From NCBI RefSeq assembly GCF_964030875.1, contig NZ_OZ034981.1, positions 1 through 32,000 on the forward strand: DNA of 32,000 bases, in the 5' to 3' direction. How positions within the stretch are numbered: position 1 is the stretch's first letter; each line of letters begins with the position of its first letter. Made by a program: the position numbers and the translations under genes. The stretch comes from Candidatus Saccharimonadota bacterium (GTDB lineage: Bacteria > Bacteroidota > Bacteroidia > Flavobacteriales > Blattabacteriaceae). The notes beneath the pieces are model-generated. The model ran no database searches. It worked only from the letters and a program-made list of their open reading frames with translations, and was not told the origin of the DNA. Below, in pieces: positions 1 to 32,000 of this stretch.

Positions 1-3000
1 TGTATTTGATTTTTGATACTGAAACCAATGGTTTACCGGAAAATTACGATATGTCTATCACTGATCCGGATCAGTGGCCCCGTATGGTTCAACTCGCTTG
101 GCAATTGTATGATGATACCTTTGAAAGAATTGAGGTAAAAAACTTTATTGTCAAATCTGAAGGATTTGATATTCCTTTTAATTCGGTTAAAATTCATGGT
201 ATTACTGCTGAAATCTCTCTAAGAGAAGGATATCCTGTAAAGGATGTTCTTATTTGTTTTAAAAAAGCTCTGGAGAAAAGTCAATTTATAATTGGTCATA
301 ATATTGCTTTTGATATCAACGTTGTAAGTTGCGAATTCTTTAGAAATAATTATCAGAATTTTTTTGGGCCAAAAACTGTTTTAGATACTAAAGATGAATC
401 TATAAATTATTGTGCTTTTAAAGGGAGAGGAAGAGGTAAAAAATTTAAATGGCCCACTCTTACTGAACTATATTATAAACTTTTTGGGACCAATTTTACG
501 CAAGCGCATAATGCTGCTGCAGATGTGGAGGCTACAGTCCATTGCTTTGTGGAATTATTACGTTTAGGTGTCATATCAGTTGATAAATTAGGGATCGATC
601 AATTTAGAGGAAAAAAATTCATAGAGAAGCATCTCCAAAAAGTGAAATCTATGAAGATAAGTCCAATAGGTATAAACGTCTGTAATAATACAGAATTACG
701 TCAACGTCAACGTCAAGTTCAGACTGTAGAAAAACCCGCAAATAATTTGCAAGCAAAATTTGCGCAGATACACAATCATACGACTTTTTCTATTTTATCA
801 GCTACTACAGACGTATCATCTCTTGTCAAACGTGCATTTCAGTGGGGAATGCCTGCGGTAGGTATTACTGATTACGGTAACCTTATGGGATCTTTTTCAT
901 TTTTGAAGGAAATAGAGAAAGCCAATGCTCAAATTGATAAATGTAATCAAAAATCTCAGCCCCTTAAGGGAATTATAGGTTGTGAAATTTTTCTGTCTGA
1001 AAATTATCTTAAAAAAAAATTTACTAAAGATCATCCTGATATACGTTACAAACAAGTTTTTTTAGCAAAGAATAAAAATGGTTATCATAACCTATCTAAA
1101 CTTTGTTCTGAAGGTTACATCAATGGACAATATGCAGGATATCCCCGAGTAGGTAAAGAACTGATTCTGCAATATAAGGAAGGTCTAATAACTTTGACAG
1201 GATATCTTGATTCTGAAATTCCATACACAATACTTAATAAGGGAGAAATCCAGGGAGAAGAAATTTTTAAATGGTGGCATAACACTTTTAAAGATGATTT
1301 TTATGTAGAACTTTTCCGTCACGGATTAGAGGAAGAAGATTATGTTAACGAAGTATTACTTAGATTTTCAGAAAAATATAATGTCAAATATATCCCCCAA
1401 AATAATAGCTTTTATTTAGATCGGGAAGATGCTAATGCTCATGACATTCTGCTTTGTGTACGAGATAGAGAAAAAAAGTCTACACCAATAGGCTCCGGTA
1501 GAGGATGTCGTTTTGGATTTAGTAACCAGGAGTTCTATTTTAAAAGTGCTACTAAGATTATTGAGAATTTTTCAGATTTACCTAAATCCTTTGATTATTT
1601 AGAGGAGTTAATAAATAAAATAAGTCATTATTCTCTAGAAAGAGAAGTTATATTACCTCATTTTGAAATTACTAAAGTTGCATCTGAGGGTCAACGTGGA
1701 GAAAATGCCTATCTGAGTTATTTAGCTTATCAAGGAGCAGAAAAACGTTATGGAAAACTCAGTAAAAGATTGCAAGAACGCTTGGAATTTGAATTGAATA
1801 CCATAGAGAGAACAGGATACCCTGGTTATTTTCTGATTGTTCAAGATATTGTGGCACAGGCTAAAAAAATGGGAATATCTGTAGGTCCTGGTAGAGGATC
1901 GGGAGCTGGATCTTTGGTAGCTTACTGTATAGGTATTACACAGATAGATCCTATTCTATACAATCTCCTTTTTGAGCGTTTTTTAAATCCTGATAGGATC
2001 TCTTTGCCAGATATCGATCTGGATTTTGATGACCGTGGTCGTGACCGAATAATAGCATGGATAGTAAAAAAATATGGGCGAAAACAAGTGGCTAAAATTA
2101 TTACCTATAGTAGGATGGCAGCTAAATCTGCTATACGAGATACCGCTCGCGTTCTTGATCTTCCATTAGCAGATGCTGATCGTTTAGCTAAAATGATGCC
2201 TAATCTTTCGTTGAAAGAACTTTTTTCGTCCACACAGATCCAAGAAAAAATTCATGGATATGACCTAGAAAACGCATTCAAAATTAAAAAAATTTACCAA
2301 GAACAGAATCTGGAAGGAAAAGTTTTACAACAAGCAAGTGTTATTGAAGGATCTCTGAGAAATATCGGAGTGCATGCTTGCGGAATTATCATCACCCCAT
2401 CCGACATTACTAATTATATACCAGTAGCTATTTCCAAGGATTCAGATTTGCTTATGACACAATTTGATAATAATTGGGTCGAAAATGCTGGTCTACTAAA
2501 AATAGACCTTTTAGGTCTAAAAACACTAACTATTATTAAAGATAGCATAAAATTAATCGAAACCCGTCATGGATTAATCCTCAATACGAATCAATTCCCT
2601 TTAGATGATCCCAAAACTTATAAACTTTTCCAACGAGGAGATACCGGAGCAGTATTCCAGTACGAGTCATATGGTATGCAATGTTATATGCGTAAACTCA
2701 ACCCTGACAATTTCGATGACCTCATTGCAATGAATGCACTTTATCGACCAGGTCCATTACAATATATCCCAAATTTTATTGCCCGTAAACATGGTAAGGA
2801 ATCTATAACATATAGTTTCCCTGAAATGGAAGAATTCCTTAGCAGCACTTATGGTATTACTATTTATCAAGAACAAGTAATGTTGTTGGCTCAAAAGCTT
2901 GCCGGATTTGGTAAGGGAGAGGCTGATGTATTACGTAAGGCTATGGGAAAAAAGCAAAAACCCGTACTTGATCAAATGAAAAGTCAGTTTATAGAAGGAG

Positions 3001-4313
3001 CTGTCCAGAAAGGATATACAAAAAAAATCTTAGAAAAAATTTGGACCGATTGGGAATCCTTTGCTTCCTATGCTTTTAATAAATCGCATTCTACTTGTTA
3101 TGCGAATCTTGCTTTTCAAACCGCTTATCTCAAAGCTCATTACCCGTCTGAATATATGGCAGCAGTATTGAGTAATAATATGCACAACCTCAAGGAAATT
3201 ATTTTCCTTATGGAAGAATGTCGTCGGCTAGGAGTATTAGTACTTTGTCCAGATATTAATGAAAGCTATTATACTTTTTCGGTAAATGAAAAAGGAGCTA
3301 TACGTTTTGGCATGGGAGCTATAAAAGGTATAAGGGAAGCTTCGATCGAAGCTATTCTACATGAACGTGAAAAAAAAGGTATTTATCGTTCCATTTTTGA
3401 TTTAGTAAAGAGAGTTGATTTACGTATAGTGAATAAAAAGACTTTAGAGTCTTTAGTACTTTCAGGAGCTTTTGATAGCTTTAGCAATATTCATCGTGCA
3501 CAATATTTTTACCACAAAAATGGGTTCACTGCTCTTGAAAAAATTCTCCGTTTTGGAGAAAAATATCATAATAGCAAACAAAAAAACCAGTGTTCTCTTT
3601 TTCAAGAGGAGCCTGTATTACCATATTGTACTCCCTGGCCAAATCTTATTAAACTCCTGAAGGAAAAAGAAGTCATTGGGATCTACATTAGTTCTCATCC
3701 ATTAGATGATTATCGTCATGAAATTCTAGCTATAGAAGGTATTTCTCTGAAAGAATTCAATAGAAATGAATCTAAATGGAGAGGTAAAGAAGTAAATCTC
3801 TATGGAATCATTCTTCGTTTAGAAAAAAAAATATCTGTAAAAAACAATAGTCGATATGGAGTATTTACTCTAGAAGATTATCAAGGAACGCGTGAGTTCA
3901 GAATATTTGGCGCATATTATACAAAGTATGCTTATTTACTTGTGCCAAATACTTTGATCCATCTTAAGATAATACTTAGGAACTTTAAAAAGTTCCGTGT
4001 CAGCTTCTTGCACATTCAACTGCTTGACAATGTATTGAATTCGATAGATAAATATCTTTATTTGAAGATCGATTTAGAAAGGTTAGATAATGAAATGATT
4101 AATAATATTGAACAGACGATTTCAAAGTATAAGGGTTCTAGAAAATTAAAGGTAATCCTTTTAGATCATCAAGGGAAAATATATATGGGTCTGTTATCTA
4201 GTAGTTATGGAGTTAGTATAGAACGTGGATTATTATCAGATTTAGAAAAAATTCCCAACATTTATTTCTTAATAAGATCCTCTCTAGATGAAAATAAAAG
4301 TAAGAACTACTAA
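1..4313 (+). CDS. dnaE: DNA polymerase III alpha subunit (DnaE1-type) with an N-terminal DnaQ-like DEDDh 3'-5' exonuclease domain; the 5' end probably lies upstream of the window
   Basis: ORF 6..4313, with the frame open back to nt 3. The Exo I motif FDTETNG sits only 4 codons into the ORF, so the true start is likely off-window. Exo II is GHNIAFD and Exo III is HNAAADVEAT (H-x4-D). The PHP domain follows (IHNHTTFS...GITDYGNLMG), then the polymerase core (GPGRGSGAGSLVAYCIGIT, PDIDLDF). A clamp-binding-like QCSLF lies at nt 3588-3602, followed by the OB-fold/C-terminal region. Confidence 0.95.
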   Translation, partial: YLIFDTETNGLPENYDMSITDPDQWPRMVQLAWQLYDDTFERIEVKNFIVKSEGFDIPFNSVKIHGITAEISLREGYPVKDVLICFKKALEKSQFIIGHNIAFDINVVSCEFFRNNYQNFFGPKTVLDTKDESINYCAFKGRGRGKKFKWPTLTELYYKLFGTNFTQAHNAAADVEATVHCFVELLRLGVISVDKLGIDQFRGKKFIEKHLQKVKSMKISPIGINVCNNTELRQRQRQVQTVEKPANNLQAKFAQIHNHTTFSILSATTDVSSLVKRAFQWGMPAVGITDYGNLMGSFSFLKEIEKANAQIDKCNQKSQPLKGIIGCEIFLSENYLKKKFTKDHPDIRYKQVFLAKNKNGYHNLSKLCSEGYINGQYAGYPRVGKELILQYKEGLITLTGYLDSEIPYTILNKGEIQGEEIFKWWHNTFKDDFYVELFRHGLEEEDYVNEVLLRFSEKYNVKYIPQNNSFYLDREDANAHDILLCVRDREKKSTPIGSGRGCRFGFSNQEFYFKSATKIIENFSDLPKSFDYLEELINKISHYSLEREVILPHFEITKVASEGQRGENAYLSYLAYQGAEKRYGKLSKRLQERLEFELNTIERTGYPGYFLIVQDIVAQAKKMGISVGPGRGSGAGSLVAYCIGITQIDPILYNLLFERFLNPDRISLPDIDLDFDDRGRDRIIAWIVKKYGRKQVAKIITYSRMAAKSAIRDTARVLDLPLADADRLAKMMPNLSLKELFSSTQIQEKIHGYDLENAFKIKKIYQEQNLEGKVLQQASVIEGSLRNIGVHACGIIITPSDITNYIPVAISKDSDLLMTQFDNNWVENAGLLKIDLLGLKTLTIIKDSIKLIETRHGLILNTNQFPLDDPKTYKLFQRGDTGAVFQYESYGMQCYMRKLNPDNFDDLIAMNALYRPGPLQYIPNFIARKHGKESITYSFPEMEEFLSSTYGITIYQEQVMLLAQKLAGFGKGEADVLRKAMGKKQKPVLDQMKSQFIEGAVQKGYTKKILEKIWTDWESFASYAFNKSHSTCYANLAFQTAYLKAHYPSEYMAAVLSNNMHNLKEIIFLMEECRRLGVLVLCPDINESYYTFSVNEKGAIRFGMGAIKGIREASIEAILHEREKKGIYRSIFDLVKRVDLRIVNKKTLESLVLSGAFDSFSNIHRAQYFYHKNGFTALEKILRFGEKYHNSKQKNQCSLFQEEPVLPYCTPWPNLIKLLKEKEVIGIYISSHPLDDYRHEILAIEGISLKEFNRNESKWRGKEVNLYGIILRLEKKISVKNNSRYGVFTLEDYQGTREFRIFGAYYTKYAYLLVPNTLIHLKIILRNFKKFRVSFLHIQLLDNVLNSIDKYLYLKIDLERLDNEMINNIEQTISKYKGSRKLKVILLDHQGKIYMGLLSSSYGVSIERGLLSDLEKIPNIYFLIRSSLDENKSKNY

Positions 4314-6021
4314 TGCTGATGACACGAAATATGTTGTAGTTATTTGTCAACAAATCGAGGAATCTGCAAAGATACGTCGAACCGGCATTGCTAAAAGGGA
4401 TCCAGAAGATGTAAAAAAAAAAATTACAGAAGGTCATGCTGTAATAGCTTTTTGTGACGGAATACTTGCTGGATTTAGTTATATAGAAACTTTTCAGGAC
4501 AGACAATTCGTTGCTAATTCTGGTCTTATTGTATTTCCAGAATTTCGTAATAAAGGAGTGGCCAAGCTAATTAAATCAGAAATCTTTCAACTATCTAGAA
4601 AAAAATTTCCTCAGTCTAATATATTCAGTATTACGACTAACATTTCGGTGTTAAAAATGAATATGGACTTGGGTTTCAAACCTGTACCTTTCACAGTACT
4701 ACCCCAATCGGAAGACTTTTGGAAGGGATGTCGAAGTTGTACAAACTATGATATTCTCACTAGACAGAACCGAAAAATGTGTCTATGTAGCGGTCTTTTA
4801 TATGAGACTAGTGAAAAAAAATCTAATAAAAAATTACTTTTTGGGGATAAAATTTTACTTGCTTACAGTGGTGGTCTAGATACCTCTTATTGTTTAAAAT
4901 ACCTAAAACAACAGGGTTATAAGGTGTATACAGCTATCGTAAATACTGGAGGTAGTAGTGAAAAAGAATTAATTGATATAGAAAAAAAGGCTTATGCTAT
5001 AGGAGCCAAATTTCATAGAAATATAGAAGCAAAAAATGATTATTATAAGCATTGTATAAAATATCTGATTTTCGGAAACATTCTACGTAATCAGACTTAT
5101 CCCTTATCAGTAAGTGCCGAAAGAATTTTTCAAGCTATTAAAATAGCGGAATATGCTAATGAAATCAATGCTAAAGCCATAGCTCACGGTAGTACCTGTG
5201 CTGGTAATGACCAGATACGTTTTGATTTAGCCTTTCAAATATTGTGTCCTAATAAAATTATTATAAGCCCGATACGGGATCTTAAACTCTCAAGAAAGGA
5301 GGAAATGGATTATTTACGTGAGCATGGAGTGGACATATTATGGGAAAAAGCGCAATATTCCATGAATAAGGGTCTTTGGGGAACTAGTGTGGGAGGGAAA
5401 GAAACGCTTACTTCTAACCAAAATTTACCAGAAGGAACCTATCCCAACTCTTTACAAGAGTTTAAGCCTAAAAAAATCCAACTAACTTTTGAGAAGGGGG
5501 AATTGATCGCTATCAATGGAGAAGTTACCGATCCAGTGGAAAATATAGTTCGTTTAGAGAGGATTGCTTCTCGTTTTGCTATAGGTCGTGATATTCATGT
5601 AGGTGATACACTTATTGGAATTAAAGGACGTGTAGGATTCGAAGCATCATCAGCATTGATAATTCTCAAGGCTCATCACCTTCTGGAAAAACATGTTCTT
5701 AGTAAATGGCAGATTTATTGGAAAGAACAATTGGGGAATTGGTATGGGATGCTTTTGCACGAAGCGCAATACTTCGATCCGGTTATGCGTGATATTGAAG
5801 CTTTTTTGATGAATTCTCAAGAAAGAGTTAGCGGAATTGTAAGTGTACAGTTGCATCCTTATCGTTTTGAACTTATAGGCATTGAGTCACCTTTTGATCT
5901 TATGCAGACTAAAAAAACAAAATATGGGGAAGAAAATGAGTCCTGTAGTTCTTCAGAAGCTAAAGGATTTATTAAAATATTTGGAACCCCGATGAAAATT
6001 TATCACAGTATTAATCCCTAA
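4288..6021 (+). CDS. argG: Single ORF fusing a GNAT-family N-acyltransferase domain (about aa 1-175) to argininosuccinate synthase (about aa 186-577)
   Basis: The N-terminal part has a GNAT acyl-CoA motif (QFVANSGLIVFPEFRNKGVAKLI). The C-terminal part has the ArgG ATP-pyrophosphatase motif LLAYSGGLDTS plus HGSTCAGNDQIRFD. No stop and no ATG/GTG/TTG lies between the two parts. The ATG at 4288 overlaps the dnaE 3' end by 26 nt. Confidence 0.9.
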   Translation: MKIKVRTTNADDTKYVVVICQQIEESAKIRRTGIAKRDPEDVKKKITEGHAVIAFCDGILAGFSYIETFQDRQFVANSGLIVFPEFRNKGVAKLIKSEIFQLSRKKFPQSNIFSITTNISVLKMNMDLGFKPVPFTVLPQSEDFWKGCRSCTNYDILTRQNRKMCLCSGLLYETSEKKSNKKLLFGDKILLAYSGGLDTSYCLKYLKQQGYKVYTAIVNTGGSSEKELIDIEKKAYAIGAKFHRNIEAKNDYYKHCIKYLIFGNILRNQTYPLSVSAERIFQAIKIAEYANEINAKAIAHGSTCAGNDQIRFDLAFQILCPNKIIISPIRDLKLSRKEEMDYLREHGVDILWEKAQYSMNKGLWGTSVGGKETLTSNQNLPEGTYPNSLQEFKPKKIQLTFEKGELIAINGEVTDPVENIVRLERIASRFAIGRDIHVGDTLIGIKGRVGFEASSALIILKAHHLLEKHVLSKWQIYWKEQLGNWYGMLLHEAQYFDPVMRDIEAFLMNSQERVSGIVSVQLHPYRFELIGIESPFDLMQTKKTKYGEENESCSSSEAKGFIKIFGTPMKIYHSINP

Positions 6022-6989
6022 TGATTAAAATCGGAATCTTAGGTAGCTCCGGATATACCGCTGGTGAACTATTACGGATTTTGTTACATCATCCTAAAGT
6101 CCAGATAAAAAGTGTAGTAAGCAGTACTCAATCTGGTATTGAGGTTTACAAAATTCATACGGATTTACTAAGTGATACTGAATTATGCTTTACTGATCAT
6201 TTGGAGGATGTCGAGGTAGTATTTTTATGTATTGGTCATGGGCATTCTAGAAATGCTGTAAAAAAAATCTCAAAAAATAGTTGCATTATTGATTTAAGTC
6301 ATGATTTTAGGCTTTCAAAAAATGCCAATTTTTCAGGCAGAAACTTTGTATATGGGTTACCAGAATTGCAACGTAAAGCCATTAAAAAAGCAAAAAACAT
6401 TGCTAATCCAGGTTGTTTTGCTACAGCTATAGAACTTCCTTTGTTACCACTAGCTAAAGAAAGATGGCTTGATAACGATATTCATATAAGTGCTATTACA
6501 GGTTCTAGCGGTTCAGGACGTCTATTGAGAGAAAGTAATCATTTCAGTTGGAGAGTAAATAATGTTTCCACTTATAAAGTGTTTACCCATCAGCATTTAA
6601 AAGAAATTAGAGAGGTATTGTTACGATTGTGTCCGAGCTTTAATAAAAAACTCTTTTTTGTCCCCTACAGAGGAAATTTTTCCCGGGGAATATTTGCTAC
6701 GTTATACACATATTGCAAGGCTCCTCTTCAGGAAGTTGAGTTCCTTTATCAAGAATTTTATAAAAAGCATCCTTTTACACATCTTTCTAAAGATCCATTA
6801 TGTCTAAAACAAGTGGTGAATACTAATAAATGTTTATTGCACTTAATGAAAGAGAAAGAACAGTTGATTATCAGTAGTGTTATAGATAATCTGGTTAAAG
6901 GAGCTGCAGGACAAGCGGTTCAGAATATGAATCTGATGTACAATTTGGAAGAAGTTCTGGGTTTACAGATAAAATCGATCGCATTTTGA
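6021..6989 (+). CDS. argC: N-acetyl(acyl)-gamma-glutamyl-phosphate reductase
   Basis: 322 aa. N-terminal Rossmann motif IGILGSSGYTAGELLR and active-site Cys context NPGCFATA. Its start overlaps the argG stop (TAATG). It ends with TGA. Confidence 0.93.
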   Translation: MIKIGILGSSGYTAGELLRILLHHPKVQIKSVVSSTQSGIEVYKIHTDLLSDTELCFTDHLEDVEVVFLCIGHGHSRNAVKKISKNSCIIDLSHDFRLSKNANFSGRNFVYGLPELQRKAIKKAKNIANPGCFATAIELPLLPLAKERWLDNDIHISAITGSSGSGRLLRESNHFSWRVNNVSTYKVFTHQHLKEIREVLLRLCPSFNKKLFFVPYRGNFSRGIFATLYTYCKAPLQEVEFLYQEFYKKHPFTHLSKDPLCLKQVVNTNKCLLHLMKEKEQLIISSVIDNLVKGAAGQAVQNMNLMYNLEEVLGLQIKSIAF

Positions 6990-8125
6990 TATTTGATGTG
7001 TATTCTACAATTCCAATAGAATTAGTAAAAGGTAAAGGAACTTTCCTTTACGATAAGGAAGGAAACAAATATCTAGATTTTTATGGAGGACATGCCGTAA
7101 TCTCTATTGGACATAGCCATCCACATTATGTGGAATCTTTAATAGAACAAATATCACACTTAGGATTTTATTCAAATTCTATTCAAATTCCCCAACAGCA
7201 GTTGCTTGCCGAAAAATTAGTAAAGTTGTCTGGTTATACAGATTATCGTCTTTTTCTTTGTAATTCAGGTGCTGAAGCAGTAGACAATGCTTTAAAAATT
7301 GCATCTTTTCATAACAGAAAAAACAAGATAATTTCATTCAAAAAAGCTTTTCATGGTCGTACTATAGGAGCGTTATCCGTTACAGATAATCCTAAAATAG
7401 TTACTTCTTTTAATGAAAAATTTTATAGCATAATTCTGGATCATAAGGATCAGGAAGGTTTAGAATGTGCTATCAAAAAGGGAGATATTTGTGCAGTAAT
7501 TACCGAAGGTATTCAGGGAGTAGCTGGCATTATAGATCCTGGGGGAGATTTTTTTCTGTTTCTTCAGGAATATTGTCGGAAGTACAATGTTCCTCTTATT
7601 CTAGATGAAATTCAAAGTGGCTATGGTCGCAGTGGCGATTTTTTCGCACATAAATCTGCTGGAATTTCTCCTGATTTAATCGCAGTGGCTAAGGGTATGG
7701 GTAATGGATTTCCTATCGGAGGTGTGCTTATTGCTCCTTATTTCAAAGCTTTTCATGGTATGCTTGGAACTACTTTTGGTGGGAATTATTTGTCTTGTAC
7801 AGCAGCATTGTCTGTTTTAGAAGTTATTAAAAATGAATGTCTGATTGAAAATGTTAGACACATAGGTAATATGCTTATAAAAACATTGCGAGAAATTCCT
7901 CAAATAAAGAGGATTAGTGGTCGGGGCTTGATGTTGGGTTTACATTTTGATTTTCCTGTCTACAACTTAAGAGAGACCTTATTAAAGAGAGAAAAAGTGT
8001 TTGTGGGTACAGCTATACAACCTAATATTTTACGTGTTTTGCCTCCTCTCAGTATATCTAATTATCAGGCTATGTGTTTTGTCCGAAAGTTGAAGAGTGC
8101 TTTAGCTTATCTTGAAAATGAATGA
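6986..8125 (+). CDS. argD: Acetyl/succinyl-ornithine aminotransferase (class III PLP aminotransferase)
   Basis: 379 aa with motifs YLDFYGGHAVISIGHSHP, LILDEIQSGYGRSG and the PLP-lysine context IAVAKGMGNGFPIGG. The track start is a TTG that overlaps the argC TGA by 4 nt, so the exact start is uncertain. Confidence 0.9.
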   Translation: MIFDVYSTIPIELVKGKGTFLYDKEGNKYLDFYGGHAVISIGHSHPHYVESLIEQISHLGFYSNSIQIPQQQLLAEKLVKLSGYTDYRLFLCNSGAEAVDNALKIASFHNRKNKIISFKKAFHGRTIGALSVTDNPKIVTSFNEKFYSIILDHKDQEGLECAIKKGDICAVITEGIQGVAGIIDPGGDFFLFLQEYCRKYNVPLILDEIQSGYGRSGDFFAHKSAGISPDLIAVAKGMGNGFPIGGVLIAPYFKAFHGMLGTTFGGNYLSCTAALSVLEVIKNECLIENVRHIGNMLIKTLREIPQIKRISGRGLMLGLHFDFPVYNLRETLLKREKVFVGTAIQPNILRVLPPLSISNYQAMCFVRKLKSALAYLENE

Positions 8126-9200
8126 TCCTATCGCTCGTTTAATCCTTCAAAAGGATGATATAGAATATATTGGACATCTTTTTGGAGCACCTGTTTCTTC
8201 TTCTGGAGAAGTTGTTTTTAATACTTCCATGACCGGTTATACAGAAAGCCTTACTGATCCTTCTTATAAAGGACAGTTATTGGTCTATACCTCTCCGATT
8301 ATAGGTAACTACGGAATACCCAATATCATGGAAAAGAGATCAGATTTTTCGGAATCCGAAAACATACATATTAACGGGTTAATCATTTCTGATTATTCTC
8401 ATCATCCTTACCATTGGAACATGAGATATAGTCTTTCGTATTGGTTGAAACAGAATGGTGTTCCAGGAATCTATGGAATAGATACTCGTGCATTGACCCA
8501 AAAAATTCGGGAAGAAGGGACGATGTTAGGAAAAATTATCATAAATCATGATATACCATTTTATGATCCTAATCAGGAAAATCTAGCATCTAAGGTGTGT
8601 ATTAATGAAAAAACTATATATGGACAGGGAAAATACAAGGTGTTGCTGGTTGATTTAGGAGTAAAGAACAATATATTGCGCTGTTTGCTTAACAGAAATT
8701 GCCAGATAATACGTGTGCCATGGGATTATGATTTTTCCAAAGAAGACTATGATGGGATTTTGCTTTCTAATGGACCAGGTAATCCTAAGACTTATCAGAA
8801 GGTTATAAAACACGTGGAGGATGCCCTTAAAGATAATCGTCCTATCTGTGGAATTTGTCTTGGAAATCAATTAATTGGTCTCGCTGCAGGAGTGAATACC
8901 TTTAAACTAAAATATGGGCATCGTGGCTATAACCAACCAGTTTTGCTAGAAGGTACCTATAAGGCATACATAACTTCACAAAATCATGGATACGTCCTTG
9001 ACGTCAAAATTTTGCCTAAAAACTGGAAAATTTTATTTAAAAATCTCAACGATGGATCTTGTGAGGGATTAATACATGAAAATAAACCTTTCTTTTCAGT
9101 GCAATTTCATCCAGAAGCCTCAGGAGGACCTATAGATACCGAATTTTTATTCGATTGGTTTATAGAATGTATGCATACATACAAGAAATTATATAGATGA
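8118..9200 (+). CDS. carA: Carbamoyl-phosphate synthase small (glutamine amidotransferase) subunit
   Basis: Motifs TGYTESLTDPSYKGQ, catalytic Cys ICGICLGNQL and QFHPEASGGP. I prefer the ATG at 8118 over the track's TTG at 8112. It overlaps the argD stop. Confidence 0.93.
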   Translation: MNDPIARLILQKDDIEYIGHLFGAPVSSSGEVVFNTSMTGYTESLTDPSYKGQLLVYTSPIIGNYGIPNIMEKRSDFSESENIHINGLIISDYSHHPYHWNMRYSLSYWLKQNGVPGIYGIDTRALTQKIREEGTMLGKIIINHDIPFYDPNQENLASKVCINEKTIYGQGKYKVLLVDLGVKNNILRCLLNRNCQIIRVPWDYDFSKEDYDGILLSNGPGNPKTYQKVIKHVEDALKDNRPICGICLGNQLIGLAAGVNTFKLKYGHRGYNQPVLLEGTYKAYITSQNHGYVLDVKILPKNWKILFKNLNDGSCEGLIHENKPFFSVQFHPEASGGPIDTEFLFDWFIECMHTYKKLYR

Positions 9201-12200
9201 AAAAAATTCTTGTTATTGGTTCTGGGGCTTTGAAAATTGGAGAGGCCGGAGAATTTGATTATTCAGGAACACAAGCCTTAAAAGCAATTAAAGAAGAGGG
9301 AATAGAGACTATTTTAGTGAATCCTAATATCGCTACGGTGCAAACCTCTGAAGGTATAGCCGATCAAATTTATTTTCTTCCGATTTCCCAAAAATTTATT
9401 AAAAAAGTCATAGAAAAAGAAAAACCTAGTGGACTTTTGTTATCCTTCGGAGGACAAACAGCATTAAATTGTGGCGTGAAACTTTTTGAAAAAGGTGTAT
9501 TGAAAAAACATGTTATAAAAGTTTTAGGTACTCCTATAGAGTCTATTATTGCTAGTGAAGATCGAGATCTTTTTCGAGATAAACTCAATACTATGAATAT
9601 CAAAACGGCTCGTGGTATAGTGGTACATTCTCTGGAAGAAGCCTTTTCGGCCTCTGAAGAAATCGGCTTTCCTCTAATTATAAGAACTTCTTATGCCTTA
9701 GGAGGACTTAGTAGTGGATTTGCTCACGATAAAAAGGAATTGGCAACATTGATAGACATAGCTTTATCACATTCTTCACAAATCCTTATAGAAGAATCCC
9801 TGAAAGGTTGGAAGGAAATAGAATATGAAGTCATGTGTGACCGATACGGAAATTGTATTACGGTATGCAATATGGAAAATTTCGACCCCATTGGGATACA
9901 TACAGGAGACAGCATAGTAGTAGCTCCTTCACAAACTCTTACTAATTCTGAATATCAGAAACTTCGCACATTTTCTCTGTCTATTGCCCGTGCATTCGGA
10001 ATAATAGGAGAATGTAATGTGCAGTTCGCTTTATCACCAAATTCTGAGGATTATCGTCTTATTGAAATAAATGCAAGACTTTCTCGTTCAAGTGCTTTAG
10101 CTTCTAAAGCTACGGGGTATCCAATAGCCTTTATAGCAGCTAAACTAGCTTTAGGCTATGGATTACATGAATTAAAGAATTATGTAACCCAAACTACTTC
10201 TGCTTTTTTTGAACCGTCTCTTGATTATGTAGTGTGCAAATTTCCTCGTTGGGATTTAAAAAAATTCTACCGATCAGATAAAAAAATTGACAGTAGTATG
10301 AAAAGTGTGGGTGAAGTTATGTCAATAGGAGGATCTTTTGAGGAGGCGTTCCAGAAAGGATTACGGATGCTTGATATAGGATTAGAAGGATTCATCAATC
10401 CTAAAAAAAAATCTTTATATGACACTCTTGAAAAACGTCTTATAATTCCTACCGATCATAGAGTAGAAGCACTTGAAGATGCTTTTGATGAAGGCTACAC
10501 AGCAGAAAAACTTTATGATCTGACACGTATTGATCTTTGGTTTCTTTACAAGCTTCGCAATATTCATAACACAAAAAAAATACTATCACGGTACAAAAAG
10601 TCTGAAGATTTACCTAAAAATATTTTTTATTTAGCCAAAAAGCAAGGATATTCAGATCGACAAATAGGAGCTATTCTTAGCCCAGACGTACATATGTCTA
10701 TATCTTCTTCTATGGTTCGTCAGAGACGAAAAACTATAAAAATTTTTCCAAACGTACGTCGTATAGACACTTTATCAGCTGAATATCCAGCATATACCAA
10801 CTACTTGTATATGAGTTATCATGCTTATCGTCATGATATTGATTACGAAGGGGATGGGCGGTCAGTAGTAGTTTTAGGATCTGGTGTATATCGTATAGGT
10901 AGTAGTGTAGAATTTGATTGGTGTTGTGTGAACACATTAAAGGTTCTTCATTCTGAAGGTTATCGATCGATAATGATCAACTGTAATCCTGAAACTGTCA
11001 GTACAGATTTTGATGAATGTGATAGATTATATTTTGAAGAACTCACTCTAGAACGTGTGCTAGATATTCTAGAACTAGAAACCCCGAAAGGGACGATTGT
11101 ATCTATGGGAGGACAAATTTCCAACAATCTGGCATTACCACTCCATAAAAATAAGCAAAGAATTTTAGGAAGCTTAGCCACTTCTATAGATGAAGTAGAA
11201 GACCGTTATAAGTTTTCCAAAGCTTTGGATATACTAGGCATAGAACAACCTATGTGGAAAGAATTTTCTAATCTGAACGATATTCATCCCTTTATTAGAG
11301 AGGTCGGATATCCGATATTAATACGACCATCGTATGTACTATCAGGTTCAGGAATGAACGTAATTTTTAATGTAGAAGAACTTAGATACTTTTTTGATAA
11401 ATTGGAGACTATCTCGTCTGAACATTCAGTAGTGATAAGTAAATTTATAGAAAATGCTAAAGAAATCGAACTCGATGCTGTGGCCCATCAAGGGTCTCTT
11501 ATTTATCATGCCGTATCCGAGCATATAGAATTTGCTGGATTACATTCAGGAGATGCTACTTTAGTATATCCTCCGCAAAATATTTACTTCTCTACGTTAC
11601 AAGAAATAGAACGGATTTCTAAAAAAATTGCACGATATTTTCATATTTCAGGACCTTTTAATATACAGTTTATTTCGATAAATAACCGAATTAAAGTAAT
11701 AGAGTGCAATTTACGAGCTTCCAGAAGTTTTCCTTTTATTTCTAAAGTATCTGGATTTAATCTAATCCGATTAGCTACTGAAGTAATGTTAGGAAAACTC
11801 ACGAATCCTTGTGGAATTTTTTTTTCTTTTAATTATATAGGTGTAAAAGTTTCGTACTTCTCCTTTTCACGGATTCCAGGTACAGATCCTGTCCTAGGAG
11901 TAGATATGGTTTCTACAGGTGAAGTAGGTTGTTTGGGAAACAATTTTCATGAGGCACTCATAAAAGCTATGTTGGCCGCTGGCTATAGCATACCTATCAA
12001 GCATATTTTAATTTCAGGAGAAATTTCTTCTTTCAAAGAAGATTTTATTAATACTATTAAACTATTGGTGTATAAGGGATATAAACTGTTTTCTACAGAG
12101 GATATATATCCATTTATGATGGATTATGGTTTAACTACAAAGCTATTGTACTGGCCAGGTGTGCATAATTTCCCAAATGTCCTCGATTATATACGAAAGA

Positions 12201-12499
12201 AAAAAATTGATTTCATTATCAATATTCCTAAGAACAAATATTCCGAAATAGATAATAACTATACTATAAGACGCTCAGCAGTAGATTTCAATATTCCACT
12301 TTTAACTAATACTAGTTTAGCTAAAGCCTTTATCGTGGCTTTCTGTAAAGAAGAACCAGAAGAACTAACTATAGCAGAATGGAAAAGTTATATGAAACGA
12401 TTTTTTAGTGTTCAAGATATTCCTAATGTACCTGTTTTGGTAAAGGAGGCATTATCTCTTAAAAAAGCTCCTTATATAGAACTTGTAAAAAAAAAATAA
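9197..12499 (+). CDS. carB: Carbamoyl-phosphate synthase large subunit. The CarB-homologous part ends near 12391, and the last 35 codons of the ORF are the N-terminus of argF' read in the same frame.
   Basis: 1100-aa ORF with two ATP-grasp halves (NPNIATVQTS..., IEINARLSRSSALASKATGYPIA; second half VIECNLRASRSFPFISKVSG) and an MGS-like C-terminal domain. ATGA overlap with carA. No stop codon before the ATG at 12392. Confidence 0.95.
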   Translation: MKKILVIGSGALKIGEAGEFDYSGTQALKAIKEEGIETILVNPNIATVQTSEGIADQIYFLPISQKFIKKVIEKEKPSGLLLSFGGQTALNCGVKLFEKGVLKKHVIKVLGTPIESIIASEDRDLFRDKLNTMNIKTARGIVVHSLEEAFSASEEIGFPLIIRTSYALGGLSSGFAHDKKELATLIDIALSHSSQILIEESLKGWKEIEYEVMCDRYGNCITVCNMENFDPIGIHTGDSIVVAPSQTLTNSEYQKLRTFSLSIARAFGIIGECNVQFALSPNSEDYRLIEINARLSRSSALASKATGYPIAFIAAKLALGYGLHELKNYVTQTTSAFFEPSLDYVVCKFPRWDLKKFYRSDKKIDSSMKSVGEVMSIGGSFEEAFQKGLRMLDIGLEGFINPKKKSLYDTLEKRLIIPTDHRVEALEDAFDEGYTAEKLYDLTRIDLWFLYKLRNIHNTKKILSRYKKSEDLPKNIFYLAKKQGYSDRQIGAILSPDVHMSISSSMVRQRRKTIKIFPNVRRIDTLSAEYPAYTNYLYMSYHAYRHDIDYEGDGRSVVVLGSGVYRIGSSVEFDWCCVNTLKVLHSEGYRSIMINCNPETVSTDFDECDRLYFEELTLERVLDILELETPKGTIVSMGGQISNNLALPLHKNKQRILGSLATSIDEVEDRYKFSKALDILGIEQPMWKEFSNLNDIHPFIREVGYPILIRPSYVLSGSGMNVIFNVEELRYFFDKLETISSEHSVVISKFIENAKEIELDAVAHQGSLIYHAVSEHIEFAGLHSGDATLVYPPQNIYFSTLQEIERISKKIARYFHISGPFNIQFISINNRIKVIECNLRASRSFPFISKVSGFNLIRLATEVMLGKLTNPCGIFFSFNYIGVKVSYFSFSRIPGTDPVLGVDMVSTGEVGCLGNNFHEALIKAMLAAGYSIPIKHILISGEISSFKEDFINTIKLLVYKGYKLFSTEDIYPFMMDYGLTTKLLYWPGVHNFPNVLDYIRKKKIDFIINIPKNKYSEIDNNYTIRRSAVDFNIPLLTNTSLAKAFIVAFCKEEPEELTIAEWKSYMKRFFSVQDIPNVPVLVKEALSLKKAPYIELVKKK

Positions 12500-13355
12500 G
12501 ATTATAGGATTAGTCTTTTTTAATCCAAGCTTGAGAACCCGTTTGAGCAGTCAAAAAGCTGCTTTTCACCTAGGTTGCGATACTTGGACACTAAATATAG
12601 ATCAGGATTCTTGGAAAATAGAGATGAATGATGGTTCCGTTATGGAACGTCACTCCCAAGAACATCTAAAAGAAGCCGTTGGAGTGATGAGTTTATATTG
12701 CGATATATTAGGTGTTCGAACCTTTCCTGGACTAAAAAATCGAGATTCTGATTATCAAGAAATTCTTTTTAATCATATAGAAAATTATTCTCACGTTCCT
12801 ATAGTTAATTTAGAAAGTGCTACACGTCACCCCTTGCAATCTTTAGCTGATGCTATGACTATTGAAGAGTGTCGTGTTCCTGGAAAACCTATAAAAGTAG
12901 TACTTAGTTGGGCCCCTCATCCTAAAGCTTTACCACATTCAGTGCCTAATTCTTTTATAGAATGGATTTCCAAATTACCTAATATTGATCTAATAATTAC
13001 TCACCCTATTGGATATGAGCTTGATAAAGAAATTACTAAAAATACAAATATTCTTTATAATCAAGAAGAAGCCTTCAAGGATGCAGATTTTATTTATGCA
13101 AAAAATTGGAGCAGTTATACCTATTACGGTAAGGTTCTATGTCATGACACTAGATGGATGATTACTTGTGATAAGATGTCCCTTACTAATAAGGCAAAAT
13201 TTATGCATTGCCTACCCATTAGACGCAATGTAGTAGCGGTAGACGCTGTTCTAGATTCCTATATTTCTTTGATTTTTCAAGAGGCTGAAAATCGTATATT
13301 CGCTTCTAAGGCTATTTTCAAAAGAATATTGAACGCATTATCATGTTGCATATAG
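12392..13355 (+). CDS. argF: N-acetyl/N-succinyl-ornithine carbamoyltransferase (argF'-type), interrupted by a frameshift in an A10 tract at 12487-12496. It is either a pseudogene or is rescued by slippage.
   Basis: The downstream ORF 12531..13355 begins at the carbamoyl-phosphate motif (S)LRTRLS and keeps TRHPLQSLAD and FMHCLPIRRN. The missing N-terminus (MKRFFSVQDIPNVPVLVKEALSLKKAPYIELVKK) is encoded from ATG 12392 in the carB frame. Deleting one A joins them into 963 nt / 320 aa. Confidence 0.85.
12487..12496 (+). repeat. A10 homopolymer at the argF' frameshift site
   Basis: Counted directly: gt-aaaaaaaaaa-taag. TAA at 12497-12499 terminates the carB/argF' N-terminal frame immediately after the run. 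Confidence 0.95.
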
Positions 13356-14116
13356 TTAAAATAGGAGGAAAAATTATTGATGATAAAGCTTTATTAAATA
13401 CCTCTCTTGAAAATTTTCATGCATTGAATGGTCCTAAAATTTTGGTACATGGAGGAGGAAAATCTGCTAATTTACTTTCGAAGAAGATGGGGATACGTAC
13501 ACAAATAATAGAAGGCCGACGAATTACAAATCGTCCCACTATAAATGTGGTAGTGATGAGTTATGCTGGTCTTACAAACAAGACTTTGGTAGCACGTTTA
13601 CAAGCAATAGGCTGTAATGCTATAGGACTTTCTGGGGCTGATGGAAATATCATTCGTTCTAATCGAAGACCTGTCAAAAGTATAGATTATGGATATGTAG
13701 GTGATTTATATGAAAAAAGTATTAATATCTATAATCTTTCTACTATGATGAAAGTTGGTTTTGTCCCTGTATTTTGTGCTATTACTCATGATGGTAAAGG
13801 AAATTTGTTAAATACTAATGCCGATGCTATAGCTTCATTTATAGCTATTTCTTTGTCTAAGACCCATCAAACAGTTTTACATTTTTGCTTAGAAAAAAAA
13901 GGTGTCCTCCGTCAGTATAATGAGGAAGATTCTTTTTTCGAAAAAATGAATGTTGATGACTTTAGAAAATTTAAACAAGAAAATCTCATTACAGGAGGAA
14001 TGATTCCTAAATTAGAAAATGCCTTTGAAGCCTTGCAAAAAGGAGTGAATCAAGTAAACATAGGTCATCCTTACTATTTGAATAAATCTAAGGAGAAAAC
14101 AATTCTATGTTTATAA
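13343..14116 (+). CDS. argB: Acetyl(acyl)glutamate kinase
   Basis: 257 aa amino-acid-kinase fold with IVKIGGKIIDD, ILVHGGGKSAN and LLNTNADAIAS. It overlaps the argF' 3' end by 13 nt. Confidence 0.92.
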   Translation: MLHIVKIGGKIIDDKALLNTSLENFHALNGPKILVHGGGKSANLLSKKMGIRTQIIEGRRITNRPTINVVVMSYAGLTNKTLVARLQAIGCNAIGLSGADGNIIRSNRRPVKSIDYGYVGDLYEKSINIYNLSTMMKVGFVPVFCAITHDGKGNLLNTNADAIASFIAISLSKTHQTVLHFCLEKKGVLRQYNEEDSFFEKMNVDDFRKFKQENLITGGMIPKLENAFEALQKGVNQVNIGHPYYLNKSKEKTILCL

Positions 14117-14182
14117 ATTTATCATTGCTTGTATTATGTTCTTAAATGGAATAAATTTATTGGAATATTTAAACCTAAATGT

Positions 14183-14506
14183 ATGATACAAGAAATAAAA
14201 GATAACAATTTGGCATCCCTGATGCTTGCTTCTAAAAAACTATCTATAGTATATTTCTGGGCTCCTTGGTGTAACTCATGTAAATCTTTAGCTCCATTCA
14301 TAGAAGAGATATCAGAAAAGTATGAGGGAAAAGTTTTAATAATAAAAATCAATGTAGATGAGAATACAAAAACTGTTTATGAACATGGAATAAAAAGTAT
14401 TCCTACAGTAATATGTTTTAAAAATGGAAAAGAAATATGCAGAAAAATTGTAGCGAATTCTCAAAATACTTTAACTAAGGAATTAGATCAATTAATTTGT
14501 AAGTAG
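14183..14506 (+). CDS. trxA: Thioredoxin with a non-canonical active site WCNSC
   Basis: Thioredoxin-fold signature: FWAPWCNSCKSLAP, then IKINVDEN and SIPTVICFKNGKE (cis-Pro region). The ATG at 14183 gives 107 aa, the normal Trx size. The track start at 14129 adds 18 unsupported residues. Confidence 0.85.
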   Translation: MIQEIKDNNLASLMLASKKLSIVYFWAPWCNSCKSLAPFIEEISEKYEGKVLIIKINVDENTKTVYEHGIKSIPTVICFKNGKEICRKIVANSQNTLTKELDQLICK

Positions 14507-14580
14507 GGTCTGGTAGTTCAGCTGGTTAGAATACGTGCCTGTCACGCACGAGGTCGCGGGTTCAAGTCCCGTCCAGACCG
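14507..14580 (+). tRNA. tRNA-Asp (anticodon GTC)
   Basis: Manual cloverleaf, 74 nt. Acceptor ggtctgg/ccagacc; D stem gttc/gaat; anticodon stem cgtgc/gcacg with loop ctGTCac; variable aggtc; T arm gcggg-ttcaagt-cccgt; discriminator g. CCA is not encoded. Confidence 0.95.
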
Positions 14581-14749
14581 CTAATCGTCATTGATAGTTG
14601 TGAAATAAAGACTACTACTATCATTAACCCTTAACCCTGCATGGGTTCTCTTTTCCTACAGTACTAACAGTATTTCGAAAAGTATGGAAAGGTCTGCTTC
14701 AAAACAATCTTCACACACTTATAATCAAGAAGAACTCGTGCTATAATAG

Positions 14750-15725
14750 ATGCAAAACGTAGAAAGTTTCTAATTCTACTGATGACCACAAAATATAGGA
14801 CAACAAGTCGTTTTAAGCGGGTGTCTTCTAGATCTCGGTGCAGTAATATTCATTTATTTGAGAGATAGTTATGGAATAACACAATTTATTTTTTCTAATC
14901 CATTACTAGTACGTGAGTTTGTTGTTCTAATTTATGGAAAAGATCATCTAAGTAAAAATCCGACTGGGTACATTGAAGTGCTTAATTCGCATGAAATACC
15001 GATAAATCCTGCGTAAATGACTATTCTCTTTCCAAGGCTCAAGGCTCCCCTCTAATCTTTTTGCTTCTCGTATCCAGGATGGATATTTGTTCCCTCAATC
15101 TCCTCAGTCTCCTCAGTCTCCTCAGTCCTTTATAGGTATATAAGATTGCTATATGAAGATTTTCGTTCATATCGCCAACCTTAATTTACCTGTGAAATAT
15201 TTTTCGTCGTACGGTCAGATATTTGATTTCTTTTTGAAGAACTCATAGTATATCTTTTCGATATACTCCTTTCCTTCGTATTCCCTAAACCCATCTCTGT
15301 AATTGCAATTATACAAGAAAACAACTTTATGAACTAGTAGAGTGGGTAATACGGACCCAAATTGGAGCGAAAGAACTTATCTGGGTAAAATGTCTTACAG
15401 ATTAAAATCATCAGTAGATAAATTCTTTAGTCAAGTACTTTCTGGAAAAACTAAAGAGACTAGGGTTCCGTTGTTCTCCACTACCACTAAAACCGTAAAA
15501 GCATAATGGATATTATCATCCAGCTCCTAAAGAGGAAGACTATCCTTTGTTAGTGATTATAGGTGGAGGTTATAAACTATTATGGTGCTCCTATTGCTTT
15601 AGGATTAGATAGAGCAGTATTATTCGGTGAGGAAAATATAATCTGACAAAAAATCATTAAGGTCGAGATATTCTGATAGATAGCCCATACACAAGAACTA
15701 GGTAGACCTAAATGGGACCCCTAGT
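14750..15725 (+). pseudogene. aspS: Decayed aspartyl-tRNA synthetase gene, about 55% of normal length, with multiple stops and frameshifts
   Basis: There are no ORFs across 14581-15784, but scattered in-order AspRS-like segments are present:
- MQNVESF*FY**PQNIGQQVVLSGCLLDLGAVIFIYLRDSYGITQFIFSNP (from 14750; compare E. coli [47 protein letters not shown])
- NPTGYIEVL
- PQSPQ motif region (15093-15131)
- CY/EDFRSYRQP*FT (15146-15190; compare CFRDEDLRADRQPEFT)
- GAKELIWVK (about 15364)
- HPAPKEED
- GAPIALGLDRAVLFGEENI (about 15585-15640; compare GLAFGLDRL..LTGTDNIRDVIAFPK). Confidence 0.85.
15096..15128 (+). repeat. Tandem 9-bp repeat (tctcctcag x3) inside the aspS relic
   Basis: caa tct cct cag tct cct cag tct cct cag tcc = QSPQSPQSPQS. 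The conserved class IIb motif is a single PQSPQ. Confidence 0.9.
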
Positions 15726-15784
15726 TTAAACATAATAGACGCAGGGATCTTTTTCTTGAAGCTCTTGTAAAAGAATTATAAGTT

Positions 15785-18196
15785 ATGAAAGTTCTCAAGT
15801 TTGGTGGAACTTCTGTTGGAAATCCTCATGCTATAGAACAAGTATGTGAGATCATAAAAAATAAGAATTTACAAGATCGTTGTGCTATAATAGTTTCTGC
15901 TGTCGGAAACACCACTGATATGCTAGTCAAATGTGGTCAACTTGCCTCTCATAAAAATGAGAAATATAGGGATTTTATTTCAGAAATAGAAATACAACAT
16001 TTGAACATTATACGAGCATTGTTTCCTTACCAAAGTCATTTGATTATAAAAAAACGTCTGAATTTTTTAGAAATTTTTTGTGACAGTATTTTTCATGTCA
16101 TGGAACTTTCAAAACGTTCCCTTGATAGGATTATGAGTTTGGGAGAGCTCATTTCTTCTTATCTTTTTTATGAAAAAATAAAGGAATACGGGTTTCAAAC
16201 AATTTGGAAAGATAGTCAAGAACTCATAGTTACTGATGAACGATATGGTTGTGCGCAGGTAGATATTATAAAGAGTTATAAAAATATTCAATCTTTTTTT
16301 TCTATAGAATCTGCTCCATATGTAATATTCCCAGGATTTATTGCATCTTCTCCTCGTAAAGAAGTTACAACGCTAGGACGTGGAGGATCAGATTATAGCG
16401 CTGCTATTATTGCAGCAGCTTTAAAAGCAGAAGTATTGGAAATATGGACTGATGTAAGCGGTATCATGACAGCTGATCCACGGATAGTTTTGCAAGCTTT
16501 TACGATTGAAAATCTGTTTTATGAAGAAGCTATAGAGCTTTCCCATTTCGGAGCTAAGGTTATTTATCCACCTACGTTACACCCAGTCATCGAAAAAAAA
16601 ATTACTATTTGGGTTCAAAATACTTTTTCGACCTCAGAAAAAGGCACAAGAATAAATAACGCCCCATGTTTTAAACATTCAGTTACAGGAATTTCAGGGA
16701 AAAAAAATCTTACAATGATCACCCTTAAAGGGATGATTAATATATTGAGTTATTTAAAACGTCTATTTACAGTTTTGTCTCGTGAAAAAATGAATGTACT
16801 CTTTTTTAGTACTTCAGAGCATTCCATTATAATGGGTATAGAAGAATATGAGGGAATGCAAATAAAAAATAGTATAAACAATGAATTTTCTCAAGAGATT
16901 GATAAGAAGTATTTATTTCCAGTATTAGTAGAGCAAGATTTATCTATTATAACTGTTATTGGAGATAATACAAAAAATATGCATCGTACTTCTGCTAGAA
17001 TGTTTATCACATTATCCAAAAACAATATTTACATACGGTATATAGCATATAATGTGACTAAAAAAAATATGTCAGCAGTCATAAAGAACAGTGATTTTAA
17101 AAAGGCATTAAATGTCCTTCATGACACTTTTTTTGAAATACCTCCTAAGCAAATCAATCTTTTTGTTGCCGGTATAGGAAAAGTAGGCCGAAAACTTTTA
17201 GAACATATTTCCATCCAAAAAACATCCCTTATAAAAGAACTTCATATTCAAGTGATGGGTCTTTGCAATAGTAAAACTATGTATTTTGAAGAGCAAGGTA
17301 TCGATGTGAAAAACTGTAAAAAAAATCTCGAATATGGTAATAGGATGATACTTCACAGATTTATTGAAAAAATTCATCTAATGAATATGCATAATAGTAT
17401 TTTTATAGATACTACCGATAGTCAAGATGTAGCGAGAACTTATGATAAGTTATTTGTAAAAGGAATTGGTGTCATTACTTGTAATAAAATCGCGTGTTCT
17501 TCTTCTTACAAAGATTATAAAAATCTTAAAAAGATAGCACGATATTTTAAAGTACCTTTTTTTTTCGAAACAAATGTAGGGGCAGGATTACCTATCATTA
17601 GTACTCTGAATGATTTATTGAATAGTGGAGATAAAATTCATTTAATAGAGGCTGTTTTGTCAGGTAGTATTAATTTTATTTTTAATCACTTCAAGTCAGG
17701 TCGTACTTTTTCAGAAACGGTTAGAGAAGCACAGAAAAGAGGATATACTGAACCTGATCCTCGCATTGATTTAAGTGGCATAGATGTAATGAGAAAAATA
17801 CTCATTTTAGTTAGAGAATGTGGAGACTCAATGGAGTTGTCCCAAATTATACAAAAACCTTTCCTCCCTGAGGAATGTGTAAAAGCTAATAACGTTGAAT
17901 CCTTTTATGAAAAACTATCCCAATATGAAAACTATTTCGTAAGACTTCGTGACGAAGCTCAAAATAAAGGGAAAAAATTCCGATTTATGGCAAAATATGA
18001 AAATGGCTACGCTTATGTGGAACTGAAATCCATCGGACCTGAACATCCTTTTTATCAATTGGAAGGGGATGATAATATTATTCTTTACAAGACACAGCGT
18101 TACTACGAACAACCCCTTATTATTAAGGGTGCCGGTGCTGGTGCTGAAGTGACTGCTGCAGGGATTTTATCAGATATAAGAAAGGCGTCTAGATAA
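15785..18196 (+). CDS. thrA: Bifunctional aspartokinase / homoserine dehydrogenase
   Basis: 803 aa. N-terminal aspartokinase motifs (MKVLKFGGTSVG, LGRGGSDYSAAIIAAAL, IWTDVSGIMTADPR) and C-terminal homoserine dehydrogenase motifs (FVAGIGKVGRKLL, GAGLPIISTL, GYTEPDPRIDLSG). Confidence 0.95.
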   Translation: MKVLKFGGTSVGNPHAIEQVCEIIKNKNLQDRCAIIVSAVGNTTDMLVKCGQLASHKNEKYRDFISEIEIQHLNIIRALFPYQSHLIIKKRLNFLEIFCDSIFHVMELSKRSLDRIMSLGELISSYLFYEKIKEYGFQTIWKDSQELIVTDERYGCAQVDIIKSYKNIQSFFSIESAPYVIFPGFIASSPRKEVTTLGRGGSDYSAAIIAAALKAEVLEIWTDVSGIMTADPRIVLQAFTIENLFYEEAIELSHFGAKVIYPPTLHPVIEKKITIWVQNTFSTSEKGTRINNAPCFKHSVTGISGKKNLTMITLKGMINILSYLKRLFTVLSREKMNVLFFSTSEHSIIMGIEEYEGMQIKNSINNEFSQEIDKKYLFPVLVEQDLSIITVIGDNTKNMHRTSARMFITLSKNNIYIRYIAYNVTKKNMSAVIKNSDFKKALNVLHDTFFEIPPKQINLFVAGIGKVGRKLLEHISIQKTSLIKELHIQVMGLCNSKTMYFEEQGIDVKNCKKNLEYGNRMILHRFIEKIHLMNMHNSIFIDTTDSQDVARTYDKLFVKGIGVITCNKIACSSSYKDYKNLKKIARYFKVPFFFETNVGAGLPIISTLNDLLNSGDKIHLIEAVLSGSINFIFNHFKSGRTFSETVREAQKRGYTEPDPRIDLSGIDVMRKILILVRECGDSMELSQIIQKPFLPEECVKANNVESFYEKLSQYENYFVRLRDEAQNKGKKFRFMAKYENGYAYVELKSIGPEHPFYQLEGDDNIILYKTQRYYEQPLIIKGAGAGAEVTAAGILSDIRKASR

Positions 18197-18199
18197 ATC

Positions 18200-19138
18200 A
18201 TGCAAAAAAATGCCATAAAAATATTTTCTCCAGCTACTATTGCTAATGTTTCTTGCGGATTCGATGTTATTGGTATGGCATTAGAAAGACCTGTTGATGA
18301 AATTATCTTAAGAAAATCATCCCAGAATGGGGTACGCATTCTTAATATACATGGAGCCATACTTTCGACACGACCTGATAAAAATGTAGTTGGGGTAGTT
18401 CTCTATACAATGTTAAATAAGTTTCCTAACATAAAATATGGGTTAGAAGTAGAAATATTTAAGAATATCCAACCTGGAAGTGGCATTGGTTCTAGTGCTG
18501 CTAGTGCAGCCGGAGCTGCAGTGGGAGCTAACCTTTTACTCGGAGATCGTTTTACCACAACTGAACTTGTCCAGATTGCCATGGAAGGAGAAAGATTCGC
18601 CAGTGGAATTGCACATGCTGATAATGTAGCGCCAGCTATCATGGGTGGATTTACTCTTGTAAGAAGTTATCATCCTCTAGATATTATTGAACTGCACGTC
18701 CCAAAAAATTTGTGGGCAACCGTACTTCATCCTCATATAGAAATTAAAACTTCTGAAGCAAGAGAAATACTTAAAAAAAAAGTACTAATGAGTGATGCTA
18801 TTAAGCAATGGGGTAATGTAGGAGCACTAATAGCAGGGCTTTATCAGGAAAATTATGAACTTATTAGCCGATCTATGGAAGATGTCATTGTAGAACCAGT
18901 ACGGTCTATACTTATTCCGTCTTTTTACAAGCTTAAAATGGAATGTAAAAAAGCAGGTGCCCTTGGAGGAAGTATTTCTGGTTCAGGTCCATCAGTATTT
19001 ATGCTAAGTTGTGGTAAAGCAAAAGCCCAATACGTAGCTAAGTGTATGGATGATATATATGCAAAATTAGGAATAGATTATACCATCTATGTTTCTCCCA
19101 TTAATTCTCAAGGAGTACAATGGGAATGGATAACATAA
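18200..19138 (+). CDS. thrB: Homoserine kinase
   Basis: 312 aa with the GHMP kinase motif PGSGIGSSAASAAGAAVGAN and an N-terminal SPATIANVSCGFD. It starts 3 nt after the thrA stop. Confidence 0.93.
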   Translation: MQKNAIKIFSPATIANVSCGFDVIGMALERPVDEIILRKSSQNGVRILNIHGAILSTRPDKNVVGVVLYTMLNKFPNIKYGLEVEIFKNIQPGSGIGSSAASAAGAAVGANLLLGDRFTTTELVQIAMEGERFASGIAHADNVAPAIMGGFTLVRSYHPLDIIELHVPKNLWATVLHPHIEIKTSEAREILKKKVLMSDAIKQWGNVGALIAGLYQENYELISRSMEDVIVEPVRSILIPSFYKLKMECKKAGALGGSISGSGPSVFMLSCGKAKAQYVAKCMDDIYAKLGIDYTIYVSPINSQGVQWEWIT

Positions 19139-19163
19139 TATTAAATAAAAATTTAAGAAAATA

Positions 19164-20477
19164 ATGTGGTTTTTTAGCCTAAAAAATTCTCAATATCGCG
19201 TAGAATTTAAAGAGGCTCTTAGTAAAGGGTTAGCTACGGATAAAGGATTATTTTTCCCGGAACAAATTCCAAAAATATCAAAAAACTTCATTAATAATAT
19301 TTCAGAGCATAATTTATATGATCTCACTTTTGAAGTGATATATCCGTACGTTACGAACACGATTACAAAAGAAGATATTAAAAAAATAATTCGTGAAACA
19401 CTTAGTTTTCCATTTCCTATTAAAGCTATAAAAAAAGATATATATGCACTTGAACTTTTTCATGGACCAACACTCTCTTTTAAAGATATAGGAGCTAAAT
19501 TCATGGCGGGTTGTATAAATTATTTTAAGATAGACCACCCTTCAAAGATTACTGTTCTAGTAGCTACTTCCGGAGATACTGGAGGAGCTGTAGCAAACGG
19601 ATTCTATAAAGTTCCTAATGTCAAAGTACTTATTCTTTATCCTTCTAAAAAAGTAAGTCCATTGCAAGAATTGCAATTAACTACTTTAGGAGAAAATGTT
19701 AGTGCGATAGAAGTCGAAGGAGATTTTGACGATTGTCAAAGTCTTGTTAAAAGCGCTTTCCTGGATGAACAATTGCAAAAAAAAATAACGCTGACTTCAG
19801 CTAACTCTATAAATATAGCAAGATGGCTACCACAGATGATTTATTATTTCATAGCCTATCGTTCATTGATCGGGGGGAAATACAATAAAAAAATTGTTTT
19901 TTCTGTTCCAAGTGGGAATTTTGGAAATTTATGTGCCGGAATGATGACTTCTAAAATGGGACTACCTATAGAACATTTTATTGCCTCTACCAATATAAAT
20001 GACACAGTCCCAAGATTTATGCATAATGGCATATATTCTCCAAGAGAATCAAAAGCTACTATTTCAAATGCTATGGACGTAGCTGATCCTAGCAACTTCG
20101 GACGGATATTGCATTTACATCCTTATTATAAGGATTTACAAAAGTATATGACAGCTTATAGTTTTTCAGACTATCAAACAATTGATAGTATACAGAAAAT
20201 ATGGAAAAATACAGGGTATATGCTAGACCCACATGGTGCCGTTGCTTATCTAGGACTAGAACAATACTTCAATAAAAAAGGTAGAGATTCTTCTACTATT
20301 GGTGTTTTTTTAGCAACAGCTCATCCAGGAAAATTTGTAACCAAGTTTCCCAAAAAATTACGTGATCATATTTGTATTCCTGATACGTTAAAAACTATGA
20401 TGAAAAAAAATAAAAAAATATATCGTATATCAAAAGATTATAGTACCTTTAAAAGTTATCTTCTTGAGAAAATATAA
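19164..20477 (+). CDS. thrC: Threonine synthase
   Basis: 437 aa with GLATDKGLFFPEQIP, the PLP-lysine region HGPTLSFKDIG, and ATSGDTGGAV. Confidence 0.93.
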   Translation: MWFFSLKNSQYRVEFKEALSKGLATDKGLFFPEQIPKISKNFINNISEHNLYDLTFEVIYPYVTNTITKEDIKKIIRETLSFPFPIKAIKKDIYALELFHGPTLSFKDIGAKFMAGCINYFKIDHPSKITVLVATSGDTGGAVANGFYKVPNVKVLILYPSKKVSPLQELQLTTLGENVSAIEVEGDFDDCQSLVKSAFLDEQLQKKITLTSANSINIARWLPQMIYYFIAYRSLIGGKYNKKIVFSVPSGNFGNLCAGMMTSKMGLPIEHFIASTNINDTVPRFMHNGIYSPRESKATISNAMDVADPSNFGRILHLHPYYKDLQKYMTAYSFSDYQTIDSIQKIWKNTGYMLDPHGAVAYLGLEQYFNKKGRDSSTIGVFLATAHPGKFVTKFPKKLRDHICIPDTLKTMMKKNKKIYRISKDYSTFKSYLLEKI

Positions 20478-20479
20478 AT

Positions 20480-23086
20480 TTAGGAATCTTTTCTAAAGAC
20501 TATACCTTTTTCTTGAAAAAAATCTAGTCGGAATGTACTTCCTTCAGGGATATTACCAGCGAGTATTTCCTTTGAAAGCTCATTCAATACTTCATGTTGA
20601 ATGATACGTTTTAAGGGACGTGCTCCAAAATAAGGATCATATCCTTTTTCACTTATATATTTGATGGCTTCATGGCTAGCATTTAGTATAATATTGTTAC
20701 GAGACAAAATTTTCGTCAGTTTTTTTAGCTGTATACTTGTAATAGCATAAATTTCTTCCTTAGTTAATGGGTTAAAAAGCACAATTTCATCAATTCGGTT
20801 AATAAATTCAGGTCGTACTACTTTTTTAAGTAGACTTAATAGTTCTTCTTTCACCGTTTTTATACTCTGACTATCAGATTGGTAGCCTATACGCTCAAAA
20901 TGGTTATGAATTAGTTCAGAACCGATGTTAGAGGTCATTATTATAAGGGAATTTTGTAAATTTACTGTACGTCCCTTATTGTCGGTGAGTCTACCGTCAT
21001 CTAGCACCTGCAATAGTATGTTGAAAACATCTAGATGAGCTTTTTCTATCTCATCAAGCAGAATAACAGAATAAGGACGGTGTCGGATGGACTCGGTCAG
21101 TTGCCCGCCTTCTTCATAACCTATATATCCTGGAGGGGTACCGATAAGTCTACTTACAGAATGTCGTTCTTGATATTCACTCATATCAATCCTAACCATA
21201 TTGGTTTCATCATTAAAAAGATATTCGGCTAGTGCTTTGGCGAGCTCGGTCTTACCTATACCGGTAGGACCTAAAAACAGAAAGGATCCTATGGGACGTT
21301 TTTCATACTGAAGTCCTGCACGTGAACGACGTATAGCATTAGAAACGGATGCTATAGCAGCATGTTGCCCAATAACCCTTTTATGTAACTCTTTTTCCAT
21401 ATTTAAAAGTTTTTCTTTTTCACTCTGCAACATACTTGTTACAGGTATTCCTGTCCATAGAGAAACTACTTCAGCTATTTCTTCACGGGTAACCTCTTCT
21501 TGAATTATTTTTTTCTCTGGACTTTTCTCCATCAGTTCTTTTTCTAGATTTTTAACTCTTTCTTCCTCTTCCTTAATCTTACCGTATCTTAATTCTGCTA
21601 CTTTTCCATAGTCTCCGTAACGTTCCGCTTGTTCAGCTGCTATTTTATAGTATTCTATACTTTCCTTAGATTTCTGAATTCCTTCTACTAGTTCTTTTTC
21701 AGATTGCCATTGTGCGTTGAGTTCCTTACGTTCTTCATTAAGCTTATTTAATTCTTTCTTAAGAAGAGCAACTTGTTTATCATCGTTTTCTCGTTTAATG
21801 GCCTCTATCTGTATCTCAAGATGCGTAATTTTCCTATCAAGAACATCAAGAGATTCAGGTTTAGAATTAATCTCCATCCTAAGTTTAGCAGCGGATTCAT
21901 CCATCAAATCTATGGCTTTGTCTGGAAGAAAACGATTACTTATATAACGTTGTGAAAGTTCAACTGCAGCGATGATTGCCTCGTCTTTTATACGGACCTT
22001 ATGATGAGACTCATATCTTTCTAGAATTCCACGAAGAATAGAAATAGCTGACTGAGTATTCGGTTCATCTACATAAACATGCTGAAATCTACGTTCTAGG
22101 GCCTGATCTTTTTCAAGATATTTCTTATACTCATTTAAGGTCGTAGCTCCTATAGCACGGAAATCACCACGAGCTAAGGCTGGTTTTAGAATATTAGCAG
22201 CATCCATAGCACCTTCCCCACCTCCCCCAGCTCCAACTAGAGTATGAATTTCATCTATGAAAAGCACGATATTACCTGCAGATTGCGTTACCTCCCTAAT
22301 CACAGATTTTAGACGTTCTTCAAATTCTCCTTTATATTTCGCTCCGGCAATTAATGCACCCAAATCTAAGGATGATATTTGTTTATCTTTCAAATTATCT
22401 GGTATATCTCCATTAATAATACGATGCACTAACCCCTCTGCAATAGCCGTTTTTCCTACTCCTGGTTCTCCAATAAGTATTGGGTTATTTTTTGTACGTC
22501 GGGAAAGGATTTGTAGCACACGACGAATTTCCTCGTCACGACCAATTACTGGATCTAGCTTTCCTTCACGAGCTAATTTATTAAGATTTTTAGAGTATTT
22601 TTCCAATGCGTTATAAGTTATATCCACTGTTTTATAACTAATAGGACCGTTATTATGACGAAGATCTGCTATAAGTTTTTCAATATCTGTTTCCTTAACT
22701 CCTTGATTTTTAAATAGTTGTGAAACAGAATCATTTGCTTGAAAAATCGCCCATAAAAGATGTTCTATAGAAACAAAACTATCTTTAGTTTGATCAGCAA
22801 GGATTTCAGCCTTATTAAGTGTTTGCAATATTTTTGGACTCATATGTTGCGCAATATTTCCAGTTATTCGTGGCAACTTGTCAAGTAGTCGATAGATTTC
22901 TTGCTCTAGGTATTTACGATTTACTTGAAGCTTTTTTAAAAAAAAGTTAGTAAAATTTTCATCTATTTCTAATATTCCCTTTAACAGATGCACGTTCTCA
23001 ATAGATTGTTGATTTAGTTCTTGGGCTATAGTTTGAGCCCTTTGCAAGGCTTCCTGTGACTTTATTGTCAATTTATTAGGATTCAT
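20480..23086 (-). CDS. clpB: ATP-dependent chaperone/disaggregase ClpB
   Basis: Two AAA+ modules ([14 protein letters not shown]; [14 protein letters not shown]), a long coiled-coil middle domain, and [12 protein letters not shown] prefer the ATG at 23086 ([14 protein letters not shown]...) over the track's TTG at 23107. Confidence 0.95.
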
Positions 23087-23223
23087 TCCCAGTTTCTTTG
23101 ATTTCAACAGAGTTTTATGTCTACATCTTCTTGTTTTGTCTGAGAATTATCGTAATATCTTATGCCTTACTTGGATACTTTTTCTTAAGTATATTTAAAG
23201 TCTGAAAGATATTCCATATCTAT

Positions 23224-24303
23224 ATGGTAATACAAGAACAAGTAAAAGAGATAGTTCATAGAGTAAAAGATCTTTATTATTCTCTAGAAATAGAGAAGAA
23301 ACAATTGGAAATAAGCAATGAAGAAGAAAAAACAACTTCTTATGACTTTTGGAATGATCCGATACATGCTCAACAGGTTCTGAAAAAGATCCAATATAAC
23401 AAGAAATTAGTCAAAAAATACCTCAAAGCAAAATGTGCTGCAGAAGAATTACAAGTACTTTATGATTTTTTTAAAGAAGGAGAAGCTAATGTAAAAGAAA
23501 TAGAAAAACAGGTAGAAAAAACCGAAAAAATTCTGTCGGATATAGAATATAAACATCTCCTTTCTGAGAAAGAAGACCCTTTAAGTGCAGTACTACAAAT
23601 TTCTTCTGGAGCAGGAGGTACAGAGAGTTGCGATTGGTCTTACATGCTTATGAGGATGTATTTAATGTGGGGACAAAAAAACAACTACAAAATAACAAAA
23701 ATTCACCATGTTCCAGGAGATATAGTAGGGATTAAATCAGTCACGTTAGAATTTGAAGGGGAATATGCCTTTGGTTACCTAAAAGGAGAAAACGGCGTTC
23801 ACCGGCTAGTACGGATTTCTCCTTTTGACAGTAATGCTAAAAGACATACTTCTTTTGCCTCGGTCTATGTTTATCCTCTTATAGAGAATTCTATTGAAAT
23901 AGAAGTAAAATCTTCCGATATTGTTTGGGAAACTTTCCGTTCTAGTGGAACAGGAGGACAGAATGTGAACAAAGTAGAAACAGGAGTTCGGTTGCGATAT
24001 CAAGGTCTTATAATAGAAAATACAGAATCACGTTCACAGCAAAGAAATAAAGAGAAAGCTTTACAGCTTCTAAAATCTAGGCTTTTTGAAATAGAAATGC
24101 AGAAGCGTCTCTCTAAACGAGAAGCAATAGAGACAAAGAAAAAGAAAATTAAATGGGGATCCCAAATTAGGAATTATATTATGCATCCGTATAAACTTGT
24201 AAAGGATTTACGCACGGGTTACGAAACTTCAGATGTAGATTCGGTGATGAATGGGGAATTAAATGATTTACTAAAGAAAAGTTATATGGTAAAAAATGCT
24301 TGA
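23224..24303 (+). CDS. prfB: Peptide chain release factor 2, encoded in a single frame with no programmed +1 frameshift site
   Basis: 359 aa with the SPF tripeptide (RISPFDS), specific for RF2, and GGQ (SSGTGGQNVNKVETGVR). The position of the usual CTT TGA shift site reads CTT TAT (23272-23277). Confidence 0.93.
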   Translation: MVIQEQVKEIVHRVKDLYYSLEIEKKQLEISNEEEKTTSYDFWNDPIHAQQVLKKIQYNKKLVKKYLKAKCAAEELQVLYDFFKEGEANVKEIEKQVEKTEKILSDIEYKHLLSEKEDPLSAVLQISSGAGGTESCDWSYMLMRMYLMWGQKNNYKITKIHHVPGDIVGIKSVTLEFEGEYAFGYLKGENGVHRLVRISPFDSNAKRHTSFASVYVYPLIENSIEIEVKSSDIVWETFRSSGTGGQNVNKVETGVRLRYQGLIIENTESRSQQRNKEKALQLLKSRLFEIEMQKRLSKREAIETKKKKIKWGSQIRNYIMHPYKLVKDLRTGYETSDVDSVMNGELNDLLKKSYMVKNA

Positions 24304-24319
24304 CCGCTATTGTTAGCGG
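24304..24319. terminator. Perfect 6-bp stem / 4-nt loop hairpin directly after the prfB stop; possible terminator element
   Basis: ccgcta-ttgt-tagcgg. There is no T-run on the + strand. On the - strand it is followed by tcaagcatttttta, so it could terminate secA-direction transcription. This is weak evidence. Confidence 0.3.
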
Positions 24320-24497
24320 AGGGTCTCGTGGTTGGGGCACCATAGATAACCTGTTAATCAGAGGTGTACAAGAAGATATCGCTAAGGCAGTACTAGCATA
24401 GGGTGGTAAGTAATATTACGTGGTACATAATTATGGTGCGACGGTAACACTCATTAGGTGGGTTATATCATTTATTCATAGTTAATGAATCGTAAAA

Positions 24498-27400
24498 CTA
24501 CGGTAAAGAAAAATTTGCTTGAAAAAGGAAAGAAATAGTTTCTCTATTAATCTCGTTCATAGTCTTCTGAAAGAGATTGAAAGCTTCCACTTTATAAATT
24601 AGTAAGGGGTCTTTTTGTTCATATACGGCATTTTGTACAGAATCACGTAGTTCATCTATCTCTTTGAGATGTTCTTTCCACTTCTCATCTATAAGAGATA
24701 ATACCGTTGCACGTTCACATTCACGGATGAAACTTTTTCCTTTACTTTCATAAGCTTTCTTAATATCTAAAACTGCATAAATATTCCTAACACCATCAGT
24801 AATAGGGACTTGTATTAGTTTATATTGTGCCTTATAAATATTTTCAATAATAGTAAAAAATATTGCAGCAGTATGTTCTTGTCTCAATTGAAGACTATTG
24901 AGAGCATCATGATAGAGACTATTTACAATTTCTTTTTTTTTTATAGAAGTAAAATCTTCATACTTTATCAGTGACTCTGATGCAAAATTCTGAACCCATT
25001 CATATTGTAAATGCTCAAAATGATTTAATTCTTTGTTGCTTGAAACAAGATTCTGTATAGTATAATATAGCATGGTTGCGATATCAATAGATAGACGTTC
25101 TCCTAATAAGGCATTTTTTCTTTTTCTATAGATTACTTCACGTTGTTTATTGATTACATCATCATATTCAAGTAAACGCTTTCGAAGACTAAAATTCTTT
25201 TCTTCTATTTTTTTCTGTGCTTGCTCAATTGAACGAGTAATCAATGGGTGTTGTATAATATCTCCTTCTTTATGACCCAATTTATCCATTACTTTAGCAA
25301 TACGATATGATCCAAATAAACGCATTAAATTATCTTCTAAAGAGATAAAAAATTGAGAACTTCCTGGATCTCCTTGTCGGCCAGAACGTCCACGTAACTG
25401 CTTATCTATTCTTCTAGAATCATGACATTCGGTACCTAATATAGCTAATCCACCAGCGGATTTTGCTTCAGGAGAAAGTTTAATATCAGTTCCTCTTCCA
25501 GCCATATTTGTAGCTATAGTAATTACTCCTTTATTACCGGCTTTTGCAATAATATTGGCTTCTTCTTTATGTAATTTAGCGTTCAAAACATTATGGTGGA
25601 TTTTTTTAAGCTTCAGAGTACGACTTAATAATTCTGATACCTCTATTGAAGTAGTTCCTACAAGAATCGGACGTTTTTCTTTTTGAGAAATTTTTAATAT
25701 TTCATTAATAATAGCATTATATTTTTCTCGTTTAGTTTTAAAAACAAGATTTTGATAATCTTTACGTTGGACTGGTTTATGTGGAGGTATAGTTACTACA
25801 TCAAGTTTATAAATTTGTCCAAATTCTCCAGATTCAGTTGCAGCTGTACCAGTCATTCCAGCTAATTTTTTATACATTCTAAAATAATTCTGCAAAGTAA
25901 TAGTAGCAAAAGTTTGTGTAGAGGATTCTATTTGAACGTTTTCTTTTGCTTCAAGAGCTTGATGCAATACATCAGAATAACGACGACCTTCCATAATTCG
26001 TCCAGTTTGTTCATCAATAATTTTTACACTTCCATCTAAAACAATATAATCTATATTTTTTTCAAAAAAAGTATAAGCTTTAAGTAATTGATTAAACATA
26101 TGAAGACGTTTTGATTTAAGAAAAAATTCTTTTAACAGTTCTTCTTTTTGTTTATTTTCTTTCTTTTTAGGTAATTTTTTATATTCAAGTTGAACAATAT
26201 CAGTAATAATATCTCGTACAATAAAAAAATTTGAAAGAAAATTTATTCCTTTATCCGTCAGTTCTATTGTATTATTTTTTTCGGAAATAATAAAATAAAG
26301 ATTATCATCAATTTTATGCAGATCTTTATCCTGCATATATTCAGTATTTTTAAGTAATAGACGAATGTTTTCTTCATTGATAAATTTTATTAAAGGCTTA
26401 GATTTAGGGAAGCCACGATATACTTGCAATAATTTAAATACTCCATTTTTTGGATCTCCTAATTCAATAAGTTTTTTAGCTTCATTAAATGTTTTGTTCA
26501 GTTGAATTCGTTGTTGCTGAATAATGTTTTCAACTTTTGGTTTAAGTATATTAAATTCATTATAAGTTTCTTGAGAAATTGCTCCTGATATAACTAATGG
26601 AGTCCTCGCATCATCTATTAAAACAGAATCTATTTCATCTATTATAGCATAGTTAAGTTCACGTTGAACAATTTCTTCTATAGAACAAGCTATATTATCA
26701 CGTAAATAATCAAATACAAATTCATTGCTAGTACCGTAAGTAATATCAGCAGCATAAGCTTTTCGACGCAGATATGTATTAGGAAAATAATTATTTATGC
26801 AATCTACACTTAACCCATGAAATTCCATTAGAGGAGCCATCCAAGCTGCATCTCTTTTAGCTAAATAATCACTAATTGTTACTATATGTATTCCTCTTCC
26901 TGTCAGAGAATTAAGATAAATAGGCAAAGTAGCTACTAATGTTTTACCTTCTCCTGTAGCCATTTCAGCAATTTTTCCTTGATGAAGGATCACTCCTCCT
27001 ATCAGTTGCGTATCATAATGTACCATGTCCCAGACAATAGGTTTACCATTAGCATCCCAAATATGTTTCCAAATAGCTATATTTTTTTGTAAAACGACAT
27101 ATTTTTTTTTATAGTATAAAATTTGATCAAAAGGAGTAATTTGAACATGAATTTCTACATTTTCTTTAAACCTACGTGCTGTTTCTTTAATTACCGCAAA
27201 AGCTTCTGGTAAAATTTCTAAAAGTATTTTTTCTTCAAGATTATATAATCTTTTTTTTTTGCTATCTATAATTTCATAAAGATTTTCTTTAACATCAACA
27301 TCTTTCTCTTTGTCAGCTTGTTTATGTAAAGAAATAATATTATTATAAATTTTTTTAGTCTTTTTTTTTAAGATTTTTTTAAATAAAATAGTTTTATTAC

Positions 27401-27536
27401 GGAGTTCATCATGAGAAAGTGAACTAATAGTTGACTCAAACTTTTTTATTTTTGTTAAAAATTGTTTAGCGTTATGAATATCTCTTTCATTCTTATTTAC
27501 GAAGAAACTTTTTAGTATTTTTTCACGAAAATTCAT
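24498..27536 (-). CDS. secA: Preprotein translocase ATPase SecA
   Basis: DEAD-motor motifs (MATGEGKTLVATLP, IIDEIDSVLIDDARTPLVISG, TNMAGRGTDIKL, RGRSGRQGDPGSSQFF). Candidate ATG starts lie at 27560, 27542 and 27536. I prefer 27536 (MNFREKILKSFF...) by N-terminal similarity, but the start is uncertain. Confidence 0.95.
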   Translation of the reverse strand: MNFREKILKSFFVNKNERDIHNAKQFLTKIKKFESTISSLSHDELRNKTILFKKILKKKTKKIYNNIISLHKQADKEKDVDVKENLYEIIDSKKKRLYNLEEKILLEILPEAFAVIKETARRFKENVEIHVQITPFDQILYYKKKYVVLQKNIAIWKHIWDANGKPIVWDMVHYDTQLIGGVILHQGKIAEMATGEGKTLVATLPIYLNSLTGRGIHIVTISDYLAKRDAAWMAPLMEFHGLSVDCINNYFPNTYLRRKAYAADITYGTSNEFVFDYLRDNIACSIEEIVQRELNYAIIDEIDSVLIDDARTPLVISGAISQETYNEFNILKPKVENIIQQQRIQLNKTFNEAKKLIELGDPKNGVFKLLQVYRGFPKSKPLIKFINEENIRLLLKNTEYMQDKDLHKIDDNLYFIISEKNNTIELTDKGINFLSNFFIVRDIITDIVQLEYKKLPKKKENKQKEELLKEFFLKSKRLHMFNQLLKAYTFFEKNIDYIVLDGSVKIIDEQTGRIMEGRRYSDVLHQALEAKENVQIESSTQTFATITLQNYFRMYKKLAGMTGTAATESGEFGQIYKLDVVTIPPHKPVQRKDYQNLVFKTKREKYNAIINEILKISQKEKRPILVGTTSIEVSELLSRTLKLKKIHHNVLNAKLHKEEANIIAKAGNKGVITIATNMAGRGTDIKLSPEAKSAGGLAILGTECHDSRRIDKQLRGRSGRQGDPGSSQFFISLEDNLMRLFGSYRIAKVMDKLGHKEGDIIQHPLITRSIEQAQKKIEEKNFSLRKRLLEYDDVINKQREVIYRKRKNALLGERLSIDIATMLYYTIQNLVSSNKELNHFEHLQYEWVQNFASESLIKYEDFTSIKKKEIVNSLYHDALNSLQLRQEHTAAIFFTIIENIYKAQYKLIQVPITDGVRNIYAVLDIKKAYESKGKSFIRECERATVLSLIDEKWKEHLKEIDELRDSVQNAVYEQKDPLLIYKVEAFNLFQKTMNEINRETISFLFQANFSLP

Positions 27537-27747
27537 CTTCATTGAAAAAGAAATCCTCATTATTGGGATAATCTATCCATATTTCTTCTATAGATTCATA
27601 AGTATCACCGTCATCTTCAAGTTGTTGAAGATTCTCTATTACCTCCAAAGGAGCTCCACTCCGCATGGCATAATCTATAAGTTCATCTTTATTCGCTGGC
27701 CAAGGAGCATCCTCAAGATATGAGGCTAATTCTAACGTCCAGTACAT
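27523..27747 (-). CDS. Small acidic DUF2795-family protein (74 aa) overlapping the secA start
   Basis: MYWTLELASYLEDAPWPANKDELIDYAMRSGAPLEVIENLQQLEDDGDTYESIEEI matches my memory of the DUF2795 pattern (L..YL....(Y/W)PA.K.EL...A...GAP..V...L..L.....Y.S..E). ATG at 27747. Its TGA stop lies inside the secA 5' end. Confidence 0.8.
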   Translation of the reverse strand: MYWTLELASYLEDAPWPANKDELIDYAMRSGAPLEVIENLQQLEDDGDTYESIEEIWIDYPNNEDFFFNEDEFS

Positions 27748-27771
27748 CAAATAATTTTCTGATCAGAGAAG

Positions 27772-27793
27772 TAGTTAATAAATAGTTAATAAA
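27772..27793. repeat. 11-bp tandem duplication (tagttaataaa x2) in the spacer upstream of the DUF2795-secA unit
   Basis: Read directly: tagttaataaa tagttaataaa taaa. Confidence 0.85.
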
Positions 27794-27928
27794 TAAATTT
27801 TCATGATGCATTACAAGACGACTACAAAAACTGTAAATAAAATTCCGGGTATTACCTAATAAGCATAGTCGAATTTTACGCAAGTAGGAGAGGACTTATG
27901 TGTACTACATAATGCTCTTGCAGCTAGG

Positions 27929-30202
27929 TTAAAATTCTCTACGTGCTTTTTTCGCTGCTTCGACCATATTTTTAAGAGATTGTATAGTTTCTGGCCATTT
28001 ACGTGTTTTTAATCCGCAATCGGGATTCACCCAAATGTTCTTCGCGGGTAATAACCGAGTAGCCTGGTATAACAAAGAACTTATTTCTTCTACACTGGGT
28101 ATCCTAGTAGAATGGACATCGTATACGCCTGGACCGATTTCATTGGGGTATTTGAAACGTGAAAAAGCCTCAAGCAGCTCCATCTGAGAACGAGAAGTTT
28201 CTATAGTAATGACATCAGCATCCATTTTTGCAATATATTCTAGGATATCATTAAACTCGCTATAGCACATATGTGTATGTATCTGCGTGGAATCTTTTAC
28301 TCCACTAGAGGCTATTTTAAAAACATGAATAGCCCATTCTAGATATTTATTCCAATTATTTTTTTTCAATGGCAAACCCTCTCTTAGAGCAGGTTCATCA
28401 ATTTGTATGATACCTATACCTGTGCCTTCAAGGGCTAAGAGTTCATCACGAATAGACCAGGCTATTTGTCGTGCTGTTTCCGAACGAAGCTGATCATTAC
28501 GAACAAACGACCATTGTAAAATGGTAATAGGACCAGTAAGCATTCCTTTTATAGGTTTTTTTGTTTGTTTTTGAGCAAAACTACTCCATAGAACAGTCAT
28601 ATCTTTCGTCCGGCTGACATCTCCATAAATCACTGGAGGTTTTACGCAACGACTTCCATAACTCTGTATCCAGGCATTTTTCGTAGAAAGGAACCCTTTA
28701 AGTTGCTCACCGAAATATTCGACCATATCATTACGTTCGAATTCTCCATGTACTAAAACATCTAGATCTATTTGTTCTTGTTTTTGGATGACATCTTTGA
28801 TAGATGTTTCTATTTCTTTTTCATAATCCTGAAGACTCAATTTCCCTTTTTTAAAATTCGCTCGAAATTTTCTTATTTCATCAGTTTGTGGAAACGATCC
28901 TATAGTAGTAGTAGGGAATAATGGGAGTTGAAGACATTCACGTTGAATCGGCCTACGATATTCAAATGTACTGTTTCTATGAAAATCTTGCTCTTTAGTA
29001 GAGGCCATACGTTTCTTTACGTCTGAATCATGAATAATTGTTGAATCAACAGAGCGTTGATGCGATTTACTATTCTCTTTTAGAAAAAGAGTATTTCCTT
29101 CAAAAATGCAACACAAATCAGTGATTTCATGAATCTTTTGACGGGCAAAAGCCATTCGATCTTTAATTTCGGGATGAATATCAGTTTCCAAATTCAAATC
29201 AAAAGGAACGTGTATAAGAGAACAACTCGGGGCAATCATCAACCGTTCTTTTCCTAAAGCATTGGCAGCTTTCTTAAGATGTTCTAAGGAAACAGAATAT
29301 TTGTTTTTCCAAATGTTTCTTCCGTCAATAACTCCTAACGAAAGCATTCGCTCTTTAGGGAAAGAGTAAAGAATTCCGTCTAGTTGATTCGGACACCTGA
29401 CCAGATCAATGTGTAGAGCAGATACTGGAAGTTTTAACGCTAGAGAACGATTTTCATATAATCCTTCGAAATATGTAGTTAAAAGAATTTTGATACCGGA
29501 AGAATCTTGAGTAAGATGTTCATAAGCTTTTAGGAAAGCATGTTTTTCTTTCTCACTGAGATCCATTACTAAAAATGGTTCATCTAATTGTAACCAATCA
29601 GCTCCTTGTTCTTTAAGACGTTTAAATATTTCTATATATACAGGAATAAGCCTCTCTAAAAGATCAATACGATGAAACCCTTCTAGTTTTTCCTTTCCGA
29701 GCAAAAGAAAAGAAACTGGACCTATGAGTACTGGTTTAGGTACTTTACCAAGTATTTCTTTAGCTTCATTAAATTCCTCAAAAATCTTGGTACCATGTAA
29801 ATTAAACGTTTGATTAGGTAAGAACTCAGGCACGATGTAATGATAGTTTGTATCAAACCATTTAGTCATCTCCATCGCGGGAACATCAAAACCGTTTTTT
29901 TGATAACCTCGTGCCATAGAGAAATAGAGATCGATAGGGGAAATTAAAGAAATTAAAGGAGAATACCTATCTGGTATAGCGCCCAGCAAAAAAGACATAT
30001 CTAGAACATGATCATAAAAACTAAAATCATTACAAGGAACACCATCTAACTCTGATTGTAGGATCCAATGTTGTTTACGAAGTTCTTTAGCAGACTTAAA
30101 CAATTGTTCCTCTCTGATTGTTTCTTCCCAGTATTGTTCTATAGCTTTCTTTAGCTCACGATCCATTCCGATTCTAGGATAACCTAGATTGTGTTTGAGC
30201 AT
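27929..30202 (-). CDS. metE: Cobalamin-independent methionine synthase
   Basis: About 757 aa with an N-terminal LGYPRIG; C-terminal catalytic-domain Zn ligand contexts HTHMCYSEF and NPDCGLKTR; and TTIGSFPQT. I prefer the ATG at 30202 (MLKHNLGYPRIG) over the track's TTG at 30214. Confidence 0.95.
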   Translation of the reverse strand: MLKHNLGYPRIGMDRELKKAIEQYWEETIREEQLFKSAKELRKQHWILQSELDGVPCNDFSFYDHVLDMSFLLGAIPDRYSPLISLISPIDLYFSMARGYQKNGFDVPAMEMTKWFDTNYHYIVPEFLPNQTFNLHGTKIFEEFNEAKEILGKVPKPVLIGPVSFLLLGKEKLEGFHRIDLLERLIPVYIEIFKRLKEQGADWLQLDEPFLVMDLSEKEKHAFLKAYEHLTQDSSGIKILLTTYFEGLYENRSLALKLPVSALHIDLVRCPNQLDGILYSFPKERMLSLGVIDGRNIWKNKYSVSLEHLKKAANALGKERLMIAPSCSLIHVPFDLNLETDIHPEIKDRMAFARQKIHEITDLCCIFEGNTLFLKENSKSHQRSVDSTIIHDSDVKKRMASTKEQDFHRNSTFEYRRPIQRECLQLPLFPTTTIGSFPQTDEIRKFRANFKKGKLSLQDYEKEIETSIKDVIQKQEQIDLDVLVHGEFERNDMVEYFGEQLKGFLSTKNAWIQSYGSRCVKPPVIYGDVSRTKDMTVLWSSFAQKQTKKPIKGMLTGPITILQWSFVRNDQLRSETARQIAWSIRDELLALEGTGIGIIQIDEPALREGLPLKKNNWNKYLEWAIHVFKIASSGVKDSTQIHTHMCYSEFNDILEYIAKMDADVITIETSRSQMELLEAFSRFKYPNEIGPGVYDVHSTRIPSVEEISSLLYQATRLLPAKNIWVNPDCGLKTRKWPETIQSLKNMVEAAKKARREF

Positions 30203-30254
30203 AAAATTCTCCAATTTTAGGGGAAATTGATATTAAAAAAATAATACAATTCGG

Positions 30255-31208
30255 ATGAAGAAGTATCCAAAAATAGTATTTATGGGGAGCTCAAGTTTTT
30301 CTGTTGTCTCTCTTGAAGAAATTTTGAGAAAAAAATATAATGTCATTGGGGTGGTTACTGCTCCAGATCATCCTTCTGGAAGAAAACAAAAAAAAGAGAA
30401 ATTTTCGGTAAAAGAATGTGCAATTAAGAATCATCTTGCGCTTTTGCAACCAAAAAATTTGCAAAATACTGATTTTTTAGAAGTTTTACGGTCTTGGAAA
30501 GCCGATATAATTGTCGTAGTTTCCTACCGTAAAATTCCAAAGTGTATTTGGGAACTACCTCCTTTAGGTAGTTTTAATCTTCATGCTTCTTTGCTTCCAA
30601 ATTACCGTGGAGCAGCTCCAATACAGTGGGTTATTATGAATGGAGAAAAAGAAACTGGAGTCAGTACTTTACTATTAAATGATAAAATAGACACAGGAGA
30701 ATTGCTATTGCAGAGAAAAACTTTTATTGGACCAAAAGAAACTGCCGGAGATCTTTATCAAAGATTAGCTAATATAGGTGCTAATGCAGTGATTGATACT
30801 ATTCAAGGAATTATTGAAAATAAAATAAAACCTAAACCACAGTCTATAAACGGGACTATAAAAAAGGCGCCTAAGCTATTTCATAGAGATGGAAAAATTA
30901 ATTGGAAAGATTCCATAGAAACTATTTATAACAAAATTCGTGGTCTTAGTCCTTTTCTTGGAGCTTGGACGCAGTTAATGGATAATTCAGGTCAAAAATG
31001 TAAGTTGAAAATCTATTCTGCCAACTGTATACGTGAAAAACATGATATAACAGTAGGAAATATTCTCATCGATAATAAATATATGAAAGTCTCTCTAAAA
31101 GAGGGATATATTTCTATTGTAGAAGCACAAATAGAAGGAAAACGACGGATACCTGTAAAAGATATCATAAACGGAATGCAAGGAAAAAATTATACCATAA
31201 TCTACTAA
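30255..31208 (+). CDS. fmt: Methionyl-tRNA formyltransferase
   Basis: 317 aa with IVFMGSSSFSV, NLHASLLPNYRGAAPIQW, and a C-terminal tRNA-binding domain. Confidence 0.93.
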   Translation: MKKYPKIVFMGSSSFSVVSLEEILRKKYNVIGVVTAPDHPSGRKQKKEKFSVKECAIKNHLALLQPKNLQNTDFLEVLRSWKADIIVVVSYRKIPKCIWELPPLGSFNLHASLLPNYRGAAPIQWVIMNGEKETGVSTLLLNDKIDTGELLLQRKTFIGPKETAGDLYQRLANIGANAVIDTIQGIIENKIKPKPQSINGTIKKAPKLFHRDGKINWKDSIETIYNKIRGLSPFLGAWTQLMDNSGQKCKLKIYSANCIREKHDITVGNILIDNKYMKVSLKEGYISIVEAQIEGKRRIPVKDIINGMQGKNYTIIY

Positions 31209-31238
31209 GATGCTTATTAAATGTATATCCTTAACCGT

Positions 31239-31312
31239 GGCGTGGTAGCTAAGCTGGTTATAGCGTCGGATTCATAACTCGTAGGTCGTGGGTTCTAGAC
31301 CTCCCCACGCTA
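31239..31312 (+). tRNA. tRNA with CAT anticodon (Met; overall closest to initiator-type architecture, Ile2/lysidine not excluded), with several stem mismatches
   Basis: Manual fold, 74 nt. Acceptor ggcgtgg/ccacgct (G1-T72 wobble); D arm gcta-agctggtta-tagc; anticodon arm tcgga-ttCATaa-ctcgt (only 3 of 5 positions pair); variable aggtc; T arm gtggg-ttctaga-cctcc (one T/C mismatch). Confidence 0.75.
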
Positions 31313-31342
31313 CTTTTGTAGAGATTATAAAATATAGTTTCT

Positions 31343-32000
31343 ATGAAATTCATAGTTTCAAGTTCACAACTTTTAACCCAACTTAAAATATTACTTGGAC
31401 TAATTAGCAGTAGTAATGCTCTACCTATATTAGATAATTTTCTTTTTGAATTACAGGGAGATAAGCTTATTATTACTTCGTCCGATTTAGAGACTACTAT
31501 AAGTTGTAAAACGCAAGTAAATTCTTACACAGTAGGTAAAATAGCAGTTACAGCAAGGTTTATTACTGATATAATCAAAAATTTTGATGAGCAAACACTT
31601 ACGTTTTCTACAAGAAGAGATACTCTAGAAATTACTTCAGAACAAGGATCTTATTCTTTACCATTTAAAAATGGGGAAGAATTTCCTAAAGCTCCGATTC
31701 TAGAGAGGCAAAATATGTTGCTGTTAAAAACAAATACTTTATTAAAGGTGATCAATAAAACTCTTTTTGCTACTAGTTCCGATGAATTTTTACTAGTAAT
31801 GACGGGTGTTCTTTTCCAACTGACTCCAGAAGGATCTACTTTTGTCGCTACCGATGCTCATAAACTGGTTAAACATGTGATAAAAGATTTAAAGACCGAA
31901 AAAATTACTGAATTCATTCTTCCCAAGAAACCATTGAAGCTGCTTAAAAATATGCTTTCTGAAGAAGGGGAGCTAACTATAGAATATAATGAAACTAATA
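31343..32000 (+). CDS. dnaN: DNA polymerase III beta subunit (sliding clamp), 5' part; continues beyond the window
   Basis: This ORF is not in the ORF track because it runs off the window end. My translation from ATG 31343 is MKFIVSSSQLLTQLKILLGLISSSNALPILDNFLFELQGDKLIITSSDLETTISCK...VATDAHKLV..., a typical beta-clamp N-terminus with no stops to nt 32000. Confidence 0.9.
   Translation, partial: MKFIVSSSQLLTQLKILLGLISSSNALPILDNFLFELQGDKLIITSSDLETTISCKTQVNSYTVGKIAVTARFITDIIKNFDEQTLTFSTRRDTLEITSEQGSYSLPFKNGEEFPKAPILERQNMLLLKTNTLLKVINKTLFATSSDEFLLVMTGVLFQLTPEGSTFVATDAHKLVKHVIKDLKTEKITEFILPKKPLKLLKNMLSEEGELTIEYNETN

Follow-up and report, generated by a model that had tools for sequence, protein, structure and literature searches.

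An old one-base insertion in the poly(A) tract of Candidatus Walczuchella argF' and its probable bypass by slippage

In the window (the whole stretch of 32,000 nucleotides that was analysed) the argF' gene is divided between two reading frames at a run of ten A residues, which raises the question of whether such a gene is an artefact, a relic or still in use. The initial annotation had left three possibilities: a homopolymer sequencing or assembly error, a very recent inactivation, or a gene kept functional by transcriptional slippage at the poly(A) run. The window represents Candidatus Walczuchella (Flavobacteriales, Bacteroidota) and is identical over 8 kb to the Icerya purchasi strain CP170564; no exact match to its own argF' ORF was on record. 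The locus comprises the following features:

12392..12499, + strand: argF' N-terminal fragment, 35 codons plus TAA in frame 0 (ATG 12392 gives MKRFFSVQDIPNVPVLVKEALSLKKAPYIELVKKK and then the stop)
12487..12496, + strand: A10 tract with the +1 A frameshift (GTC+A9 in clade II, in-frame A8 in outgroups)
12489..13355, + strand: remainder of argF' in the +1 frame, ending with TAG 13353-13355 and containing SLRTR, HPLQ and HCLP
12531..13355, + strand: mechanically called argF' ORF of 274 aa with a TTG start, the TTG being the L of S-L-R-T-R
13343..14116, + strand: argB (acetylglutamate kinase), an intact comparator gene that shares its first 13 nt with the end of argF'

The A10 tract is followed by TAA 12497-12499, at which the fragment starting from ATG 12392 ends, as the initial annotation had read it from the sequence and its translation. 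The fragment corresponds to residues 1-35 of homologues in the alignment, including the invariant F4 and K24, and supplies the N-terminal strand, helix H1 and some of the loop after it. The downstream frame, also as claimed, is open from 12489 (KKNKIIGLVFFNPSLRTRLS) and is closed upstream by TAA 12486-12488; its tryptic peptide upstream of TTG 12531 is IIGLVFFNPSLR. The ORF 12531..13355 does begin at the SLRTR motif without the N-terminal residues, of which residues 1-35 lie in the upstream fragment. TTG 12531 was rejected as a credible argF' start, since a protein initiated there would be missing both strand beta-2 and the Ser in the carbamoyl-phosphate motif. Removal of one A from the tract gives an argF' of 963 nt / 320 aa, and the addition of two A (A12) restores the frame as well, with one extra Lys. 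The argF' break is not due to chance, because among the 14 A or T runs of at least 9 bases in the window the A10 is the sole one that breaks a reading frame.

The repaired 320-aa product is an acetyl/succinyl-ornithine carbamoyltransferase, colinear with its homologues, and here the deletion of one A, the catalytic motifs and the structural matches upheld the earlier proposal. It matched NCBIfam NF003384 in one stretch over positions 3-334 of 336 with 285.5 bits, which is below the curated cut-off of 288; OTCase, the family next in rank, reached no more than 129 bits. The Pfam domains OTCace_N and OTCace both exceeded their cut-offs, and OTCace_N (residues 4-159) spans the junction. The closest solved structures were those of Bacteroides fragilis (1JS1, 2G7M and 2FG6, E about 1e-94), with the 1JS1 transcarbamylase aligned over residues 1-316 (E 8e-95), and the X. 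campestris AOTCase gave E about 5e-51. The motifs SLRTR (46-50), HPLQ (146-149) and HCLP (272-275) fall on invariant alignment columns and are kept across all Walczuchella lineages. The SxRTR, HPxQ and HCLP signatures are thus common to the repaired ArgF' and to the N-succinyl-L-ornithine / N-acetyl-L-ornithine transcarbamylases (1JS1/2FG6, 3KZK), but the Walczuchella gene, unlike those of B. fragilis (1JS1/2FG6) and X. campestris (3KZK), is frameshifted. The junction of the repaired protein reads VKKNKIIGL, and that of the closest in-frame relative (locus L011) VKKNKTIGL. H1 and beta-2 are connected by a surface loop (residues 26-36) in which homologues carry indels, and it is here that the tract lies; in an AlphaFold model the tract is predicted to encode residues 32-35, between the helix 13-25 and the strand 37-42. 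Some clade II sequences are changed beside the first motif, e.g. NTSLRTRV.

The initial annotation had proposed a comparison of tract length in relatives. The same one-base frameshift was found at the DNA level, in the same column, in 12 of 12 other Walczuchella loci fetched, which represent both subclades and come from six complete genomes (CP006873, CP170563, CP170564, CP170565, CP170567 and CP170568) and six Logan/ENA assembly contigs. The tract is GTA+A9+TAA in the Icerya/Crypticerya clade (the window, L004, L006 (ICPU), L007 (ICSE) and L008 (CRGE)) and GTC+A9+TAA in the Drosicha/Llaveia clade, or clade II (L001/L014 (LLAX), L002 (DRCO), L003, L005, L009/L010 and L071/L072 (DRPI)), that is, of equal total length and different composition. 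These groups are the two subclades in Choi et al. 2025 (PMC12188211). In the outgroups argF' is in frame with A8 (L011, GTT AAA AAA AAT AAA; L012, CTT AAA AAA AAT AAA). No in-frame Walczuchella argF' was found in public protein collections among clusters at 90 % identity or more, assembled contigs included, and the argF' cluster members are all annotated as truncated, with 270-293 aa. The distribution of the tracts indicates that the insertion is old, one A having been gained before the sampled Walczuchella lineages split. The ancestral tract would have been GTN AAA AAA AAT AAR (A8, V-K-K-N-K), and the inserted A would have shifted the first 35 codons out of frame with the 285 that follow.

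The fate of argF' since the insertion was assessed against an adjacent non-coding region:

14582..15784, no strand: non-coding spacer after tRNA-Asp, neutral-rate comparator

RNA genes were sought in the 1.3-kb region after trx, where only tRNA-Asp (14507-14581) was found, and this gene was left out of the spacer. Within the clade the spacer differs by 13-17 indel events, and between the clades by 36-46; from these, 10-37 events were predicted for argF'; none was observed in its 964 nt in any comparison, and the probability of such an outcome under neutrality is 3e-5 to 1e-16. Within the window's clade, for which the spacer comparisons are more reliable than those between clades, 0 indels were observed and 10-14 expected. 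Substitutions amounted to 0.9-4.5 % in argF' and 3.6-32 % in the spacer, a rate 4-8 times lower, although the neutral rate may come out too high from the spacer alignment between clades (synonymous divergence is about 0.1 versus about 0.3 in the spacer). The between-clade dN/dS of argF' was 0.26-0.43 (argB 0.44-0.53, carA 0.21-0.34, carB 0.29-0.42) and neutrality was rejected with p = 9e-5 (window vs LLAX). The N-terminal fragment alone had no indel and 0-7 substitutions, whereas the spacer rate predicted 4-33; in part of the comparisons the figures were 3-7 and about 30. The +1-frame remainder had no stop and no indel in 9 of 9 aligned lineages, which bears out the earlier statement that the rest of the gene is without further lesion and keeps HPLQ and HCLP. 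These rates indicate that both pieces of argF' are under purifying selection. Since the N-terminal fragment would serve no purpose apart from the remainder of the protein, its constraint counts in favour of a functional gene.

The conserved break, combined with a constraint like that of a working gene, suggests that slipping on the A run probably allows a full-length reading of argF'. We therefore favour, with a probability of about 0.6, a functional gene with an ancient one-base insertion whose expression relies on slippage at the poly(A) run; from the sequences we infer the slippage, its level (mRNA or ribosome) and an active ArgF' product. A share of the expression events would slip on the tract and thereby supply full-length ArgF'. 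Most likely, RNA polymerase would slip on the T-run template to give mRNA with one A fewer, encoding ...ELVKKNKIIGL... (320 aa), and a slip adding two A would give ...ELVKKKNKIIGL... (321 aa). A +1 slip of tRNA-Lys on the A run before UAA may contribute. Because the tract encodes a surface loop of variable length among homologues, the 320- and 321-aa products should both fold.

Comparable poly(A) frameshifts were described in Blochmannia and Buchnera, which are gammaproteobacteria, unlike Walczuchella. In both settings the bacterium is an AT-rich obligate endosymbiont of insects, the only lesion of the ORF is a single-base indel in an A run of at least 9, diverged host lineages share the frameshift and the evolutionary rates match those of intact genes. 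The conserved frameshifts of Blochmannia and Buchnera are reportedly rescued by transcriptional slippage and not accompanied by gene decay, with about 30 % of transcripts in frame (PMC3017870, citing Tamas 2008 and Wernegreen 2010); in bacteria, runs of 9 A or T yield slipped mRNAs (PMC5009743). Several points count against the favoured reading. In Buchnera, genome-wide transcript-error data failed to confirm slippage rescue, and the slippage profiled on A/T runs was mostly single-base insertion. The +1 A lesion of argF', for which slippage is putative, needs -1 or +2, the less common outcomes. Moreover, intact genes of the window contain long in-frame tracts (two A10 and two A9 in secA, A11 at 4413-4423), so slippage cannot be very frequent without cost. 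The changes beside the SLRTR motif in some clade II sequences, and the failure to find an in-frame Walczuchella argF' on the assembled contigs of the protein collection, also speak against it.

A functional argF' could also have its frame restored mainly on the ribosome, with tRNA-Lys(UUU) slipping +1 in AAA AAA AAA, or at the AAA before UAA, while the 0-frame stop is read slowly; the resulting protein would then contain ...VKKNK... or ...VKKKK.... The evolutionary constraint fits this explanation and transcriptional slippage equally well, the product of a ribosomal +1 shift being the same; retention of function through slippage, one of the possibilities raised at the outset, is the one favoured by that constraint. 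All lineages have a slippery Lys run, AAA AAA AAA, with a 0-frame UAA directly after it, an arrangement that resembles prfB-type +1 frameshifting, in which a slippery codon directly precedes the 0-frame stop and the product continues in the +1 frame. Losses of release factor 1 and of mnmE, a tRNA U34 modification gene, could both raise frameshifting. Release factor 1 is lost or pseudogenised in some Walczuchella genomes, and mnmE is among the poly(A)-tract pseudogenes (Choi et al., PMC12188211). However, the UAA arises automatically when an A is inserted into AAA AAT AAR and is therefore not independent evidence for a ribosomal shift, RF2 is intact in the window, and, in contrast to the prfB type, argF' has neither a visible SD-like stimulator upstream of the tract nor a conserved structure. 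We consider the ribosomal route a secondary explanation with a modest chance of being correct. A 7-bp RNA hairpin after the UAA (12498-12517, predicted z -2.3) was examined as a stimulator and rejected for lack of covariation: G/C, U/A, G/A and U/C all occur at its key pair among the lineages, so it is not conserved.

Alternatively, the frame might not be restored at all, and the gene would act as two polypeptides (a 35-aa peptide and a body of about 290 aa) or as an N-terminally truncated protein initiated in the +1 frame. In clade II a 290-aa ORF, which is the one annotated in those genomes, begins at a TTG (CTTGTCAAA...) before the 35-codon ORF has ended, and the break, which in the model falls in a surface loop, could tolerate fragment complementation. 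In the window's clade, however, TTG 12483 is directly followed by TAA, the next TTG lies inside SLRTR, and the other in-frame candidates (ATT or ATA at 12501-12506) are not conserved, being CTT/ATC in L008; a codon-by-codon check found that an internal start works only in clade II (TTG). The gene is nevertheless just as free of indels within the window's clade, and a truncated ArgF' would be without helix H1 and without the conserved N-terminal part, F4 and K24 included. This possibility appears improbable.

Very improbable, and strongly disfavoured by the rates, is a plain pseudogene in which decay has not yet begun. Walczuchella genomes do carry 27-84 pseudogenes each and show erosion of arginine synthesis (Choi et al., PMC12188211), argF was "not found" by Rosas-Perez et al. 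2014 (PMC3971599), and clade II has a frameshift in carB too, the source of the ArgF' substrate. Against this, the lesion is older than the split of the subclades, yet it was joined by no more indels or stops in the 9 aligned lineages, the substitutions remain well below those of the spacer and the dN/dS is like that of the intact neighbours. Finally, a homopolymer sequencing or assembly error, plausible only in that long A runs are error-prone on several platforms, and a very recent strain-specific mutation have a practically negligible chance: the first is refuted by the same break in 12 other loci from independent assemblies and by the second tract composition, C+A9, of the same length, and the second by the presence of the lesion in both subclades and the in-frame A8 of the outgroups.

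The upstream gene adds a further feature to the locus:

9197..12391, + strand: carB (carbamoyl-phosphate synthase large subunit), without its own stop codon
10403..10411, + strand: second poly(A) site, inside carB, A9 and in frame in the window

The carB ORF from 9197 reads in frame through ATG 12392 to TAA 12499 as an ORF of 1100 aa, and the 35-codon argF' fragment is not a free-standing ORF in the window. Accordingly, the earlier description of every neighbouring arginine gene as intact holds for argB and needs qualifying for carB, which is not terminated by its own stop and continues into the argF' fragment. This read-through had been missed by the initial annotation. The loss of the carB stop is found in the Icerya/Crypticerya clade, where an 8-bp deletion relative to clade II and the outgroups puts carB in frame with the argF' N-terminal fragment. 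At the second poly(A) site the clade II genes are out of frame, with A10 (Llaveia) or A11 (Drosicha, L009). The carB frameshift is confined to clade II and of variable length, whereas that of argF' is fixed in every sampled lineage. The carB site is one of the poly(A)/(T)-tract pseudogenes of Choi et al. 2025, who described carB, trpC and mnmE of Walczuchella as "potentially rescuable by transcriptional slippage"; argF' is absent from the tract pseudogenes named in the text of that article and is annotated in its genomes as intact but short, with 270-290 aa (PMC12188211).

Ribosomes arriving from carB on slipped mRNA would make a CarB-ArgF' fusion beside the ArgF' initiated at ATG 12392, so that rescue in this one Walczuchella clade, in contrast to the Blochmannia/Buchnera cases, would also create a fusion. 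It is conceivable, though rather doubtful, that in Icerya/Crypticerya the 8-bp deletion and the tract form a slippage-controlled CarB/ArgF' junction, both being retained clade-wide by selection and not by drift. Unslipped mRNA would then yield CarB with a 35-residue tail and slipped mRNA a fusion of about 1385 aa, which, if real, would be a bacterial analogue of CPSase-ATCase in CAD and could channel carbamoyl phosphate.

These results correct the metabolic picture of Walczuchella, in which a complete argF' exists and is kept under constraint in spite of its frameshift, and its status bears on the capacity of the symbiont to make arginine for the scale-insect host. They would also extend selectively maintained homopolymer frameshifts from gammaproteobacterial symbionts to Bacteroidota, in both subclades of the genus. 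The argF' tract offers a clean test locus, with one gene, one tract and two natural variants (A10 and C+A9), and the carB tract provides in-frame, +1 and +2 natural alleles for testing slippage rescue. For annotation, the lesson is that N-terminal frameshifts escape length-based pseudogene filters.

As a minor observation on the repaired ArgF', the residue aligned to B. fragilis Pro90, which we take to be the succinyl/acetyl switch, is Gln.

The argF' gene, encoding an acetyl/succinyl-ornithine carbamoyltransferase, is split between two reading frames by a run of ten A followed directly by TAA, as the initial annotation had proposed and as is borne out on the window sequence.

Elements of the argF' frameshift
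12487-12496, plus strand: A10 run, followed by TAA 12497-12499
ATG 12392 to TAA 12499, plus strand: N-terminal fragment of argF', 35 codons, translated as MKRFFSVQDIPNVPVLVKEALSLKKAPYIELVKKK*
From after TAA 12486-12488 to TAG 13353-13355, plus strand: rest of argF' in the +1 frame, reading KKNKIIGLVFFNPSLRTRLS...
TTG 12531, plus strand: start of the mechanically called ORF, at the Leu codon within the carbamoyl-phosphate motif S-L-R-T-R

Removal of one A gives the anticipated gene of 963 nt (320 aa), and the frame is likewise regained by adding two A, which inserts a further Lys. The repaired protein (one A removed) was colinear with its family: it matched NCBIfam NF003384 (N-acetylornithine carbamoyltransferase) in a single stretch over profile positions 3-334 of 336, scoring 285.5 bits against a slightly higher curated cut-off of 288. 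The Pfam OTCace_N domain (residues 4-159) spans the frameshift junction, and the Bacteroides fragilis enzyme 1JS1 was aligned with residues 1-316 (E 8e-95). In the homologue alignment M1, S6, D9, L16 and P27 of the N-terminal fragment are nearly invariant, and the family-invariant F4 and K24 both lie on it. In the AlphaFold model (mean pLDDT 87) this fragment is predicted to form the first strand and helix H1 (13-25), and the tract would encode residues 32-35 of a loop (26-36) preceding strand 37-42 and then SLRTR (46-50). Since this loop varies in length between homologues, either restored sequence, VKKNK (-1) or VKKKNK (+2), would plausibly give a working enzyme.

The proteins nearest to those of the window (33% GC) belong to Candidatus Walczuchella monophlebidarum, a flavobacterial symbiont of giant scale insects, and the window is identical over 8,089 nt to CP170564 from Icerya purchasi (strain ICPU). 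Tract length in relatives, a comparison suggested initially, was examined in 12 further Walczuchella loci; in all 12 argF' is broken at the same alignment column, with A9 after C or A and a one-base shift everywhere. The sequence is GAACTTGT-A-AAAAAAAAA-TAA in the window, L004, ICPU, ICSE and CRGE, and GAACTTGT-C-AAAAAAAAA-TAA in LLAX, DRCO, DRPI, L003, L005, L009/L010 and L072, which correspond to two subclades, Crypticerya+Icerya and Drosicha+Llaveia, in Choi et al. 2025 (PMC12188211). All members of the ArgF' protein clusters (at least 90% identity) are annotated as short, 270-293 aa. The two nearest outgroup loci are in frame with A8, L011 reading TAC GTT AAA AAA AAT AAA ACC (YVKKNKT) and L012 CTT AAA AAA AAT AAA, and Blattabacterium and free-living relatives have G-K-N-K-T at this position. 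The ancestor shared by the sampled Walczuchella thus gained one A in an A8 run, and a synonymous change to GTA extended the run to A10 in the Icerya/Crypticerya clade. Because one frame break is common to all loci, including both subclades, while the outgroups keep A8, the sequencing or assembly error and the very recent inactivation considered in the initial annotation were ruled out, their combined probability being practically nil.

In every Walczuchella lineage the repaired argF' is 963 nt long and free of other stops and indels. Selection was assessed on 8 kb of the locus aligned across nine lineages, with the non-coding spacer 14582-15784, located after tRNA-Asp, as the neutral yardstick. 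Within the window's clade (Icerya/Crypticerya) the spacer showed 3.6-7.6% substitutions and 13-17 indel events, against 0.9-1.7% and none in argF'. Between clades the values were 28-32% and 36-46 for the spacer, where its alignment is near saturation and the neutral rate possibly overstated, against 3.7-4.5% and none in argF'. At the spacer rate the probability of zero argF' indels is 3e-5 to 1e-16, and only 0-7 substitutions fall in the 105 nt of the N-terminal fragment, where 4-33 would be expected. The between-clade dN/dS (Nei-Gojobori) of argF' was 0.26-0.43, compared with 0.44-0.53 for argB, 0.21-0.34 for carA and 0.29-0.42 for carB, its intact neighbours. Neutrality was rejected for argF' of the window versus LLAX (p = 9e-5); within-clade dN/dS tests have little power, and the most robust result is the within-clade indel contrast.

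The 1.2-kb spacer itself (14582-15784) has no ORF of at least 90 aa and no RNA family match; its rate of evolution is 4-8 times that of the genes on either side, and indels are numerous. Since its L002 counterpart holds a 41-aa remnant weakly matching tRNA-synt_2, the spacer probably derives from an aminoacyl-tRNA synthetase gene that has decayed.

The frameshift is real, ancient and selectively maintained; how argF' is expressed is inferred. The favoured reading (probability about 0.6) is that argF' is functional and rescued by slippage on the tract, most likely transcriptional: RNA polymerase would produce mRNAs with one A fewer or two A more, yielding full-length ArgF'. Poly(A) slippage had been among the initial proposals, to which selective constraint is now added. 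In Buchnera and Blochmannia, according to PMC3017870, single poly(A) indels are conserved between species in undecayed genes, and RNA polymerase slippage provides in-frame transcripts (~30%, a figure it attributes to Tamas 2008 and Wernegreen 2010); the anatomy of argF' fits this class. Bacterial runs of nine A or T give slipped mRNAs (review by Atkins et al., PMC5009743). Counter-evidence comes from Traverse and Ochman 2017 (PMC5574713), who found A/T-run slippage to be chiefly +1 insertion and no frame-restoring events in Buchnera, since rescue of argF' requires -1 or +2.

That the frame is restored chiefly at the ribosome, by a +1 slip of tRNA-Lys in the run or at AAA-UAA, fits the sequence equally well but is unlikely: inserting an A creates the UAA automatically, no SD-like element was found upstream of the tract, and a small hairpin predicted 3' of the stop lacks covariation, which was sought across the lineages. 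A split or truncated enzyme is decidedly doubtful. In clade II (Drosicha/Llaveia) a TTG (cTTGTCAAA) opens a 290-aa ORF, as annotated in those genomes, but in the window's clade the same TTG directly precedes TAA, the in-frame candidates ATT/ATA 12501-12506 are unconserved (CTT/ATC in CRGE), and only the TTG inside SLRTR remains. Despite these poor starts argF' is equally well preserved there, and an enzyme without the N-terminal fragment would lack the invariant residues, first strand and H1. That argF' is a plain pseudogene is very improbable.

The neighbouring arginine genes were initially described as all intact, which needs qualifying for carB, as it has no stop of its own. Its ORF runs from 9197 in frame through ATG 12392 to TAA 12499 (1100 aa), so the 35-codon argF' fragment is not free-standing; the CPSase large-subunit profile match ends at about residue 1053. 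In clade II and the outgroups carB ends in ...GTA TGA, with TGA overlapping the argF' ATG (ATGA), and relative to these 8 bp are missing at the carB end in the window's clade. The stop loss is common to ICPU, ICSE, CRGE and L004 (ORF of 1100-1102 aa), and slipped mRNA read from the stopless carB would yield a CarB-ArgF' fusion of ~1385 aa.

A second poly(A) site lies within carB:
10403-10411: A9, in frame (PKKKSLYD) in the window's clade

It is A10 in LLAX (L001 ~2930) and A11 in DRCO (L002 ~2925), L003, L005 and L009. Neither A10 nor A11 is in frame, and the two differ in the size of the shift; the remainder of carB is conserved in these lineages. Choi et al. 2025 (PMC12188211) describe the tract pseudogenes carB, trpC and mnmE as 'potentially rescuable by transcriptional slippage', a list from which argF' is absent; Rosas-Perez et al. 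2014 (PMC3971599) recorded argF as not found. The argF' frameshift is apparently unreported; it corrects the arginine-pathway annotation of Walczuchella and offers a natural, well-controlled test of slippage rescue. In L011 (ERZ22864839 contig, closest outgroup, ArgF' 77% identical) carB is called in four pieces (360/261/196/220 aa), while argF' is intact and, with A8, in frame; as contig coverage is only ~3x, the breaks may be assembly errors instead of real decay.

Elsewhere in the window, 4288-6021 is a single 577-aa ORF with a weak GNAT acetyltransferase match (1-186) and argG (187-576), no stop between them and an in-frame A11 run at 4413-4423 (EDVKKKITEG); it may be another stop-loss fusion or just an upstream-extended ORF. 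The DNA polymerase III alpha ORF (6-4313, 1435 aa) has an RNase_T (epsilon-like exonuclease) domain at 2-180 before the PHP domain, which may be the usual Bacteroidota architecture or a dnaQ-dnaE fusion. Many bacterial prfB genes contain a programmed +1 frameshift site; here prfB (release factor 2, 23224-24303; TIGR00020, 438.6 bits) is one uninterrupted 359-aa ORF and therefore has none. In secA (24498-27560, minus strand) there are four long runs, poly(A) in the mRNA sense and all four in frame:
24933-24942, T10
27102-27110, T9
27251-27260, T10
27361-27369, T9
If slippage is frequent at such tracts, the reading frame would be lost in a sizeable fraction of secA transcripts.

What the first reader, a model, noticed from the sequence alone, without database searches (positions are those of the whole stretch)
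14581..15784. aspS (aspartyl-tRNA synthetase) is a shrunken pseudogene immediately downstream of tRNA-Asp
This 1.2-kb ORF-free stretch is the only sizeable non-coding region in the window. It contains, in the correct order, recognisable AspRS segments:
- the N-terminal OB-fold region
- the PQSPQ motif
- the motif-2 region FRDED..RQPEFT, here EDFRSYRQP*FT
- the GAKGL..IKV insertion-domain segment
- the HHPF-like HPAP segment
- the motif-3 GLDR region

These are interrupted by three stops within the first 12 codons (14771, 14780, 14783), several frame changes and large deletions. About 976 bp remain, versus roughly 1.75 kb for an intact gene. A TATAAT sits right upstream of the old ATG (14742-14747).

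Loss of an aminoacyl-tRNA synthetase while its cognate tRNA gene next door stays pristine implies charging by an imported or partner-encoded enzyme, unless another copy exists elsewhere. Such aaRS losses are known only from the most reduced symbionts.
Basis: partly seen in the sequence, partly recalled or inferred. Interest (0 to 1): 0.65.

Follow-up and report, generated by a model that had tools for sequence, protein, structure and literature searches.

The report
Dead aspartyl-tRNA synthetase gene relic
The 1.2-kb gap after tRNA-Asp is the decayed remains of the aspartyl-tRNA synthetase gene in the scale-insect symbiont Walczuchella; the loss of this enzyme is already published, so the finding is real but mostly ordinary.

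Summary
Window 14582-15784 holds no ORF longer than 54 aa. It aligns collinearly, across several frames, with bacterial AspRS: chain score 445 against 130±11 for shuffles, and 125 for the reverse strand.

The window is 100% identical to CP170564.1, Walczuchella ICPU from Icerya purchasi (Choi et al. 2025).

I fetched the same locus from five other Walczuchella genomes. All six carry a relic between tRNA-Asp and thrA. All six share the same TAA inside motif 2 (RQP*FT) and the same 9-bp loss of QID. These genomes span the deepest split among sequenced Walczuchella, so aspS died before that split. It has since lost different pieces in each lineage and shows no sign of constraint.

tRNA-Asp stays intact: 21 of 21 stem pairs are standard in all six genomes.

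The authors' gene table lists no AspRS gene in ICPU, so a second copy is excluded. The 2014 genome paper already reported AspRS as missing.

Who charges tRNA-Asp was not tested. Host supply is my inference, because the loss is ancestral while the co-symbionts differ between hosts.

Novelty is low. The only additions are an unannotated relic and the dating of its inactivation.

The parts
14183..14506 (+). trxA (thioredoxin), the last intact gene upstream
   Evidence: NCBIfam TIGR01068, E=1.8e-28. Called as a 107-aa gene in CP170564.1.
14507..14580 (+). tRNA-Asp (GTC), intact. It has discriminator G73, C38, a G10-U25 pair and a G2-C71 pair. No CCA is encoded; the gene is followed by CTAA.
   Evidence: ARAGORN. 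Rfam RF00005, 68.4 bits. All 21 stem pairs are standard in six Walczuchella genomes, and the four stem substitutions all keep pairing.
14581..14616 (+). tRNA 3' trailer. Most of it is shared with the other genomes (CTAATCGTCA..TTGTGAAATAAAGAC).
   Evidence: Alignments. Window 14507-14616 (the tRNA plus this trailer) is 89% identical to LLAX.
14750..14788 (+). This is probably the former 5' leader or the damaged N-terminus, not the ancestral start.
   Evidence: Translation. The ATG and TATAAT are present only in ICPU and ICSE. CRMU and CRGE read ATT, and the sequence is absent in LLAX and DRPI. DRPI keeps ..KTHHCVELRKKNI.., which ICPU has lost through a deletion of about 19 nt near 14786.
14789..15013 (+). 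aspS relic: remnant of the N-terminal OB-fold anticodon-binding domain (QNIGQQVVLSG..GAVIFIYLRDSYGITQFIF..LVREFVV..SKNPTGYIEVL), ending in a TAA
   Evidence: tblastn, E=1.7e-9 to P0001 residues 13-98. PDB 6wom AspRS, E=7e-4. Chain alignment.
15066..15131 (+). aspS relic: SRIQDGYLFPQSPQ.. (the ..PSR..G.FYALPQSPQ region). It contains a 9-bp tandem repeat, CCTCAGTCT x3.9, at 15093-15127.
   Evidence: The repeat copy number differs between genomes, from 1 to 5.
15155..15259 (+). aspS relic: motif 2 region, EDFRSYRQP*FT|CEIFFV... It has a TAA at 15182-15184 in place of the Glu codon of RQPEFT, and the next three codons (QID) are missing.
   Evidence: tblastn, E=7e-6. Chain alignment. The TAA and the QID deletion are invariant in all six genomes.
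15304..15473 (+). aspS relic: remnant of the GAD insertion domain (YTRKQLYELVEWVIRTQIGAKELIWVKC..KSSVDKFFSQ..), spread over two frames
   Evidence: tblastn, E=3e-9 to P0003. 19 of 33 and 9 of 10 residues identical.
15499..15570 (+). aspS relic: HHPF region (KHNGYYHPAPKEEDYPLLV..IGGG)
   Evidence: Chain alignment. The orthologous DRPI relic reads YHAMHHP|ATKEEDYPLL.
15581..15725 (+). aspS relic: motif 3 (YGAPIALGLDRAVLFGEENI), the C-terminal KNH*GRDILIDSP, and the decayed end of the gene
   Evidence: tblastn, E=0.004. Chain alignment. The C-terminus was placed by comparison with LLAX and DRPI, which read ..IDSPSKLNKTQLSELGFI*.
15750..15784 (+). True intergenic block upstream of thrA, nearly invariant in six genomes. 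Presumed thrA promoter or translation-initiation region.
   Evidence: Only 2 of 35 columns vary in any of the six genomes. Function is inferred.
15785..18196 (+). thrA (bifunctional aspartate kinase / homoserine dehydrogenase I), intact, followed by thrB and thrC
   Evidence: NCBIfam NF006959, E=1.3e-257. thrB and thrC.

Best explanation
The stretch is the non-functional remnant of aspS, the gene for bacterial-type class IIb aspartyl-tRNA synthetase with a GAD insertion domain. The genome is that of the flavobacterial endosymbiont Candidatus Walczuchella from the cottony cushion scale Icerya purchasi (strain ICPU).

**Shown here.**
- The gene was inactivated before the last common ancestor of the sequenced Walczuchella lineages.
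- It has since decayed without detectable constraint, mostly through small and large deletions and repeat slippage.
- About 55% of the original length is left in this genome, and other lineages have kept different pieces.
- It makes no enzyme.
- The neighbouring tRNA-Asp gene is kept under purifying selection.

**Inferred, not shown.**
- Asp-tRNA(Asp) must be made by an enzyme that the symbiont does not encode.
- The most likely source is a host AspRS, mitochondrial or cytosolic, acting in or delivered to the symbiont. The loss is ancestral, whereas the co-resident bacteria differ from host to host.
- The same logic applies to 3' CCA addition. The tRNA gene does not encode CCA, and no CCA-adding enzyme is listed for this genome.
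For: **Identity as aspS.**
- tblastn hits below E=0.01 are collinear and confined to 14789-15699.
- Chain score is 445, against 130±11 for shuffles and 125 for the reverse strand.
- A stitched translation hits only AspRS proteins. PDB AspRS 6wom gives E=7e-4.
- A 41-aa ORF in the DRPI relic has a precomputed PF00152 hit.

**It is dead.**
- No ORF is longer than 54 aa.
- TAA and TGA stops lie inside the aligned segments, there are at least five frame changes, and about 800 bp are missing.
- RF2 (prfB) is intact in the window, so UGA is still a stop. Several of the stops are TAA in any case.

**Source genome.** The window is 12,939/12,939 identical to CP170564.1, which is 288,943 bp and is Walczuchella ICPU.

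**Ancestral inactivation.**
- A relic lies at the same locus in ICPU, ICSE, CRMU, CRGE, LLAX and DRPI, with chain scores 232-623.
- The TAA in RQP*FT and the QID deletion are invariant in all six.
- The six span both subclades, Drosicha+Llaveia and Crypticerya+Icerya.

**No detectable constraint.**
- Within the Icerya/Crypticerya clade, relic identity is 0.927-0.962 for pairs that include ICPU, against 0.966-0.978 at 4-fold sites in the flanking genes. Those pairs differ by 13-16 indel events.
- Different pieces survive in different lineages.
- The 9-bp repeat varies from 1 to 5 copies.

**No second copy.**
- The authors' gene table shows no AspRS CDS in ICPU, and only two fragments in CRMU.
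- The 2014 paper says AspRS is missing from the complete LLAX genome.

**tRNA-Asp is maintained.**

**Host supply.**
- Co-symbionts differ among host species.
- Host aspartate-tRNA ligase is over-expressed in the Sulcia and Nasuia bacteriocytes of a leafhopper (PMC6294904).
- No CCA-adding enzyme is listed for ICPU.
Against: - Nothing contradicts the pseudogene call.
- Pfam profiles do not detect the raw frame translations. This is expected for short, broken pieces.
- No expression, proteomic or tRNA-charging data for Icerya/Walczuchella were available, so the source of AspRS activity is untested.
- A series of successively replaced co-symbionts could also have supplied the enzyme.
- I did not scan the whole ICPU chromosome myself. 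Absence of a second copy rests on the published inventory.
- The relic changes somewhat faster than 4-fold sites. Part of that may be misalignment around indels.
Confidence: 0.93

Rival explanations
1. Redundant-copy decay. The genome keeps another functional aspS elsewhere, so this relic has no physiological consequence.
For: I could not scan the whole 288,943-bp chromosome with the tools.
Against: - The published gene-content table for ICPU has no aspartate--tRNA ligase CDS.
- The complete LLAX genome is reported to lack AspRS.
- The genomes are reported as collinear.
- The search with the stitched relic found no close intact homologue. The best hit was 38% identical over 27% of the query.
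Confidence: 0.02
2. The gene is functional and only looks broken, because of sequencing or assembly errors, programmed frameshifting, or a reassigned stop codon.
For: Homopolymer frameshifts in endosymbiont genes can be tolerated, as the 2014 paper notes.
Against: - About 800 bp of coding sequence are missing, including most of motif 1 and the region between the HHPF motif and motif 3.
- The stops include TAA codons inside motif 2 and near the C-terminus.
- The same lesions appear in six independently assembled genomes.
- Read coverage for ICPU is 1,523x.
- RF2 is intact.
Confidence: 0.01
3. The AspRS activity comes from a co-resident bacterium rather than from the host. In I. purchasi the candidates are an Enterobacter-related symbiont or Wolbachia. 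The enzyme or charged tRNA would be exchanged between partners.
For: - Co-symbionts with genomes of 1.2-4.8 Mb are present in all the hosts studied.
- Tremblaya is thought to rely on its inner symbiont Moranella for aaRS.
- The tRNA keeps the elements I recall as E. coli-type AspRS identity elements: G73, the GUC anticodon, C38, G10 and G2-C71. The sequence is; the list of identity elements is from my own knowledge.
Against: - The inactivation is ancestral to all six lineages, whereas the co-symbionts belong to different genera in different hosts and were acquired independently.
- In Drosicha the co-symbiont lives in different cells from Walczuchella.
- No mechanism for protein transfer between separate bacteria is known in this system.
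Confidence: 0.12
4. The relic DNA is retained because part of it has been taken over for another role. Examples would be a promoter or leader for thrABC, a processing signal for tRNA-Asp, or a small RNA.
For: - The relic lies on the same strand as, and between, expressed genes.
- The 35 nt before the thrA ATG are nearly invariant in six genomes, and the tRNA trailer is partly conserved.
- A relic of 1.0-1.65 kb persists in every lineage.
Against: - The conserved 35 nt lie downstream of the old aspS stop. They are ordinary intergenic sequence, not relic.
- Inside the relic, divergence is at or above that of 4-fold sites, indels are frequent, and different parts are deleted in different lineages.
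- No Rfam family other than tRNA reaches its gathering score in the window.
- Promoter- and terminator-like sites are at chance level.
Confidence: 0.05

Closest known systems
Published loss of AspRS in Candidatus Walczuchella monophlebidarum (Rosas-Perez et al. 2014, PMC3971599; Choi et al. 2025, PMC12188211 and its preprint Table S2)
   Same: - Same genus. The window is from one of the very genomes of the 2025 paper.
- AspRS is reported missing.
- The genus is described as unusually pseudogene-rich, with decay of many aaRS genes.
   Different: - Those papers score aspS as absent, except for two CDS fragments counted in CRMU.
- Here a recognisable relic is shown at the same locus in six genomes.
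- Shared lesions date the inactivation to before the deepest split.
aaRS gene loss in other tiny insect symbionts, with host compensation: Karelsulcia/Sulcia, Nasuia, Hodgkinia, Tremblaya (PMC6294904, PMC6581868)
   Same: - Bacteroidota or proteobacterial nutritional symbionts of 0.1-0.3 Mb lack several aaRS genes yet keep the cognate tRNA genes.
- The host aspartate-tRNA ligase is strongly over-expressed in leafhopper bacteriocytes.
- CCA addition also lacks a symbiont-encoded enzyme in Hodgkinia.
   Different: - In those genomes the lost genes have usually vanished without trace.
- Here a relic of about 1 kb persists.
- No host expression or charging data exist for the Icerya system.
Bacterial-type aspartyl-tRNA synthetase (class IIb; Pfam PF01336 + PF00152 + PF02938; e.g. 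E. coli AspRS 1C0A, Elizabethkingia AspRS 6WOM)
   Same: The domain order and signature motifs are recognisable in the correct order: OB fold, PQSPQ, motif 2 (RQPEFT), GAD insertion, HHPF, motif 3 (GLDR).
   Different: - There is no open reading frame.
- A nonsense codon and a 3-codon deletion lie in motif 2.
- Motif 1 is largely deleted.
- About 45% of the gene is gone.
- It is a pseudogene, not a member enzyme.

Membership tests
Bacterial-type AspRS gene (aspS), by descent | Significant sequence similarity to AspRS, specific to this locus and strand | tested here: met
   - tblastn E=1.7e-9 to 0.004 for four regions, all in 14789-15699.
- Chain score 445, against shuffles 130±11 and reverse strand 125.
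- The only database hits are AspRS.
Bacterial-type AspRS gene (aspS), by descent | Collinear domain order: OB fold, catalytic core motifs 1-3, and the GAD insertion between motifs 2 and 3 | tested here: met
   Segments map to reference residues 13-96, 194-200, 222-259, 325-402, 440-483, 520-545 and 553-565, in order. Motif 1 is not recognisable in this genome but is present in the DRPI relic as VETPILGKST.
Functional AspRS enzyme | Uninterrupted ORF of about 580 aa with an intact motif 2 (FRDEDLRADRQPEFTQID) and motif 3 | tested here: not met
   - Longest ORF is 54 aa.
- TAA replaces the Glu codon of RQPEFT, and QID is deleted.
- There are multiple frame changes and about 800 bp are missing.
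Unitary pseudogene (vertically inherited, decaying without constraint) | Orthologous relics at the same locus in related genomes, with shared inactivating lesions | tested here: met
   Six genomes have a relic between tRNA-Asp and thrA. The TAA and the 9-bp deletion are invariant.
Unitary pseudogene (vertically inherited, decaying without constraint) | No purifying selection: divergence at or above a neutral proxy, frequent indels, lineage-specific deletions | tested here: met
   For pairs that include ICPU, relic identity is 0.927-0.962 against 0.966-0.978 at 4-fold sites, with 13-16 indel events per pair. Different pieces are retained in each lineage. The 9-bp repeat varies in copy number.
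Unitary pseudogene (vertically inherited, decaying without constraint) | No intact paralogue in the same genome | tested here: inconclusive
   I did not scan the whole chromosome. The published inventory for ICPU shows no AspRS CDS, and LLAX is reported to lack it.
Host-complemented aaRS loss (organelle-like dependence) | The cognate tRNA is retained and under purifying selection | tested here: met
   tRNA-Asp scores 68.4 bits. All 21 pairs are standard in six genomes, and every stem change keeps pairing.
Host-complemented aaRS loss (organelle-like dependence) | A host-encoded AspRS is present in or over-expressed in bacteriocytes and charges the symbiont tRNA | not testable with these tools
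   No host transcriptome, proteome or charging assay was available. The only support is a precedent in a leafhopper (PMC6294904).

The most novel reading that the evidence does not exclude
With AspRS gone since before the Walczuchella radiation, and with no stable co-symbiont, a retained class IIb paralogue of the symbiont itself might charge tRNA-Asp. The candidates are AsnRS and LysRS. Both are kept in all seven genomes and both are flagged for positive selection in the authors' table. One of them may have broadened its specificity to aspartylate tRNA-Asp, in place of an imported host enzyme. This would be a natural case of one synthetase serving two amino acids after genome reduction.
Probability: 0.03. 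Interest if true: 0.8.

Novelty: already known. Interest (0 to 1): 0.15.

Why it matters
As a gene loss it adds nothing new. AspRS was reported missing from Walczuchella in 2014, and the 2025 study of this very genome describes widespread aaRS decay.

What this analysis adds is modest.
- The "missing" gene is still physically present as an unannotated relic of about 1 kb in the six genomes I examined.
- It was killed once, before the deepest split of the genus. The evidence is the shared TAA and the shared 9-bp deletion in motif 2.
- It has survived since then while decaying differently in each lineage.

That gives a well-dated neutral marker for measuring deletion and substitution dynamics in a slowly evolving symbiont.

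It also sharpens an existing question. The loss is older than any of the present co-symbionts, and this genome also has no listed CCA-adding enzyme. tRNA-Asp maturation and charging therefore most likely depend on host proteins. This is directly testable in Icerya purchasi.

Tried and rejected
- **Pfam on the three raw frame translations, stops replaced by X.** No AspRS hit. The pieces are too short and broken, so I switched to tblastn and a frameshift-tolerant chain alignment.
- **Exact look-up of the window's ThrA and ArgB.** Nothing came back, although ThrB did. This seems to be a quirk of the index, because the DNA is identical to CP170564.1.
- **The single genome-contig scan.** It returned only the LLAX genome. 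The other genomes had to be reached through the members of the ThrA cluster.
- **Global MAFFT of ICPU against LLAX or DRPI relics.** It gives misleadingly low identity of 0.59-0.68, because the lineages kept different pieces. Local blocks are about 77-95% identical. I therefore used only the within-clade pairs for the neutrality test.
- **TATAAT and the upstream ATG as the old promoter and start.** Rejected, for these reasons:
  - TATAAT is at chance frequency.
  - Promoter-like sites are at chance level.
  - The scan assumes sigma-70 hexamers, and from my own knowledge Bacteroidota promoters use a different consensus.
  - The motif is specific to the Icerya genomes.
- **The terminator-like hairpin at 14633-14647.** One was found against 0.8 expected, and it is deleted in LLAX. 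Not pursued.
- **Invariant blocks inside or upstream of the relic** (for example AAGAAGAACTCGTGCT and ATCTCGGTGCAGTAATATTCATT). I considered them as possible functional elements. Runs of that length are not clearly beyond expectation at about 90% neutral identity.
- **Supplementary files of the journal version.** They are not held. The preprint's table was used instead.
Full report
**1. What is in the sequence.**
- Between tRNA-Asp (14507-14580, + strand) and an intact thrA (15785-18196) lie 1,204 bases with no ORF of 60 codons or more. The longest ORF is 54 codons.
- This is the only large non-coding stretch in the window. The next candidate, 27561-27928, turned out to hold a small DUF2795 gene.

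**2. Is the similarity to AspRS more than chance?** Yes.
- The N-terminal piece alone hits the Elizabethkingia AspRS structure 6wom at E=7e-4.
- A stitched translation, searched against 5.8 billion proteins, returned seven hits. All are AspRS fragments carrying AspRS Pfam domains (PF01336, PF02938 and PF00152 between them). The best E-value is 3.8e-7.
- I ran tblastn of E. coli AspRS (taken from L002) and those seven proteins against the whole 32-kb window. Hits below E=0.01 occur only in 14789-15699, in the right order and in changing frames.
- A chain alignment that tolerates frameshifts and deletions, against a 585-aa composite flavobacterial AspRS, scores 445. Three hundred dinucleotide-preserving shuffles give 130±11 (maximum 171). 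The reverse strand gives 125.
- Pfam profiles on the raw frames see nothing, which reflects how short the surviving pieces are.
- The surviving pieces cover the following:
  - the OB fold
  - the PQSPQ region
  - motif 2
  - part of the GAD insertion domain
  - the HHPF region
  - motif 3 (IALGLDR, 7 of 7 residues identical)
  - the C-terminal G.D.LIDSP
- Most of motif 1, the segment between motif 2 and the GAD domain, and the segment between HHPF and motif 3 are gone. About 940-976 bp remain of about 1,755.

**3. Where the window comes from.**
- The thrA protein located the complete genome of Candidatus Walczuchella monophlebidarum LLAX (CP006873.1) at 93% protein identity.
- The thrB protein then located CP170564.1, which is 288,943 bp. 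The window is identical to it at 12,939 of 12,939 bases.
- That size identifies Walczuchella ICPU from Icerya purchasi, one of six genomes published by Choi et al. 2025 (PMC12188211, Table 1).
- The gene order in the window is as follows: dnaE, argG, argC, argD, carA, carB, argF', argB, trxA, tRNA-Asp, the aspS relic, thrA, thrB, thrC, clpB, prfB, secA, a DUF2795 gene, metE, fmt, tRNA-Met, dnaN.

**4. Comparison with sister lineages.**
- Through the members of the ThrA cluster I fetched the same locus from DRPI, CRGE, ICSE and a CRMU-type assembly, in addition to LLAX.
- All six genomes have a relic between tRNA-Asp and thrA. The spacers are 1,033-1,650 nt, and the DRPI figure includes a 98-N gap. 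Chain scores are 232-623. For LLAX the score is 232 against 117±11 for shuffles.
- Every genome reads CGC CAA CCT TAA TT. in motif 2, that is R-Q-P-stop where AspRS has RQPEFT. In every genome the next three codons (QID) are missing.
- According to Choi et al. the genus splits first into Drosicha+Llaveia and Crypticerya+Icerya. My six genomes span that split. The gene was therefore already dead in their common ancestor.
- Since then the lineages have lost different parts:
  - DRPI and LLAX keep DKYF, GAIRIH, IAFP and the C-terminal ..QLSEL, which ICPU has lost.
  - ICPU keeps the GAD piece and IALGLDR, which LLAX has lost.

**5. Is the relic under any constraint?**
- Within the Icerya/Crypticerya clade, identity in aligned relic columns is 0.927-0.962 for pairs that include ICPU. 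Identity at 4-fold degenerate sites of argB, thrA, thrB and thrC is 0.966-0.978. Each of those pairs differs by 13-16 indel events.
- So the relic changes at least as fast as the best available neutral proxy.
- The PQSPQ codons form a natural 9-bp direct repeat. It has become a variable tandem array with these copy numbers: LLAX 1, ICSE 2, DRPI 2, CRGE 3, ICPU 4, CRMU 5.
- Relic GC is 0.35, against 0.21 at 4-fold sites. Decay so far has been mainly by deletion, not by compositional drift. This fits the low overall divergence: 4-fold identity is 0.88-0.92 across the deepest split.
- Only the 35 nt directly upstream of the thrA ATG (15750-15784) are nearly invariant. By comparison with the LLAX and DRPI C-termini, they lie downstream of the old aspS stop. 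They are the real intergenic region and presumably thrA's own control region.

**6.
- TATAAT occurs 62 times in the window against 66.7 expected.
- Sigma-70-like sites number 10 against 9.8 expected.
- The TATAAT and ATG at 14742-14752 sit in or beside a 7-nt insertion shared only by ICPU and ICSE. CRMU and CRGE read ATT there, and LLAX and DRPI lack the segment.
- DRPI preserves the N-terminus ..KTHHCVELRKKNI... This places the ancestral start near window 14779-14786, and ICPU has a deletion of about 19 nt there.
- The "three early stops" are therefore sequence facts. They lie at or before the ancestral start and are not the primary lesions.

**7. Is there another aspS?**
- I could not scan the whole chromosome.
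- The authors' gene-content table (preprint Table S2) orders the genomes LLAX, DRPI, DRCO, ICPU, ICSE, CRMU, CRGE. Its aspartate--tRNA ligase row is empty for every genome except CRMU.
- CRMU has two CDS fragments. They probably correspond to the two small ORFs called inside the CRMU relic; I did not check this.
- The 2014 genome paper states that the tRNA synthetase for aspartate is missing from LLAX (PMC3971599).
- The same table shows that ICPU also lacks argS, hisS and any CCA-adding enzyme. It lists asnS, lysS, gltX and most other aaRS genes as present.

**8. The tRNA.**
- tRNA-Asp is a canonical 74-nt cloverleaf (68.4 bits).
- Across six genomes only five columns vary. Four are in stems, and all keep a standard pair (GC to GU, CG to UG, GU to AU). 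All 21 pairs are standard in every genome.
- It carries G73, the GUC anticodon, C38, G10-U25 and G2-C71. From my own knowledge these are the known identity elements for bacterial AspRS, and most are shared with eukaryotic AspRS.
- CCA is not encoded; the gene is followed by CTAA.
- The tRNA is thus being maintained for use although its synthetase is gone.

**9. How it most likely works.**
- Shown: the relic is dead DNA, inherited from a single ancient inactivation, and no AspRS is listed for this genome.
- Inferred: Asp-tRNA(Asp) is produced by an enzyme from outside the symbiont.
- I favour a host enzyme for three reasons:
  - The loss predates the split of all the sampled lineages, whereas their co-symbionts belong to different genera (Enterobacter-related, Sodalis-like, Arsenophonus, Serratia, Cedecea-related, Wolbachia) and were acquired independently.
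  - In Drosicha the co-symbiont sits in different cells.
  - In a leafhopper the host aspartate-tRNA ligase is 16- to 270-fold over-expressed in the bacteriocytes of Sulcia and Nasuia (PMC6294904).
- Supply by a co-symbiont, or a broadened specificity of the symbiont's own AsnRS or LysRS, cannot be excluded.

**10. Known or new?**
- The loss of AspRS in this genus and the pseudogene-rich state of these genomes are published.
- aaRS loss with retained tRNAs is a well-described feature of tiny insect symbionts.
- New here, in a small way:
  - A relic is recognised in the six genomes I examined, whereas the published table scores the gene as absent.
  - There was a single ancestral inactivation event.
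  - The relic has since decayed differently in each lineage.
- I rate the finding as correct, already known in substance, and of low interest.

Noticed in passing
L004 (Walczuchella DRPI, CP170567.1) 1338-1535: Directly after tRNA-Asp, the last 13 nt of the tRNA plus trailer (GTCCAGACCGCTA) are repeated in tandem. There are at least three copies on each side of a 98-N gap in a genome described as complete. The array is absent from the window and the other genomes.
   Followed up: partly
window 15093-15127: The PQSPQ codons of the dead aspS have become a 9-bp variable-number tandem repeat. Copy numbers are ICPU 4, CRMU 5, CRGE 3, ICSE 2, DRPI 2 and LLAX 1. This is a clean example of slippage once selection is lifted.
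   Followed up: yes
window 15750-15784: The 35 nt before the thrA start codon are almost invariant in six genomes, with only 2 variable columns. That is far more conserved than the adjoining relic. Presumably it is the thrA promoter or translation-initiation region.
   Followed up: partly
window 14580-14584, and preprint Table S2 of Choi et al.: tRNA-Asp has no encoded CCA (G73 is followed by CTAA). The authors' table lists no CCA-adding enzyme for ICPU, and argS and hisS are also absent. tRNA maturation as well as charging would therefore need outside help.
   Followed up: partly
preprint Table S2 against PMC3971599: The 2014 paper says the synthetases for Asn and Ala are missing from LLAX. 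The 2025 re-annotation lists asnS and alaS as present in LLAX, with asnS flagged for positive selection. The published inventories disagree.
   Followed up: no
window 6-770: The 1,435-aa dnaE ORF carries an N-terminal RNase_T / epsilon-like 3'-5' exonuclease domain (PF00929, E=7e-13). The ORF continues upstream of the window start, so polymerase and proofreading domains appear fused.
   Followed up: partly
window 4288-6021: The argG ORF is 577 aa. Argininosuccinate synthase begins at about residue 187. The N-terminal extension gives only sub-threshold GNAT acetyltransferase hits (E about 1e-3). It may be a fused or decaying acetyltransferase.
   Followed up: partly
window 12531-13355: The N-acetylornithine carbamoyltransferase ORF (274 aa) starts at about position 50 of the OTCace_N profile. 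It is shorter than the 290-aa versions in LLAX and DRPI, so it may be truncated at the N-terminus.
   Followed up: no
L001 (LLAX) 1877-2557 and 3654-6840, against window 6986-8125 and 9197-12499: argD and carB are intact in the window (379 and 1,100 aa). In LLAX argD is partly deleted and carB is split into 406- and 564-aa ORFs. LLAX also has no ORF of 60 aa or more where the window has trxA. These look like lineage-specific pseudogenes.
   Followed up: partly
window 27523-27750 (- strand): A small conserved DUF2795 gene (75 aa, PF11387, E=1.8e-19) lies between secA and metE. The LLAX version is a longer ORF of 114 aa.
   Followed up: partly
window 31340-32000: After tRNA-Met (31239-31313) an ORF that looks like the DNA polymerase III beta subunit (dnaN) starts and runs off the end of the window. 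The identification is by eye from the translation only.
   Followed up: no
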